From a bacterium (GTDB taxonomy: Bacteria > Zhuqueibacterota > Zhuqueibacteria > Residuimicrobiales > Krinioviventaceae): 64,000 nt of DNA. How positions within the stretch are numbered: the stretch's first letter is position 1; the number at the start of each line of letters is the position of its first letter. Below the pieces are notes generated by a model. That model made no database searches. It saw only the letters and a list, made by a program, of their open reading frames with translations, and was not told the origin of the DNA. The position numbers were made by a program, and so were the translations under genes. Of this stretch, positions 1-64,000 are shown piece after piece. The DNA lies in contig CAXXMD010000002.1 of assembly GCA_963675755.2 (NCBI GenBank), positions 384,001 through 448,000 of the forward strand, written 5' to 3'.

Positions 1-526
1 ATGCTCCCAGTTGCATGATTTCAATATGTTGGTTTGTTGGATAGAAATTACTTAGCTCAAGCTTGTCAGCTTTATTTTTGGGTCCTATTGAAACAAAATA
101 AACCGGACGGTGTTTGTCGAATCCATTTATCCCCAATTCAACACGACCTGCGTTAAATTCTTTTTGCCATACTGAATATGTATATTCTTCATTTTTAACA
201 ATCATATTCGTCTTGCTGAAACCGGATGGCTCAAGCCAGAAAGGAGGCTGCTGCTGATCCTGGTGCTGCATCACTGAAACAATAACAGGGACATTTACAT
301 CAAAATACCAGTATTTTTTTGACAAGATATCTTTTTCTTTATCAGATAAATTGTTCATAATATAATCATGAGTGATTGATTCAAGTTCATGATCTGATAA
401 ATTTGCATACAAACGGGTAACAATATTATCCATTGTAGATTTAACCGTTTGTGTAGACTGTGATACACATCCCAGAAAAATTAAGAAAATTATACCAACA
501 AATATGATACTTTTTTGATTTTTCAT
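1..526 (-). CDS. Lipoprotein, partial (runs off window start); N-terminus resembles Bacteroidota purple-acid-phosphatase/metallophosphoesterase proteins
   Basis: Not in ORF track. Manual translation from ATG at 526 (GGAG 532-535 upstream): MKNQKSIIFVGIIFLIFLGC (lipobox)...YWYFDVNVPVIVSV...PFWLEPSGF...GRVELGINGFDKHRPVYF, open to the edge. Family call is from recollection; the catalytic domain is outside the window. Confidence 0.6.
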   Translation of the reverse strand, partial: MKNQKSIIFVGIIFLIFLGCVSQSTQTVKSTMDNIVTRLYANLSDHELESITHDYIMNNLSDKEKDILSKKYWYFDVNVPVIVSVMQHQDQQQPPFWLEPSGFSKTNMIVKNEEYTYSVWQKEFNAGRVELGINGFDKHRPVYFVSIGPKNKADKLELSNFYPTNQHIEIMQLGA

Positions 527-717
527 CAGAACTCCATATATAATTCATAAAATTAAAGTATTTTGATTAACACTCTTTTACAATTAAAAATTCAATGAAT
601 AGAAAAAGTTTGTAAATTTAATGGAAAAATGAACAATTTGCAGTTTCTTGCAAAAAAAAATGCAACTTTGGTCATTTTTTCCTTTGAATTGTTTAAAAAT
701 GGAATATATTTATAAGA

Positions 718-729
718 ACAAACGTTTGC
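718..729. promoter_or_regulatory. LacI-family operator O1
   Basis: ACAAACGTTTGC, palindromic core CAAACGTTTG with central CG, upstream of a LacI gene. Confidence 0.65.
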
Positions 730-918
730 CTTTTTAAGTCAGACAATTGTAAAAAAATGTAAATTCTAGATTTATTTATTTTTTAAAATACAAAAATTAG
801 CTTAAAAAATAAATAAAAAAACTGGTTTTGGTTTGAATTGCTGTTCATTTATATGAATTATATTTAAATTCTGCTTAATAATTTCTTAATCATGCATGTT
901 TACATTTAATTTTCAAAT

Positions 919-930
919 GCAAACGATTGC
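919..930. promoter_or_regulatory. LacI-family operator O2
   Basis: GCAAACGATTGC, near-palindrome matching O1, just before the LacI RBS (AAGGA). Confidence 0.65.
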
Positions 931-945
931 CCCTTAAGGAACCTT

Positions 946-1959
946 ATGGCAACACTTAAAGATGTAGCAAAATTAGCCAAAGTTCATCCGTCAACAGTCT
1001 CCCGTGTATTACGTGATATTGATAGTTTATCAATAACTACCAAAACACGAGAGCGCATCCTTAATGCAGTAGAAGAATTAAAGTATCGTCCTGATCAGAT
1101 GGCCCGGGCATTAAAGATGGGAAAAAGTTTTTCAATAGGTCTGATCATTCCAGATATATCAAATCCATTTTTTGCAGAACTAGTCAAGATAATAGAAAAT
1201 GAATGTACCAAAGCTGGTTTTATTCTTCTAGTATCAATATCTAATGAAGATCAGGAAAAAGAGATTCAGCATGTTAACAATTTGTTAGGCAGAGGTATAG
1301 ATGGATTGATTTTAGCTCCTGTGCAGAATAGTTATAATCATATTTTAGAATTAAAAAGTAAAAATTTCCCCTTTTTGTTGATAGATCGTTATTTTGAAAC
1401 ATTTGAGACCAATGCAATAATCAGTGATAATGAGGAATCAGCATTCAAGGCGGTTCAATATCTTGTCAAGCTTGGTCACAATCGTATTGGTTTTATCAGT
1501 GGTAGACCAGAAATTTATACAATACGGAAAAGGTTGGAAGGTTATAAAAAGGCTCTTAAAGAATTCAATTTGGAAGATAATGCAGATTTGATGTGGGGAG
1601 CAGGCCATACTTTTCAGAATGGATATGAAGCAACGCAAAATTTACTAGCTTTAGAAAAACCACCAACAGCGTTATTAATATCTGGAAACCTCATAACTTT
1701 AGGCGCTTACAAAGCATTGTTGGAAAAAGGATTGCATATTCCGAATGATATGTCTATAATAGCTTTTTCCGATAATGTTATTTCTCAATACTTGTCTACA
1801 CCTTTAACAACAATATCTCACCCACTTGAAGAAATGGGTAAGCGTGCTTTTCAATTGTTGTTTCAGAATATCAATACAGAAGTCAGAAATTCTTATACTA
1901 AAATTACAGTTTGCACTAATTTTATAATTAGAGAATCGACAGGTAAAAGAACAAGTTGA
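946..1959 (+). CDS. LacI-family transcriptional regulator
   Basis: N-terminal HTH TLKDVAKLAKVHPSTVSRVL, hinge MARALK, sugar-binding domain, ending IIRES. Confidence 0.95.
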   Translation: MATLKDVAKLAKVHPSTVSRVLRDIDSLSITTKTRERILNAVEELKYRPDQMARALKMGKSFSIGLIIPDISNPFFAELVKIIENECTKAGFILLVSISNEDQEKEIQHVNNLLGRGIDGLILAPVQNSYNHILELKSKNFPFLLIDRYFETFETNAIISDNEESAFKAVQYLVKLGHNRIGFISGRPEIYTIRKRLEGYKKALKEFNLEDNADLMWGAGHTFQNGYEATQNLLALEKPPTALLISGNLITLGAYKALLEKGLHIPNDMSIIAFSDNVISQYLSTPLTTISHPLEEMGKRAFQLLFQNINTEVRNSYTKITVCTNFIIRESTGKRTS

Positions 1960-2038
1960 AATTTTAATATGGTAATTAATAGGTTTAAATAATAATATAT
2001 AATCAAATGAGATGTATTTCTTGCTCTTGGAGAAAATT

Positions 2039-4969
2039 ATGACAAAAATTCCTAAAAATTGGTTGTATTTATTCATCATCTTGGTTTTGCTGGTAACGCA
2101 AAGCGGTTTTACTGCTGTTACTGGTAAAATTAGCGGAAAGGTAGTTGACGGTGAATCAGGTGACCCGTTACCTGGCGCAAATGTGCTGATAGACGGCACT
2201 ACACGTGGTGCCGCTACTGATGTTGAAGGTAACTTTTTAATAATTAATCTTGCCCCTGGTACTTATACTCTTAGGGTAAATATGATTGGTTATAATACGG
2301 TACAGATTCAAGATGTTCGTGTTTACACTGACCGTATAACCAAACAAAATTGTGAATTGACCATGGGTGTTCTTGAAGGGCAGGAAGTTGTTATTGTTGC
2401 CGGTAGAGAGCCCATCGAATTTGATAGAACAAATACCGCAGCTTATGTGAACCAGGAGGAGATTGAAGCTTTGCCGGTAACAACTTTTAGCGAAGTTATT
2501 GCTTTGCAATCTGGTGTTGTTGCTGATGCTGGCGGCAGTCTTCACTTTCGTGGTGGTCGTTCCCGCGAAGTTGCATATATGATTGATGGTATTCCAGTTA
2601 CTAATAACTTTAGTCAGGGTGGTGGTTCAAACGTTGCTATAGAAAATAACTTTATTAAAGAGCTTCAGGTTATTACCGGAACCTTTAATGCAGAATATGG
2701 TTCTGCCCAATCTGGTATCATTAATGTTGTGACCAAAGTTCCTGAAGACAAGTTTGATTTTAGTTTAGATGCCATGACTGGTGGATATTATTCTCCTAAT
2801 AAACCTCAATATATTGGCCTTGATTCATATGACCTGTTAAATACACAGGAATACAAATTTTCGGTTTCCGGACCGCTACCTTTTCCTAAAAAACTGGGTA
2901 AGCTTGGCTTTTTTGTAAATGGTCGTATTGTTAATGATGATGGCTATTTAAATGGTGAAAGACGTTATTCACCTGAAGATGGTTGGGAAATTGAAGTTTT
3001 TCGTGAATGGTACAATGCAACTTATGATCCCAAGGATCCACTTTTGATTCCAATTCCAGATTCATTGCATACCGGTGACGGATCAATTGTTTCTATTGAT
3101 TGGGAAAAGAAATATAGCATTAATACCAAGCTTGTTTATCAACCATTGCCATCTATGACTTTGTCATATAATTTGTTTACAAGTGATGGTGAAGGTAAAT
3201 CTTATTCTCATTCCTGGCGTTATACCCCAGATGCATTACCGTTCTGGTATGATGATAAAGTAACCCATATGTTGGTTTTTACTCATTCACCATTTGAAAA
3301 TCTTTACTATAATTTGCGTTATTCAATGCAAAAAAGTGAAACAAAAGCTTATACATATGAAGATCCTAATGATCCCAGATACCAATTGACCTCAATCAAT
3401 GCCTGGGATCCGGGTTCCATCACTGGTTATGACTTTGGTGGTATCTATAGCTGGGATCGTAATTTCCAGGAACGTACTATGAATTTGATTAATGGTGATG
3501 TTACCTGGCAGCTTAATAAAGTAATGGAAATTAAAACAGGTTTTGAATATAAAGACCATGATCTTCATTATCGCAATGCTCCAATGAAAGCTAAATTTGG
3601 TTATGAAACACAACAGTTCCCCTTTACCAGAAGTGAGATCGCAGGTCTTGAATTGCCATATGAATTCTTTCGCGATTCTACCAGAGCCTACGATTACGGA
3701 ACTATAAAACTCCGTCAGGCAAGTCCTGATAGCTCATTGGATGATCTTTACTATGTTGATTATAACCGGTATCCTATTGAAGCAGCAACTTTTGCCCAGA
3801 CCACTCTTCACATGGGTGAAATTATTTTAAATGCCGGTTTAAGATATGATTATTTTGCACCTGAAGATCGTTGGGCACCCAATTATTCAATTATTTACCC
3901 CGAGCTTGTTGGTAAAGATTATATTGAAACTGAAGATGGTGAAAGAATACAATACTATGAGCAAGCCGAAGCCAAGTGGCAATTGAGTCCACGTTTTGGT
4001 TTGTCGTTCCCCATTTCAGAAAAAGGTGCTATGCGTCTTTCTTATGGACATTTTTTCCAGACACCTAGTTTTGAAAAAATGTACCAAAATCCAGTTTTGC
4101 CGGATTACAATGAATTTAGTATTATGGGAACCAGTATTGGTAACCCAAATCTTAAACCAGAAAAAACTATCCAATATGAATTGGGTTTACAACAAGAGTT
4201 AACACCTGGATTGTCAATGGAATTGACAGTTTTCTATAAAGATTTCCGTGATCTTTTGGGTATTGAGATTTTGACTCTGAGTAATGCAACAACATTCTAT
4301 CGCTATATTAATAAAGAATATGGTGATTCAAAAGGTGTGTCATTTGCATTGAATTATAGCTCTATGGATAACAAGGTTGTTGCCGGTGTTGACTATTCAT
4401 ATATGACAGCAAAAGGTACTTCTTCAAGTCCTGAAGCTGCCCGTGATGTCGCGATTTTATCCGGTTCTTCCAAAGGCGCATATTCTCTTGCATCACGTAG
4501 AATCGATTACCTGAACTGGGACCAAACTCACAGTTTGAATGCAACAATTAGTGTTCAACCTGTTAAAAAACTTTACCTCAGCGTAGTTGGCCAATTGGGT
4601 TCTGGTTTACCATATTCACCTTCTACACTTGATCCTAACATTGAGATCCCCAGTGGTTGGTGGGACAATGCTGACCGCAAACCTGTAAGATGGGCTGTTG
4701 ATTTCAAGATCAACAAGACTGTTACTTTGATGAATTATAATTTCTCAGTTTACATGAATGTTTATAATATCTTTAATCACTTGAATGAAAACTCTGTCAA
4801 TAGCATAACCGGTCGTGCGGGCCCAGATGCATACCTGCCAGAAATCGCTCGTAAACGTTATTACAGACTTGAACAATTGGGTGAATTCACTCAGGAGGAA
4901 GCAGACTATAATCCTACTGAATATTCACGTCCACGCTTAATTCAATTTGGACTTTCATTTGCATTATAG
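2039..4969 (+). CDS. TonB-dependent receptor with N-terminal carboxypeptidase-regulatory-like domain (non-SusC type)
   Basis: Signal peptide; GKISGKVVD..GDPLPGANV; plug HFRGGRSREVAYMIDG, GTFNAEYG; GNPNLKPEKT; terminal strand PRLIQFGLSFAL. Start moved to ATG 2039 after GGAG. Confidence 0.92.
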   Translation: MTKIPKNWLYLFIILVLLVTQSGFTAVTGKISGKVVDGESGDPLPGANVLIDGTTRGAATDVEGNFLIINLAPGTYTLRVNMIGYNTVQIQDVRVYTDRITKQNCELTMGVLEGQEVVIVAGREPIEFDRTNTAAYVNQEEIEALPVTTFSEVIALQSGVVADAGGSLHFRGGRSREVAYMIDGIPVTNNFSQGGGSNVAIENNFIKELQVITGTFNAEYGSAQSGIINVVTKVPEDKFDFSLDAMTGGYYSPNKPQYIGLDSYDLLNTQEYKFSVSGPLPFPKKLGKLGFFVNGRIVNDDGYLNGERRYSPEDGWEIEVFREWYNATYDPKDPLLIPIPDSLHTGDGSIVSIDWEKKYSINTKLVYQPLPSMTLSYNLFTSDGEGKSYSHSWRYTPDALPFWYDDKVTHMLVFTHSPFENLYYNLRYSMQKSETKAYTYEDPNDPRYQLTSINAWDPGSITGYDFGGIYSWDRNFQERTMNLINGDVTWQLNKVMEIKTGFEYKDHDLHYRNAPMKAKFGYETQQFPFTRSEIAGLELPYEFFRDSTRAYDYGTIKLRQASPDSSLDDLYYVDYNRYPIEAATFAQTTLHMGEIILNAGLRYDYFAPEDRWAPNYSIIYPELVGKDYIETEDGERIQYYEQAEAKWQLSPRFGLSFPISEKGAMRLSYGHFFQTPSFEKMYQNPVLPDYNEFSIMGTSIGNPNLKPEKTIQYELGLQQELTPGLSMELTVFYKDFRDLLGIEILTLSNATTFYRYINKEYGDSKGVSFALNYSSMDNKVVAGVDYSYMTAKGTSSSPEAARDVAILSGSSKGAYSLASRRIDYLNWDQTHSLNATISVQPVKKLYLSVVGQLGSGLPYSPSTLDPNIEIPSGWWDNADRKPVRWAVDFKINKTVTLMNYNFSVYMNVYNIFNHLNENSVNSITGRAGPDAYLPEIARKRYYRLEQLGEFTQEEADYNPTEYSRPRLIQFGLSFAL

Positions 4970-4989
4970 AAAAATGGGTATATAAGATT

Positions 4990-6057
4990 ATGAAAAAAAT
5001 ACATTTATTATTCAGCTTTATTGTAATCTTTTACTGTAGCCAGTCTGTATTTTCTCAAATTGATTTGAGTGATGCCCAATACAGTTCTGATATAAGTAGA
5101 AGTGGAACATCTGCAGGTGCAATGCTTGAAATTGGTATTGGCGCCCGTGCAGAAGCTATGGGAGGAGCATTCGTTGGTGTTGCTGATGATCCTTCTGCTC
5201 TTTACTGGAACCCTGCAGGAATTATTAAAGTAAATACAATTTCTGTTCAGGCGACAAAAACCGAATGGTTTGTAGGTACAACTTTTAATTCACTTGATTT
5301 GGTCGTACCCGTTAAAATGGTCAACTCTGCACTTGGCGTTCATATTGCCATGTTAGATTATGGCTCTAATCCGGTGCGTACAATTTTCCGTCCGGAAGGA
5401 AATGGAGAAACATATTCGGCTTCCGATCTTGTTGCTGGACTCTATTGGGCTTTGGGCATTACAGACCGTGTAAACGTTGGCTTGGGTTTGAAATATTTTC
5501 AACAGAATATCTGGCATGTTACCGGTACCAACGTTGCTGTTGATTTGTCAATTTTGTTCGATACACCAGTAAAAGGTTTGACACTTGGTGGTGCATTGAG
5601 CAATCTTGGACCAGAGTTCTCACTTGATGGTCGAGATCTGACAAGAGTTTATGATATTGATGGCCGTAAAGATACATATTACAATAATGATAATGTCGCA
5701 ATCCAGCTTGCCACTGAAGCTTATCCTTTACCACTTTTATTTAGATTTGGTATGGCTTACACATGGCAACTTACTGCAAGAAATTCTTTGCTAATTGCGT
5801 CAAACGTCAACCATCCTAGCAATAATGTTGAAACTGTGGATGTAGGCGCAGAATTGAATTTGCTTGATCTTGGTTTTTTGAGAGCTGGATATCAATCTTT
5901 GTTTGATGATAAATCTGTTTCTGGGCTTTCTCTGGGAGCAGGTTTGAAATACAGAGTACTTGGTTCAGCTACTTTGACTTTTGATTATGCATGGACAGAC
6001 TGGACTGTTCTTGCGTCAACCAACAGATTTACTGTTGGTATCAGTACAGCTTATTAA
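4990..6057 (+). CDS. PorV/PorQ-like (UPF0164-type) outer-membrane beta-barrel
   Basis: Signal peptide; LEIGIGARAEAMGGAFVGVADDPSALYWNPAG; alternating beta-strands; LRAGY..., FDYAW; paralog of 55656-56681. Confidence 0.85.
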   Translation: MKKIHLLFSFIVIFYCSQSVFSQIDLSDAQYSSDISRSGTSAGAMLEIGIGARAEAMGGAFVGVADDPSALYWNPAGIIKVNTISVQATKTEWFVGTTFNSLDLVVPVKMVNSALGVHIAMLDYGSNPVRTIFRPEGNGETYSASDLVAGLYWALGITDRVNVGLGLKYFQQNIWHVTGTNVAVDLSILFDTPVKGLTLGGALSNLGPEFSLDGRDLTRVYDIDGRKDTYYNNDNVAIQLATEAYPLPLLFRFGMAYTWQLTARNSLLIASNVNHPSNNVETVDVGAELNLLDLGFLRAGYQSLFDDKSVSGLSLGAGLKYRVLGSATLTFDYAWTDWTVLASTNRFTVGISTAY

Positions 6058-6096
6058 TTAAGGTTTTGTTTCTAAAATTTAGTTAAAGGATGATTT

Positions 6097-9000
6097 ATGA
6101 AAAAGCTTGTTAATATATGTGCATTGATCATTTTATCAGCAAGTTCGCTTTTTGCGCAGGCTGCAGGATCACAATTTGATCTGCATCCTATGCACTGGGC
6201 CCGTTTTTGGGCAAGGGGACTTTTTGATCGTAACTTGATTTATTGCCCTGTTTGGAATATTGGTAATGTTACAGATTCTGGCGTTGACCCGGGTGATGAT
6301 ATGCAATGGCCCGGTAGTGAAGGTCTGGCATTTGTTGATGCTGCTGTTTTTTATATTGGTGCATTGGTTTATGACATGTCTGCTTATGAAGGAAAACAAG
6401 TTCCTGAAACCTGGGATGGTAGTGATATTTATATTGTAAGTGATGCTTATAATACTCATGTTTCTCAAGCAGTACCATGGGCCCAGTTATCTAAAGATAA
6501 AACTCACCAGCAGAAATGGGCACCAATTCCTGGATTTTTTAATGATGGTGCTTATGGCTATATTTATGGAATAAATGAAGATACTAATGGTGATGGTGAA
6601 TTAGCACCTGCTGAAGATGTTAATTTGAATGGTATTTTAGATTATAATCTTGAACCCCCGGAAAGTATTTTGAAAAGTATGGCTATCAGTACTGATAAAC
6701 GTACCTGGCCTGAATACTGGCCCGGTGGTACTTATGTTGGTGATGATCGTGAATTTTTTGGAAGACCGCCAAGAACTATTGAACCTGGTGAACGACAAGG
6801 TTTGTGGAATGGTGAATTTAAAGCGGGTACCATTTCTGATCAGGAAACATTGTATTGGATGGATGATCATGAAAATGACCATTGGAATGATTATAAAGTA
6901 GGTCGTTACTGGCCAATGAAAAATTCTGATGGTACTCCGGATACAACACCCTGGGCAGATGGTGGTATTGCCGGTGCTGGTGTTGAAGTTGAAGCCAGAA
7001 CTTATGCATGGTTTCACCCATTAGCTGAAGATTTGCTGGTTTCTGTTTATCGTGTGCGTAACTATAGTGATTATACTCTGAACCGAGTTGTTACGGGTAT
7101 GTGGGCAAATGCCAATATCGCTGGAAAAGGTGATTATAACCTTGCCAGTTATATTATTGCAGATTTTGATTATGAAGGCTCTGGTGGTCGTCTTGATTTC
7201 GATATTTTGTATCAATGGCACCAATTCCCGGATCAGCTTTCTACATATAAAAAAGTTGGTACCTTTGGATTTGCATTTCTTGAAAGTCCTGGTATCCCTT
7301 ATAACGGTTTAGATGATGATGCTGATGGTCTTGTAGATGAAGCCATGGATGATGGTATTGATAATGATGGTGACTGGTTACCTTATGCTGATATAGGTAT
7401 CGATAAAAAAGGACCTGGTGATGAAGGTTATGTGGGTCCCGATGGTGATGGAACTGAAAATAATGGAAGATGGGATACTGAAGATTCAAACTTGAATGGA
7501 GCTTTGGATCCCGGTGAAGATACTAATAAAAATGATAAACTTGATTTTGAACCTATTCGTAACGACCGTGGAACTGATGGTATTGGTCCTGATGAAAATG
7601 GCTGGCCAGGTCCTGATCCTGATGGTACTGAAGCCAATGGCGCTATGGATATTGGCGAACCGAATTTTGACAAAACTGATATCGATGAAGCTGACCAAGC
7701 TGGTTTGAAACATGTTTATGTTTATGAAAACAATAAAGATCTTAAAGATGATAAAGCCTTTTGGGAAAAATATCTTGCCAAAGATGATGTAGATATTGAA
7801 GAAACTGATGAAGATATCGTTTTTACTTTTGGCGCTCGTAATGTAAAATTAGATATTGATGTTTGGAGACGCTTTACAATTGCAATGATTATGGGTGAAG
7901 ATGAAGCTGATGCAATTCGTAACAAAGCAACCATGCAGAATATCTATGATGAGAATTATCAGTTCCTGACTCCTCCATTACAACCTACTTTGGTATCCAA
8001 TACTACAGATAGAAAAGTTCAATTGTATTGGGATACAGATGCTGAAACTTCTAAAGATCCATTCTTTGGTGAAGATTTTAATGGTTATCGCCTTTACAAG
8101 AGTACCGATCCTAAATTTCTGGATGTTAAAACCATTACTGATGCTTTTGGTAACATACTCTTATTTGAACCTTTGGAAATTTGGGATAGGGATGACGGTT
8201 TGATGGGTGTTCACCCAATTCCATTCCCCAACTTGGGTGTACATTATGATATGGGTAATGATAGTGGTTTGAAACATGCTTATGTTGATACGGTTGTTGA
8301 GAATGGTAGAACTTATTATTATGCGTTAACTGCGATTGATGCAGGTAATGATGATGACTTTTATGAAAGAAAACTCGTTACTGAAGATTATCCAATGCAG
8401 GCTATGCCTAGTGAATCACCGTTTAATATTACAGTAAACAAACTGGGTGAAGTTGTGTATAGAGACAGGAACACAGCAGTTGTAATTCCTACTGAACCTG
8501 CTGCCGGTTTTACAGAGCCACATATCGACTCAACTCTGATTAAACACAATTCAGGTTGGGCTCGTGGTGGAAAAATGAATATTGAAGTTTTCAATAAAAA
8601 TCATGCAAATCTGGGTAATGTTTATGAACTCCAGTTTGAAGATGATCACTGGCTTGACAGCCTCACGAACAAGTTTGAGTGGGGTGGAACAACAGGTATA
8701 CGTTGTTTGAACATTACAACCGGTGATACCATGTTTGATTTTCAATATGATACACCATATTATTTCAAAGAAGAAGCTTATAAGGAAATTGAGCAAGGCT
8801 TTTTTGAAGGTGTTCACTATGATCTGAGTTTTCCGATTGATACGGATGTAAGATATCATGGTATTGATATTGTTAAAACAAATGAAGATGGTCGCAAAAC
8901 CAATGAATGGAAACGTTGGGCAACTGATACAGAATCTAATCTTCGTGTTGAAGAAATTGATCTTGATAATTCAGATGCTACCATTGCATTACCTTTTGAT

Positions 9001-9735
9001 TTTGAAATTAGAGTAGAAGAGGAAATGGGTGCTGATACTTCAATTGCTATTCCACCATTGATTAAAGCATATCCTCTTAATTTTACAACTTGGAATGTTA
9101 CAGATCCAAATAATCCTATCCAGATGGACGTTGTTGTTCGTTACGATAAGGACTCTCGACTGGAATTACCCGATGAAATGTTTGGTCAACTTTGGGACAG
9201 CACACGTGTAATTTTAAAGCTTCCTAATAAAAAAGAAACGGGATGGTTGTCTTCTTGGACAGTTGAATTTTATAAAAACCGTTTTGATTCTTTAAAACCT
9301 GTTATTGCTCCTGCTCCTGGTGACATTTATAGGTTTAAAACGACCCGTAATCCATCTCGTCATGACCGTTTTCAATTTACAATTGATGGTGGTACATGGG
9401 ATGAAGATAAAGCAAAAATTGAAATGCGTGATATCTATGTAGTACCTGATCCTTATGTAGTATCAAGTAGTTACGAATCTATATATGAACTTGCAGGATA
9501 CTCGCAAAGACGTGTTGATTTTGTAAATTTACCGCCACAATGTACTATTAAAATATTTACAGCCAGTGGTAAACTTGTAAGAACTCTGGATCACAATGAG
9601 GCAAATGACTTTGGACGCCATTCCTGGGATCTAACTACTGAAGATGGACCCGAAGTTGCCTTTGGAATGTACTTTTTTGTAGTTGAATCAAAAGCACTTG
9701 GAACAACACGTGGTAAATTTGCGATTATCAAGTAA
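6097..9735 (+). CDS. Large secreted acidic protein with Asp/Gly-rich (probable Ca-binding) loops, FN3-like domain and atypical C-terminal sorting domain
   Basis: Signal peptide; DTNGDGEL, DDDADGLVDE, DDGIDNDGDW, GEPNFDKTD; PPLQP..KVQLYWD...ENGRTYYYALTA; C-terminus VVPDPYV...VAFGMYF..VES..GKFAIIK; paralog of 51790-55629. Confidence 0.8.
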   Translation: MKKLVNICALIILSASSLFAQAAGSQFDLHPMHWARFWARGLFDRNLIYCPVWNIGNVTDSGVDPGDDMQWPGSEGLAFVDAAVFYIGALVYDMSAYEGKQVPETWDGSDIYIVSDAYNTHVSQAVPWAQLSKDKTHQQKWAPIPGFFNDGAYGYIYGINEDTNGDGELAPAEDVNLNGILDYNLEPPESILKSMAISTDKRTWPEYWPGGTYVGDDREFFGRPPRTIEPGERQGLWNGEFKAGTISDQETLYWMDDHENDHWNDYKVGRYWPMKNSDGTPDTTPWADGGIAGAGVEVEARTYAWFHPLAEDLLVSVYRVRNYSDYTLNRVVTGMWANANIAGKGDYNLASYIIADFDYEGSGGRLDFDILYQWHQFPDQLSTYKKVGTFGFAFLESPGIPYNGLDDDADGLVDEAMDDGIDNDGDWLPYADIGIDKKGPGDEGYVGPDGDGTENNGRWDTEDSNLNGALDPGEDTNKNDKLDFEPIRNDRGTDGIGPDENGWPGPDPDGTEANGAMDIGEPNFDKTDIDEADQAGLKHVYVYENNKDLKDDKAFWEKYLAKDDVDIEETDEDIVFTFGARNVKLDIDVWRRFTIAMIMGEDEADAIRNKATMQNIYDENYQFLTPPLQPTLVSNTTDRKVQLYWDTDAETSKDPFFGEDFNGYRLYKSTDPKFLDVKTITDAFGNILLFEPLEIWDRDDGLMGVHPIPFPNLGVHYDMGNDSGLKHAYVDTVVENGRTYYYALTAIDAGNDDDFYERKLVTEDYPMQAMPSESPFNITVNKLGEVVYRDRNTAVVIPTEPAAGFTEPHIDSTLIKHNSGWARGGKMNIEVFNKNHANLGNVYELQFEDDHWLDSLTNKFEWGGTTGIRCLNITTGDTMFDFQYDTPYYFKEEAYKEIEQGFFEGVHYDLSFPIDTDVRYHGIDIVKTNEDGRKTNEWKRWATDTESNLRVEEIDLDNSDATIALPFDFEIRVEEEMGADTSIAIPPLIKAYPLNFTTWNVTDPNNPIQMDVVVRYDKDSRLELPDEMFGQLWDSTRVILKLPNKKETGWLSSWTVEFYKNRFDSLKPVIAPAPGDIYRFKTTRNPSRHDRFQFTIDGGTWDEDKAKIEMRDIYVVPDPYVVSSSYESIYELAGYSQRRVDFVNLPPQCTIKIFTASGKLVRTLDHNEANDFGRHSWDLTTEDGPEVAFGMYFFVVESKALGTTRGKFAIIK

Positions 9736-11290
9736 TACATTTTTTGTTCTGATTTTATTTGGGACATTGATCTTTTTAGCTTGTTCGAAACCTGAAATTG
9801 ACAATGTCCCAATGGATCAGATTGTAGCTCAAGTTGGAGATCAATACATAACTGTTGATCAGTTTCGAATCAGTTATGAACAAAGTTTTCCGATCATGCG
9901 GCAAGGTGAAAAAAAGCCCCGATATGTTTACCTGGACCACATGATCAATGAATTGTTACTGGCTTCAAATGGTTTTGATGAAGGTTATGATAAATCGTCA
10001 TATGTAACCAGTCGAATGAATAGAAGGCAATACCAAGATTTGTTAGAATCTTTTTATACTAAATATGTTTATAGTCGGGTTAAAATACCTGAAGATGAGT
10101 TGCAGGAAGCAACTCAAAAGGGAAGTGTTAAATTTAGGCTAATGTTTTGGCCTACTCCATCTTTGGATGAAGCTAAAAAAGCATATGAGCAAGCAGTAAA
10201 AAGTGATTTGGAAAATTTTATTGATAATGAACTTGCAAAACAGGAAACAAAACTTCAGTTTAAAGAATTTTTTCAAACCGATTGGATTGATTTTTTAGAA
10301 TTACCTCCTAGAATTTTTGATCAATTGGCAGATTTGGAAATTGGTGTTCCTTCTCAACCTATACCCCTTGGTAACGGCTATGCATTGTTTCAGGTTATGG
10401 ATGTTAACTATGAAGGATTGACAACTGAAGAAGTGAAACACGGTATTAAACGTAAAAGAATGGAAAAACGTTTAAAAAATATTGAAACAGATCGTATTGC
10501 ACATGCAGTTATGGATTCAGTGTTAACTCCAATGGACATTCGTGTTAGGGGCCCAGTAGTTAATCAAATTGCCCCATTACTATATCAATGGTTTCAAGAT
10601 GGTTTGCCCAAAAGTAAATCGTTGCTTGAGCATGTTACTACTCCTGACGATACAGCAAAACAATATATTTTTGATTTAAAAGAATTATTGGATGAAGCTT
10701 TGGTAACTACAAAATCTGGAATTAAAACTGTTTCTGATCTTTTGGATTATACAAATTATTACCGAAGTTCACTAAACCGTCCAATGGAATATGATTTATT
10801 CAGAGAGATGTTAATTACTCAAATTGGAACAATGGTAAAAAATGATGCATTTGTCAATATTGCAAAAAATGAAGGTTATCTTGATTCAATAAATGTTCAT
10901 CAGGATTTGAGAATTTGGCGTGACAAATGGACATTTGATATTTCACGTTATGAAATAATTAAAAATTATAATGTTACAGATGAAGAAATGAAAGAATATT
11001 TTAAAAACCGTTATACTGAATTGGGAATTGCAGATGTTGATACTACTCGGTTTTATAAATATGAAAATGAAATATATAATCGAATTTTGCATGAAAAGCA
11101 TTTAGCGGAAATAAATGACAAACTTGTAAAGTTTAAAAAACAATATCCTATAGTAATTCATTATAATGTTTTAGACACATTAAACCTGAATGAAGGGAAA
11201 AAAGAAAAATTTCCATTTTTCCTAAGAAATAATTTTTCAGGTGAAGCTGTTGCACCTACAGTTGATTTAAAATGGTTATACTATAATTAG
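9710..11290 (+). CDS. Lipoprotein, SurA/PrsA-like chaperone with degenerate parvulin domain
   Basis: Lipobox LIFLAC; IVAQVGDQYITVDQF; LEIGVPSQPI..GNGYALFQV. Start uncertain (GTG 9710 or TTG 9719), overlapping the upstream gene. Confidence 0.65.
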   Translation: MVNLRLSSNTFFVLILFGTLIFLACSKPEIDNVPMDQIVAQVGDQYITVDQFRISYEQSFPIMRQGEKKPRYVYLDHMINELLLASNGFDEGYDKSSYVTSRMNRRQYQDLLESFYTKYVYSRVKIPEDELQEATQKGSVKFRLMFWPTPSLDEAKKAYEQAVKSDLENFIDNELAKQETKLQFKEFFQTDWIDFLELPPRIFDQLADLEIGVPSQPIPLGNGYALFQVMDVNYEGLTTEEVKHGIKRKRMEKRLKNIETDRIAHAVMDSVLTPMDIRVRGPVVNQIAPLLYQWFQDGLPKSKSLLEHVTTPDDTAKQYIFDLKELLDEALVTTKSGIKTVSDLLDYTNYYRSSLNRPMEYDLFREMLITQIGTMVKNDAFVNIAKNEGYLDSINVHQDLRIWRDKWTFDISRYEIIKNYNVTDEEMKEYFKNRYTELGIADVDTTRFYKYENEIYNRILHEKHLAEINDKLVKFKKQYPIVIHYNVLDTLNLNEGKKEKFPFFLRNNFSGEAVAPTVDLKWLYYN

Positions 11291-11342
11291 AGTTACCACC
11301 TAATAAATAAACCAGTCACAATCACTTAATTAAGGAGGAACC

Positions 11343-13433
11343 ATGATGAAACACTTGGCTATTGTTCTTGTACTGTTGAGCATGTGTGCATTCAGTACAG
11401 CAGTTTTCGCCGATTATATGATTATGGATGGCGATAGCTCAGATTGGGCTATGGATCCAATTCAAATCGTTGGTGAAGACAATGTTGACGGCTTGTTCCC
11501 GGCAGAAGTCGGTGCAGCAATTACGGACAATGTTGATGTTAAACATGTTCGTGCAAAAATCGTTGACAACGTTGCTTACACTTTTATTCGTTTTCAAGGC
11601 GGCCCAGCTTGGCCAAATGAAGCTGACAAAGGCGAATATGAAGGTGTTCCAGTGCAACGTTCACGTGGTTATTATCATCTGATGTTGGACCTTGATAATG
11701 ATCCTTCAACCGGTTGGAATTCCGGTTACTATGAAGCTCATTATACCCCGGTTGGTTATCTTGAAAGCCAGGGCGTTGAAGGCCAGGAACATATTGGTGC
11801 TGAAGCTGTAATTGGTACAGGTTTCTATACATACCGCAGTGCTCCACATCCGGACAGTGCTGGTATTAAAAACTCTGGTATCAAATCTGTAAGTTATTTT
11901 GCAGCTGATGTTTCTGAATATGATGCTGTTTCAGATGGTGGTACTGATTATGAAATTTTCGATACTGAAATCAATGACCCCGACTCTGCTAAATCATTTC
12001 AGTGGAGTGGTGCATTACAGATCGGAAGTAGTGATCTTGAAGGTCTTGCAGAAGACAAATACTACCATATGGCCCATGCTTGGGGCGAAGACTGGATCGA
12101 GTTTGCAATGGAATTGACTCCATTGAAACAATGGTTTGCAAGCAAAGGCATGAGTTATTTCCAGGAAGGTGATGTTATTGGTATCACTGCAATGATTGAA
12201 ACTCCTGCTGATGATTGGGGTACTGATATCCCGACACGTGGCGAAATGGTTTGTCCTGCAATGCCTATGCGTCCAAATGCTATCACTTTTGATGGTGATG
12301 ATTCTGATTGGGCTGGTATGGAGCCAATTATTACTGCTATTGACAATGTTGATGGTCTGTATCCTGCAGAAGTTGGTGCAGCTGTTACTGATAATGTTGA
12401 TATCAAAGAAGTTAAAGCTTTTTACCAGACTGACACTGAAGTATTGTATTGGAATCTGAAAATGTGGGGCGGTCCTGTATGGCCCAACGAAGCTGATAAA
12501 GGCGAATACGAAGGTGTTCCAGTTCAGCGTTCACGTGGTTATTACCATGTATTGTTAGATTTTGATAACGATCCTACTACTGGTTGGAATTCTCATTACT
12601 ATGAAGGTCACTATACTCCGGTTGGTTACCTTGCAAGCCAGGGTGCTGAAGATACAGATCCTATCGGTTCAGAACTTTGGGTAGAATTTGGTGCACGTAC
12701 TTATAAATCTGCTCCTCACCCAGACAGTGCTGGTATCAAAAATTCAGGTGTTGCTGCTGTTAACTGGTGGTTAGCTGATTGGTCACAATATGTTGGTGAA
12801 AATGATGGTGGTACCACCTGGGAATTCACTGATGCTGATGTTACTGATCCTGATTCTGCTGCTGCAATGAAATACGATGGCTACCTTGCAAATGGTGGTG
12901 ATTTTGAAACAGGTAAAGTATTCTGGAATGCACATGCTTGGGGCGACGACTTTATTGAAGTTGGTACAAGTATGAGTATTGCTAAAATGTGGTGGATGGA
13001 ACAATATAGCCAGGAAGTATTGAAACCTGGTGATGTTGTTGGTATTGCTGGTTTTAATGAAACTCCTGCTGATGACTGGGGTTGTGATATGACTGCACGT
13101 GGCGAAATTGTAATTGCTGAAGCTACTGGCATTGCCGATGGTGCAGCTGTTGTTGAAGGTTACAAATTGAGTGACAACTATCCAAACCCATTCAACCCAA
13201 CTACTTCTATTAGCTATACTGTTCCACAATCTGCTGACGTAAGTATTGAAATTTTCAATACTTTGGGTCAAAAAATCCGTACTTTGGTTGATGGCAAAAT
13301 GGCTGCTGGCGAACATACTGTTTCTTGGAATGGTATGAACGATGCTGGTCAATCTGTATCCAGTGGTATCTATTTTTACCGCATGGTTTCAGATCAAATG
13401 ACTGTTACCAAAAATATGGTTCTCTTGAAATAA
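11343..13433 (+). CDS. Secreted protein with two ~288-aa tandem DOMON/CBM9-like repeats and a canonical CTD
   Basis: Strong RBS AAGGAGG; signal peptide; repeats begin DGD.SDW and contain LD.DNDP.TGW; C-terminus YPNPFNPTT...VSSGIYFY..TKNMVLLK. Confidence 0.75.
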   Translation: MMKHLAIVLVLLSMCAFSTAVFADYMIMDGDSSDWAMDPIQIVGEDNVDGLFPAEVGAAITDNVDVKHVRAKIVDNVAYTFIRFQGGPAWPNEADKGEYEGVPVQRSRGYYHLMLDLDNDPSTGWNSGYYEAHYTPVGYLESQGVEGQEHIGAEAVIGTGFYTYRSAPHPDSAGIKNSGIKSVSYFAADVSEYDAVSDGGTDYEIFDTEINDPDSAKSFQWSGALQIGSSDLEGLAEDKYYHMAHAWGEDWIEFAMELTPLKQWFASKGMSYFQEGDVIGITAMIETPADDWGTDIPTRGEMVCPAMPMRPNAITFDGDDSDWAGMEPIITAIDNVDGLYPAEVGAAVTDNVDIKEVKAFYQTDTEVLYWNLKMWGGPVWPNEADKGEYEGVPVQRSRGYYHVLLDFDNDPTTGWNSHYYEGHYTPVGYLASQGAEDTDPIGSELWVEFGARTYKSAPHPDSAGIKNSGVAAVNWWLADWSQYVGENDGGTTWEFTDADVTDPDSAAAMKYDGYLANGGDFETGKVFWNAHAWGDDFIEVGTSMSIAKMWWMEQYSQEVLKPGDVVGIAGFNETPADDWGCDMTARGEIVIAEATGIADGAAVVEGYKLSDNYPNPFNPTTSISYTVPQSADVSIEIFNTLGQKIRTLVDGKMAAGEHTVSWNGMNDAGQSVSSGIYFYRMVSDQMTVTKNMVLLK
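11427..13106 (+). repeat. Intragenic tandem duplication, period ~860 nt (11427-12245 and 12291-13106)
   Basis: Identical peptides in both units, e.g. WPNEADKGEYEGVPVQRSRGYYH, SAPHPDSAGIKNSG, ETPADDWG. Confidence 0.95.
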
Positions 13434-13453
13434 TCATTATTTCTGATTATATT

Positions 13454-13491
13454 AGATGGGATTGTCATTCCGACAGTCCCATCTTTTTTTT
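13454..13491 (+). terminator. Intrinsic terminator
   Basis: AGATGGGATTGTC-ATTCC-GACAGTCCCATCT followed by a T-run. Confidence 0.85.
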
Positions 13492-13512
13492 ATGTTAAAC
13501 AGGATAGGTGAA

Positions 13513-14922
13513 ATGCTCAAATTGAAACTCTTTTTATTGTTGTCTTTTTCTATTTTAATCTTTTCTTGTTCTGAAAATTCCAATACCAATATAGCAGTCT
13601 ATGAAGGTGGTTCAATTACAATTGATGATTACGTAAATCACTTTCTTGAAAGCACCCGTTATAAACCCACTTTTATTCCTGATGAACAAAATCTTGAGGA
13701 TATTGTTCACAAATTGGCTGTTACCAAATTATCAGTAGTAGAAGGTTTTGCTACCCAAATAGATTCTGATACTGCTTTTATTGATCTTTACAATAAAAAC
13801 AATAGCAGAATATTATTTCATAAATATATGAGAAAAATGATCATCGATTCTGTTATTACAGATAGTCTCATTCAAAAATACTATGCAGAATTTTCACCAC
13901 AATACCATATGTATTATATAATGCGTCCTGTACCTAAAACATCTACTCATGAGTTTGACCAATCTCAAAAAAAAGTGATTGAACAAGTTTATTCCAAGCT
14001 TGAAAAAGGTGAGGATTTCCATAAACTTGCTGAAACTTTTTCTCAGGATATAACAACCAATAAAAAGGGTGGAGATCTAGGTTGGATTATCCGTGAATCA
14101 CTAGGTGATAAAGTTTTGCGTTCAGTTATGGATACATTAAAACAGGGAAATTATTCTGCTCCTATCAAAGGTTATGAAGGTTGGTATGTTGTATTAAAAG
14201 GTGAAATGCGTAATGTACCGGTTCCATCATTTCAAGATGCAGAAAGTAAAATTTGGAAAAGTTTATATAATACACGTAAACATATAATGCAGGAAATTCT
14301 TGATGAAAAGTTTAACAGTGTAAAAGATAAATACCAGCTTGAAATAAATTATGATAATATCAATAAAATTGTAAAATCAACAGGTTCAGATACAACAACT
14401 CCCTATAAATTTATGGACTTTTCTAATTTCCCACCTGAAAATTTTGAGATTATTTTAGCTACATTTACCGGTGGAAAAATTGTTGCTGGTGAAGTAATAC
14501 GAAGTATTAAAAAATCACCTGATAATTATAAAGATTTTCAAAAACGTTTTAAATCTTTATGTGAACAATATATAATGGCAGAATTCTCCAAAACTTTGGG
14601 TTTTGAACAAGATCCCGAAGTTGTTCAAGAGAATGAAAATTATAAACAATTAGTGATGAAAAATTTAGTATACCAAAAAAATGTTCGTGATAAAGCCATT
14701 GCCAAAGTTGATGAATTAAAGGCAGAGCTTGAAAAAACGACAAATCCTGCAGATTTATCCAAAGTGCTTAGTGCGCATCAGGTCCGTTTTGAAAATGAAT
14801 TGAATAAAGAATTTGAAGAACATTTATTTAATAAATATAATCTACAAATAGTTAAAAGTAATATTCCACGTGCTTTAAAAATTGCTGAAAAAATGAAAAA
14901 GGAACAAGAAGAGAAAAAGTGA
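13513..14922 (+). CDS. Parvulin-type peptidyl-prolyl isomerase lipoprotein (PrsA/SurA-like)
   Basis: Start moved to ATG 13513 (AGGTG RBS); lipobox LIFSC; GEDFHKLAETFSQD..TNKKGGDLGWI. Confidence 0.85.
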   Translation: MLKLKLFLLLSFSILIFSCSENSNTNIAVYEGGSITIDDYVNHFLESTRYKPTFIPDEQNLEDIVHKLAVTKLSVVEGFATQIDSDTAFIDLYNKNNSRILFHKYMRKMIIDSVITDSLIQKYYAEFSPQYHMYYIMRPVPKTSTHEFDQSQKKVIEQVYSKLEKGEDFHKLAETFSQDITTNKKGGDLGWIIRESLGDKVLRSVMDTLKQGNYSAPIKGYEGWYVVLKGEMRNVPVPSFQDAESKIWKSLYNTRKHIMQEILDEKFNSVKDKYQLEINYDNINKIVKSTGSDTTTPYKFMDFSNFPPENFEIILATFTGGKIVAGEVIRSIKKSPDNYKDFQKRFKSLCEQYIMAEFSKTLGFEQDPEVVQENENYKQLVMKNLVYQKNVRDKAIAKVDELKAELEKTTNPADLSKVLSAHQVRFENELNKEFEEHLFNKYNLQIVKSNIPRALKIAEKMKKEQEEKK

Positions 14923-14963
14923 TTGATGTTTAAAAAAGTATATTAAATCATATTGGGGGCTTT

Positions 14964-17900
14964 ATGAAAAAGTTAATTGCTTTTGTTATTATATATTTAA
15001 TATCAAGTTTATCTCTGGCTTTGGGAAAGCCAGAGATTCAATTTTCAGCGCAAAATTTTCTAGATAAAACATTACTTTCAAATAATTTTCAACATAATAA
15101 TTTTGATATAAAATCAATTGAAACCTCAACAGATTTTAAATTCCCGGTTTACATTGTACATTTGTATCCGCAGGGATTTCTGCTATTTGTGGAGGGTCAA
15201 AACCTTGACAAACCTGTCGCGTATTCTGTGAATTCAAACTGGGACCCGGATTCTAATAATCCATTTATATCCTTTTTGAAAAATGATCTCCAGTATTTTA
15301 ATTCATACTCTAACCAATTTTCAATCTCAACATTACTTGAAAATAATAATCATGTGAATGATCTTGAATCCTGGCCACCTGTGGGTTCTACATCCACTGG
15401 AGGATGGATGGAGACCACCTGGCACCAAAAAAATCCATATAATCAATTTTGTCCTATGGATACTTTTACAAATAAAAGATCCATTACAGGGTGTGTGGCA
15501 ACTGCAATGGCGCAGATTGTTCAATATCATCGTTTTATTGGAGATTTTCAACTTTCTCCGAATGATCGATATATTACCGGTTATAGAAAAATGCGTATTG
15601 ATCAGGATAGTGAAGTTCTGGATTTTAAAGATTTTTCAACATTAAATACCTTTCTTATTGACATCCATTCCTGTTATGAATCAGGTACTGATTTAACTAC
15701 TGATCAAATTGCTGCTTTGAATTTTGTTTGTGGAATACTGGTCAAAATGGATTTTACTTCAGATGTATCTGGTGCTGCACTTGCAGATGTTGATTCTGTT
15801 TTAACTTTTAAATTTGGTTATTCTTCTGCCAATTTCTCCAGCTATTCTGATGTGAGATTTTATGACCAGTTAATTGAACACATGATGAATGCATTACCTG
15901 TACCCATAAGTTTGGGGGCTCATATTGCAGTTGTTGATGGATATAATACGGATGGATTTTTTCATATGAATTTTGGATGGGGTTCGGGTACGCCTGCGCA
16001 AATCCAAGAATGCTGGTATCTGTTACCAGAAGGTATGCCATATCAATATGATAAAATTTATTCTGCTGTATTTAATATTAAACCATCATTTGCAGTAAAT
16101 TCTACATTATCAGTTAGTGACAGTCTCTTGTATTTTGATTCAACTTTGTTAAATACTGAATCAAAAATAATGAATTTTAATATTATTAATTCAGGTGATG
16201 AAGCAGTTAAAATTGATAAAATTACTGTTTCTGATTATTTTCAGATCAGTTTAGATGCTAAAACATTTTCTTCTCAAATTAGCGAGTTTTCAATTCCTCC
16301 TTTACATAATATAGAATTAAATGTACGCTGTATACCTGATAGCTTTGGTCTTTTTGAGGGGAAAATTGAAATATTATCAACTGAAAATAATTTAAAGCGA
16401 TATAAAACTGTTGATCTTGCTTGTTATGGAGTCCCCGACAATAGAAATGTAATTTTTGCTGGTAATATTAATGGTGTTTGGGAAAAGGACTCTCATCAAT
16501 ATATTATTGGAGATCTTGATATAATCACCGGAGATTCATTGATTATTGAACCGGGAGTTAAAGTTGAATTTCAAGGTCCATATAATATAAATGTTGGTTC
16601 TAATGCAAAGCTCATTGCCAGAGGTGCCGCATTGGATACCATTAAATTTTTCTCAGAGAATGTACAAATAGGATGGAAGGGGATAAATTTACTTTCTTCT
16701 GCTGATGATGATAGTTTTTTCTATTGTGATTTTCAATTCTCAAAGAATACAGGTGAAAATGGTGGTGCGTTTCAACTTGATTCTACCGATGCTTTTTTCA
16801 GCAATTGTAATTTTAAAAATAATACTGCTGAAAATGGTGGTGCAGTTTATTGCAGTTATTCTAAACCTGAATTTTATCAATGTTCATTCATTAATAATAC
16901 AGCCAGATTAGGTGGCGCGCTTTATTCAGTGGTTTCAAATATTAAAATTCAACAAACATTAATTTGTAATAATTCAGTTACAATTAATGGAGGTGGTATC
17001 TTTTCTTATGACTCGGATTTATCTTTAATAAATGTTACCATTTCTCACAATAATGCAATTCAAAGAGGTGGGGGATTAACTATAGATGGTGGAGAAAAAA
17101 TATTTATAAATAATACTATTTTATATAGTAACAATGCCTCAAATTTGGGGCACAATCTTTATCTCCTCGATAATCATTGGAATAGCACTGTTATTGAATT
17201 TGCTTTTTGCAATATTGACCGGCATTCTGAATCTTCATTTTATGATTTTACCTATTCTAATAATATGATTATGAAATGGAATTATGGTAATATTGATGTT
17301 GATCCGTTATTTGTAAACCCGGATAATCATGATTATCATTTACAACCAATTTCTAAATGTATAGATGCCGGTAATCCTTCAATTGATGTAGGATTTGAGC
17401 CCTTTCCACACGGTTATTGTACGAATCTTGGTGCTTATGGGAGAACAGATCAGGCAGCAACAACTGATTCGCCTAGACTTGCCGTTGATCCTTTTCCCAT
17501 CTTGTTTGATAATGTTAATGTTGATTCATTGAATTCTTTAAAAGTTTATTTAAAAAATGGATGTAATGAAAATCTTGTTATAAATAATATTTCAAACAAT
17601 AATACAGATATTTATTCACTTTCACTACCTCAGGAATATAATGATAATGGTAAATTAACAATTCAATCAGGAAGCATTGATAGTTTGATTTTGATATTGG
17701 ATTTATCTGATTCTACTTTAACATCAGTTGATGATTCTGTTTTTGTTCAGCTTGAAAATGCGCCAGATATATCTATCCCCGTAATCTGCAATTCTTTTCT
17801 AGCTACAACAATTGATAGTGGTGATGTATCCGGTGTATGGACTCTAGAAAACAGCCCCTATATTATTAACGATTACATATTTGTTAAACAAAATGATTCT

Positions 17901-20522
17901 TTAAAAATTGAACCTGGAGTAACTGTATATTTTTCCAGCAATGCTTCTTTAAATGTTTTCGAAAATTCTAAATTAATTGCAAATGGGACAACCGGCTTGC
18001 CCATTACTTTTACTGCTATAGATAGTTCATTAGGTTGGGACGGTTTCGCTTTCCGTAATAGTGGTAATGATGATAGTCTGACATTTTGTAATATTTCTAA
18101 TATAAGATGGGATTATACCGGTCATTCTATGCTTTATTTTAAATATGGAGCAATTTCTTTTCGCAACTCTAAACCCTTTATTTCTCATTGTAATTTTTTT
18201 AAAATTAATTCAGATTATTTGGGCGTTTTTTACAACAATCAGGATTCATTATCATTAAATTATTGTAGTATTTATGAAAATTTTTCTACCGGGCAGTTAT
18301 TTGACAACAAGTATTCTCAATTGATTTGTAATCATGTTTTAATATACAAGAATTCTGTTCAAACGGTTTTTTATAATCATACAGGTGATCTGCTGTTAAA
18401 TAATTGTGTAATTTCAAATAATATTGGTGAAGGAGCATATAACGATTTCTCACAAACATTGAATTATAATTCAATTGATATCAAAAATTCTATCATTTGG
18501 AATAATTTTGAATTACCTATTATTAATCCGGGTAATCGTGATACTGTTTTAGTAGAATATTCGTGTGTTGATACCAGTTTCTCTGAATGGATTCTTATAC
18601 CTGTTCAATATCAACCAAAAAGCAGAAACATAGTTTGGGGAAAGGGGAATGTTTTCACAAATCCTTTATTTGTTGATTCTGAATATAACGACTTTCGCTT
18701 AATGCCTGATTCTCCTTGTATAGATGGTGGAGATCCTGCAGATAATCACGGTAATGAACCTTTTCCTCATGGTTACAGAATAAATATGGGATTTTGGGGT
18801 GGGACCGAATATGCAATCAAAACTCAAGGTCCTTTACTCACTGCCGCTCCTGACCCAATACATTTTAATCGAGTTGATCCTTCTTGTGAACACCAAAAAA
18901 ATCTATATTTGAAAAATGGCAGCGAGTATGATATACAAATCACTGATCTGGCACTTTTAGATACAACTTTTTTTCAATTAACTGATGACTTGGGCAGTAG
19001 TGATTTTTCAACAAATTTCACTTTACATTCCGGTGATATTGATAGTTTTTCAATATTGTTTAATTCTATGGATGAATCTGAATTTAGTTGTTCAAGTGAA
19101 ATTTACCTTAGTTCAGTTGAATGTGGTAATGATACAATAGACCTTTTAGCCGAAACTTTGATTGGTAGTAAAATATCAAATAAATATGTTTCTGGTATAT
19201 GGACGCAGGAAAATTCTCCTTACAATATATTAACTGATATTGAAATACCTGACAGCTTGAAATTGGTAATAGAACCTGGAGTAATTATCAAATTTTTGGG
19301 ACCAATTTCACTGATAATTAATAAAGATTCTCAATTTTTAGCCAAAGGTAAACCTGATAATAATATAATCTTTTTGCAGACTGATTCATTGATTCAAAAA
19401 AATTGCTTTAAATTTTTAAACAGTGGTGTTGATGATACACTTGAATATTGTACTTTTAAAAATTTTGCATATAATGCTCCACAATACAATGCTCTTTTTT
19501 ATTTATATCAAACTGGTGCCGTTTTTAAAAATGTTGATTTTTACAACAATTACAGTAATACATCAACAGGTTTAATTTGTTGTGATAAATCTGATGCCAT
19601 CTTTTTGAATTGCAAGTTTATTGATAATAAATCAGAACTCAAAGGTATTATCTATGCCAATAGTGCTAATATTTTGCTGAAAAATACTCTATTTAATAAT
19701 AATTATTCCTATGAAACCGGTGGAGTAGCCTATTCAAACAATTCTAATTTTGATTTTATAAATTGTACAATATATAAAAATGGCGCCAAAGGGTTGGGTG
19801 GAGTTGTACATTGTAATTTAAAGAATAGTTTAAATTTCCAAAATTCAATTATTTGGGGTAATTTTGCTGCAAAAGGTTCATTTATCTATTCCAATGCCAC
19901 GACAGAAATAAATACAAATTTTTGTTGTATCGATTCAAGTGCAAAACTTGTAGACGCAATAGGTAGCAGTTTAGGGCAATTGAATTGGGGAGAGGGTAAT
20001 ATATATGGTGATCCACTATTTACCAATACAGAAAATAATGACTTTACATTATCTGAAAATTCTCCATGTATTGATGTTGGTGATCCCGATCTGTTGAGTA
20101 ATGATATAGAGGATCCATCTACTCCGGGGATGGCACTTAAACCAGCCATGGGAACCATTCGCAACGATATGGGAATGTATGGAGGAGATCCTAAAGCATA
20201 TATAGCAACAGGTGTAGATAAAGATGTTTCTTCTGTTCCTGAGAAATTTGCTTTAATGCAAAACTATCCCAATCCATTCAATGGGCATACAGTTATTGAA
20301 TTTCATTTACCCAAATCCGTTAACCTGCGTGTCGAAATCTTTAATACGCTTGGTCAAAAAGTTACCACATTGGCAGATACCCGTTATGATATTGGTAAAC
20401 ACAAATTGATCTGGGATGGTTCGAATGATAACGGTGTTATGGTTTCGTCAGGTATATATCTATACAGGGTAGTACTGGATGATAGTCAATCCATTATAAA
20501 ACGATTGGTGTTTTTAAAATAG
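14964..20522 (+). CDS. Peptidase C10 (SpeB/interpain-like) fused to three beta-helix/Ig-like modules and a canonical CTD
   Basis: WHQKNPYN, catalytic Cys TGCVATAMAQ, His GAHIAVVDGY, FHMNFGW; three repeats of G(V/I)W....(PY)I...L.IEPGV...(D/N)PLF...CID.G; YPNPFN CTD. Confidence 0.88.
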   Translation: MKKLIAFVIIYLISSLSLALGKPEIQFSAQNFLDKTLLSNNFQHNNFDIKSIETSTDFKFPVYIVHLYPQGFLLFVEGQNLDKPVAYSVNSNWDPDSNNPFISFLKNDLQYFNSYSNQFSISTLLENNNHVNDLESWPPVGSTSTGGWMETTWHQKNPYNQFCPMDTFTNKRSITGCVATAMAQIVQYHRFIGDFQLSPNDRYITGYRKMRIDQDSEVLDFKDFSTLNTFLIDIHSCYESGTDLTTDQIAALNFVCGILVKMDFTSDVSGAALADVDSVLTFKFGYSSANFSSYSDVRFYDQLIEHMMNALPVPISLGAHIAVVDGYNTDGFFHMNFGWGSGTPAQIQECWYLLPEGMPYQYDKIYSAVFNIKPSFAVNSTLSVSDSLLYFDSTLLNTESKIMNFNIINSGDEAVKIDKITVSDYFQISLDAKTFSSQISEFSIPPLHNIELNVRCIPDSFGLFEGKIEILSTENNLKRYKTVDLACYGVPDNRNVIFAGNINGVWEKDSHQYIIGDLDIITGDSLIIEPGVKVEFQGPYNINVGSNAKLIARGAALDTIKFFSENVQIGWKGINLLSSADDDSFFYCDFQFSKNTGENGGAFQLDSTDAFFSNCNFKNNTAENGGAVYCSYSKPEFYQCSFINNTARLGGALYSVVSNIKIQQTLICNNSVTINGGGIFSYDSDLSLINVTISHNNAIQRGGGLTIDGGEKIFINNTILYSNNASNLGHNLYLLDNHWNSTVIEFAFCNIDRHSESSFYDFTYSNNMIMKWNYGNIDVDPLFVNPDNHDYHLQPISKCIDAGNPSIDVGFEPFPHGYCTNLGAYGRTDQAATTDSPRLAVDPFPILFDNVNVDSLNSLKVYLKNGCNENLVINNISNNNTDIYSLSLPQEYNDNGKLTIQSGSIDSLILILDLSDSTLTSVDDSVFVQLENAPDISIPVICNSFLATTIDSGDVSGVWTLENSPYIINDYIFVKQNDSLKIEPGVTVYFSSNASLNVFENSKLIANGTTGLPITFTAIDSSLGWDGFAFRNSGNDDSLTFCNISNIRWDYTGHSMLYFKYGAISFRNSKPFISHCNFFKINSDYLGVFYNNQDSLSLNYCSIYENFSTGQLFDNKYSQLICNHVLIYKNSVQTVFYNHTGDLLLNNCVISNNIGEGAYNDFSQTLNYNSIDIKNSIIWNNFELPIINPGNRDTVLVEYSCVDTSFSEWILIPVQYQPKSRNIVWGKGNVFTNPLFVDSEYNDFRLMPDSPCIDGGDPADNHGNEPFPHGYRINMGFWGGTEYAIKTQGPLLTAAPDPIHFNRVDPSCEHQKNLYLKNGSEYDIQITDLALLDTTFFQLTDDLGSSDFSTNFTLHSGDIDSFSILFNSMDESEFSCSSEIYLSSVECGNDTIDLLAETLIGSKISNKYVSGIWTQENSPYNILTDIEIPDSLKLVIEPGVIIKFLGPISLIINKDSQFLAKGKPDNNIIFLQTDSLIQKNCFKFLNSGVDDTLEYCTFKNFAYNAPQYNALFYLYQTGAVFKNVDFYNNYSNTSTGLICCDKSDAIFLNCKFIDNKSELKGIIYANSANILLKNTLFNNNYSYETGGVAYSNNSNFDFINCTIYKNGAKGLGGVVHCNLKNSLNFQNSIIWGNFAAKGSFIYSNATTEINTNFCCIDSSAKLVDAIGSSLGQLNWGEGNIYGDPLFTNTENNDFTLSENSPCIDVGDPDLLSNDIEDPSTPGMALKPAMGTIRNDMGMYGGDPKAYIATGVDKDVSSVPEKFALMQNYPNPFNGHTVIEFHLPKSVNLRVEIFNTLGQKVTTLADTRYDIGKHKLIWDGSNDNGVMVSSGIYLYRVVLDDSQSIIKRLVFLK

Positions 20523-20575
20523 GTTGATAATTATAAATATTTTAACTAATTTATAAAAATAATAATCAATATTTG

Positions 20576-20612
20576 GGGTGTAATTCCAGTTTTAATTCGG
20601 AATTATTCACTC
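20576..20612. other. Intergenic hairpin between the two beta-helix paralogs
   Basis: GGGTG-TAATTCC...GGAATTA-TTCACTC inverted repeat; no clear U-tract. Confidence 0.4.
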
Positions 20613-20648
20613 TTGCAATTCAAATTCTAATACTCAAGGGGAGTGATT

Positions 20649-23558
20649 ATGCTTAAAAAAGAATTGTATAGAGTTGTATTTTTTACAATTTTATTAATTA
20701 CTTACAGCTTTTCTCAAAGCGCAAGTGTTTTGCCATCAAGCACTAATAATTCAAAAGGAATTCAATCATTTAATTTTAATGGCTACAGTCTTGATGATGG
20801 TGGAACTGTTGTCAATGACAGCGAAATATGTGGGGTCTGGACAAAAGATAATTCACCCTATTATATAACAAACAATATTTCTATTAAAGAAGATTCTAGC
20901 CTGATAATAGAGGCAGGTGTTACTGTTTTATTTGATGGACCATATACATTACTTGTTGATAAAAATTGTCAATTATTGGCAAAAGGAATAGAGTCTGATA
21001 CAATAAAATTTGTTTCTGTAAATCAAACAGATGAATGGGCCGGTATAAAATTCTTTTATAGCAGTAACGATGATTCACTTTTATTCTGTAAATTTTCGGA
21101 TTTTAAAAATGATATTGCTGCAGGTGGAGTTTTTTTTATCAGTAATAGCTCTACATTTTTTAAAAACTGTTTGTTTGAAAATAATCATGCACAATTAGGA
21201 GGTGCTGTTTATTTTACACAAAGTTCACCAGAGTTCAGACAGGCACAGTTTATAAATAATACCGCAATTCATGGTGGAGCTGTATATTCACATAATTCTA
21301 CTTCTGATTTTTTCCAGTCTTTATTTGTTTATAATGTTGCAACAAAAGATGGAGCGGCTATTTTTGCCAAAATTTCAAATCTTAATTTAAATAATGTAAC
21401 TGTTAGTGATAATTTAACTGATGAAAAAGCAGGGGCATTACATTTTATTGGTCTTGGAAAAGCAATTGTACAAAATTCAATTTTTTCTTCAAATTTTGAT
21501 GATCGGGGTAACGGACCATATCATATTTCATTACAGGATCGCTATGCAGAGGGGAAAAGTACAGTTGAATTAATATTTAATTGTTTTGATTCTATAGATG
21601 ATGATGCGATTTATCCTGGTTATTATCTTACAGGTCAACCAGAGAATTATGTGATCTGGGGAAACGGAAATGTTGCTACTGACCCTTTGTTTGTGGATCC
21701 TGATCAAAATGATTTTCATTTGCAATCAGAATCACCATGTATAGATGCTGGTGACCCGGATACTAAATTCCTTGACGAGCCTTTCCCGCATGGCTTTTGT
21801 ATCAATTTGGGTGCATATGGTGGAACAAAAGAAGCAACTGAACAGCATCATCCTAGATTAATGTCTTTTCCTAATAAAATATCAAAAACATTATTGTCAA
21901 ATTCATATAGAAATAAAATGAAGATTGAAATTGTGAACGGTAGTGACAAACTCGTCAAAGTAACTGATATAGCATTATCGGACAGTACTTTTCTAAAGAT
22001 CATGGGGCTGAATGAACAATTTTTACAGAATGCAGAATATGTCTTGTCTCCGGGAGTTACAGATGCTTTTAATCTGGTGATTGATTTTGGTCAAATTGAA
22101 TTATTGGAATTGCACGAATCCATAAAAATTACGGTTGAAAATGGAGAGGATCTGATTATCCCTATTGATATTCAGTCAATTGCCGGAACAGGTATAGATA
22201 CTCCATTTGTAAGTGGTGTTTGGAGCCGTGAAAATAGTCCATATATAATCTATAATGATATTCAAATTTCTGAAAATGAGACATTAAAAATTGAGCCTGG
22301 TGTATCTGTTGTTTTTAATGGCGATTTTAATCTGACAATACCAGAAAATACACAACTGGTAGCTAACGGAACAGAATCAGATTCCATACGTTTTGTTGCA
22401 AAAAATGATGATTCCGGATGGCAGGGACTGTATTTTTCAAAAACCAGTAACAATGATACATTAAAATATTGTCATATTTCCGGTATTCAAATTCTTAAAA
22501 ACAGTTATTCCTATCAAATTGGTGCAATAACAATAAAACAATCTAGTCCTGTTATTAATCATTGTTTGATAACCAATAATGATATCATGAAAAATGCTGA
22601 TTTAATAAATATCAGCAACAGTAACGCATTAATAAAATATACAACTATAACATCCAATTCTAATATTGAAAATGTATTTGCGCTAATCAATTCCAGTCAT
22701 GTTATTCTTGATCATATTCTTTTATTTCAAAATTCTTGTAAATCCATTTTCAATACTGATGAAGCTGATTTTGAATTGATCAATTCAGTAGTATATGGCA
22801 ATTCATTGGTTGGCAGTTTGACAAATAACCAGAAACAATTCCGTTATTATAAATCGAATACCATTTTAAATTCAATTATTTATAATAATCCTGATGTGTT
22901 TGTTTTCAATACTCAATATCTTGATACTTTGACAGTAAATTATTCTGCTCTGGATCTGGATGCAACGAGTTTGAAATACCAGGGAAATCAATCCGGAATG
23001 ATTAGAAATATAGTAGATTGGGGGATTGGTAATTTAAATTCTGACCCAAAATTTGTTAACCCCAATAATGGTAACTTTATTCTAAATCCTGCCTCCCCCT
23101 GTGTTGACGCTGGTGATCCTGCTATTGAATATCAGGATATTAATGATCCTGCAAATCATGGTAAAGCTTGTTTACCTGCCAAAGGAACAGCACGTAATGA
23201 TATGGGATATTATGGTGGAAATCCTGAATTTGATTTTACAACTGCAATTGATGATGCAGATCAATTAACAATACCTGAACAATTCGCTTTAATGCAAAAT
23301 TATCCCAATCCCTTTAATGGAAACACATTAATAGAATTTCATTTACCGGTTTCAGGAAACGTTAAAATTTCTGTTTATAATATTCAGGGGCAAAAAGTAA
23401 AAACGATTACTGAATCACGTTATTCCAGTGGAGTCCATACATTACTTTGGGATGGGACCAGCGATAACAGTACCCTGGTTTCGTCGGGTATATATTTATA
23501 CCGGATATTGCTTGATGATCATCAATCCATCACAAAGCGGTTGGTGTTTTTAAAATAA
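20649..23558 (+). CDS. Secreted right-handed beta-helix repeat protein with canonical CTD; protease-less paralog of 14964-20522
   Basis: Two GVW...SPY.I...IE(A/P)GV modules; EPFPHGFCINLGAYGGT; GTARNDMGYYGG; CTD ending QSITKRLVFLK. Start ATG 20649 after GGGGAG. Confidence 0.8.
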   Translation: MLKKELYRVVFFTILLITYSFSQSASVLPSSTNNSKGIQSFNFNGYSLDDGGTVVNDSEICGVWTKDNSPYYITNNISIKEDSSLIIEAGVTVLFDGPYTLLVDKNCQLLAKGIESDTIKFVSVNQTDEWAGIKFFYSSNDDSLLFCKFSDFKNDIAAGGVFFISNSSTFFKNCLFENNHAQLGGAVYFTQSSPEFRQAQFINNTAIHGGAVYSHNSTSDFFQSLFVYNVATKDGAAIFAKISNLNLNNVTVSDNLTDEKAGALHFIGLGKAIVQNSIFSSNFDDRGNGPYHISLQDRYAEGKSTVELIFNCFDSIDDDAIYPGYYLTGQPENYVIWGNGNVATDPLFVDPDQNDFHLQSESPCIDAGDPDTKFLDEPFPHGFCINLGAYGGTKEATEQHHPRLMSFPNKISKTLLSNSYRNKMKIEIVNGSDKLVKVTDIALSDSTFLKIMGLNEQFLQNAEYVLSPGVTDAFNLVIDFGQIELLELHESIKITVENGEDLIIPIDIQSIAGTGIDTPFVSGVWSRENSPYIIYNDIQISENETLKIEPGVSVVFNGDFNLTIPENTQLVANGTESDSIRFVAKNDDSGWQGLYFSKTSNNDTLKYCHISGIQILKNSYSYQIGAITIKQSSPVINHCLITNNDIMKNADLINISNSNALIKYTTITSNSNIENVFALINSSHVILDHILLFQNSCKSIFNTDEADFELINSVVYGNSLVGSLTNNQKQFRYYKSNTILNSIIYNNPDVFVFNTQYLDTLTVNYSALDLDATSLKYQGNQSGMIRNIVDWGIGNLNSDPKFVNPNNGNFILNPASPCVDAGDPAIEYQDINDPANHGKACLPAKGTARNDMGYYGGNPEFDFTTAIDDADQLTIPEQFALMQNYPNPFNGNTLIEFHLPVSGNVKISVYNIQGQKVKTITESRYSSGVHTLLWDGTSDNSTLVSSGIYLYRILLDDHQSITKRLVFLK

Positions 23559-23593
23559 ATGCTTACACTCTGGAGTCAATTTGAGAGGAAGAG

Positions 23594-24880
23594 ATGAAAG
23601 CCCTAAAATATATTATTCTATTTTTAGTTATTCTATCTACTCAAGGTATTTCCAATACCCTAAAAGCGGGAACTGCTTCTGAAAAATTGACTCCACCTCT
23701 GGAAATGCAATTTGCCCTTGGTGGTTATGGAGCCCGGATGAGCAATCCAGCCGAAGCAGTACATGATGACATTTGGGTAAAATCATTAGTCATTAGTGAA
23801 GAGGATAAAGAATTTGCGCTCGTAACATTGGATATTCTTGCCTTGCCTCCAAATGTTAAATCTCAGGTCATAGATGCTTTGGGTTCATCCCGTTGGTCAA
23901 TGGAAAATGTTTTGCTGCTGCCCAGCCATTCTCATACAAGCCTGGATATGACCGCGTTGAATGATAAAAATATTCTCAACAGTCCACAAATTGGTATTTA
24001 TCAACCAGAACTATTAAAATTTGTTACTGATGTTATCGTAAATTGTATCAAAAGTGCCGGTAGTGAATTGCAACCTGTCAAGGTTGGTACGGGGAGGGTG
24101 CAACTGGATGGTTTGAATCGAAACCGACGCCATGATGAAATGATTGACCATGATCTGACTGTTACACGTATCGACCTGTTAAATGGTAATCCTCTTGCGG
24201 TGCTGGTAAACTGGACTGCTCATCCCACATTTATGGATGAGAATGATATGTGGGTATCAGCCGGATGGCCTGGTTATTTGCAGCGTGAACTGGAAGCATG
24301 GATAGGACAGGGTGTTACAGCAATGTATTACAATGGCGCCCAGGGTGATTTGTCTCCTGTTGAAAAATTTGGATCAAGTCATTATGAAAAGGCTGAACGA
24401 TATGGAAGAACCATTGCAAAGCATGCTTTTCAATTACATCAATCCATTGATACACGTGCAGATATCATTTTTGATTATAATGCTCAAACGCTCTTGCTGC
24501 CTGAACGTATTGCCCATCCCAAGTTTGCTCAAACAGGAGGGGAAGAATATGCTATTGATGATCAGGTTATGAAAATCATATTGGATATCATGAGTCCTGA
24601 AAAAGTGGTTATCAATTCTTTACGTCTTGGGGATTTAATTATTGCAGGTACACCTGGTGAATTAATTTGTGAAATGGGTTTAAAAGTAAAATCCAAATTA
24701 CAGAATAAAGTCAAATATCCTGTTATTGGTGGTTTGGCAAATGAATGGATTAGCTACATTCTAAGCGAAACGGAATATCATCAGGCCGGTTATGAAACCA
24801 GTGTAAGTTTTTATGGACCTTTTCTTGGTGATATTATTGTCAATGCAATGATCAAAAGTTCTCTTCAATTAACAAAATGA
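23594..24880 (+). CDS. Neutral/alkaline ceramidase N-terminal-domain family protein, secreted
   Basis: LGGYGAR, HDDIWVKSL, SHSHTS, NWTAHPT, GAQGDLSP, PGE, GLANEWISYI. Confidence 0.8.
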   Translation: MKALKYIILFLVILSTQGISNTLKAGTASEKLTPPLEMQFALGGYGARMSNPAEAVHDDIWVKSLVISEEDKEFALVTLDILALPPNVKSQVIDALGSSRWSMENVLLLPSHSHTSLDMTALNDKNILNSPQIGIYQPELLKFVTDVIVNCIKSAGSELQPVKVGTGRVQLDGLNRNRRHDEMIDHDLTVTRIDLLNGNPLAVLVNWTAHPTFMDENDMWVSAGWPGYLQRELEAWIGQGVTAMYYNGAQGDLSPVEKFGSSHYEKAERYGRTIAKHAFQLHQSIDTRADIIFDYNAQTLLLPERIAHPKFAQTGGEEYAIDDQVMKIILDIMSPEKVVINSLRLGDLIIAGTPGELICEMGLKVKSKLQNKVKYPVIGGLANEWISYILSETEYHQAGYETSVSFYGPFLGDIIVNAMIKSSLQLTK

Positions 24881-25080
24881 GATAATTTGCTGAAATTGAT
24901 CTTATTTTTAACTTGCTTTTTAAGATTGTAGCAATTATTTTTTATTTACATACCTTTGAAATAGATTATGACTCTGCCTGCTGAATTCTTTTCCGGACCG
25001 ACTTGATCCTTACTATAGATACCGATTATAAATTTACATCATGATTTTTGAAATTTGTTATTTAAAATATAAATAATGAT

Positions 25081-27129
25081 GTGATCATGAATCCGGTTCC
25101 CGTAGTTACGACCATAGAACACAAGTGTAAGCGCTGTTATTCATGCGTGCGGAATTGCCCTGCCAAAGCTATCAAAGTTGAAAACGGTCAAGCCAAGGTT
25201 ATGGCTGAACGATGTATAGCTTGTGGATATTGTGTTCGTGTTTGTTCACAAAATGCAAAAAAGATTCGGGATGATCTAACACCTACCTTAGAATTTTTGA
25301 ATCAAGATACACCAGTAGTTGCCATTTTGGCACCTTCTTTTCCTGCGGCTTTTCCTGATAATAATCCGGATACTATTATTGCTGCATTAGCTAAAGCAGG
25401 CTTTTCAAAAATTTTTCCTGTCGCATTGGGGGCAGACATTGTAAGCTATGAATATCAATTACTATATCAATCCCAAATAATGCCAGTTATTATTTCGTCA
25501 CCTTGTCCTGCAATTGTGAATTATATAGAGAAATATGACCCTGCATTGACGTTATGCTTAGCTCCAATTGTATCTCCCATGATTGCTACCGGTCGATTTT
25601 TAAAACAAGCCATGGGAGAGTCAATACGTATTGTATTTATCGGTCCATGTATAGCCAAGAAAAAGGAAATGACAGACAAGAATGTGTCCGGAGTAATTGA
25701 TGCAGTATTGACATTTGAAGAAGTGAAAAAAATGTTCGAATATAAACATATTGAACCTGAAAAATTATCCTCTCGAGATTTTGATGGACCTGATGTGAAT
25801 TGGGGAAGACTGTTTCCTGTTTCAGGTGGATTGCTTAAAAGTGCAGATCTACAATTTGATATTATGGATAATGATGTTATCATTACAGAAGGCCGGGACA
25901 GGGTTATGGAAATACTTCAAAAATCATCCAATGGCGAAATTGAAGCCAAATTCCTTGACCTTTTATTTTGTGAAGGATGTATAAACGGGCCCAAGATTGA
26001 TTCTCCACTTTCCGTATTTGTAAAAAAAGACAAGATTGTAAATTATATCAAAACAAGGGAGAATAAAAAGAGTTTTAAAAATTTCACTTATCCCATTGAC
26101 TGTAAACGCAGGTTCAGTAACGATTATCAGCAAATGCCTGCACCTACTCAAAAAGAAATTCAAAATATTTTATATTTCACAGGAAAACGAACGTCAAATG
26201 ATGAATTAAACTGTGGAGCATGTGGATATAATTCATGTCGTGAAAAAGCAATTGCCGTTTTTCAGGGACTTGCAGAAGCTGAAATGTGTTTGCCATTTCT
26301 TGTAGAAAAACTTGAAACGATACAGCGAAAGCTGGAAACCAATAACAAAGAACTCAATTCATCCATTGAAGCACTAAAACGTACTCAGGAGCAGCTTGTG
26401 CAATCTGAAAAGATGGCCTCTGTAGGACAACTTGCAGCGGGAGTAGCTCATGAATTGAACAATCCACTGGGTGGCATTATGGTTTTTGCAAACTTGTTGC
26501 TTGAGCAAAAAGACCAAAATGATCCCGATCGTTCTGATTTGGCTAGAATTATTCATGAAGCTGAGCGATGTAAAGCAATTATCTATGGATTGCTTGATTT
26601 TTCACGACAATCACATTTGCAAGCTGCTATTGTAAATTTGAATAAAATTATTCTCAGTACGTTAGATTTGGTAAAACACCAATCATTATTTCAAAAGATA
26701 GATATAAAGATAGAACTTGAACCCACAATAGGACAAATTTTTGCTGATGTGGGACTTTTGCAGCAAATATTTTTAAACATTATCTTTAATGCAGCAGAGG
26801 CAATGGAAGGGGAAGGGTGTTTCCTGGTTTCATCATGTATGAGTAATGATCATAAATACGTAATTGCAGAATTCTCTGACACGGGTCCAGGAATGTCTAA
26901 CGATATTGTTAAACGAATTTTTGATCCCTTTTTTACCACAAAACCCCCCGGCCAGGGAACCGGTTTGGGATTATCCATGTGCTATAGTATTATAAAGCGT
27001 CATAAAGGGGAAATCAAAGTGTCCAGCAAAGTGGGAGAGGGCACAACAATTACTATTCAATTACCCAATTCAATAGAAATTGAAAAAGATATTACAGAAT
27101 TATATCCTCACAAAATTTATTCTCTTTAA
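25081..27129 (+). CDS. Sensory (group C-type) [FeFe]-hydrogenase domain fused to a histidine kinase
   Basis: 2x[4Fe-4S] (CKRCYSCVRNCP, CIACGYCVRVC); H-cluster motifs SSPCPAIV, GPCIAKKKE, LLFCEGCING; FeS domain NCGACGYNSC..EAEMC; H-box AGVAHELNNPL; N, G1 (DTGPGM), F (IFDPFFTTK), G2 (GTGLGLS) boxes. Start may be ATG 25087. Confidence 0.9.
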   Translation: MIMNPVPVVTTIEHKCKRCYSCVRNCPAKAIKVENGQAKVMAERCIACGYCVRVCSQNAKKIRDDLTPTLEFLNQDTPVVAILAPSFPAAFPDNNPDTIIAALAKAGFSKIFPVALGADIVSYEYQLLYQSQIMPVIISSPCPAIVNYIEKYDPALTLCLAPIVSPMIATGRFLKQAMGESIRIVFIGPCIAKKKEMTDKNVSGVIDAVLTFEEVKKMFEYKHIEPEKLSSRDFDGPDVNWGRLFPVSGGLLKSADLQFDIMDNDVIITEGRDRVMEILQKSSNGEIEAKFLDLLFCEGCINGPKIDSPLSVFVKKDKIVNYIKTRENKKSFKNFTYPIDCKRRFSNDYQQMPAPTQKEIQNILYFTGKRTSNDELNCGACGYNSCREKAIAVFQGLAEAEMCLPFLVEKLETIQRKLETNNKELNSSIEALKRTQEQLVQSEKMASVGQLAAGVAHELNNPLGGIMVFANLLLEQKDQNDPDRSDLARIIHEAERCKAIIYGLLDFSRQSHLQAAIVNLNKIILSTLDLVKHQSLFQKIDIKIELEPTIGQIFADVGLLQQIFLNIIFNAAEAMEGEGCFLVSSCMSNDHKYVIAEFSDTGPGMSNDIVKRIFDPFFTTKPPGQGTGLGLSMCYSIIKRHKGEIKVSSKVGEGTTITIQLPNSIEIEKDITELYPHKIYSL

Positions 27130-27181
27130 TACATCTTTAAATACACTTTTATGTCTTTAAATTTCAATATTTTGAATTTAT

Positions 27182-27199
27182 CTGTGAAAAAAATCACAA
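27182..27199. promoter_or_regulatory. Rex (NADH/NAD+ sensor) operator-like site 1
   Basis: CTGTGAA-AAAA-ATCACAA versus consensus TTGTGAA-N4-TTCACAA (2 mismatches). Confidence 0.7.
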
Positions 27200-27215
27200 A
27201 TTTTGCAAAAAAAAC

Positions 27216-27244
27216 TTGCTTTTTTAATATTGATTTCTTATTAT
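27216..27244 (+). promoter_or_regulatory. Sigma70-type promoter of the hydrogenase operon
   Basis: TTGCTT-N17-TATTAT, lying between the two Rex-like boxes. Confidence 0.6.
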
Positions 27245-27253
27245 TTATTAGAG

Positions 27254-27271
27254 TTGTGAAAAAAGTTACAA
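27254..27271. promoter_or_regulatory. Rex operator-like site 2
   Basis: TTGTGAA-AAAA-GTTACAA (2 mismatches), just downstream of the predicted +1. Confidence 0.7.
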
Positions 27272-27655
27272 CTTGTCCTTTCTTATTCTAACACTCTACT
27301 ATTACTTTTGGGGCCACGGTCAACCATCCTCAAGTTTTGGCCCATTCCAATACTTTTGACTTGTGTTTATTGCTAAAGCACAGAATGGATATCTATTGTT
27401 GGAACGGATCTGATCGGTATTTAAAAAAATCACTACTATGATTTTGATTATTGTATTTCGATCTTGAGCCACTATTATGCTTTGAGGATTGTTGATGCGA
27501 TTTAATTTGAATTCTATTCGGGAAAATAGTTTTACAACACACCGGTTGAAATTGATTCCGGTTTTCTGGGTTTCTCACATTCAGTACTTTTTAAATCTTT
27601 TTCGTGATTTAATTTTGAGGTCTTTAGCCTTTGTAATTTTATTGGAGGCAATAAA

Positions 27656-28723
27656 ATGATTGTAAATGCTGATGATTTTGTCAGGTTTTTAAAAACTTGT
27701 CAGAAATCAAAAACGTTAGGTTACGAACAGGTTATTGTACCTGTTGTATCTGCTAATCCTAAAAACAAAGAACTTGTATTCTCTCCTGTCGATACTGAAC
27801 GCACTATTGAACTCGATACAACCCGAACTATCGATCCTTTAAAAAATTTGTTTTATGTCCCTCGTGAAAAAATTTATCCGACTGATTTCAAAAATTCTAA
27901 ACGTATTATCGCTGGTGTCAAAGCATGCGATTTAAAAGCCTTATCTATACTCGATAAAGCATTATTGTTAGATAATTTTGTTGATCCTTCTTTTGAACAT
28001 TGGCGCAATAATACATTGATTATTTCTACTGATTGTACAGAACCCTCACCTGCATGTCATTGTACTTTGATGGATGGTTCTCCATATCCTAACGCAGGTT
28101 TTGATATAAATCTGTCAAGGGTTTTGGGGAATTATCATATCAGTATTGGTACTGAAAAAGGTAAACAATTCGTAGAACATATGGCTATGGAAGTAGAGAT
28201 TGTTGATGCTATACCTGATGTTAAAGATCAGGTTGAAGCAAATCGAAATAAAATGGAAAGATTAATTGACCAGCTTAACCAGGATTTTGTACGAACTACT
28301 GATTATGAAGAAATCCAACATGACAGTATTAATGTTTGGCAGCAAAGATCAAAGGCCTGTGTTGGTTGTGGTGCATGTACCAATATCTGTCCTACCTGTT
28401 ATTGTCTTATATTAAATGACGAGTCAAAAGCTGAGCAGTTTATCAAAGTCAGATCACAGGATTCTTGTCAGCTTAATGGTTATGCTCGTGTCGCAGGAGG
28501 AGGGACTCCACGTCCTCAAATGTTTTCAAGATTCAGAAATCGATATCTGTGCAAGCTGTTATTTATGAAATCAAATTTTGGTGAAATTGGCTGTACCGGT
28601 TGTGGACGATGTACTGAAGCTTGCCCTGCTCAGATTGATTATCGTGAAGTTGTCGAAAATATTGGCCATGAAAGAGAATTTGAAAAAATCGTTCAGGATA
28701 AATCAGAGGGAGATGAATTATGA
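27656..28723 (+). CDS. AsrA/HydB (sulfhydrogenase beta)-like 4Fe-4S protein
   Basis: GVKACD, CHC, CVGCGACTNICPTCYC, RFRNRY, GCTGCGRCTEACP. Confidence 0.88.
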   Translation: MIVNADDFVRFLKTCQKSKTLGYEQVIVPVVSANPKNKELVFSPVDTERTIELDTTRTIDPLKNLFYVPREKIYPTDFKNSKRIIAGVKACDLKALSILDKALLLDNFVDPSFEHWRNNTLIISTDCTEPSPACHCTLMDGSPYPNAGFDINLSRVLGNYHISIGTEKGKQFVEHMAMEVEIVDAIPDVKDQVEANRNKMERLIDQLNQDFVRTTDYEEIQHDSINVWQQRSKACVGCGACTNICPTCYCLILNDESKAEQFIKVRSQDSCQLNGYARVAGGGTPRPQMFSRFRNRYLCKLLFMKSNFGEIGCTGCGRCTEACPAQIDYREVVENIGHEREFEKIVQDKSEGDEL

Positions 28724-29541
28724 GTAATCCGTATGAGGTTATCCCGGCTGTTGTCTATGATGTGATACAAGAGTCTCCACTCATTCGGACATTAAGGGTA
28801 AAACCTGAAAAAGCAATCCCTTTTAAAACCGGTCAATTTATTGAATTGTCCATTCCTGGTATTGGTGAGGGGCCCTTTACACCATCTTCATCACATTATA
28901 TTGATAAAGAAATGGACATTACAATAATGAAAACCGGCTTTGTTACTGAATATGTACATCAGGCCCAGATAGGAGATCGTGTAGGTTTACGGGGGCCATA
29001 TGGTTCCAGCTATCCGTTAGATAAATTTGAAAACAAAGATCTGCTCATTCTGGGTGGTGGTTGTGGTTTAGCACCTTTACGATCTCTTTTTCTTACATTA
29101 CTGCATGACGTTGAACGATACAAGAGTATTACATTTTTTGCAGGAGCCAAAACCCCACAGGACTGCATTTACAAAGATTCTGTAACTGAATGGAACAAAT
29201 ATGATAATGTTCGATTTGTTCGTTCGGTTGATGTTGTGCCGGATGGAGAGGACTGGGACGAAAATGTAGGTTTGGTTACTACTTTGTTAGAACAACTCGA
29301 TTTAACACCGGATGGAAATCCTGCAGTTGTGTGTGGACCTCCAATTATGATGCGTTTTGGTACAATGGATTTATTGAATTATGGCTTTAAAGAAGAAAAT
29401 ATCTATTTATCGATGGAAAAGAAAATGTATTGTGGTTTTGGACAGTGTCGTCATTGTGTAATGGGTGGTTATTATGCCTGCAAAGATGGCCCTGTATTTT
29501 CTTATGCTGATATAAAGAATGAGGAGGATATTTGGGAATGA
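28720..29541 (+). CDS. AsrB/HydG (sulfhydrogenase gamma, PyrK-like) FAD/NAD(P)-binding [2Fe-2S] protein
   Basis: FKTGQF, RGPYG, GGGCGLAP, VCGPPIMM, EKKMYCGFGQCRHC...CKDGPVF. Confidence 0.9.
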   Translation: MSNPYEVIPAVVYDVIQESPLIRTLRVKPEKAIPFKTGQFIELSIPGIGEGPFTPSSSHYIDKEMDITIMKTGFVTEYVHQAQIGDRVGLRGPYGSSYPLDKFENKDLLILGGGCGLAPLRSLFLTLLHDVERYKSITFFAGAKTPQDCIYKDSVTEWNKYDNVRFVRSVDVVPDGEDWDENVGLVTTLLEQLDLTPDGNPAVVCGPPIMMRFGTMDLLNYGFKEENIYLSMEKKMYCGFGQCRHCVMGGYYACKDGPVFSYADIKNEEDIWE

Positions 29542-30041
29542 AACGTCTGTTTATTGATGTGCCCGGCCTGTTGGATGCCAATGTCCCGGCAGAGTCTATT
29601 GATTGTGAATACATGTTTCATCGCTATAATCATGGTGCATTTTCATTACTGGAAGTTGCTGAATTTGCATCTTATTGCCGGCAATGTACCGAATCATTTT
29701 GTGTGAATGCTTGTCCTGTTGAAGCACTTGAACGCCAACCCGCAGGAACAATAAAACGTTTCAATATGAGATGCGTTGGCTGTAAAAGTTGCATTCTGGC
29801 ATGTCCTTTTGGTACTATATTCCCCGAAGTTATTAATTACATAAAAGCAAGATGTGATTACTGTTTAAACCAGTTAGAGGCTGATCCCAATTATCAACCG
29901 GCATGTGTCAAGTCAGCTCCACATGATACTTTTGTAATGAAAGAGATTGAAAAAGAAAATCCAAAAGAACATGTCTATCTATACGGAGATCATCTGGCTG
30001 TTAAAAGTCCTAGCTGGCGCCACAAGGAGGGATTGGTATGA
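29538..30041 (+). CDS. 4Fe-4S dicluster electron-transfer subunit (HycB/HydN-like)
   Basis: CRQC..FCVNACP, CVGCKSCILACPFG, CDYC, PACV; ATG overlaps the upstream TGA. Confidence 0.85.
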   Translation: MKRLFIDVPGLLDANVPAESIDCEYMFHRYNHGAFSLLEVAEFASYCRQCTESFCVNACPVEALERQPAGTIKRFNMRCVGCKSCILACPFGTIFPEVINYIKARCDYCLNQLEADPNYQPACVKSAPHDTFVMKEIEKENPKEHVYLYGDHLAVKSPSWRHKEGLV

Positions 30042-30967
30042 ATCTGGAATTGATTTTCTTTTTGTTGATTTTCCCCGGCTTTTTATTTACCAGTATTCTG
30101 GGTATGACAGTCGGTTGGGTTGATCGCAAAGTCTCTGCTCGTTTTCAATATCGTGTAGGGCCACCGTTTTTACAAAACTTTAATGATTTTTTCAAATTGC
30201 TGGGCAAGGAAACCATTATTGTTAAAGACAGTGTGCATTCTCTTTTCATTTCAGCACCGTTTATTGCTTTTGCAGTTTTGGTGTTATTGTCAACCATGAT
30301 TGGAGTTGTTTTATTTTTTGGTCAGGGCTTTGGTGGTGATTTATTTGTTGTCATGTATCTCTTGATGGTATTTTCTGTAATGGTCGTATTAGGAGGTTCT
30401 GCAACCGGTAACGTCTATTCAAGTATTGGTGCAGGCAGAGAGATAAAATTGTTACTTGCCGATGAACTTGTTTTCATCCTGATCTGTTTGGTACCTGTTA
30501 TTAAATCCGGTTATCAACTTGATCTCCTGGGAATACTTACCGCCCAAGCACAAAGTGGAGTTTTTATCAATTCATTTTCCGGTGCAATTGCCTTTGTATT
30601 GGGTCTATTATGCATACAAGCCAAAATGACTCTGCCGCCATTTCATATACCCGAAGCTGAAACTGAAATAGTTGAAGGACCCTTTATGGAATACAGCGGC
30701 CCACCACTTGCTTTCTGGAAATTGAACCATTTTCTCATGTGGGTGATTTTACCATTTTTACTCATTCTGTTGTTTATGGGTGGTTTTCATCTGCAAGGAT
30801 TGGGTATTCTTTGGGCTGTCCTTAAATATCTCCTGATAGTAGTATTGATGATTATCATTAAAAATACAAATCCCCGTATCAAAATAGACACAGCATTAAA
30901 TTTTTTCTGGAAATATGCTACACCCTTGGGACTCGTTGCAATCATTTTAGCCGTGTTAGGAGTGTAA
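30038..30967 (+). CDS. NuoH/MbhM-like membrane subunit
   Basis: DRKVSARFQYRVGPP, DFFKLLGKE, PFHIPEAETEIVEGPFMEYSG, PR. Confidence 0.92.
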   Translation: MNLELIFFLLIFPGFLFTSILGMTVGWVDRKVSARFQYRVGPPFLQNFNDFFKLLGKETIIVKDSVHSLFISAPFIAFAVLVLLSTMIGVVLFFGQGFGGDLFVVMYLLMVFSVMVVLGGSATGNVYSSIGAGREIKLLLADELVFILICLVPVIKSGYQLDLLGILTAQAQSGVFINSFSGAIAFVLGLLCIQAKMTLPPFHIPEAETEIVEGPFMEYSGPPLAFWKLNHFLMWVILPFLLILLFMGGFHLQGLGILWAVLKYLLIVVLMIIIKNTNPRIKIDTALNFFWKYATPLGLVAIILAVLGV

Positions 30968-30969
30968 AT

Positions 30970-31389
30970 ATGGGATGGTATAATAAACGTCTTGCCAAAT
31001 CGATCTGGGTGTTCCATGTGAGCGCATCACCCTGTAATAATTGTGATATAGAAGTATTGGATCTGTTAACACCCAAATATGATCTTGAAAGATTGGGAAT
31101 CAAGCTGGTTGGCTCTGTAAGGCATGCAGATGTTTTGTTGTTGAGTGGTATTATCAATCAAAAAGTTGCGCCACGGGTAAAGCAACTCTATGATCAGGCC
31201 CCCAAACCCGTGTTTGTTGTAGGGGTAGGTACTTGTCCATCCGGAGGGAGTTGTTTTAATAACAGCTATAATAAAGTCATGTCGCGTGAAGATGTAATTC
31301 CTATTGATCTCTATATCCCCGGATGTCCTCCCAAACCGGAGGCTATGATTGAAGGTGTTGCAAAGCTTTTGGAGGTGCTGAATGCCTGA
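30970..31389 (+). CDS. Group 4 [NiFe]-hydrogenase small subunit (NuoB/MbhJ-like)
   Basis: SPCNNCDIE, RHADVLL, GTCPSGG, IPGCPPKPE. Confidence 0.92.
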   Translation: MGWYNKRLAKSIWVFHVSASPCNNCDIEVLDLLTPKYDLERLGIKLVGSVRHADVLLLSGIINQKVAPRVKQLYDQAPKPVFVVGVGTCPSGGSCFNNSYNKVMSREDVIPIDLYIPGCPPKPEAMIEGVAKLLEVLNA

Positions 31390-31813
31390 TGTGAAATCTT
31401 TTATCGACAAAATGGGTGATCGAATAACCAATACGGTTGAAAAACCGTTGCGACTTTATTTTGAGGTTCCTGCTGAACATGTAAAAGAAGTAACCGGTTA
31501 TCTGTTTAATGAACTGGGGTGCAGGTTATCAACAGCAACTGCTACCGAAGTCTATCGGGGTATTGAAGTTTTATACCATTTTTCTGATGATAACAGCGGT
31601 CAGTATTATTGTCCCCGCATCGTTATGACAGATAAAGAGAATCCAACAATGCCATCCATTACACCCATTGTTCAAGGGGCTGAATGGATTGAAAGAGAAA
31701 TGAACGAGTTTTGGGGCGTAACCTTTACTGATCATCCCAAGCCCGAACGCCTTTTGTCAAAAGATCATCCCGAAAATCTGGATAAACCCTTACGCTTCAG
31801 GAGGCTGTCATGA
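31382..31813 (+). CDS. NuoC/MbhK-like subunit
   Basis: EVLYHF, PSITP..GAEWIEREMNEFWGVTFTDHP. Confidence 0.88.
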   Translation: MPDVKSFIDKMGDRITNTVEKPLRLYFEVPAEHVKEVTGYLFNELGCRLSTATATEVYRGIEVLYHFSDDNSGQYYCPRIVMTDKENPTMPSITPIVQGAEWIEREMNEFWGVTFTDHPKPERLLSKDHPENLDKPLRFRRLS

Positions 31814-33009
31814 ATGTTAATGGAACCACCAATACTGTTCCTGTAGGGCCTTTTCATCCGCTTTTGGAAGAAGCTGAATATTTTAACATCGTTGTTGATG
31901 GTGAAACCATTGTAGATATTGATATTGATATTGGTTGGATGCACAGAGGCCATGAGTATCTTTCTGAACAACGTACTTTTACCCAGTCTATATATCTGGT
32001 AGAACGTATCTGTGGAATTTGTTCAACCTCACATCCGCTTGCATGTGTGCATGCTATAGAAGATATAGACAATATTGAAATCCCGTTGAGGGCCCGTTAC
32101 ATTCGCACCCTTGTTGGAGAATTGGAACGTATACACAGTCATTTGTTGTGGCTGGGGCTGGCCGGTCATTTTATTGGTTATGATACATTGTGGATGTGGT
32201 CATGGAAGTACCGTGAACCGATTTTGCAAATGTTTGAGATTATCTCCGGTAACCGCAACCATTATGGCATGATGCGGGTAGGAGGTGTTGCTCAGGATGT
32301 GGATCCGGATAAAATACCAATCTTGATTGATCATATGGATGAAATTGCCCAAAAGATGGACATGATTGCCAAGGCAGCCAATGATGATCCGGTTTTAAAA
32401 TCCCGTCTTGTTGGAGTTGGTGTGCTTACCCATGAAGATGCGGTCAATTATTGTGCTGTAGGACCTACATCACGCGCATCGGGTGTACCTGCGGATGTTC
32501 GTAAATCTGAGGATACTGACGCTTATTCTTTGATTGATTGGAATGTCATCGTCCTTGATCATGGTGATGTTTATGACAAGCTGGTAGTGCGTGTATTGGA
32601 AACCGTTGAATCGATCAAAATCTGCAAGGTCTGTCTGGAAAAGCTCAAAACCGTACAAGGCCCGATTTTAAATAACGTTAAAGAAATTTCACCGGGAGAG
32701 GGTATTGGCCGATATGAAGCTCCCCGTGGTGAAGTTTTTCATTATATCCGTTCAGATGGCACTAACAGGCCTATTCGCCACAAGGTACGTGCCCCGAGTT
32801 TTGTAAATATACCAACCTTTGCTGCAACATGCAAGGGCGCTTCATTGGCAGATGCATTGATTACCACTGCATCTGTTGATCCGTGTTATTGTTGTACAGA
32901 ACGATCCTTACGTGTCAAAGATACAGGTTCAAATGTTCTGGATGTGGATTTACTGGAACTTTCCCGAATAAAGACCAAAGTAATCAGGAGGGAGATCCAT
33001 GGAGTTTAA
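31810..33009 (+). CDS. Group 4 [NiFe]-hydrogenase large subunit
   Basis: GPFHP, HRGHE, L1 ERICGICSTSH, ELERIHSH, EAPRGE, L2 DPCYCCTER plus a C-terminal extension. Confidence 0.93.
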   Translation: MNVNGTTNTVPVGPFHPLLEEAEYFNIVVDGETIVDIDIDIGWMHRGHEYLSEQRTFTQSIYLVERICGICSTSHPLACVHAIEDIDNIEIPLRARYIRTLVGELERIHSHLLWLGLAGHFIGYDTLWMWSWKYREPILQMFEIISGNRNHYGMMRVGGVAQDVDPDKIPILIDHMDEIAQKMDMIAKAANDDPVLKSRLVGVGVLTHEDAVNYCAVGPTSRASGVPADVRKSEDTDAYSLIDWNVIVLDHGDVYDKLVVRVLETVESIKICKVCLEKLKTVQGPILNNVKEISPGEGIGRYEAPRGEVFHYIRSDGTNRPIRHKVRAPSFVNIPTFAATCKGASLADALITTASVDPCYCCTERSLRVKDTGSNVLDVDLLELSRIKTKVIRREIHGV

Positions 33010-34810
33010 TACGCTGGTTTTACTTGTTACCGTCCCTCTGGGGATTGCTGTAATGAATCTGGTTTTGCCCACAATACTACAAAAACTGTTAATGGCTGCG
33101 GGTACATTGAGTTTAATGTGGTTTTCATTTTTGCTCTATAAAAACGGCAATATGGTTTGGAGCATGAATGATCAGGTGTTTTTGCAAACCACACCATTAT
33201 CTATCTTGTGTATTGTATTTGTTCAAATCATTTCATTCATCATTCTACTCTTTGCAATAAAAGGAATGAATCCTGATCTGGAACGAAGATTTTTCATTTT
33301 GTTTCCATTAACTGTTGCACTCTCTAATGGTGCGCTGGCGAGTGAACATAGCATCTTTTTCCTCACTTTCTGGGGATTTTCAGGTGTACTGCTGTATCTA
33401 TTTGGTGTCATGTCCGGAAATGGTGATGCATCTCAATCCGCTAAAAAGACGTTTATGATTATTGGTGGTAGCGATGCTTTTTTAATTATGGGCTTTGCCA
33501 TTTTATGGACACTTCAGCCCGGTTCCAACTGGTCTTTGACAGCATTGAATGTACCCCTGGATAGTGGCATGTCATGGATGGCATTGATTTTTTTACTTTT
33601 GGCTGCCTTTGCCAAAGCCGGTTGTTTTCCATTCCATACCTGGGTACCGGATTACAGTCGGGATACGCATGTAGAAGCAGTAGTTTTGTTACCCGCATCT
33701 ATTGATAAACTTTTGGGTATTTACCTGTTGGCCATGATTGTAACTGTATTTTTTCAGGCCACTTTGTTACTGCACATGATACTGATCACCGTTGGAGCGG
33801 TTTCCATAATTACTGCGGTTATGATGGCGTTAACACAGCATGACGGTCGCAGGTTACTGGGCTACCATGCCGTCAGTCAGGTTGGATATATGGTTCTGGG
33901 AGTTGGTAGCGGCAGCTTGATTGCTTTTGCAGGTGGATTGTTTCACATGATCAATAATGTGTTATACAAAAGCGGATTGTTTCTTTCTATGGGAGCTGTT
34001 GAAAAAAAGACCGGTACACATGATCTTGATAAACTCGGTGGTCTGGCTCGTAGTATGCCTTTGACATTTATAATGGCTCTAGTAGCAGCATTATCTATTT
34101 CAGGAATTCCACCTTTTAATGGCTTTTTCTCTAAATGGATGATCTATCAGGGACTGGTTGAAATGGCCGGATCCATGGCACCGGGCTACCAGCTTTGGTT
34201 ATTGTTATGTTTAATTCTGGCAGTCTTTGGTAGTGCGTTAACCCTTGCCAGTTTTCTGAAATTTATCCATGCTGTCTTTCTGGGCAAGCGCCCTGAAAAA
34301 TACAATGCTGTTGATGAAGCACCCATCAATCAATGGCTTTCAACTGGTGTTCTGGCATTGTTATGTTTGGTTTTCGGATTATTTGCTATTCAAATCCCTC
34401 TAAAACTTTTTGTACTGCCTGTTGCGGGTGTTTCAATAGAATCTTTGCCAATTATTGGATTATATCAGCCGGTTGTAATATCTATACTATTTTTAATAAT
34501 GCTAATCTTTGGTTTACTGATATATCGTGTTGCCCGTACTGTTCGGTATGATCAAAATTATATTGGTGGAATGCCTGCTCATGAAAAATACCGCGTTTCC
34601 GGAACCGGATTTTATAACGAAATACGACGAATGTCTCCGCTAAAAGCATTATATGATGCTGCCGAGAAAAAAATATTTGATATTTACAATCAGGGAGCCG
34701 GCATAACCAATAGTTTTGCGGGCTTGTTCCAAAAAGCCCATCCGGGGCAGTTACAGTTGTACCTGTTGTATATGATAGTCGGTTTGTTGATTTTTATTTT
34801 CCTTATTTAA
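32999..34810 (+). CDS. Antiporter-like subunit (NuoL/HyfB/MrpA-D family)
   Basis: Multi-TM; AKAGCFPFHTWVP, RLLGYHAVSQVGY, GIPPFNGFFSKWMI. Confidence 0.9.
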   Translation: MEFNTLVLLVTVPLGIAVMNLVLPTILQKLLMAAGTLSLMWFSFLLYKNGNMVWSMNDQVFLQTTPLSILCIVFVQIISFIILLFAIKGMNPDLERRFFILFPLTVALSNGALASEHSIFFLTFWGFSGVLLYLFGVMSGNGDASQSAKKTFMIIGGSDAFLIMGFAILWTLQPGSNWSLTALNVPLDSGMSWMALIFLLLAAFAKAGCFPFHTWVPDYSRDTHVEAVVLLPASIDKLLGIYLLAMIVTVFFQATLLLHMILITVGAVSIITAVMMALTQHDGRRLLGYHAVSQVGYMVLGVGSGSLIAFAGGLFHMINNVLYKSGLFLSMGAVEKKTGTHDLDKLGGLARSMPLTFIMALVAALSISGIPPFNGFFSKWMIYQGLVEMAGSMAPGYQLWLLLCLILAVFGSALTLASFLKFIHAVFLGKRPEKYNAVDEAPINQWLSTGVLALLCLVFGLFAIQIPLKLFVLPVAGVSIESLPIIGLYQPVVISILFLIMLIFGLLIYRVARTVRYDQNYIGGMPAHEKYRVSGTGFYNEIRRMSPLKALYDAAEKKIFDIYNQGAGITNSFAGLFQKAHPGQLQLYLLYMIVGLLIFIFLI

Positions 34811-34834
34811 TCATACAGGAGCATGGAGGATACT

Positions 34835-35386
34835 ATGCCTGTTGAAACATGGTTGACATTTACATTGGGATTTATGGTTATTGGATCCATTGTAGCATTG
34901 GAAATTAAAGATATTCTTTCTTCAATTATTGCCATTGGTATTGTGGGGCTGGCTGTATCGGTTTCATTCCTGTTTTTGCAGGCCCCGGATCTTGCAATTG
35001 TTCAATTTTTATTCGAAATATTTGCGTTAATTATTCTGGTTCAGGCTTTTGTGTCCAAAGAAAACCACTTGATGGAGCCCGCAAAAGCAGGGAAAATGAT
35101 TACTGCAATATCAATCCTTGTATTAATTGCTATTTTTGTGGGCAGTATCCAGTTCTTTCGTTTAATGCCCGTTTTTGGGGATCCGATTTTAGGAACAGCG
35201 GCTCACTATTTGGAAAATGGAGCCGTTGAGACGGGTGCCGCGAACCTGGTGAGTTCCATTATATTGGATTATCGTGCTTATGATACGCTGGGTGAGATTA
35301 CCGTTTTGTTTACTGCCATTTTGGGAACGATAACCATATTGCGAATCAGAACAAATTCAAAACAGACAGGAGGGACCGAGTCATGA
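34835..35386 (+). CDS. DUF4040 + MbhE/MnhB-like subunit (MbhD/E fusion)
   Basis: LQAPDLAIVQ; NLVSSIILDYRAYDTLGE. Start ATG 34835 after GGAGG (34823 also possible). Confidence 0.85.
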   Translation: MPVETWLTFTLGFMVIGSIVALEIKDILSSIIAIGIVGLAVSVSFLFLQAPDLAIVQFLFEIFALIILVQAFVSKENHLMEPAKAGKMITAISILVLIAIFVGSIQFFRLMPVFGDPILGTAAHYLENGAVETGAANLVSSIILDYRAYDTLGEITVLFTAILGTITILRIRTNSKQTGGTES

Positions 35387-35832
35387 ACGATAAGCAAGGT
35401 ATGACATTGATTGTTAAAACGGTATCACGGCTCTCTGTTTGGTTAATTCTGCTGTATGGTATGTACATCATTTTGCATGGACATCTAACTCCGGGTGGAG
35501 GCTTTGGTGGAGGCGTAATCATTGCTTTGGCATTTTTAAATATACTGCTTGCCTATGGTAAAAACTTTACTCAATCCTGGATCAATATTCATGCATTTGA
35601 ACGATTTGAAAGTTTTACCGCAATATTGTTCCTGATTGTTGGCATTATAGGCATTGCAACAGGTGTTTCGTTTCTGTTTAATTTTCTTCAACATGGTACT
35701 CTGTTTCATTTGCTAAGTGCCGGAACGATTCCGGTTTTGAATATTATTATTGGCATCAAAGTGTCATTGTCACTGTTTCTTGTGATTTGGGTTTTGGCCG
35801 GAATTAAAATAGCCAAAGGAGACAACGCATGA
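35383..35832 (+). CDS. mnhB: Mrp/Mnh subunit B-like (MbhF)
   Basis: HGHLTPGGGFGGG. Confidence 0.88.
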   Translation: MNDKQGMTLIVKTVSRLSVWLILLYGMYIILHGHLTPGGGFGGGVIIALAFLNILLAYGKNFTQSWINIHAFERFESFTAILFLIVGIIGIATGVSFLFNFLQHGTLFHLLSAGTIPVLNIIIGIKVSLSLFLVIWVLAGIKIAKGDNA

Positions 35833-36167
35833 TCATCTATTATTTGTGTTTTGCGCTCTTTCTTGTGGGAGTGTATGGAGTATTGACAAAACGAGATTTA
35901 ATTAAAATCATTCTCTCGGTTGCAATTATGGGTTATGCAGCGAATATGTTTTTAATCCTGTTTGCTTATAAGAAGGATGCCATTTATCCCATTCTCACAA
36001 GCACTGAAAATATTAAAGCCATGGTAGATCCTTTACCACAGGCGCTAGTTTTAACATCTATTGTCATTGAATTGGGAACAACTGCATTACTGGTTGCGCT
36101 TGCTGTTAAATTGTTTGAAAAATATAAAACCTTTGATATCACCAAAATAAGGAGATTGCACGGATGA
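35829..36167 (+). CDS. mnhC: Mrp/Mnh subunit C-like (MbhG)
   Basis: DPLPQALVLTSIVI. Confidence 0.9.
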   Translation: MIIYYLCFALFLVGVYGVLTKRDLIKIILSVAIMGYAANMFLILFAYKKDAIYPILTSTENIKAMVDPLPQALVLTSIVIELGTTALLVALAVKLFEKYKTFDITKIRRLHG

Positions 36168-37639
36168 TTCTTCCGACTTTTATTATCATCCCCCTGGCGG
36201 CTGCCTTTCTTATTACCCTTATTGCAGGTAAAAAAGATATCTGGGGAATTGCCATTGCACTGGTTGCTACTCTTGCGTTACTGATATTGTCCGTTTCCGA
36301 GTTTATCACATTAGATGGTGAGACACAGACATATGAAATGGGAGGGTGGATTGTTCCAATCGGTATTGTATTGGTCAAAGATGCATTAACCTGTTTCATG
36401 CTTATTATCACTAGCTTGATATCCTTTACATCCCTATTGTATTCAATACAATATATCCGACATCTTTCAATGGATTGGAAATACTATGCATTGTTTATGC
36501 TGCTGCTTGCAGGAATGAATGGTGTTACAATTACCGGTGATTTGTTTAATCTCTTTGTCTTTATGGAAGTAGCCTTGCTTGCCGCTTTTTCACTTGTTGC
36601 TTATGGAGGCAGAGCGGAAGAGTTTGAAGCATCGTTCAAATACGCAGTTATGGGGGCAGTTTCTTCCAGTATTGTACTGATAGGAATAGCCGTTACCTAT
36701 AGCACTACATCCACATTGACTTTGGCTGGTATTGCCAAAGCGTTGCATGCCGCTGACCCTGCTCTTGCGTTATGGATTGGTGCCATCTTTCTTGCCGGAT
36801 TTGGGCTCAAAGCTGCAGCCATGCCGTTTCATGCCTGGTTGCCCGATGCACATTCGTCAGCTCCCGCGCCAATCTCATCCATGTTATCCGGAGTGTTGAT
36901 TAAAGTTTTAGGAATCTATGTACTGGTCCGGATATTTTTCCATGTATTGGGAGCACCTCAAATATTTATGACCTTGTTCCTGGTCATTGGTGGTATATCT
37001 GTAGTGATCAGTGGATTACTTTCTGTCGGTCAATGGGACATTAAACGATTGTTAGCTTATAGCAGTATCAGCCAGATTGGTTATATATTGCTGGGATTAG
37101 GTTTAGCAACTCCTTTGGGCATATTGGGTGCGGTTTTCCATATATTTAACCACGCTGTATTCAAAGCATTATTGTTTTATAATGCGGGCAGTGTAGAGAT
37201 GATAACAGGAACCCGTGATCTCCACAAGATGGGAAACCTGGGCAAGCTGATGCCTGTAACCTCGGCTACTTCATTAATTGCATCACTAGCGATTTCGGGA
37301 ATTCCTCCTTTTAATGGATTTTTCAGCAAATTGTTAATCATCATTGCCCTTGTACAGGCAGGACATCCGATATATGCTGTTATTGCTATAGCGGGCAGTT
37401 TGTTGACTCTTGCCGCATTAATGAAAGTACAAAGGCACGGCTTTCATGGAGATGCCGAACTGGTAGAACCTAAAGGTAAAATTGGCTGGAACATGAATTT
37501 TGCCATGATTGTGCTTGCAGTAATCTGTGTCGTTTCAAGTTTATTATTATTACCCGGAATTAAAGAGGTAACCCTTGATCCCGTTGTGACAGTTATTGTT
37601 GAAAATGCAAAATATACCCAGTTTGTAATGGGGAGGTAG
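36164..37639 (+). CDS. mnhD: Mrp/Mnh subunit D-like (MbhH)
   Basis: GGW..PIGI, GDLFNLFVFME, PFHAWLPDAH, KRLLAYSSISQIGY. Confidence 0.9.
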   Translation: MILPTFIIIPLAAAFLITLIAGKKDIWGIAIALVATLALLILSVSEFITLDGETQTYEMGGWIVPIGIVLVKDALTCFMLIITSLISFTSLLYSIQYIRHLSMDWKYYALFMLLLAGMNGVTITGDLFNLFVFMEVALLAAFSLVAYGGRAEEFEASFKYAVMGAVSSSIVLIGIAVTYSTTSTLTLAGIAKALHAADPALALWIGAIFLAGFGLKAAAMPFHAWLPDAHSSAPAPISSMLSGVLIKVLGIYVLVRIFFHVLGAPQIFMTLFLVIGGISVVISGLLSVGQWDIKRLLAYSSISQIGYILLGLGLATPLGILGAVFHIFNHAVFKALLFYNAGSVEMITGTRDLHKMGNLGKLMPVTSATSLIASLAISGIPPFNGFFSKLLIIIALVQAGHPIYAVIAIAGSLLTLAALMKVQRHGFHGDAELVEPKGKIGWNMNFAMIVLAVICVVSSLLLLPGIKEVTLDPVVTVIVENAKYTQFVMGR

Positions 37640-37641
37640 GC

Positions 37642-38148
37642 ATGAGTTTAAAACTTAAAAGTAGAATCATTGTCTTTGTTTTATCTTTTCTGGTTTGGAT
37701 TGCGTTAACAAGTTATAAAGATGTTCAGGAGATTGTCGCAGGTGTTATTGTAGCATTCATTGTATCCTGGGCTGCCGGACATTTCTTTATCACTACAGAA
37801 AAACAGCATGGTACATTTAGGCGTATATTTGCAGCCATTCGATACATGTTTAAATTTTTCTTTGAAATGATACGGGCAAATTTGCATGTTGCCTATATTG
37901 TTGTGCACCCTAACTTGCCTATTAAACCGGGTATTGTGAAAATTAAATCTAATCTTACCAAAGATTCAGCATTGACTATACTGACAAATTCGATCACACT
38001 TACTCCCGGCACATTAACTATTGATATAAATCCGGATACCAAAGAGATATATATTCACTGGATCGATGTTTTATCCACTAAAATTGAAGAAAATACTCAA
38101 AACATAGGACAACGCTTTGAACCCTTGTTGACGGAGGTGTTTGAATGA
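37642..38148 (+). CDS. mnhE: Mrp/Mnh subunit E-like (MbhA)
   Basis: IKPGIV, NSITLTPGTLT, YIHWI. Confidence 0.92.
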   Translation: MSLKLKSRIIVFVLSFLVWIALTSYKDVQEIVAGVIVAFIVSWAAGHFFITTEKQHGTFRRIFAAIRYMFKFFFEMIRANLHVAYIVVHPNLPIKPGIVKIKSNLTKDSALTILTNSITLTPGTLTIDINPDTKEIYIHWIDVLSTKIEENTQNIGQRFEPLLTEVFE

Positions 38149-38483
38149 GAACCTTGAGATGGATTATTGGATTTATTCTGATAACAGCATTCTTTGTGTA
38201 TAATTTTGTATTTTATGATGGACTTTTATTATTCAAGTTGATAAATGTAAGCTTGTTTTGTGCGTTGTTTGTTCTTTACAGAGTAATAGTGGGGCCTACA
38301 CCGGCTGACCGAATTGTAGCTGTTGATATATTGGGTGTATTGATTGTGGGTATGCTTGCTATTATTGGTATGTATTATGATCAGAATTTTTTCCTGGATA
38401 TAGCTTTGATTTGGGCCTTATTGAGTTTTATCGCATCGCTGGCTTTTTCAAAAATCCTTGAAGGGAGGCAGTTGGATGATTAG
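38145..38483 (+). CDS. mnhF: Mrp/Mnh subunit F-like (MbhB)
   Basis: RVIVGPTPADRIVAVD, DIALIWALLSF. Confidence 0.9.
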   Translation: MRTLRWIIGFILITAFFVYNFVFYDGLLLFKLINVSLFCALFVLYRVIVGPTPADRIVAVDILGVLIVGMLAIIGMYYDQNFFLDIALIWALLSFIASLAFSKILEGRQLDD

Positions 38484-38814
38484 AGAAAATATTGGGATGG
38501 TATTTATTTTTATCGGCATTGCTTTCGATTTTTTTGGTGTCTTGGGACTCGTACGGTTGCCGGATGTTTATAATCGATTACAAGCCGCCACAAAATGCGT
38601 AACCTTTGGATCTGCAGGTATTTTGTTTGGCGTGTTTTTAATCTATGGATTTAACACTTTTGGATTCAAAGCCATTTTGGGAATTATTTTTATCTTTTTA
38701 ACATCACCGGTTGCTGCTCATGTTATTTCACGGGCAGCCCATCGCAGTGGTATTCCCTTAACACCTGAAACCGTTATTGACGAGTATCAAATTGATAATG
38801 AATTAAAAGATTAA
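38476..38814 (+). CDS. mnhG: Mrp/Mnh subunit G-like (MbhC)
   Basis: RLPDVYNRLQAATK, TSPVAAH. Start ATG 38476 after GGGAGG. Confidence 0.9.
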   Translation: MIRENIGMVFIFIGIAFDFFGVLGLVRLPDVYNRLQAATKCVTFGSAGILFGVFLIYGFNTFGFKAILGIIFIFLTSPVAAHVISRAAHRSGIPLTPETVIDEYQIDNELKD

Positions 38815-38843
38815 TTAAACATTAACCTCTTTTGGAGATGTTT

Positions 38844-39446
38844 ATGTTTTTACCTAAATTACGTGAAATCAAAGAAGCGCTGACATCCTTTTTCAGCGCA
38901 CCATATACAACAAAATTCCCGGCGGAACCATTTACTGCAGCAAAAGAGTACAGAGGACATCCCCGTTATAATGCAGAATTTTGTATTGGATGTGGAACAT
39001 GTTCGCAGGTTTGTCCTTCTGGGGCCATTTCTTTTGAGGATGATATTAAAAATGTCACTCGTACCTTGACAGTGGATTATAATGTCTGTATTAACTGTGG
39101 GCAATGCCAGGAGCATTGTATTACCGAACGCGGCATAATCCTAACCAATGAACACTCGTTGGCATATATGGACAAGACAGTTCCGGAATCTAAAGAGTCA
39201 CTGGAAAGAGAACTGGCAATCTGTGAAAGTTGCGGAAAAGTTGTTGCTTGTAAAAGTCATTTGGTGTGGATTAAAGAACGGCTAGGAGCCAAAGCTTATG
39301 CGCATCCCAACTTAATCCTGCAAACCCAGGAACAGTTTTTTAATGTTGAGCCCTATCATGTCAAAAGCCAGATCAGACGTGAAGACCAGTTTAAAATGGT
39401 TTGCGCAAAATGCCGTAATATGATTGTTGTGGCAGATGAATTTTGA
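38844..39446 (+). CDS. NuoI/MbhN-like 4Fe-4S subunit with extra C-terminal CxxC pairs
   Basis: PYTTKFP, CIGCGTCSQVCP, CINCGQCQEHC, CESCG, CAKCR. Confidence 0.88.
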   Translation: MFLPKLREIKEALTSFFSAPYTTKFPAEPFTAAKEYRGHPRYNAEFCIGCGTCSQVCPSGAISFEDDIKNVTRTLTVDYNVCINCGQCQEHCITERGIILTNEHSLAYMDKTVPESKESLERELAICESCGKVVACKSHLVWIKERLGAKAYAHPNLILQTQEQFFNVEPYHVKSQIRREDQFKMVCAKCRNMIVVADEF

Positions 39447-39909
39447 TGATTTAAAAACAGCATTATCACTTTATAATCCGTCAGATATTGTATTTCTTGC
39501 GTTGGGCAATACATTCAGAGGTGACGATGGAGTAGGAATTTTTTTTGCTCAACATTTGCAATCATCAATTGAATTTTCAAATGCCAATTTTATATATGCT
39601 TATACCACACCTGAAAATTATTTACAGCAAATTATTGATCTGAAACCTGGTATAATTGTTTGTATTGACTCGGCCCGGATGGGGAGCGGGCCGGGGGATA
39701 TTCAATGGTTGTCTCCTTCAATTCTGGATTCATTCAGAATCAGCACGCATGCATTTTCAATTTTAATGATAGAAGAGTATCTGAGAAACTATTGTGATTC
39801 CCGGTTCCTTTATATTGGCATAGAGCCTCAACAAACCCTGCCTGTTGAAAGCTTGTCTCCCGTTGTTGAACAACATTTAGATCTTTTTTTTGGAATTGTG
39901 CCTGTTTAA
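39436..39909 (+). CDS. hycI: Hydrogenase maturation protease (HycI-like)
   Basis: LGNTFRGDDGVG, TPEN, IDSA, STH, IGIEP. Confidence 0.85.
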   Translation: MNFDDLKTALSLYNPSDIVFLALGNTFRGDDGVGIFFAQHLQSSIEFSNANFIYAYTTPENYLQQIIDLKPGIIVCIDSARMGSGPGDIQWLSPSILDSFRISTHAFSILMIEEYLRNYCDSRFLYIGIEPQQTLPVESLSPVVEQHLDLFFGIVPV

Positions 39910-39919
39910 GATTTTTATG

Positions 39920-39948
39920 TTGAACTAGTATTGGGGATATAGTATATT
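39920..39948 (+). promoter_or_regulatory. Possible sigma70 promoter for the beta-lactamase gene
   Basis: TTGAAC-N17-TATATT. Confidence 0.4.
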
Positions 39949-39977
39949 TATTTTAATAATCATTCATAAAAATTTGT

Positions 39978-40787
39978 GTGATGATGAATTATTTTAAAAC
40001 TACAATATTTATACTGATTGTAATATTTGTGAATTTACTCCTGGCTGCTGAAAAGAATACCCATATAATACTCCAGGAATGGCAGCTCATTTACAAAGAA
40101 TACAATGCGCAGGGCATTACGATTGTATATGATTTGAACAATGATCAGTTTTATTATAATGATACAAATAGGGCCAGGAAACAGTATTTACCGGCATCCA
40201 CATTTAAATTACTCAATTCTTTAATTGCGCTTGAAACCGGTGTTATTAAAGATGAAAATGAAATAATTAAATGGGATGAAAAAGATCGTGGCATTCCTCA
40301 ATGGAACCGTGATCATTGTTTGAAAACCGCATTTTCCAATTCTGTTGTATGGTTTTATCAAGAGTTGAGTCGACGCATTGGCCGTAATCGAATGCAGCAA
40401 TATGTAAAATTGTCAGATTATGGTAACCATGAAATAAATGGAGCAATTGATAGTTTCTGGCTTGATGGCCAGTTGCGAATTACTCCATTGGAACAAATTG
40501 AATTTCTGAAACGACTCTATTTTGAGCAATTACCATTTTCTAAACGTAATTTTGAAATTGTAAAACGAATCAGCATTGTTGAACAAACCAATTCTTATAC
40601 ATTGCATGCCAAGTCGGGATGGGCAACAAGTGTATTTCCAAATGTTGGCTGGTGGGTTGGATATTTGGAACAAGATAATAATGTATATTTTTTTGCAACG
40701 GAAATTGATATAATTGATCCATCAGACAATGACAAAAGAGAACTATTAACCCGTGAGATTTTAAAATCCATGGATCTTTTGCAATAG
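39978..40787 (+). CDS. Class D (OXA-like) serine beta-lactamase family protein
   Basis: Signal peptide; PASTFK, SVVWFY, YGN, FWLDGQLRITP, KSG, GWWVG. Start may be ATG 39981 or 39984. Confidence 0.88.
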   Translation: MMMNYFKTTIFILIVIFVNLLLAAEKNTHIILQEWQLIYKEYNAQGITIVYDLNNDQFYYNDTNRARKQYLPASTFKLLNSLIALETGVIKDENEIIKWDEKDRGIPQWNRDHCLKTAFSNSVVWFYQELSRRIGRNRMQQYVKLSDYGNHEINGAIDSFWLDGQLRITPLEQIEFLKRLYFEQLPFSKRNFEIVKRISIVEQTNSYTLHAKSGWATSVFPNVGWWVGYLEQDNNVYFFATEIDIIDPSDNDKRELLTREILKSMDLLQ

Positions 40788-40830
40788 TTACGTGTTTAAT
40801 AATATATAATTATTCATAGGGGAGTATATT

Positions 40831-41280
40831 ATGTATCGCTATTTAATCTGCAGTGTTATAATCATTTCTTTTATTTTTATTTCCTGCTCTGATAATGTTA
40901 CCGAAAAAGAAGAAGTAATTGTTGATTACGAATACCTGGGTATGCAAAATTCAGGATGTTTAAAGCACGGATTGGAAAAAACAACATCGGAGGAAACATA
41001 CCTAAAAGACTGGGATCTTGTTGATGGAATTCTTGATCTTTCCATTTACCATCTCGCAAATTGTTGTACTGAATTTGTTGATAGTGTAGCTGTTAGTGGA
41101 AATACAATTGATTTGTTTTTACAGGATGTTCACCAGAACTGTCATTGTATTTGTGATTATACAACAGATTACTCTTTTCGTATACCTACACTTTTAGAAT
41201 ATCACATAAGATTTAACTACAAGGCATATTTAGCAACCACCTATACCTGCACGCTGGATACAGTAATACATGTTCAATAA
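40831..41280 (+). CDS. Cys-rich lipoprotein, paralog 1
   Basis: Lipobox FISC; EYLGMQNSGCL, ANCC, CHCIC. Confidence 0.75.
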   Translation: MYRYLICSVIIISFIFISCSDNVTEKEEVIVDYEYLGMQNSGCLKHGLEKTTSEETYLKDWDLVDGILDLSIYHLANCCTEFVDSVAVSGNTIDLFLQDVHQNCHCICDYTTDYSFRIPTLLEYHIRFNYKAYLATTYTCTLDTVIHVQ

Positions 41281-41321
41281 ATTTAACAATTTATAATTGA
41301 CTACTTAATTTGGGGTGTAAT

Positions 41322-41768
41322 ATGTTAAAATTTTATTTTTCCATTGCAGGTATAATGCTGCTCCTGATTTGGGGATGTTCCAATATTATGGATGATAATG
41401 TACCCCAAAAGTCTGTTGAATATCTGGGGATGCAGAATTCAGGATGCCTGCCTGAAGGCTTGCAAAAAACAGCTTTTAATGAACCCTCTGTCTATAAATG
41501 GGATTATTCAAATGGTATTTTAAATCTTGGTATTTATCATTCTTCAAATTGTTGTCCTGAATTTCATGACAGCGTTGCTGTTAATGGCCGGCAGATTGAA
41601 ATGTATTTAAGAGATGATCTCGGTAATTGTTTGTGTATTTGCGAATATCATACAGATTATTCTTTTCAGTTAACAGAGCTGGGTGAGTACCGCATTTTGT
41701 TTTATTTTAAATATAAGGCACAAGCTCATTATTCAGCTTTGATTGACACTGTATTGCAAATAAATTAA
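41322..41768 (+). CDS. Cys-rich lipoprotein, paralog 2
   Basis: Lipobox IWGC; EYLGMQNSGCL, SNCC, CLCIC. Start ATG 41322. Confidence 0.75.
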   Translation: MLKFYFSIAGIMLLLIWGCSNIMDDNVPQKSVEYLGMQNSGCLPEGLQKTAFNEPSVYKWDYSNGILNLGIYHSSNCCPEFHDSVAVNGRQIEMYLRDDLGNCLCICEYHTDYSFQLTELGEYRILFYFKYKAQAHYSALIDTVLQIN

Positions 41769-41796
41769 TTCTTATATTTAAATTCAAGGAATTGAT

Positions 41797-42246
41797 ATGT
41801 ATAAAAATCTAATGTTCATTATTGTGATTGGTTTACTTTTCTCGAGTTGTTCCGAAATCCTGGATAATGATAAAGAAAAGAAAAAAACATCCGAATATCT
41901 GGGTATGCAACATTCCGGATGTCTCAATGATGTTTTGAAAAAAACAGCGATGCCTGATTTTTATCTTGCTGACTGGGATTATAACAATGGTTTGCTTTTG
42001 TTAGACATTAACTATTATGCAAATTGCTGTTTATCATCCTTTATAGATAGTGTGGATTTTGATGGTGATATTATTAATCTGTTTTTACGAGTTGAAGGCC
42101 AGGGATGTTATTGTACTTGTCCCTATACTATAGAATATGCGTTTCAATTAAACAGACCTTCTCCGTACAAAGTTTTATTTCATTTACAGGACCTTGGCAA
42201 AACAGATTATGTAACCCGTATTGACACTTTAATTAATGTGAAATAA
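41797..42246 (+). CDS. Cys-rich lipoprotein, paralog 3
   Basis: Lipobox FSSC; EYLGMQHSGCL, ANCC, CYCTC. Confidence 0.75.
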   Translation: MYKNLMFIIVIGLLFSSCSEILDNDKEKKKTSEYLGMQHSGCLNDVLKKTAMPDFYLADWDYNNGLLLLDINYYANCCLSSFIDSVDFDGDIINLFLRVEGQGCYCTCPYTIEYAFQLNRPSPYKVLFHLQDLGKTDYVTRIDTLINVK

Positions 42247-42884
42247 TGAAAAAAATTATATTTCTTCTTTTAAACGCTATACTCGTTTTGACGAGTACAC
42301 AATTGTTTGCTCAGGAACCTGTCTCTGGTAAAGATTTTTCAAACCAGGTCCTTGTCGAGTTGAATAAAGTCCGGCAAAATCCTCAAGATTATGTAGAAAA
42401 TCTAAAAATATTGAGAAATCAATATAATGGAATGTTTGTACAAAAAGGTGGAGTATTATTCAAAACGCAGGAAGGTGTTCAAGCTGTTAATGAAGCAATT
42501 GTCTATTTACAATCAATAAAATCATTACCACCTTTACTGCTTTCTAATGGTTTGTCAAAAGCTGCATTTGACCATGTGATACAACAAGGGAAGGTAGGGC
42601 AGACGGGTCATACAGGAAATGATGGGCTTACACCTGATAAGCGAATACAAAAGTATGGATCCTGGCTTTATACTATGGGTGAGAACATTTCTTACGGAAG
42701 CAAAACACCCCGTGATGTAATACTGGATTTGATTGTAGACGATGGAGTTCCTGACCGGGGACACCGTATAAATATTTTTAATCCGGATTTCAAATTAACA
42801 GGTATTGCCTATGGTCCGCATACCCGTTATGATACTATTTGTGTTATTACTTTTGCCGGAGGTTTTGTTGATAAAGTACAATAA
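42246..42884 (+). CDS. CAP/SCP-domain secreted protein
   Basis: LNKVRQNP, GHTGNDG, GENISYG, VDDGVPDRGHRINIF. Confidence 0.88.
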   Translation: MKKIIFLLLNAILVLTSTQLFAQEPVSGKDFSNQVLVELNKVRQNPQDYVENLKILRNQYNGMFVQKGGVLFKTQEGVQAVNEAIVYLQSIKSLPPLLLSNGLSKAAFDHVIQQGKVGQTGHTGNDGLTPDKRIQKYGSWLYTMGENISYGSKTPRDVILDLIVDDGVPDRGHRINIFNPDFKLTGIAYGPHTRYDTICVITFAGGFVDKVQ

Positions 42885-42913
42885 AAAAAGGCCGGAAGAA
42901 AGTATCCGGCCTT
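42883..42913 (-). terminator. Intrinsic terminator, U-tract on the minus strand
   Basis: Minus strand AAGGCCGGA-TACTTTCT-TCCGGCCTT then T-run; the plus-strand tail is weak. Confidence 0.8.
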
Positions 42914-43105
42914 ATCTATATAAAAATCATTGTCGGTGATGTTTTTTGAATTCATCTCGCTAGCAACAATGCGAATTCATTCAGGAAAAGGAGAAGGGAT
43001 TGCAGTATTTTATTTTATCACCTAACTTACCAGCTTTATATTATGTTTGTCCACCGAACAATGATCATGATTTCTTTATAATTTTTTTTATTATCATCCT
43101 GCTTT
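42883..43105 (-). ncRNA. Candidate ECF-sigma-dependent small RNA (~220 nt)
   Basis: Bounded by an ECF-type promoter (43113-43140) and a minus-strand terminator; long closing stem; C/U-rich anti-SD-like tract; no credible ORF. Confidence 0.5.
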
Positions 43106-43112
43106 TAATTTT

Positions 43113-43140
43113 ATAACGCATTAAATGCAGTCTTGTTTCA
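43113..43140 (-). promoter_or_regulatory. ECF sigma-type promoter P1
   Basis: Minus strand TGAAAC-N16-CGTTAT. Confidence 0.65.
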
Positions 43141-43252
43141 TAATCTTGTGTAAACTATTGTATAATTGGGAAATCGTGTTTCTAAATTCCGAATAATTAA
43201 TTAATTGCGATTCTATTCAAAATTATAGCGAAGGAATTTTTTTACATTTTAC

Positions 43253-43290
43253 AAGATCCATACAATGCAAGATTACAGTGTATGGATCTT
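43253..43290 (-). terminator. Hairpin directly after the 43294-43689 gene
   Basis: AAGATCCATACA...TGTATGGATCTT 12-bp perfect stem; poor U-tract. Confidence 0.55.
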
Positions 43291-43293
43291 AAA

Positions 43294-43689
43294 TTATTGT
43301 TCACTTGATAGCACAAGAGTGCTGTAAAGATTATTAAAGAATTCCCTGTGGTCAGGAGCAGTTATAAATACTGTGCTCTCTTTTGGATTTTCTTTCATAA
43401 TTGTCTTTACGAGATTGGCATTGATGCGAATAATTGAGGAATTGTCGTTTTTTTCAAGTTTGGCAATTACTTTTTCAACTTTTGCCATGTTGTAATCGGG
43501 ATATTGGAATTTTAATTTTGTAAGTTGAAACATTGCGCTGTTTTTTAAACCGATATTGTCTGACTCTAGTGCTTGAAGCAAATTACTTACAGCCATCTCT
43601 ACCTGAGGGTTGGGGGCCGGTTTGGGTTTGGCGTATAAAATGCCGGTAAACAGAATACACACCATTGAAATAATTACAATTTTCTTCAT
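43294..43689 (-). CDS. Small secreted alpha-helical (HEAT-like) protein, paralog A
   Basis: Signal peptide; NLLQALESDNIGLKNSAMFQL; aligns along its full length with 44729-45115. Confidence 0.75.
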   Translation of the reverse strand: MKKIVIISMVCILFTGILYAKPKPAPNPQVEMAVSNLLQALESDNIGLKNSAMFQLTKLKFQYPDYNMAKVEKVIAKLEKNDNSSIIRINANLVKTIMKENPKESTVFITAPDHREFFNNLYSTLVLSSEQ

Positions 43690-43743
43690 GATGCTTTCCT
43701 TTATGTTAGTAAAACAAATGATGCTGATGATGTTCTCATTATA

Positions 43744-43772
43744 TTAGACGTATTACTTTAAAAAATGTTACA
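43744..43772 (-). promoter_or_regulatory. ECF sigma-type promoter P2
   Basis: Minus strand TGTAAC-N16-CGTCTAA. Confidence 0.7.
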
Positions 43773-43791
43773 TACATTAAATATTGCAATG

Positions 43792-43820
43792 TTGCCTTTT
43801 TTTTCAAATTAGTGTATATT
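43792..43820 (+). promoter_or_regulatory. Possible sigma70 promoter for the acid phosphatase gene
   Basis: TTGCCT-N17-TATATT. Confidence 0.4.
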
Positions 43821-43848
43821 AGAAAAAAATCTTGTGTGAGGTGTTTTA

Positions 43849-44676
43849 ATGCGTTATTATAGAGGCCCTTTAATTGTACTTGTTTTGTTTCTTTTTCTCA
43901 ATATCTCCTGTCAAAAGTTGGATGTTTCTGCTACCTTTGGTAAGGATGAGAATCCCAGTAATTTTATTGAAAGTTCTGTGTTATGGATACAACGCTCTGC
44001 TGAAGCACGTGCCTTGTACTATCAAACTTTTACTTTGGCAAAAATTCAGCTTGTAAATAAGCTTTCTACTTATCATGGCAACAAACCACCAGCAATAGTT
44101 GTGGATGTGGATGAAACAGTTCTGGATAATTCACCTTACGAAGCCATGCTGTTAGTTGATGATAAAGAATATCCCAAATATTGGGATGACTGGATCGATA
44201 TTGCTGTAGCCAAACCTGTTCCCGGAGCATTGGATTTTCTGTTATATGCTGATTCAATGGGAGTTGATGTTTTCTATATTACCAATCGAAATGAATCTCA
44301 AAAAAAAGGTACACTTTTAAACCTAATCCGTGTTGGCTTTCCTGATGCTGTTAATGAGCATCTATTGGTAAAAACTGAAAGCAGTGATAAAACATCACGT
44401 CGTCAAGCTGTCAGCCAGACTCATGAAATTTTGTTATTATGTGGCGATAATTTGGGGGATTTTGATCAGGTTTTTCAGGAAAAGTCTGTGCAAGATCGTT
44501 CAGCTACAGTAGACAGTTTAAAACACTTGTTCGGTACAAGGTTTATTGTACTACCTAATCCCATGTATGGTGACTGGATTGGCGCTGCTTATAATTATGA
44601 TTACGGTTTGGAGAATAGTAAAAAAATTGAAATGAGGCGAAACCTGTTGGATGTATATTCAAAACACTTGAAATAA
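43849..44676 (+). CDS. Class C acid phosphatase / 5'-nucleotidase lipoprotein, e(P4) family
   Basis: Lipobox NISC; DVDETVLDNSPY, YITNR, GDNLGDF, LPNPMYGDW. Confidence 0.92.
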   Translation: MRYYRGPLIVLVLFLFLNISCQKLDVSATFGKDENPSNFIESSVLWIQRSAEARALYYQTFTLAKIQLVNKLSTYHGNKPPAIVVDVDETVLDNSPYEAMLLVDDKEYPKYWDDWIDIAVAKPVPGALDFLLYADSMGVDVFYITNRNESQKKGTLLNLIRVGFPDAVNEHLLVKTESSDKTSRRQAVSQTHEILLLCGDNLGDFDQVFQEKSVQDRSATVDSLKHLFGTRFIVLPNPMYGDWIGAAYNYDYGLENSKKIEMRRNLLDVYSKHLK

Positions 44677-44709
44677 AAAAAGCCCTGGTCTTAAAACCAG
44701 GGCTTTTTT
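44675..44709. terminator. Bidirectional intrinsic terminator
   Basis: A-run-GCCCTGGT-CTTAAA-ACCAGGGC-T-run between convergent genes. Confidence 0.88.
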
Positions 44710-44728
44710 GTTATCTATTTTCGAAATC

Positions 44729-45115
44729 TTAATTAGGATAATAAATAGAATTATACAGGTCACTGAAAAATTCCTGTGGTTCAGCTGCTGCAAGATTAAC
44801 CATACTTTCAGCTGTTTTATCATTAAGTACAGTATCAACTAGATTTGCGTTTACACGTACAATTGCAGATTTGTCTTTTTTGGCAACTTTTTCAACTTCT
44901 TTTTCAACTTTACTCAAATCAAAATCAGGATATTGTGCTCTGATTTTAGCAATCTGATATAGTGCACTGTTTCTTACACCGGCATTATCAGATTTTAGAG
45001 ACATTACTAGATTTTTTGCTGCAATTTCTAAATGTGAATCTTTTGGGGTTTCTTTTGCAAAGGTTAAACCTGTTGCTAACAAGGTTAAAATTAATACGAT
45101 AAAAAGCTTTTTCAT
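44729..45115 (-). CDS. Small secreted alpha-helical (HEAT-like) protein, paralog B
   Basis: Signal peptide; NLVMSLKSDNAGVRNSALYQI; QYPDFDLSKVEK; RVNANLV; EFFSDLY. Confidence 0.75.
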   Translation of the reverse strand: MKKLFIVLILTLLATGLTFAKETPKDSHLEIAAKNLVMSLKSDNAGVRNSALYQIAKIRAQYPDFDLSKVEKEVEKVAKKDKSAIVRVNANLVDTVLNDKTAESMVNLAAAEPQEFFSDLYNSIYYPN

Positions 45116-45170
45116 GATATACTCCTAAATGTTAGTTTTTAAAACGATGTTTTTTATGTTCTCTTACCTT

Positions 45171-45199
45171 ATAAACGTACATCTGTATAAAAAGTTGTT
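45171..45199 (-). promoter_or_regulatory. ECF sigma-type promoter P3
   Basis: Minus strand AACAAC-N16-CGTTTAT. Confidence 0.6.
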
Positions 45200-45406
45200 A
45201 TAATTCTTGTAAAACAATGTATCAGTAATTGAAACAGACTATGTGTAAATTTATTAATTTGTATAATATGTTAATAAATAGGAGCTTGCAGTTCAAAGGT
45301 TGGGGAATAAGATTTCATTTGGTTTTACAATTTACTTACATTTGTATTGCAGATAATCAATAGTGGTATGTTATTTTGGTATAAATGGATTAAGAATTTT
45401 AGATAT

Positions 45407-45439
45407 AAAAAATACCGGATTGTTATCCGGTATTTTTTT
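45407..45439. terminator. Intrinsic terminator after the DUF2892 gene
   Basis: A-run-TACCGGAT-TGTT-ATCCGGTA-T-run. Confidence 0.8.
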
Positions 45440-45635
45440 AAACAGTGCCAGTATTTTTACGAATCGTTGACAGTTTGAAAATTTTGTATAATGGACAAAC
45501 ATGAACAAGACCGGTCAAAAGAGGTACAAGTCCAACTAATCCCCACCAGCTTTGGTAAAATATGCCCAGGGTTAGAATAATTACACCTAGAACCAATCTA
45601 AATATCCTGTCAGTCGTACCTATATTTTTATTCAT
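45438..45635 (-). CDS. DUF2892 (YgaP-like) small membrane protein
   Basis: MNKNIGTTDRIFRLVLG...TGLVHVCPLYKIFKLST; RBS AGGAG. Confidence 0.88.
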   Translation of the reverse strand: MNKNIGTTDRIFRLVLGVIILTLGIFYQSWWGLVGLVPLLTGLVHVCPLYKIFKLSTIRKNTGTV

Positions 45636-45731
45636 TAATAACTCCTTTCCAAATTTATAAAAATAACACTTTTAATGCTTGAATATTCCCGCAAAATTTT
45701 AAGATACAATGGTTTGTTATTTATTAATTTT

Positions 45732-45761
45732 TTATGAAACAATTATGAAATTTTTATGAAA
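45732..45761. repeat. Three TTATGAAA direct repeats with 11-bp period (probable regulator binding array)
   Basis: Exact copies at 45732, 45743 and 45754; degenerate copy TTATTAAT at 45721. Confidence 0.7.
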
Positions 45762-45766
45762 ATAAC

Positions 45767-45795
45767 TTGACATTTTATCAAAGATTTGTTAATAT
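45767..45795 (+). promoter_or_regulatory. Sigma70 promoter of the alpha-glucan locus
   Basis: TTGACA-N17-TAATAT with extended -10 TG. Confidence 0.75.
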
Positions 45796-45809
45796 TCAGT
45801 AACGGAGGT

Positions 45810-45823
45810 TGGAAGCGCTTCCA
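45810..45823. promoter_or_regulatory. LacI-family operator
   Basis: Perfect palindrome TGGAAGCGCTTCCA between the promoter and the LacI start. Confidence 0.85.
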
Positions 45824-45849
45824 CTGTTATCACAAAACAGGAAGCTTAT

Positions 45850-46914
45850 GTGTCAATAACAATTTATGATGTTGCCCGCAAGGCAGGTGTAGGCATTGCG
45901 ACGGTTTCGCGTGCTTTTAATGACAGTTCGTTGATTCGGGAAGAAACGAAAAAGCGGATTCTTGAAATAGCGGATGAATTAAATTATCAACCACATGGTT
46001 TGGCCCGCGGTTTAGCTCGTAAACAAACCCATACTATTGCTACAGTTGTTCCCTTCTTTTTTAATTATTTCTTTTTAAATTTGCTTAAAAACGTTCAATA
46101 TTCACTGTCTAAAAAGAATTATGACATGTTTTTGTACAGTGTAGATAATCTTGAGCATAAAGAAAACATGTTTGATAAAGTGTTGTATGAAAGAAAGTGT
46201 GATGGGGTAATGCTTTTTTCGCTTACACTTGATGAAGAATATGCTGATAAATTTATAAAATCTAATGTTCCTGTCATTATTGTAGATAATTATCATTCAA
46301 GCCTGGATTCCATTACCATCTCTAATAAGAGAGGTGCCAAAGATGCCACTAATCATTTAATTAGTTTAGGGCACAAGAAAATCGCAATGATTAATGGAAA
46401 CCTTTCCAGTTTTCCTGCCAAAGTTAGATTAGAAGGTTTTAATGAAGCTTTAAAAGAAAATAATATTGTTAACAATCCACGTTATATAATAAATGCTGAT
46501 CTGGATTTGGGTGAAGACGGATTTAATGAAATGGCCGGATATCGTGCCATGAAACAGTTAGCAGCCCTTGGGAAAAACCGACCTACAGCAATATTTATTT
46601 CTTCTGATATTCAGGCAATTGGAGCACTGCGTGCTGCAAAAGAAGAGGGCATTAGTGTACCTGATGATTGCGCTATTGTAGGATTTGATGATATTGATTT
46701 TGCAAAATATGTCGGTCTTTCAACTATGCGTCAGCCAGTTCATACAATGGCTGAGCTTGCTGTAAATCGACTTTTAAGAAGAATTGAAAACAAAACCCGT
46801 GATAAATTTCAGGTTGAACTTTCTGCGGAATTGATAGTCCGTGAAAGTTGCGGTGCCCGAAATGTAACAACACACCTTGGTGATATTAGTACTGACGATG
46901 CAATTTTCCTGTAA
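45850..46914 (+). CDS. LacI-family transcriptional regulator (probably maltose/alpha-glucan responsive)
   Basis: TIYDVARKAGVGIATVSRAFN, LARGLAR, VGFDD, LIVRESCG. Confidence 0.95.
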   Translation: MSITIYDVARKAGVGIATVSRAFNDSSLIREETKKRILEIADELNYQPHGLARGLARKQTHTIATVVPFFFNYFFLNLLKNVQYSLSKKNYDMFLYSVDNLEHKENMFDKVLYERKCDGVMLFSLTLDEEYADKFIKSNVPVIIVDNYHSSLDSITISNKRGAKDATNHLISLGHKKIAMINGNLSSFPAKVRLEGFNEALKENNIVNNPRYIINADLDLGEDGFNEMAGYRAMKQLAALGKNRPTAIFISSDIQAIGALRAAKEEGISVPDDCAIVGFDDIDFAKYVGLSTMRQPVHTMAELAVNRLLRRIENKTRDKFQVELSAELIVRESCGARNVTTHLGDISTDDAIFL

Positions 46915-46928
46915 ACTTGGATTAAATT

Positions 46929-48737
46929 ATGAAAAAATTTCTAATTTTCATTGTGTTATTTATGTCCGTATCACTCTTTAGCCAAACATCTTCCATTAAT
47001 TACAGTGTACCGGAATGGAGTAAAAACGTAATTTGGTATCAGATATTCCCTGAACGTTTTTGCAATAGTGATCAAAGCAATGGTCCCTTTTTCCATGATA
47101 TTTTTGGTTCATGGCCTCATGATACTACAAGTGCCTGGGGATTGTCAAACTGGACCGGTGATTGGTATGCTCTGGAAAGATGGGAAAATGATGGACAGGG
47201 ATTTTACCACCATGTGCAAAGACGGAGATATGGCGGAGATTTGCAGGGAATTATAGATAAACTCGATTATTTACAGGAATTGGGAATTAATGCTATTTAT
47301 CTAAATCCCGTGTTTGAAGCTCCATCAATGCACAAATACGATGCTTCTTCTTATCATCATATTGATGATAATTTTGGTCCTGATCCTGAATACGATAGAA
47401 AACTCATCGCCACTGAGATTCCCCATGATCCGTCTACCTGGAAAATGACTTCTGCGGATTCACTGTTTTTTGTACTTATTGATCAAGTTCATAAACGGGA
47501 TATGCGCATTATCATTGATGGTGTTTGGAACCATGTTGGTATGACATTCTGGGCATTTAGAGATGTTGTTAAAAATCAGGAATCCTCTTTATATAAAGAC
47601 TGGTTTATCATCAAAGCTTTTGATAATCCCGCAACACCCGAAAGTGAATTCGATTATAAAGGGTGGTGGGATGTTAGAGAACTTCCCGAGTTGATGGAAG
47701 ATGAAAATGGATTCAATCCCGAATTTTGGCAATATGTAAAAAATTCAGTTTCGAAATGGATGGATCCTAATGGTGATGGCGATCCATCAGATGGTATTGA
47801 TGGCTGGCGTTTGGATGTTGCTGCTGAAGTGGGTTTCCCTGTATGGAAAAGATTCAGAGATCATGTTCGCACCATTAATCCGGAAGCTTACTTGTCTGGA
47901 GAAATTTGGTTTGATGAAGGAATCGACAAGTGGCTGCAAGGTGATATTTATGATGCGGTTATGAACTATCGTTTTGCCCAGAGTTGTGTACGTTTCTTTA
48001 TGGATACGGAAAAGCCTTTTTCTTTTTCACCATCTGAATTTGATTATGCATTACTCGAAATGAGAAATACCTATCCTCACGATGCCCAATATGTATTACA
48101 GAACTTGATGGACAGTCACGATACAGACCGTATGACCTCTATGATTATCAATAACAACCGGAATTATGGTTCTGATCACCGTTTGGAAAATAATCCCAAT
48201 TATGATGTACGTAAACCCAACTCGCTCGAACGAGATATTCAAAAGCTGATTGTACTCATGCAAATGACATATATTGGTGCTCCGATGGTTTATTATGGAG
48301 ATGAAGCGGGAATGTGGGGCGCTTCTGATCCTGATGAAAGAAAACCCATGTTGTGGAAAGAGTTGAAATATGATGATGAAGCTACCCATCCTCTGGGTAA
48401 ATCACGTCCTGTTGATAAAAATGTATTTGATCCCGAATTGTTTGCATATTATCAGAATCTGATTAAAACCCGTTTACAATATGATGCATTGCGTTCAGGT
48501 GAATATGAAACCCTGGTCAAAGATGATGATAAAAACATATTTATTTTTAGTCGTAAAGATTCCAATGATGAATTTATTATTGTTATGAATAATTCATTTG
48601 ATTCTCAAACTGTTAAAATTAATGTGGCTGGAAAATCAGCGCAGGATATTATTACAGGTAAAACACAGACAATCTCAAACAATGAATTGTCTGTGTCATT
48701 ACATCCAAAACAAGGTATGCTTTTACATATTCATTAA
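46929..48737 (+). CDS. GH13 neopullulanase/cyclomaltodextrinase-like enzyme with signal peptide (SusA-like role)
   Basis: WYQIFPERF, GGDLQGI, DGVWNH, DGWRLDVA, GEIW, DSHDTDR, YYGDE. Confidence 0.92.
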   Translation: MKKFLIFIVLFMSVSLFSQTSSINYSVPEWSKNVIWYQIFPERFCNSDQSNGPFFHDIFGSWPHDTTSAWGLSNWTGDWYALERWENDGQGFYHHVQRRRYGGDLQGIIDKLDYLQELGINAIYLNPVFEAPSMHKYDASSYHHIDDNFGPDPEYDRKLIATEIPHDPSTWKMTSADSLFFVLIDQVHKRDMRIIIDGVWNHVGMTFWAFRDVVKNQESSLYKDWFIIKAFDNPATPESEFDYKGWWDVRELPELMEDENGFNPEFWQYVKNSVSKWMDPNGDGDPSDGIDGWRLDVAAEVGFPVWKRFRDHVRTINPEAYLSGEIWFDEGIDKWLQGDIYDAVMNYRFAQSCVRFFMDTEKPFSFSPSEFDYALLEMRNTYPHDAQYVLQNLMDSHDTDRMTSMIINNNRNYGSDHRLENNPNYDVRKPNSLERDIQKLIVLMQMTYIGAPMVYYGDEAGMWGASDPDERKPMLWKELKYDDEATHPLGKSRPVDKNVFDPELFAYYQNLIKTRLQYDALRSGEYETLVKDDDKNIFIFSRKDSNDEFIIVMNNSFDSQTVKINVAGKSAQDIITGKTQTISNNELSVSLHPKQGMLLHIH

Positions 48738-48754
48738 GCCTTTGGAGTTTATTA

Positions 48755-51700
48755 ATGAAAAAGCTTGAAATTTTATTGGTTTTAATTTTATTCGCACTAT
48801 TTTCCGGATTGTATGCTGGAACTACCGGCAAGATATCCGGTGTTATTGTTGATGCGAATACCGGTGAAACATTACCCGGCACCAATGTTATAATTGATGG
48901 CTCTAGAATGGGTGCTGCTACTGATCTTCAGGGACATTATTCCATTTTAAATGTTCCACCCGGCACATATGTACTCAGAGCAAGTATGATCGGTTATAAT
49001 GAAACAAGGGTGACCAATGTTGTAGTTTCCATTGATCTTACCACAGAGATCAATTTTCAGTTAACCGAAACTGTTCTGGACGCCGGTGAAACGGTTACAA
49101 TCGTTGCTGAGCGTCCTCAGGTTGTAAAAGATTTGACTGCTACCACCGCAATTGTTGGATCTGAAGAAATGGAAACGCTTCCGGTAACCGAAGTTAGTGA
49201 AGCTATCGAGCTTCAGGCTGGCTTGATCAGAGACGCTGGTGGTGGTTTGCATGCCCGTGGCGGCCGTTCAGGTGAAGTGAGTTACTGGGTAGATGGTATA
49301 CCTGTTACTGACGTTTATGATGGTGGAACGGTTGTAGATATTAATAAAAATATGGTGCAAGAGCTTCAGGTTGTAACCGGTGCTTTTAATGCTGAATATG
49401 GTCAGGCTATGTCTGGTATTGTTAATATTGCTACAAAAGACGGCGATAATGACTTTGGTGGAAGCTTTTCAACCTATTTTGGCGATTATCTCAGTAATCA
49501 TACAGAACAGTTCTCCAATATAGATGAAATTAATCCCGCTGCTATTCGCAATGGTGAATTCAGTCTACATGGTGCCATTATTAAAGACAAATTGTACTAT
49601 TATGTTAATGGACGCGCTATCCATTTTGATGGCTGGCAGGCTGGGCAGAGACGATTCACTCCACAATCCGTCACTGGAACATTATATCTTGAAGAAGATT
49701 ATCTCAGGTCTAATGCACCCGAGTACCTTGAATTCGCCAAGAAATTGGATGACAATGAATATGGTATTGAATATGTTGTTGGTTCAAATGCTTCTATAGA
49801 TTCTATGATCATGCCTTATATATATGGAATGGACATTGTCAGTGACCCTGATTCTTTTGCTTATTATTATAATAATATGCGTAGTGTTCATGCCGGTGCC
49901 AAAGGTGATGGTGAATATGTTTCCATGAACTGGAATGAAAAACTTTACGGACAGGTAAAATTGATTTATAACCTGACCCCGTCTTTTAAAATCGCCTATA
50001 ATGCTATCTATGACGATGTAGATTACCAGGATTATGATCAGAATTATTATTTAAATCCTGATGGTAATTTAAAACGGTTTAGAACAGGTTTAACCAATAT
50101 TCTCAAAGTTACCCATGTACTGAATCAATCTACTTTTTATGATCTTGGATTTTCTCAATTCAATAAAGAGTACAAACATTATGTTTATGAAGACATGTAC
50201 GATTCCCGATACGTACATCCCGATATGGGTGAACAACAACCATATAGCTTTAAAACCGCTGGAAATGATTTGGCAAATTACAAACGCCAGACAACCACAC
50301 AACTGGCAAAATTTGATATTACCAGTCAGGTTACAAGCCGCCAGCAGTTAAAGGCTGGTGTTGAATATCGTCAGCATAAAGTCTTTATGCAGGATATTTC
50401 ACTACGTCCGGTTGATGAAGATTTTAGTATTGATGTAGTTACCGATGGACCTTATATCCGAACCCGTGTTACTCCGGTAAGTGATATTTACAACAGTACC
50501 TATGAGCACAAACCCGTCGAATTTTCTGCTTATTTACAAGACAAGCTTGAATTCAAAAGCATGATTGTGAATGTTGGTGTTCGTATGGATTATTTTGATC
50601 CTGATGGTATTGTTTTAACAGATGAAACTGATCCCACTATTTACAATCCAATCCGTCCTGAAAACCGCTATCATGACTGGGGTACCGATGGTATTGAAGG
50701 TACATATGATGCTGATGGTTCTGAAGGAAATGGAATCCAGGATGAAGGTGAACCTGATGTATCTCTTGAAGAACGTCAAAGTTATTGGTATAAAGATGCC
50801 ACCACCAAGATGAATGTCAGTCCTCGACTTGGTGTTTCTTTTCCGGTTACTGAACGTGGTGTATTCCATTTCTCCTATGGTCACTTTTTCCAGGTTCCTC
50901 GTTTTGAACGGTTATATCAAAATCCGGATTTTGAACTCGAGCAAGGTACCGGTAACATTGGTGTGATTGGTAATTCTGATCTGGAACCTGAACAAACCGT
51001 AAGTGGTGAAGTTGGTTTACAGCAGCAAATAACAGATGATGTTACCTTTGAAATCAATGCTTATTTTAGAGATGTAAGAAATCTTGCCGGTACACGTGCA
51101 GAAGAGATTGAACTTTATGGTGGTTCATCTACGTATTCAAAATTTGTAAACAGTGACTTTGGTTTAACAAAGGGTTTAACCCTTGCTGTTTCCAAACGTT
51201 TTAGTGGTGGATTGTCAGCTTCATTTGATTATACCTTACAACAAGCCAAAGGAACCAGTTCTGATCCCGAGCAGGCTAGAAATGCCATTGATGGCGGTGC
51301 ACAGCCTGAAGTACAAATGACAGCGTTAGATTGGGATCAATTCCATACCGTCAATTTTTCATTAAACTATCGCGGTTCAAACTGGGGTGGAAGTGCAATT
51401 GGTCAATGGGGTAGTGGACTTCCATATACACCAAGAAGCTCTGTTGATATTTCAGAACTGTTGACCAACAGTCAACGCAAACCATCATATTCCAATTTTG
51501 ATGTTCGTGGATATTATGATTTTCGTTTTGGTACAACGACTTTGACCTTGTTTGCCAGAGTGTTAAATCTGTTTGATACTTTGAACGAGGTAAATGTTTA
51601 TGATACTACCGGTCGTGCCGGATTTACCCTTGATCAGCGAATTGCTGAAGCAACAAATCCCGATGAAATTATTAACTCTCTGGACCAATGGTATACAAAC

Positions 51701-51757
51701 CCGACCCATTATTCAGAGCCTCGTCGTATAGAGTTGGGTGTAACATATACATTTTGA
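48755..51757 (+). CDS. TonB-dependent receptor (paralog of 2039-4969)
   Basis: GTTGKISG, HARGGRSGEV, GAFNAEYGQAMSG, SPRLGVSFP, GNSDLEPEQT, PRRIELGVTYTF. Confidence 0.92.
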   Translation: MKKLEILLVLILFALFSGLYAGTTGKISGVIVDANTGETLPGTNVIIDGSRMGAATDLQGHYSILNVPPGTYVLRASMIGYNETRVTNVVVSIDLTTEINFQLTETVLDAGETVTIVAERPQVVKDLTATTAIVGSEEMETLPVTEVSEAIELQAGLIRDAGGGLHARGGRSGEVSYWVDGIPVTDVYDGGTVVDINKNMVQELQVVTGAFNAEYGQAMSGIVNIATKDGDNDFGGSFSTYFGDYLSNHTEQFSNIDEINPAAIRNGEFSLHGAIIKDKLYYYVNGRAIHFDGWQAGQRRFTPQSVTGTLYLEEDYLRSNAPEYLEFAKKLDDNEYGIEYVVGSNASIDSMIMPYIYGMDIVSDPDSFAYYYNNMRSVHAGAKGDGEYVSMNWNEKLYGQVKLIYNLTPSFKIAYNAIYDDVDYQDYDQNYYLNPDGNLKRFRTGLTNILKVTHVLNQSTFYDLGFSQFNKEYKHYVYEDMYDSRYVHPDMGEQQPYSFKTAGNDLANYKRQTTTQLAKFDITSQVTSRQQLKAGVEYRQHKVFMQDISLRPVDEDFSIDVVTDGPYIRTRVTPVSDIYNSTYEHKPVEFSAYLQDKLEFKSMIVNVGVRMDYFDPDGIVLTDETDPTIYNPIRPENRYHDWGTDGIEGTYDADGSEGNGIQDEGEPDVSLEERQSYWYKDATTKMNVSPRLGVSFPVTERGVFHFSYGHFFQVPRFERLYQNPDFELEQGTGNIGVIGNSDLEPEQTVSGEVGLQQQITDDVTFEINAYFRDVRNLAGTRAEEIELYGGSSTYSKFVNSDFGLTKGLTLAVSKRFSGGLSASFDYTLQQAKGTSSDPEQARNAIDGGAQPEVQMTALDWDQFHTVNFSLNYRGSNWGGSAIGQWGSGLPYTPRSSVDISELLTNSQRKPSYSNFDVRGYYDFRFGTTTLTLFARVLNLFDTLNEVNVYDTTGRAGFTLDQRIAEATNPDEIINSLDQWYTNPTHYSEPRRIELGVTYTF

Positions 51758-51789
51758 TAGTTCTATAGCCTTGAATTCAGGAGCTTAAA

Positions 51790-54700
51790 ATGAAAAAACT
51801 AATTTACTATACTTTTATTCTAGTCTCAATTGTCCCTTTTTTGATTTATGCCCAAAGTGGACGAGAATACCGGCGTTCTTCCATTATGCGCGGTAACCTG
51901 GTGAAAACCGTTTTCGGTAACTGGGGCGTAATTGGGCAGCCTGCTCAAAAAGGTGCGCGTGGTGCATGGATTTATGAGAACAATGGTTACATTGGTGATG
52001 TAAGTTTGATGGTAGGTGCTGAAGTGAAATCGGATGATAAAACTTTTCATTCGGTTGTAATCAGTCCTGTTGACCGTCCTACAACCCGGCAGGAATTATC
52101 ACCAACAGGTAGTTGGTGGTCATGGGAACCCGTTGGTGGTTATTTTAATGAAAATCAGGAAGGTATTGCCTTGTACAGCGATCCTGATTCCTGGCCATCT
52201 CTCTGGCCAGACAAAATGTCTGATCTCAATGATCCGGGTTGGTCTGGTTCCTGGGATGGATTTTTTGGCAAGGAAACTACTGCATCAGAAGAATCTTTCT
52301 TTGTAATGGATGATAACAATGATGCCGAGTTTAATCAAGCTTCTAATAATATCTGGAATGTAGATTTTAAACCAGATTCCACAAATCCTTCCCGAAATGG
52401 ATTGGGCCTTGAGGTTAAGGTTCGTGGTATGCAATGGTCAGATTTTCTTGCCCAGGATTGTATCTTTTGGTTGTACGAGATTACCAACAACAGTACCACA
52501 GATTATGACAAAGTTGTATTCGGTATGCTTGTAGGAACTTATGTGGGTGTAACCTCTACAGAAGATTACAGTGAATATGATGATGACTATTCATTTTTTG
52601 ATGTTGAAAAAGATTTAACCTATACCGGTGATTTTGATGATAATGCCCGTCGTAATCCTCGCTGGACAGGCGATGTTGGTGCGGTAGGTTATGCGTTTCT
52701 GGAAAGCCCTGGTAATCCTTTTGATGGCATTGATAATGATGGTGATGCCCAGGAATACCCGGATGTCCCAACCTCAGCAGCACTTTTTACTCCTGAAGAT
52801 TTTCAGGAAAAAATTATCCGCGCGGGCGATGAAATTGTTTTAATTGATAATAATTATAACCGTACGGTTGTAACTGTTCCAGCTGAAGAAACGGTTTTTA
52901 AAACCCGTGGTGCGGAAATAACAATTACTCCCGGTATTACACGGCTTTCAGAAGGTAACCTGGTTCTCAAAGATGGCCGTACCGAAGTCAATACCAATGC
53001 TTATGATGGTATAGATAATGACCTTGATGGTTTGATCGATGAAAACTATTATCTGCATTATCGCCAGATTCGTAAAGACCAGAATGATAATATTATTTTT
53101 GATAAACTAAATCCAGTAGCTTATGTTAATTATTTCACTGGTGCAGGCATTGATGATGCTTTGATTGATGAACGTCGTGATGATGGAATTGACAATGACG
53201 GTGACTGGAACCCATTGTTCGATGATGTAGGTGCCGATGGTGTTACAGGTACCAATGATTATGGCGAAGGAGATGGCGTTCCCACTTCCGGTGAGCCAAA
53301 TTTTGATAAAACAGATGTTGATGAATCTGACCAAATTGGTTTGACAAGTTTTGAATACTTTACACCAGCTCGCGAATTTTCTATGGCAGATGATGAAGAT
53401 TTGTGGGACCGATTGTCACCCGGTTTTTTCAAAGTTCCCGAATCTATTGAAAACAACAAACCGGTTAATGGTGAAGATGGTGACTTTATTTACGGTTCCG
53501 GATATTTCCCGTTACCGGCTGGTGCAACCCGTCGTATTTCACTCGCTTTGGTTTATGGTGAAGGCGGTGGTCCTGATGTAGAAATTACCGATTTGTTGAA
53601 AAATCGTGAAACTGTGCAGGAAATTTATGATAATGATTATCGTTTTCCACCTGCACCCAATAAACCCAAGCTGACTGCAATCCCTGGTGATGGTAAAGTG
53701 ACTTTGCATTGGGACAGACTTGCAGAACAATCATTTGATCCTGTATTACAGACCTATGATTTTGAAGGTTATAAAATTTATCGTGCAACCGATTACGAGT
53801 TTAATGAAGTGTTTAGTATTACCGATGCTGACGGAACTCCAATCGCTTATGAACCCATTGCACAGTTTGATCTGGATAATGAATACGAAGGTTATTTTAG
53901 AGCGGGTCCGGATCTGTTTCAACAGGGTAGAGGTGCTTCATTTTTCCTAGGTGACAACACAGGATTACAACATACCTTTGTTGATTCTAGTGTTGAAAAT
54001 GGTCGCCGTTATTTTTACGCTTTGGTTGCCTATGACCGTGGAGATGAAGATGTTGATATCTATCCCAAAGAAAATGATAAACGTATTGATATTTTACCCA
54101 ATGGAGAGATTCGTACATTTCAAAATACTGCCGTTGTAACACCGAACGCTGCAGTTTCCGGATACGTTCCTCCCGAAAATAGTGTACAATTGCAGGCAAC
54201 ACAATCTCCGGTTGGATCAGGACAAATTTATTACAAGGTTATAGATGAACAAAAAGTAACCGGGCATGAATACAAATTGGAATTTCTCGATTATTCCAAT
54301 GATGGTATAGATAATAATGATAACTGGACTTCTCCCCAGGATGATGTAGGTACTGACGGTATTGCTGAGACCAATGACGCTGATGGTACTGAATTGAATG
54401 GAATTCCAGATCCGGGTGAACCCAATATTGATGAAAATGATGTTGAAGAATTTATCCGTCCTATAACAACCAGTTATTCGGTACGTGATTTAACAGGTAT
54501 TACTGAAACATTTTTCTCCAAAGATACTCTGTATGTTTCATTATCAAAAACACACCAGATACCTGAAACCATCACAGTCACAGATGAAAATGGTAATGTT
54601 ATACCTTCTGATAAGTATATTATGAATACCGAGTTTGGTAAAATCAGAGGTGCTAATTCCGGTGATTTGGCTTATGGCACTGGTTACAATATCAGTTACG

Positions 54701-55629
54701 AGTATTATCCTGTATATAACAGTCCATATATTCAGGGCAACCCAGTTGAAGATGAAACCAAAGATACCGATAACTTTGACGGTATTCAAATTTATTTCAA
54801 TAATAAATGGAGTATAACTCTGGATTCAACGTTGTCTGGTTGGAGCAACCCTGCAAAAGCACAGAGTTTTTCAATTTCTCCATTTACCACTCAAATTAGT
54901 CCTACTGAAACAATCACAGGCTTAAGAAGCCCCAATGATTATAGAATTGAATTTGGTGATGGTGTTTTAGATAGCACAATCAAATGGGAAGAATACTTTT
55001 TGTCACCTTCGCCTGTTAATTTTAAAGTTAAAAATGTGACAAAGAATAAATATCTCGATTTTGTTTTTATTGATACCGATCGAAGCAAAACTATAACTCC
55101 TCTTGATGAAGTTATTTTTGTAGAAACAGATAATGACGGTGAATATGTTTTTACCTGGGATGTGACATTTAATTCTGATGCAGATACACTTTATGAATAT
55201 GGTGATGGTGATGTACTCGATATCATTCTCAAGAAACCATTTCGAAAAGGAGATACATTCGAATTTTCTACAGATAAACCGGATATAAGCACCAGTGCCG
55301 GTGAAGATCTGCTCAAGGATATCAAGGTATATCCAAATCCCTATGTTGCAGCATCAACACATGAACGTCCATTACCGCCCGCAATAACAACTGGTCGTGG
55401 TGTGCGGGAAGTAACGTTTACCCATTTACCACTTGATGCCAAGATCCACATATTTACTTCGCGTGGTGAGCACGTAATAACAAAAGAACATGAAGGTTCA
55501 ATGTTCGATGGTACCATAAACTGGGACCTGAAAACTAAAGAGAATCTGGATGTTGCTGCAGGTGTATATTTTTACATTGTTGAATCATCTGTAGGTAAAA
55601 AAGAAGGTAAACTGGCTATTATCAAATAA
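51790..55629 (+). CDS. Large secreted acidic protein with Asp/Gly-rich loops, FN3-like domain and atypical CTD (paralog of 6097-9735)
   Basis: GYAFLESPG.PFDGIDNDGD, DDGIDNDGDW, GEPNFDKTDVDESDQ, PPAP..GDGKVTLHWD, VENGRRYFY, VYPNPYV...VAAGVYFYIVES..GKLAIIK. Confidence 0.8.
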   Translation: MKKLIYYTFILVSIVPFLIYAQSGREYRRSSIMRGNLVKTVFGNWGVIGQPAQKGARGAWIYENNGYIGDVSLMVGAEVKSDDKTFHSVVISPVDRPTTRQELSPTGSWWSWEPVGGYFNENQEGIALYSDPDSWPSLWPDKMSDLNDPGWSGSWDGFFGKETTASEESFFVMDDNNDAEFNQASNNIWNVDFKPDSTNPSRNGLGLEVKVRGMQWSDFLAQDCIFWLYEITNNSTTDYDKVVFGMLVGTYVGVTSTEDYSEYDDDYSFFDVEKDLTYTGDFDDNARRNPRWTGDVGAVGYAFLESPGNPFDGIDNDGDAQEYPDVPTSAALFTPEDFQEKIIRAGDEIVLIDNNYNRTVVTVPAEETVFKTRGAEITITPGITRLSEGNLVLKDGRTEVNTNAYDGIDNDLDGLIDENYYLHYRQIRKDQNDNIIFDKLNPVAYVNYFTGAGIDDALIDERRDDGIDNDGDWNPLFDDVGADGVTGTNDYGEGDGVPTSGEPNFDKTDVDESDQIGLTSFEYFTPAREFSMADDEDLWDRLSPGFFKVPESIENNKPVNGEDGDFIYGSGYFPLPAGATRRISLALVYGEGGGPDVEITDLLKNRETVQEIYDNDYRFPPAPNKPKLTAIPGDGKVTLHWDRLAEQSFDPVLQTYDFEGYKIYRATDYEFNEVFSITDADGTPIAYEPIAQFDLDNEYEGYFRAGPDLFQQGRGASFFLGDNTGLQHTFVDSSVENGRRYFYALVAYDRGDEDVDIYPKENDKRIDILPNGEIRTFQNTAVVTPNAAVSGYVPPENSVQLQATQSPVGSGQIYYKVIDEQKVTGHEYKLEFLDYSNDGIDNNDNWTSPQDDVGTDGIAETNDADGTELNGIPDPGEPNIDENDVEEFIRPITTSYSVRDLTGITETFFSKDTLYVSLSKTHQIPETITVTDENGNVIPSDKYIMNTEFGKIRGANSGDLAYGTGYNISYEYYPVYNSPYIQGNPVEDETKDTDNFDGIQIYFNNKWSITLDSTLSGWSNPAKAQSFSISPFTTQISPTETITGLRSPNDYRIEFGDGVLDSTIKWEEYFLSPSPVNFKVKNVTKNKYLDFVFIDTDRSKTITPLDEVIFVETDNDGEYVFTWDVTFNSDADTLYEYGDGDVLDIILKKPFRKGDTFEFSTDKPDISTSAGEDLLKDIKVYPNPYVAASTHERPLPPAITTGRGVREVTFTHLPLDAKIHIFTSRGEHVITKEHEGSMFDGTINWDLKTKENLDVAAGVYFYIVESSVGKKEGKLAIIK

Positions 55630-55655
55630 TTTGATTATAACTATCGGAGTCATCG

Positions 55656-56681
55656 ATGCTTAATAAAGAGTATTTTAAAATAATATGGGTTGCGATTTTA
55701 TTACTTACTTTGGCAGGTGCCAGCAGCGCACAAGACAAAGTAGGTACAACCTCGGCACCGTTTTTAGGTATCAGTATTGCTCCCCGGGCAACAGCTATGG
55801 GAGGAGCGTTTACAGCAGTTGCAGATGACGCAACAGCACTTTATTATAATCCTGGTGCAATTTCTCAAATGTCTTCATCACAGGCACTTGTTTCTCACAC
55901 GGAATGGTTGGTAGGATCAAGTTTGAACTGGGTTGGTGTTGTATTAAATCTTGATGGAGCAAATGCAATTGGTGTGAGTTTTACAAACCTTGATTATGGT
56001 GAAGAAGAAGTGACAACAGAATCACAACAGGAAGGTACCGGTGAAATGTGGTCAGCTTCCGATATCTCAATAGGTTTATCATATTCGCGAAGCTTTACTG
56101 ATCGTTTTTCTATTGGTGGTAGTGTCAAATATATTGAACAAAAAATTTGGCATGAAAAATCAACTGCTTTTGCTGCTGATGTGGGCTTGATTTTCATTAC
56201 TGCTTTTAATGACATGAAGCTTGGAATGAGTATTTCCAATTTTGGTAATGAAATGCGAATGGAAGGTGAAGACCTGTTACGCAAGATTGATATTGATGAT
56301 GAAATAATCGGAAACAATGAAACTATTGTAGGAAATCTCAAAACAGATAAATGGCCACTTCCATTATTCTTTCGTGTTGGATTATCAATGTATGTTTTAG
56401 AAACAACATTTTCGAAAATGCTGGTTGCAATTGATGCCGTTCGCCCCACAGATAATAGCGAAATTATTAATGTTGGTGGTGAATTTTCAGTATATGATAT
56501 CTTGTTTTTACGTGCAGGTTACAAATCTTTATTCAGAGATGAAAGTGAAGAAGGCCTTACATTTGGAATGGGTTTAAATATAACCCAGGTTGGAGGGATA
56601 GCCTGGAAATTTGATTATACTTATGCTGATTTTGGAATTTTAGACTATATCCAAATGTATTCGCTGAGTGTCAGCTTTTAG
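55656..56681 (+). CDS. PorV/PorQ-like outer-membrane beta-barrel (paralog of 4990-6057)
   Basis: KVGTTSAPFLGISIAPRATAMGGAFTAVADDATALYYNPG; PLPLFFRVG; LRAGY; FDYTY; terminal F. Confidence 0.87.
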   Translation: MLNKEYFKIIWVAILLLTLAGASSAQDKVGTTSAPFLGISIAPRATAMGGAFTAVADDATALYYNPGAISQMSSSQALVSHTEWLVGSSLNWVGVVLNLDGANAIGVSFTNLDYGEEEVTTESQQEGTGEMWSASDISIGLSYSRSFTDRFSIGGSVKYIEQKIWHEKSTAFAADVGLIFITAFNDMKLGMSISNFGNEMRMEGEDLLRKIDIDDEIIGNNETIVGNLKTDKWPLPLFFRVGLSMYVLETTFSKMLVAIDAVRPTDNSEIINVGGEFSVYDILFLRAGYKSLFRDESEEGLTFGMGLNITQVGGIAWKFDYTYADFGILDYIQMYSLSVSF

Positions 56682-56722
56682 GAAGGTATTTATAATTTCA
56701 AATAATTTAAATTTAATTAAAA

Positions 56723-56732
56723 AAAGGAGGTG
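56723..56732 (+). promoter_or_regulatory. Orphan perfect Shine-Dalgarno sequence (STAB-SD-like)
   Basis: AAAGGAGGTG with no usable start codon; ~60 nt upstream of the 56791 start, which has its own RBS (GGAGG). Confidence 0.4.
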
Positions 56733-56790
56733 GTTTAAAAATAATTTGTTTATTAAGGGTAAAATAAAAATAATTTAACGGAGGAATGAA

Positions 56791-58848
56791 ATGAAATTAA
56801 AGTCATTATTAGTATTTGTACTAGCTTTTATGCTTTTTACCAGTGCAGCTCAGGCTGTTCAGGTAACTTTTCTTGCCAATACCGCTGCAGTTCCAGATAC
56901 AATGCAGGAAACATCAACAGTTCAAATGCGTGGTGATACAGCACCTTTGACCTGGGATGGTGCATCCGATGCAATTTTTGAAAACATTGGTGGTGATTAC
57001 TGGCAAGTTACTCTCGATTTTGTAGCGGGAGACACAGTAAATTATAAATTCTACACCCATGCAAATGATACCGTTTATGCTGGTGTTGAATGGGAACATG
57101 CTGGTTGGGAAGCTGATGTTGCAACCGGTAACCGTCAATTGATTGTTGGAGATGCTGATACTACATTACCTCTTCAATTCGTAAATGGATGGCAAGGTGG
57201 CGTTGGTCAATATGAAGCTCCTTATACAACCAACGATTCTTCTTTTGTATTTTATGTACGCGTAAACATGCAGGGATGGGATGATTTTAATCCTGCTACT
57301 CATGTTGTTGGTCTTCGTGGTTCTAATACCGATGACTGGGGACAAACCGGTGAATTGTCCTGGGGACCCACTTATCCGTTGACTCAAGAAGGCAATCATC
57401 CTAATGGTGGCAGCCAACAGTATAATGGTACCAATTTTTACAGTGGTGCAGTTCATGTACCTAACAAATATGCCGGCAAAGGTGTACAGTTCAAAGTTGT
57501 AGTTCATAATGCAGGCGCTGACCTTGGTGAAGACTGGGGTAACATGGTTTACAATCCTGGCCTCGAAATGAACATTCCTGTTACAGGTGCAGATACCACC
57601 ATTCATTGGTTCTGGTATGACAATTTACGTCCGGTTGCTGTAGATCATCAGGATACTGTAATTGTGACTTTTAACGCTGATATGTCAGATGCTATCCTGA
57701 ACAAAGGTTTTTCACATGGTGATACCGTTCAGGTTCGTTCCGGTTATTATGGTACATCTGCTGAAACCCGTACAAAACAAATGTTCCGTCAGGGCTTTAG
57801 CAATGTTTACAGTGCCACAGATACAATTGTTACCACACTGGGTGAACGCTTGACATATCAATACTATACAATTATTGATGGTGTTGAATATCGTGAAGTT
57901 TATTACAATTTCTATTACGATGGTGACAATTTAGGTGAAGCTGAACGACGTGTTTATGAAGCTCTTGAAGCTAATGAAGTAACTATTACCGATGATCTTG
58001 CAAGTGCGAGTGAAGTACATCGTATGCCATTGTTCCGTAATGTTAGCGTTGTTCAACAAGAAGTTTTGTTGACACTGACTTGTGATATTCGTCCGGCTAT
58101 TTACCAGGTTCTGGCAGGCGATACACTTTTTGATATCCAGTCTACCCGCGAAGTATCTGTAGCAGACAGCATTCTTGCCTGGGGTGTTGCTGTTAACGGT
58201 CCATTAAGTGGTGGCTGGGGTACCTGGGGAATTAACCTCCAGGAAGAAGAAGGTAGAAATGAAGCTGTAAGAAGAATGTTTGATGATGGTACCAATGGTG
58301 ATGCCGTTGCCGGCGACAGTATTTTTACCATTCAATACACATTCTATCCTGACAGTGGTGATGTTGTTGGTCAGGAATTCAAATTCGGTATTGGCGGTGG
58401 AGACAATGAAGGTGGCTTTGGTAACAACCACATTGAAAACATTGATGATACTAATCCTGCTGCTACAATCAATGCTCAATTTGGTAGCATTGACCCCTTG
58501 TTCTACTCTGCATGGGATTTTGATAATCAAGGTCCGGCAACCGCAATTGAAGATTTGAATGTAACTCCATTAACTTTTGAATTGGCTCAAAACTATCCGA
58601 ACCCATTCAATCCCACTACTCATATTCAGTATCAATTGCCAAAAGCAAGTGATGTAAAACTGACTGTATTTAACGTTTTGGGTAAAGAGATTGTTACACT
58701 TGTTAACCAAAAACAAAATGCAGGTACCTATCAGTTGACATGGGATGGAACAAACAATGCCGGTTTGCAAGTAAGTACTGGTGTTTATTTCTACAAAATT
58801 GAAGCTGGTGATTTTACAAAAATTAACAAAATGATGTTTATCAAATAA
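56791..58848 (+). CDS. Secreted non-catalytic protein with tandem starch-binding-like (CBM20/SusE-F-like) domains and canonical CTD
   Basis: Repeated V.VTF...V.(M/L)RG...W...(Y/F)K(F/V) units; MFDDGTNGDAVAGDSIFT; YPNPFNPTT...KINKMMFIK. Confidence 0.7.
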   Translation: MKLKSLLVFVLAFMLFTSAAQAVQVTFLANTAAVPDTMQETSTVQMRGDTAPLTWDGASDAIFENIGGDYWQVTLDFVAGDTVNYKFYTHANDTVYAGVEWEHAGWEADVATGNRQLIVGDADTTLPLQFVNGWQGGVGQYEAPYTTNDSSFVFYVRVNMQGWDDFNPATHVVGLRGSNTDDWGQTGELSWGPTYPLTQEGNHPNGGSQQYNGTNFYSGAVHVPNKYAGKGVQFKVVVHNAGADLGEDWGNMVYNPGLEMNIPVTGADTTIHWFWYDNLRPVAVDHQDTVIVTFNADMSDAILNKGFSHGDTVQVRSGYYGTSAETRTKQMFRQGFSNVYSATDTIVTTLGERLTYQYYTIIDGVEYREVYYNFYYDGDNLGEAERRVYEALEANEVTITDDLASASEVHRMPLFRNVSVVQQEVLLTLTCDIRPAIYQVLAGDTLFDIQSTREVSVADSILAWGVAVNGPLSGGWGTWGINLQEEEGRNEAVRRMFDDGTNGDAVAGDSIFTIQYTFYPDSGDVVGQEFKFGIGGGDNEGGFGNNHIENIDDTNPAATINAQFGSIDPLFYSAWDFDNQGPATAIEDLNVTPLTFELAQNYPNPFNPTTHIQYQLPKASDVKLTVFNVLGKEIVTLVNQKQNAGTYQLTWDGTNNAGLQVSTGVYFYKIEAGDFTKINKMMFIK

Positions 58849-58855
58849 TTATTTT

Positions 58856-58887
58856 AGGGACCGGTGTAATAACCGGTCCCTTTTTTT
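58856..58887 (+). terminator. Intrinsic terminator
   Basis: AGGGACCGGT-GTAATA-ACCGGTCCCT followed by a T-run. Confidence 0.88.
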
Positions 58888-58907
58888 ATATAATGGATTT
58901 ATTTAAT

Positions 58908-61676
58908 ATGCGAACACTATTTCTAATTTTAATATCCTTTAGTATTTCATTTGGTCAGGCCCTTACATGGGATCCTTTATTTCCAACCGATAATGATACC
59001 ATAACAATTACATATAATGCCAAAGAAGGTAACAAAGCCCTTGAAGGTGTTTCACCGATTTGGGCCCATACCGGGGTTATAACTGATAAAAGCCCGAATC
59101 CCAATTATTGGCTTTATACAATTGCCGAGTGGGAAACCAATCTGCCAAAAGCCCAAATGACCAATATTGGTACAGACTCTTGGCAAATTCGTTTTCATGT
59201 ACGTTCATTTTATGGTGTACCTGCAGGTGAAACAATACAAAATTTGGCTCTGGTTTTTCGTAATGCCAGTGGCACCAAAGTCGGAAAAACAGCAGATAAC
59301 CAGGACTTTTTCATCCCCATATATCAACAAGGTGTAAACATATCGCTTGTAAGCCCAACAACGAATACGTTTATTGCTAAAATAGGAGATGAAATACCCA
59401 TCATCACAAAAACTACATCTGCAGTTAAACAGGAATTGTTTTTAAATAATCAGTTATTAACCGAAACTACTGATGACAGTCTTTACTATCTTTTTACTCC
59501 TCAGGATTATGGATTTTATCAATTCACTGCAATAGCAACAGATGCCCAAAATAATACCAAGCAAACCGAATTTACAATTGTTGTAAATACCCCGGTAAAT
59601 ATTGTGGAATTGCCAAGTGGAGTCAGGGATGGTATTAATCATAACGGAATTAATTCTGTTACACTGGTTTTGACAGCTCCCTTTAAAGAATTTGTTTATG
59701 TGATTGGTTCATTTAATAACTGGGAAATGGATCAGGATTATTACATGAACAAAACTCCGGATGGTACACGTTACTGGCTGGAGATAGACGGCCTTGATTC
59801 GGATACAGAGTACACCTTTCAATACCTGGTTGATGGCAGTATCCGAATTGCAGATCCGTATTCAGGAAAAATATTGGATCCAACTCATGATAAATATATC
59901 ACTGATGAAACTTATCCGGACCTTGAGCCTTATCCATTAGGTGAGACCACTGAAGCAATCACAGCTTTTAAAATCAATCAGGATGAATTTACTTTTACTG
60001 CGTCTGATTATGAAAAACCAAAGATGAATAATCTTGTTATATATGAATTATTAATCAGAGATTTTATTGAAGAACATGATTATAAAACCCTTACTGATTC
60101 ATTAGCTTATTTCAAACGATTAGGTATTAATGCAATCGAGTTGATGCCTATTAATGAATTTGAAGGAAATGAGAGCTGGGGATATAATCCTTCTTTTTAT
60201 TTTGCTCCGGACAAGTATTATGGTCCTGCAAATGACCTTAAAACGTTCATTGATGAAGCGCATAAACTTGGAATTGCAATAATTCAGGATATCGTATTAA
60301 ATCATGCATATGGTCAGTGCCCATGGGTAAGGCTTTATGCTGATCAGATGGATAATAATCCATGGTTTAATGAAAAATCGCCCAATACATCTTATGCATG
60401 GGGATATGATTTTAACCATGAAAGTGAATACACAAAAGCGTTTGTTGATAGTGTTTTGACCTACTGGTTGACAGAGTTTAAAGTTGATGGGTTTCGCTTT
60501 GATTTTACCAAAGGTCTTACAAATACCCCGGGAGACGGATGGGAATATGATCCCGCACGTATAACCATTTTAAAACGTATTGCTGATCATGCATGGTCTG
60601 TGGATTCTACAGCGTATATAATACTTGAACACTTTGCAGCGAATAGTGAAGAAAAAGAATTGTCTGCCTATGGAATGATGTTGTGGGGAAATATGAATAC
60701 TCCATATACCCAATCCGCAATGGGGTATACTAACGATTCAAATATCTCCGGAATTTCTGCATCATACAGGGGATGGTCTGATAATCATTTGGTCGGATAT
60801 ATGGAAAGTCATGATGAAGAACGAATGATGTACAAGAATCTGCAATGGGGAAATTCTGCAGGTACCTATCACATATATGATCTTCAGACTGCACTTGAAC
60901 GTGTTCAATTATCCGCTGCTTTCTTTCTAACTGTTCCGGGTCCCAAAATGATTTGGCAGTTTGGCGAATTGGGTTATGATTATTCTATTGATTATAATGA
61001 TCGTGTAGGTAACAAGCCCATTCGATGGGATTACTATCAGGATCCTGATAGACGTCAACTCTATGATGTTTTTGCTGCACTGGCACATTTTAGAAAATTA
61101 AAGGCATTTCAGGAAGGTTCTTTTAACTTAAATCTGGGTACTTTTTTAAGAACTGTCCGCATATCTCATGATAGTATGAATACAGTCATTGTTGGTAATT
61201 TTAATGTTACTGATAGTTATATTATTCCCAATTTTCAACATACTGGTATGTGGTATGATTACCTTGATGGTAATCAATTAGATGTTAGCCAGACACAACA
61301 GGCAATTTTGCTTCAACCTAGTGAGTTTCATATATTTACCGATGTACAATTGGAAAAACCTTTTATTACCAATATAAATGAAAATGAACTTGCACCAATT
61401 TCATTTATATTATACGACAATCATCCTAATCCCTTTAACGCATCAACACGAATTGATTTTGAATTGGCTAAATCTGATCATGTCAGCCTTGATGTGTTCA
61501 ATATTACAGGTCAACATATTATAACCCTTGTTAACAGCCAACTTGAACAGGGAAGACATTCTTATGTTTGGAATGGTAAAGACGCACAAAATCATACAAT
61601 GAGTACAGGTATATATTTTTATGTAATTACTTCAAGTACCACTCAACACAGTAAAAAGATGCTGTTGTTAAAGTAA
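58908..61676 (+). CDS. Secreted GH13 alpha-glucan-active enzyme with CBM48-like domain and canonical CTD
   Basis: VYVIGSFNNW, IYELLIRDF, SWGYNP, DIVLNH, DGFRFDFTKG, ILEH, ESHDEER; HPNPFNAST CTD. Start ATG 58908. Confidence 0.9.
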   Translation: MRTLFLILISFSISFGQALTWDPLFPTDNDTITITYNAKEGNKALEGVSPIWAHTGVITDKSPNPNYWLYTIAEWETNLPKAQMTNIGTDSWQIRFHVRSFYGVPAGETIQNLALVFRNASGTKVGKTADNQDFFIPIYQQGVNISLVSPTTNTFIAKIGDEIPIITKTTSAVKQELFLNNQLLTETTDDSLYYLFTPQDYGFYQFTAIATDAQNNTKQTEFTIVVNTPVNIVELPSGVRDGINHNGINSVTLVLTAPFKEFVYVIGSFNNWEMDQDYYMNKTPDGTRYWLEIDGLDSDTEYTFQYLVDGSIRIADPYSGKILDPTHDKYITDETYPDLEPYPLGETTEAITAFKINQDEFTFTASDYEKPKMNNLVIYELLIRDFIEEHDYKTLTDSLAYFKRLGINAIELMPINEFEGNESWGYNPSFYFAPDKYYGPANDLKTFIDEAHKLGIAIIQDIVLNHAYGQCPWVRLYADQMDNNPWFNEKSPNTSYAWGYDFNHESEYTKAFVDSVLTYWLTEFKVDGFRFDFTKGLTNTPGDGWEYDPARITILKRIADHAWSVDSTAYIILEHFAANSEEKELSAYGMMLWGNMNTPYTQSAMGYTNDSNISGISASYRGWSDNHLVGYMESHDEERMMYKNLQWGNSAGTYHIYDLQTALERVQLSAAFFLTVPGPKMIWQFGELGYDYSIDYNDRVGNKPIRWDYYQDPDRRQLYDVFAALAHFRKLKAFQEGSFNLNLGTFLRTVRISHDSMNTVIVGNFNVTDSYIIPNFQHTGMWYDYLDGNQLDVSQTQQAILLQPSEFHIFTDVQLEKPFITNINENELAPISFILYDNHPNPFNASTRIDFELAKSDHVSLDVFNITGQHIITLVNSQLEQGRHSYVWNGKDAQNHTMSTGIYFYVITSSTTQHSKKMLLLK

Positions 61677-61706
61677 AGTATAACTTAAAAAAAACAGGAG
61701 ATAAAC

Positions 61707-63518
61707 GTGACAGTTTTTGATTATTCCATTATTTTTGTATATCTCTCCTCAATTATCCTGGTTGGGCTTTTGGCCCAAAAACGTGCAAAACAGGGTATAG
61801 ATTCGTATTTCCTGGGTGACAGATCATTACCCTGGTGGGCTTTGGGCGCTTCGGGTATGGCGTCAAATATGGATGTTAGTGGTACAATGTTAAATACAGC
61901 ATTTATTTTTGCACTGGGAGCATCCGGATTTTTTATCGAGATTCGCGGTGGTGTAACTTTGTTGATGGCTTTTCTTATGATATTTATGGGAAAGTGGAAC
62001 CGCCGTGCTCAGGTTATGACTCTTGCAGAGTGGATGCACCTGCGTTTTGGCAAAGGTAAAGAGGGAGATATAGCACGTTTAATTGCTGCTATTTCATCAA
62101 TTATTATGACTATAGCAATGATTACCTATTTTGCTATTGGTGCAGGTAAATTTATCGGCGAGTTTTTAGGAATCCCTGCATTTCTTGGACTTTCTCCTGA
62201 ATTTTGGGCTGCTACACTCATGATCACTTTGGCTATGATTTATACTGTATTAAGTGGATTATATGGTGTAGTTGCTACGGATGTTTTTCAGGGATTTATT
62301 ATTTTCGGTACAATTATTTATATTTGTTTTCTGGCAATTACAAAATATGCGCTTCCGGAGAGTTTTATCATTTCTGTTCCCATGAAAGATGGCACTTTTA
62401 TGGCAATGGAAACCACCCGAAATGCCTGGACCAATATTATACCTTCGTGGAGTTTGAATCTTCCGGAAGCCAGTGCGTATTCAATTTATAACCTGCTGGG
62501 AATTGCCATTATCTTTTATTTATTTAAAGTAACAATTGAGGGAAGCGGTGGTACCGGCAATTATATGCTGCAGCGTTATATGGCAGCTAAAAGCGATCGT
62601 GATACCGGTTTGCTCTCACTTTTTTGGACTTTTTTGCTTTCATTCCGTTGGCCGTTTATTGCTGCTATTGCAATGATGGGTGTTGCTTTCAGCACTCAAG
62701 GCGGAACTGCTCTTGATCCTGAAAAGATATTACCAACAGTTATTAATGAACTGGTTCCTGTTGGAATTAAAGGTTTGTTGATTGCCGGCTTAATGGCTGC
62801 TGCCATGTCAACTTTTGACTCTACTGTAAATGCTGGAGCGGCATATTGGGTTAAAGATATTTACCAAGCATATCTCAATCCCAAAGCGAGTAAAAAACAA
62901 CTTATGCTGCACAGTCGCTGGTCATCTATTATTATCGTATTGTTTGGACTGATTTTTACAATTTTCATCAAGAATATTAATGAAATATGGGGCTGGATTA
63001 CAATGGGTATAGGTGCCGGATTATTAATTCCCATGCTTATGCGCTGGTACTGGTGGAGACTTAACGGTTATGGCTTTGCCTGGGGTACTATTGGTGGTAT
63101 GGTTGCGGCATTTATTCAAAAAGGATTTTTCCCGGATATTCCTGAATATTTTGCATTTACTTTTGCATCCGGTGTATCTCTGGTTGCTTTGATTATTGGA
63201 ACCTACTTGACACCTGCTACAGATAAAAAAGTTTTGATGGAATTCTACAAACGTACTCGTCCTTTTGGATTTTGGAAACCTGTAACACAGGAAATTCCGG
63301 AAAAAACAATGACCGCAATTAACTCTGAAAATACAAGGGACCGGATTGCGACCTTTTTTGCAGTTCCCTGGCAGCTTGTATTGTTCCTGTTTATGATGAT
63401 GATCGTTATGGGGCGTTTTGATAATTTGTTATGGTTATCAATTCTTTTGATTTTCCTTTCAATTGGACTATATCATTTCTGGTTTAAGCACTTGTCAACC
63501 GAAGTCAAAATGGATTGA
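61707..63518 (+). CDS. Sodium:solute symporter (SSS) family transporter
   Basis: YFLGDRSLPWW, YTVLSGLYGVVATDVFQ, QRYMAAKS, AAAMSTFDS. Confidence 0.92.
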   Translation: MTVFDYSIIFVYLSSIILVGLLAQKRAKQGIDSYFLGDRSLPWWALGASGMASNMDVSGTMLNTAFIFALGASGFFIEIRGGVTLLMAFLMIFMGKWNRRAQVMTLAEWMHLRFGKGKEGDIARLIAAISSIIMTIAMITYFAIGAGKFIGEFLGIPAFLGLSPEFWAATLMITLAMIYTVLSGLYGVVATDVFQGFIIFGTIIYICFLAITKYALPESFIISVPMKDGTFMAMETTRNAWTNIIPSWSLNLPEASAYSIYNLLGIAIIFYLFKVTIEGSGGTGNYMLQRYMAAKSDRDTGLLSLFWTFLLSFRWPFIAAIAMMGVAFSTQGGTALDPEKILPTVINELVPVGIKGLLIAGLMAAAMSTFDSTVNAGAAYWVKDIYQAYLNPKASKKQLMLHSRWSSIIIVLFGLIFTIFIKNINEIWGWITMGIGAGLLIPMLMRWYWWRLNGYGFAWGTIGGMVAAFIQKGFFPDIPEYFAFTFASGVSLVALIIGTYLTPATDKKVLMEFYKRTRPFGFWKPVTQEIPEKTMTAINSENTRDRIATFFAVPWQLVLFLFMMMIVMGRFDNLLWLSILLIFLSIGLYHFWFKHLSTEVKMD

Positions 63519-63536
63519 TAAAGATCTTGTAAATTT

Positions 63537-63573
63537 AAGGCCTGGTTCAAATTAAGAATCAGGCCTTTTTTTT
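63537..63573 (+). terminator. Intrinsic terminator
   Basis: AAGGCCTGGTTC-AAATTAA-GAATCAGGCCTT followed by a T-run. Confidence 0.82.
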
Positions 63574-63735
63574 ATTTGAAAATAAAAAAAAGACTGGAAA
63601 TCCTGTTTCTCTTTGTTTATATTAAACATCAGGAATTAAAATTCCTTGTTTTAACTACTTTTAACAGTAAAATTCAATTTACTGCATCCACAATATTATA
63701 CTTGAACGCAATTCTTATTTTTTTGGAGGAAAGGA

Positions 63736-64000
63736 ATGACCACATTACATCCATTAGACTGGGTTGTTATTGCCCTTTATTTTTCTATTATTTTGGGGCT
63801 TGCCTGGTGGGTTATTAGACAAAAAAACGAAAACACCACAGATTATTTCCTTGCTGGACGTCATCTGGGCTGGTTTATTGTTGGTGCGTCAATATTTGCA
63901 TCCAATATTGGTTCTGAACATCTTGTTGGGTTGGCTGGTTCAGGTGCCACTGATGGTGTAGCCATGGCTCATTATGAATTACACGCCTGGTGTTTGTTGG
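63736..64000 (+). CDS. SSS family (SGLT-like) sodium/sugar symporter, partial
   Basis: Not in ORF track. RBS GGAGG; MTTLHPLDWVVIALYF...DYFLAGRHLGWFIVGASIFASNIGSEHLVGLAGSG...AHYELHAW, open to the edge. Confidence 0.9.
   Translation, partial: MTTLHPLDWVVIALYFSIILGLAWWVIRQKNENTTDYFLAGRHLGWFIVGASIFASNIGSEHLVGLAGSGATDGVAMAHYELHAWCLL

Follow-up and report, generated by a model that had tools for sequence, protein, structure and literature searches.

A 64-kb stretch of genomic DNA from a KSB1 bacterium (called the window for simplicity; all features below lie on its + strand) contains two LacI-headed loci that share three paralogous genes: a TonB-dependent receptor (TBDR), a large acidic secreted protein (called X; BIG1 in locus 1, BIG2 in locus 2) and a private outer-membrane barrel. 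On balance we favor the reading that each locus serves nutrient uptake as a PUL-like operon without SusD, with this three-gene outer-membrane module as its core. Copy number, gene neighborhood and co-divergence support the trio as a genuine co-inherited, SusD-less unit, and no description of a trio of TBDR, X and private barrel was found in the literature searched.

The gene order in locus 1, checked on ORF coordinates, is LacI, TBDR1, barrel 1, X/BIG1. The LacI-family regulator (946..1959; Pfam LacI and Peripla_BP_1/3), whose homolog immediately precedes the TBDR at 6 of the 17 orthologous loci, is followed by TBDR1 (985 aa, 2012..4969; an earlier note on this DNA had placed the start at 2039), a non-SusC receptor with CarbopepD_reg_2, Plug, TonB_dep_Rec_b-barrel and OMP_b-brl_4 domains in Pfam, then by barrel 1 (355 aa, 4990..6057) and BIG1 (1212 aa, 6097..9735). 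Downstream lie a 535-aa ORF for a SurA-like PPIase-domain protein (Rotamase_2 and weak SurA_N matches), listed at 9683..11290 with its true start probably after 9735, and a 696-aa type A CTD protein (11343..13433; TIGR04183/PF18962 above cut-off) with an internal repeat of ~290 aa. A terminator-like hairpin of 13 pairs with a T run after it (13454..13484) overlaps the start of the next listed ORF, a parvulin-type PPIase (13456..14922; Rotamase PF00639). The SurA-like gene is found 3' of X in 17/17 loci orthologous to locus 1, a homolog of the 696-aa protein in 16/16 assessable loci and a counterpart of the parvulin-type PPIase in 11/12 assessable loci. Locus 1 holds two chaperone-type genes, and a C10 peptidase is encoded beyond it.

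Locus 2 reads, by the same coordinate check, LacI (45850..46914; Pfam scan), GH13 (46929..48737), TBDR2 (1000 aa, 48755..51757; CarboxypepD_reg and Plug in Pfam), X/BIG2 (1279 aa, 51790..55629), barrel 2 (341 aa, 55656..56681). The GH13 protein is an alpha-amylase-family enzyme (PF00128, E 3.4e-52) whose sequence is cyclomaltodextrinase- or maltodextrin glucosidase-like, with NCBIfam matches below the equivalog cut-offs. The trio is followed by a 685-aa type A CTD protein (56791..58848; TIGR04183 42.9 bits) with a weakly CBM20-like N-terminus (CBM_20 17.5 bits, below the cut-off of 23.3), a terminator-like hairpin with a T7 run (58856..58881), a GH13 enzyme that also carries DUF4961 and a type A CTD (58893..61676; Pfam/NCBIfam scans) that is a candidate secreted alpha-glucanase, and a sodium:solute symporter (61707..63518; PF00474, E 8e-36), a candidate inner-membrane sugar importer, 3' of which lies a further terminator-like hairpin (63537..63567; consensus match). 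The earlier note had recognized the trio at both loci and its differing order, TBDR-barrel-X in locus 1 and TBDR-X-barrel in locus 2; the ORFs lie where it had put them and the three pairs are paralogs. It had also described a non-catalytic protein of ~690 aa followed by a terminator at each locus: both proteins carry a type A CTD, share only a stretch of 103 aa (44% identity) and are non-catalytic merely in having no catalytic Pfam domain, and the two hairpins that follow them are consensus matches only.

The receptors are related to each other (33% identity, E 3e-159) and lack the SusC signature, in agreement with the earlier claim from the sequence: TBDR1 scores 90 bits against the SusC/RagA model TIGR04056 (cut-off 368), covering its first 250 residues only, TBDR2 gives no match at E<=0.01, and no protein of the whole genome exceeds the cut-off of this model. 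The nearest solved chains of TBDR2 align with its plug region only. Likewise, the claim that the loci have no SusD-like protein was borne out, since SusD families were absent from the 15 window proteins scanned with Pfam and PF07980 and PF14322 gave 0 matches in the 98%-complete genome, with a control genome positive. Like SusC/SusD (RagA/RagB), the trio combines a TBDR bearing an N-terminal CarboxypepD_reg-like domain with a dedicated surface partner encoded alongside, and is multiplied within the genome (12 sets) amid regulators, CAZymes and inner-membrane transporters. Unlike SusC/SusD, its receptor fails the SusC model, its partner X is an all-beta protein of Sec/T9SS type, not a SusD-fold lipoprotein, and it needs a third gene for a PorV/PorQ-family barrel.

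Profile searches of the genome returned exactly 12 X, 12 TBDRs of the subfamily and 12 barrels of the subfamily, so that the earlier note, correct about both window copies, understated the total. Eleven of the 12 sets are contiguous trios, in the remaining one X is found two genes 5' of the TBDR-barrel pair, and one of the 12 ends 5.6 kb 5' of the first base of the window. The last member of each family is well separated from the next ORF (X 475 vs 74 bits; TBDR 934 vs 541; barrel 351 vs 191), in part by construction because these same 12 sets served to train the profiles. Orthologs of BIG2 (48-71% identity) were found at 68 public loci, in records labeled KSB1, Marinimicrobia, Ignavibacteria and Calditrichia; the TBDR is immediately 5' in 57/57 assessable loci, the barrel immediately 3' in 60/60 and both flank the gene in 50/50, with median intergenic gaps of 2 and 9 bp. 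The TBDR-barrel-X order of locus 1 is retained in 17/17 orthologous loci. The X profile matches 41/41 genomes of the order and 143/145 of the phylum sample (including the unpublished G143 and G146), and collects 2520 clusters at 50% identity (E<=1e-30). Across the 12 sets the three families diverge in step (Mantel r 0.88 for TBDR-X, 0.85 for TBDR-barrel and 0.78 for X-barrel; each p=1e-4), and the synteny whose loss the earlier note had named as a refutation is conserved. Such co-divergence reflects duplication as one unit and is no proof of binding.

The strict 1:1:1 copy number and adjacency, the TBDR-X distances as the tightest correlation and the complete lack of SusD in the genome are also what would be expected if X were the lid of the TBDR, a true replacement of SusD that, held by the barrel, covers the extracellular side of the receptor and opens and closes on substrate like the SusCD 'pedal bin'. 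We regard this as a tentative idea, with perhaps the weaker claim by some way: X is an all-beta protein of 700-1280 aa, compared with the helical SusD of ~550 aa, and its core could equally be a SusE/F-type surface binder next to the receptor.

By sequence, the locus barrels are members of the PorV/PorQ family. They share 39% identity (E 3e-78) and both pass the NCBIfam model PorV_fam NF033709 (barrel 1, 162.7 bits; barrel 2, 202.6 bits; cut-off 90), barrel 2 also matching PF19572 with 35.5 bits. Neither reaches the equivalog cut-off of PorQ or of PorV; scores are higher with PorQ than with PorV, and barrel 1 is below the PorV2 cut-off as well. The earlier note had compared them to the PorP-family barrel of SprB/SprF, and as in SprB/SprF and other pairs of type B CTD cargo with PorP-family barrels, a cargo-specific barrel gene adjoins the cargo gene. 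This precedent was rejected: PorP/SprF and type B CTD models matched neither barrels nor X giants at E<=0.01 (CHU_C remained below its cut-off), and the proper precedent is therefore PorQ-PorZ or PorV-PorU. According to an excerpt of PMC10202324, the CTD of PorZ is uncleaved, retained and bound to PorQ, and the CTD of PorU is bound to PorV; the trio would likewise match a PorV-family barrel to one protein with a retained anchoring CTD, if the X tail is indeed retained. The trio departs from these pairs in that its barrels lie below both equivalog cut-offs, only the tail of X is related to PorZ, and the X-barrel pair is tied to a TBDR and catabolic genes in 12 copies.

The two giants are 27% identical over 842 columns (E 2e-56) and 30% identical over the last 228. 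They are acidic (pI 4.37 for BIG1 and 4.22 for BIG2; D+E ~18%) and contain an Fn3 domain that is visible in the models and undetected by Pfam, in line with the earlier description. X starts with a signal peptide and lacks a lipobox. BIG2 consists of the signal peptide, a supersandwich with inserts (~23-620), Fn3 from ~620, a beta-sandwich region to ~1160 and the CTD (~1168-1279; X-CTD profile match 1168-1279); its AF2 model has a pLDDT of 87.4 over residues 23-1190. BIG1 has the same parts, with Ca-loop-like inserts in a supersandwich whose fold we infer from models of its paralogs, and a CTD at ~1106-1212 (X-CTD profile 135.8 bits, residues 1106-1212). In the models the N-terminal domain of X folds as a galactose-mutarotase-like supersandwich, as does the sugar-side, non-catalytic domain of enzymes from GH15, GH65 and GH94 (Z 18-19): that of BIG2 matches the N-domains of 9ju0 (VIA Z 19.3) and 1lf6 (18.5), and that of a small X paralog (pLDDT 87.2, pTM 0.89) matches 5nz7 (Z 19.3, 272 aa, 3.6 Å) and 1lf6 (Z 18.5, 242 aa, 3.3 Å), followed by aldose epimerases with Z 12-13. 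Aldose 1-epimerases use the supersandwich as their catalytic fold, and a shared fold shows no function by itself. Unlike the GH15/GH65/GH94 enzymes, X lacks an appended catalytic (alpha/alpha)6 domain. Neither of the two X models (small X and BIG2) showed a catalytic domain, which goes against the catalytic large protein that the earlier note named as a refutation, though the mutarotase-like domain may still catalyze. The modeled folds suggest that X is a glycan binder; it resembles SusE/SusF/SGBP proteins in being all-beta, multi-domain, apparently non-catalytic and encoded next to a transporter, and differs from them in being no lipoprotein, in belonging to no Pfam family and in that its glycan binding is presumed.

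All 12 X end in the motif VxPNPY ... F.NLP..C.I.IFT..G ... GKFxIIK/R. In the genome search the tail profile scored 115-138 bits on the 12 X, 57 bits on a 1398-aa protein, 42 bits on PorZ and ~30 bits on ordinary type A CTDs, and the NCBIfam PorZ model matches the X tails weakly. The tail thus appears family-specific and T9SS-like, with the PorZ tail among its nearest relatives in the genome and the closest among named proteins. TIGR04183 and PF18962 do not match the X tails and CHU_C gives 17.9/25.7 bits (cut-off 27; the ordinary type A proteins of the window are similarly weak), so that T9SS dependence of X, which we consider plausible, is a matter of resemblance because no curated CTD cut-off is reached. 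In a complex model, the BIG2 CTD sat on barrel 2 with a score of 0.91 (runs 0.90, 0.91 and 0.91) compared with 0.00 for the best of 3 controls, with at least 83% contact agreement between runs, a partner pLDDT of at least 75 and contacts that involve both the PNPY motif and the final strand. The mark for this score was reached by 116/157 solved complexes and 2/215 mismatched pairs, a calibration that is only approximate because self-made alignments were used as input. The pass may stem from likeness to solved PorV-type complexes. For this one cognate pair of locus 2, modeling supports binding of the X CTD to its barrel, and to that extent the earlier proposal that the barrel tethers the giant gains support.

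The genome encodes SprA (as the earlier note had advised confirming), two PorU and PorZ, a further PorV-family protein (310 bits) and ~245 ORFs with matches to the two type A CTD proteins. A T9SS motor was not evident: the GldM model was unmatched, its control being likewise silent, and the GldK model gave only sub-threshold FGE-domain matches. The two PorU sortases, the homology of the X tail to type A CTDs seen in the ~30-bit cross-matches and the role of PorV itself as a shuttle (in an excerpt of PMC10202324) would suit X as ordinary T9SS cargo, its tail cut, X released or LPS-anchored, the barrel a mere shuttle or secretion helper and contact with the TBDR unnecessary. We think this improbable: it leaves unexplained why each of 12 X has a private barrel when one general PorV serves ~245 other CTD proteins, the X-tail subclass is sharply distinct and PorZ-like, and the barrels score closer to PorQ than to PorV.

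The trio belongs to sugar-regulated, CAZyme-bearing loci, as supported by the context of locus 2, where the trio is accompanied by two GH13 enzymes, one CBM20-like protein and one symporter, and of other sets, which neighbor GH2 and GH5, GH28 and pectate lyase (twice) or a sulfatase, under LacI or HTCS-like regulators; ~5/12 sets have no adjoining CAZyme (locus 1 and the sets in L015, L020, L021 and L022). This context, with sugar-type repressors at the head of the loci, glycoside hydrolases and an inner-membrane symporter within them and a module paired with varying CAZyme sets as PUL cores are, makes it very hard to believe that the module exports or assembles, either through a TBDR acting in protein secretion like Myxococcus Oar or through a barrel serving as FadL-type channel for small hydrophobic molecules. 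That notion draws on the non-SusC TBDRs with their N-terminal CarboxypepD_reg domain, on the SurA-like and PPIase genes of locus 1, and on excerpts of two papers, one recording a TBDT required for secretion (PMC6434023) and the other describing PorV-family barrels as FadL homologs (PMC12578637).

The explanation we lean towards, with a slight preference over the others taken together, is that X binds glycans in the service of the neighboring TBDR, having been delivered by the T9SS and anchored on its private barrel in the way that PorQ anchors PorZ. X would be exported by Sec through its signal peptide and carried over the outer membrane by the T9SS, guided by its PorZ-like, family-specific CTD, which presumably stays uncleaved after export and would remain in the extracellular face of the adjacent barrel, tethering X to the surface. 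The supersandwich, Fn3 and beta-sandwich domains would then bind a polymer or oligomer, alpha-glucan in the case of locus 2, and X, probably co-operating with the co-encoded TBDR, would pass the substrate on for import, with the adjoining enzymes and symporter completing its processing. PUL callers built on SusC/D would overlook such loci, and this KSB1 bacterium would have its sugar-uptake loci organized on an importer, a surface protein and a private barrel in place of SusC/SusD.

Two operon-like loci on the plus strand of the window were delimited from the ORF listing and from Pfam and NCBIfam scans. The earlier note had described both as headed by LacI and as sharing three paralogous genes, and this was confirmed by the ORFs, the family scans and the pairwise E values. 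In locus 1, LacI (946-1959) is followed by a TonB-dependent receptor (TBDR1, 2012-4969), a PorV/PorQ-family barrel (barrel 1, 4990-6057), a large protein of 1212 aa (BIG1, 6097-9735), a SurA-like/PPIase-domain protein (9683-11290), a 696-aa protein (11343-13433) with a T9SS (type IX secretion) C-terminal domain (CTD) of type A, a terminator-like hairpin (13454-13484) and a parvulin-type PPIase (13456-14922). Locus 2 comprises LacI (45850-46914), a GH13 protein (46929-48737), TBDR2 (48755-51757), BIG2 (1279 aa, 51790-55629), barrel 2 (55656-56681), a 685-aa type A CTD protein with a sub-threshold CBM20 match (56791-58848), a terminator-like hairpin (58856-58881), a GH13 protein with CTD (58893-61676), a sodium:solute symporter of the SSF family (61707-63518) and a second terminator-like hairpin (63537-63567). 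BIG1 and BIG2 were taken from the ORF listing, the hairpins are consensus matches only, and all other genes were assigned with Pfam/NCBIfam. Identity between the loci is 33% for the TBDRs (E 3e-159), 39% for the barrels (E 3e-78) and 27% for BIG1 and BIG2 (E 2e-56, plus 30% over the last 228 residues). BIG1 and BIG2 are acidic (pI 4.2-4.4) and represent a family of large secreted proteins, called X for simplicity.

The hairpin at 13454-13484 overlaps the listed start of the PPIase ORF (13456), and the start of the SurA-like ORF (9683) overlaps the end of BIG1 (9735) by 53 bp; both genes probably start further downstream than listed. The 696-aa and 685-aa proteins have the type A CTD as their sole shared part, and both pass TIGR04183/PF18962. 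The 696-aa protein is internally repetitive, its period being ~290 aa (DKGEYEGVPVQRSRGYYH... recurs at residues ~95 and ~385), and its orthologues in five loci orthologous to locus 1 (L103, L104, L105, L108 and L109) measure 985-1280 aa, which suggests a variable repeat number. Its best value in an ESM Atlas search was 0.83 (lead level only), and the matches included a Glucodextran_C cluster at 0.81.

According to Pfam, the TBDRs are composed of CarboxypepD_reg, Plug and a long barrel. The SusC/RagA model TIGR04056 covered only the N-terminal 250 residues of TBDR1 with 90.1 bits against a cut-off of 368.25, did not match TBDR2 at E<=0.01 and reached at best 125 bits genome-wide, so that the absence of a SusC signature, as noted earlier, holds for both receptors and for the whole genome. 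A phmmer search of the PDB with TBDR2 hit YncD and PqqU in their plug region only and gave no close solved relative. Likewise, the loci are SusD-less: SusD Pfam families were absent from the 15 window proteins, and PF07980 and PF14322 had 0 matches in the 98%-complete genome under conditions in which the B. thetaiotaomicron control was positive. The barrels pass the PorV/PorQ family model NF033709 (162.7 and 202.6 bits, cut-off 90). In the equivalog test (NF033710/NF033711) they scored 41.2 and 79.2 bits for PorV (cut-off 250) and 71.6 and 109.2 bits for PorQ (cut-off 220), i.e. both stay below every equivalog cut-off, with the PorQ score exceeding the PorV score.

In the host genome (6.48 Mb, 3 contigs), our own ORF calls searched with phmmer and profiles yielded exactly 12 X proteins, 12 TBDRs and 12 barrels of the respective subfamilies. 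The module of TBDR, X and private barrel had been reported as present twice, which is correct for the window, whereas genome-wide there are 12 sets. Eleven of these are contiguous trios, ten in the order TBDR-X-barrel and one, locus 1 of the window, in the order TBDR-barrel-X; in the twelfth set, X sits two genes upstream of a TBDR-barrel pair. The end of one of the eleven trios lies 5.6 kb upstream of the window. Most of the 12 X paralogues are 685-766 aa long and three have ~1200-1280 aa, the extra length being due to inserts in the N-domain and to a beta-rich region preceding the C-terminal tail. Mantel tests on the pairwise-distance matrices (9999 permutations, p = 1e-4) gave r values of 0.88 for TBDR-X, 0.85 for TBDR-barrel and 0.78 for X-barrel. 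A co-phylogeny test of the three families had been suggested; over the 12 sets their distances are strongly correlated, and the sets therefore duplicated and diverged as units; co-divergence of sequences alone is no proof of physical binding.

An orphan TBDR of the same subfamily (G000:C3:799635-806319 in the host genome; 829 aa, 541 bits) has neither an X nor a PorV-family partner; four ORFs of 335-355 aa come after it. The PorV_fam model gave 32 matches in the host genome, 21 of them above cut-off. Two PorU-like paralogues of ~1610 aa, which score below the PorU cut-off, each directly precede a PorV-family barrel of their own (G000:C3:1891631-1897526 and G000:C2:2179288-2185148), and further barrels of this family come after proteins of 873-3161 aa. 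Within the host genome, pairing a large protein with a private barrel seems to be the general rule.

Conservation of the trio was followed in orthologues of both large proteins. For BIG2, an orthologue alignment was used as query against a collection of species-representative genomes; confirmation succeeded for 542 of 632 pattern matches, and the set retained comprises 68 loci with an identity of 48-71%. Profile scans placed a TBDR of the subfamily directly upstream in all 57 assessable loci and a barrel of the subfamily directly downstream in all 60, both partners being present in 50/50 loci assessable on both sides, with median gaps of 2 and 9 bp. The organism labels, which are as deposited and in some cases clearly loose, comprise KSB1, Neomarinimicrobiota/Marinimicrobia, Ignavibacteria, Calditrichia/Caldithrix, Fidelibacterota and one 'Cloacimonetes'. 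For BIG1, matches at E<=1e-100 were obtained in 50 of 145 genomes of the phylum, and 17 full-length matches (59-70% identity) were retained after leaving out a same-genus genome and six matches cut by contig ends. The order TBDR-barrel-X is preserved in 17/17 loci (the TBDR was assessable in 16 and found in all of them), a SurA-like gene follows X in 17/17, a homologue of the 696-aa CTD protein lies downstream in 16/16 assessable loci, a PPIase in 11/12 assessable loci, and a LacI homologue precedes the TBDR in 6/17. Locus 1 therefore represents six to seven genes conserved as a unit. Conserved synteny of the trio is borne out by these counts (50/50 and 17/17), which rule out chance adjacency of the trio genes. 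Of the two gene orders pointed out earlier, TBDR-barrel-X is a fixed trait of one orthogroup.

Every one of the order's 41 genomes is matched by the X profile, 8-21 times each, as are 143 of 145 genomes sampled from the phylum (all at >=80% completeness and including the unpublished G143 and G146); the two genomes without a match are 96% and 99% complete. A search with BIG2 returned at least 3410 clusters at 90% identity with E<=1e-5 among 8000 scored candidates. Among the 120 relatives listed, whose organism labels include candidate division KSB1, all 26 given source names read 'hypothetical protein', and Pfam found no family in 118 and only PF13585 (CHU_C) in two. Against 1.84 billion representatives, the X profile had 10155 protein matches with E<=1e-10; at the stricter E<=1e-30 there were 2520 matching clusters. 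Some of the top rows are Fn3-repeat giants outside the X family.

X proteins have a signal peptide, no lipobox by eye, and no Pfam family except for sub-threshold FlgD_ig/CHU_C matches at the C-terminal end. An AlphaFold2 model of a 696-aa X paralogue (110 aligned sequences; pLDDT 87.2, pTM 0.89) was compared with known structures. Foldseek against the PDB found only the Fn3/CTD tandem, and the fold of the N-domain comes from VIA-align only (48,161 chains), in which residues ~25-470 align to galactose-mutarotase-like supersandwich domains: cellodextrin phosphorylase 5nz7 (Z 19.3, 272 aa, 3.6 A), bacterial glucoamylase 1lf6 (Z 18.5, 242 aa, 3.3 A), GH65, GH116 and GH15 entries (Z 16-18.5) and aldose 1-epimerases (Z 12-13). 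For the BIG2 model (residues 23-1190, pLDDT 87.4, pTM 0.76), the first ~600 residues aligned by VIA-align to 9ju0 (Z 19.3, 254 aa, 3.1 A) and 1lf6 (Z 18.5); the remainder was modelled as Fn3 and further beta-sandwich domains, with a beta-sandwich region at ~residues 750-1160, and the only PDB matches from Foldseek were loosely strung beta-sandwich domains, e.g. complement C3 with a TM of ~0.1. All 50 listed VIA-align rows have Z>=11.4 and, by our own reading, nearly all align via a supersandwich-type domain. The modelled N-domain of X matches the galactose mutarotase-like supersandwich well above background. In the matched enzymes, this fold is an accessory sugar-side domain beside the catalytic barrel; epimerases use it catalytically, and a shared fold does not equal a shared function. 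A catalytic domain was seen neither in the small X model nor in that of BIG2; on these models X therefore looks like a non-catalytic carbohydrate-binding protein.

A C-terminal domain of ~100 aa is common to all 12 host X proteins and bears the motif VxPNPY ... F.NLP..C.I.IFT..G.LV ... GKFxIIK/R. In the host genome, a profile of this tail gave the 12 X 115-138 bits; outside X, a 1398-aa protein reached 57 bits, PorZ 42 bits (the second-best non-X match, from a gene with 272.6 bits on the PorZ model) and ordinary type A CTD proteins ~30 bits. The NCBIfam PorZ model independently matched the BIG1 and BIG2 tails with E values of 1e-3 and 3e-5, far below cut-off, and the type A models TIGR04183/PF18962 did not match BIG1 or BIG2 at E<=0.01. 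The tail is therefore assigned to a subclass of its own within the type A CTD fold, one leaning towards PorZ, in line with the 'special CTD' previously ascribed to the giant protein. The proposed analogy to SprB/SprF, i.e. a type B CTD with a PorP-family barrel, was rejected, as no type B CTD or PorP model was listed for the giants or the barrels (CHU_C 17.9 and 25.7 bits against 27).

Pairing of tail and barrel was modelled with residues 24-341 of barrel 2 (47-row alignment) and residues 1160-1279 of BIG2 (22 rows). The cognate pair scored 0.91 (runs 0.90, 0.91 and 0.91), and the best of three controls 0.00; of 157 solved complexes, 116 attain the mark used, as do 2 of 215 mismatched pairs, a calibration that is approximate owing to our own alignments. 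At least 83% of contacts agreed between runs, with a partner pLDDT of at least 75, and the modelled interface consists of the PNPY motif (1179-1184) and the last strand (1272-1279) of BIG2 with the N-terminal segment and loops of the barrel. The model supports binding of the BIG2 tail to its cognate barrel, and it may have passed because of its resemblance to PorV-type complexes already solved. A published review (PMC10202324) describes that PorZ retains its CTD for binding PorQ and PorU its CTD on PorV, and suggests that cognate PorV-like barrels shield CTDs from cleavage. If X were instead ordinary cleaved T9SS cargo, the barrel would be its dedicated shuttle; we consider this improbable.

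Of the T9SS parts, SprA, which the earlier note had expected elsewhere in the genome, was found above cut-off, as were two PorU and PorZ, together with a 310-bit PorV-family gene; type A CTD proteins matched ~245 host ORFs. The GldM model gave no match, but the controls were silent too, and GldK gave only FGE-sulfatase-domain matches below cut-off. The SprA match (G000:C3:1879556-1885587) falls into two open frames, one of 654 and one of 1456 aa; either the gene is split or frameshifted or the assembly is in error there.

The loci differ in their PUL-like clustering, as locus 2 has LacI, two GH13 and the SSF symporter and locus 1 only LacI. Because of the two GH13, the CBM20-like CTD protein and the symporter, locus 2 is a putative alpha-glucan locus. 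Other host sets adjoin GH2 and GH5, GH28 and a pectate lyase (two sets), or a sulfatase, and further ones an HTCS-like sensor with LacI, a CTD nuclease, or only CTD proteins. The BIG1-type trio is accompanied by the SurA-like/PPIase-domain gene, the repeat-bearing type A CTD protein and the parvulin PPIase (9683-14922; loci L101-L117, the 17 orthologous to locus 1). The conserved SurA-like and PPIase proteins may serve the complex as chaperones. That the trio itself has a role in export or assembly appears very improbable to us. Right after locus 1 (14964-24880) lie a 1852-aa C10 peptidase with beta-helix and type A CTD, a 971-aa CTD protein and a neutral ceramidase-like protein. An Fe-only-hydrogenase-like domain fused to a histidine kinase (25081-27129) is located upstream of a hydrogenase-type cluster (within 25081-37639) that resembles complex I or a group 4 NiFe-hydrogenase (NADHdh, 49-kDa subunit/NiFeSe, Mrp-type antiporter subunits). 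A 269-aa protein (39978-40787) carries a penicillin-binding transpeptidase domain only and has the size of a class D beta-lactamase-like enzyme.

We lean slightly towards a mechanism in which X would reach the cell surface via the T9SS, the private barrel would retain it there through its uncleaved tail, the surface-held X would bind glycan, and the glycan-binding X would serve the adjoining TBDR. A stronger form of this tethered binder, in which X would be a true lid on the TBDR, we regard as rather unlikely. In its widest version, a three-part 'utilisome' would be the main TonB-importer feed of KSB1, Marinimicrobia, Ignavibacteria, Calditrichia and their kin, with a T9SS-delivered, barrel-anchored supersandwich protein docking onto the TBDR as substrate-loading lid, a proposal that we put forward only tentatively. 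The trio resembles known nutrient systems in combining a TBDT with a surface partner, and differs from them in the partner, the anchoring principle and the obligatory third gene. A published description of the trio was not found in full-text searches of main texts in the open literature, nor in passages from the genome paper on Caldithrix, from one on KSB1 and from a 2026 review on glycoside transporters.

Predictions of glycan use in the non-Bacteroidia FCB phyla, groups abundant in sediment, deep-ocean and bioreactor habitats, currently rely on SusC/SusD pairs. The host genome has no SusC/SusD yet carries 12 modules, and carbon-cycling inference for these phyla would therefore miss uptake systems. 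If true, the utilisome reading would mean that the SusCD principle was invented a second time independently, with a direct link between type IX secretion and the import of nutrients, and would describe a system invisible to current PUL prediction. X stands for a family with thousands of unannotated members; private PorV/PorQ-type barrels would gain a role outside the secretion machine itself, and the module would be a concrete outer-membrane complex, testable in cultured relatives among the Ignavibacteria or Calditrichia.
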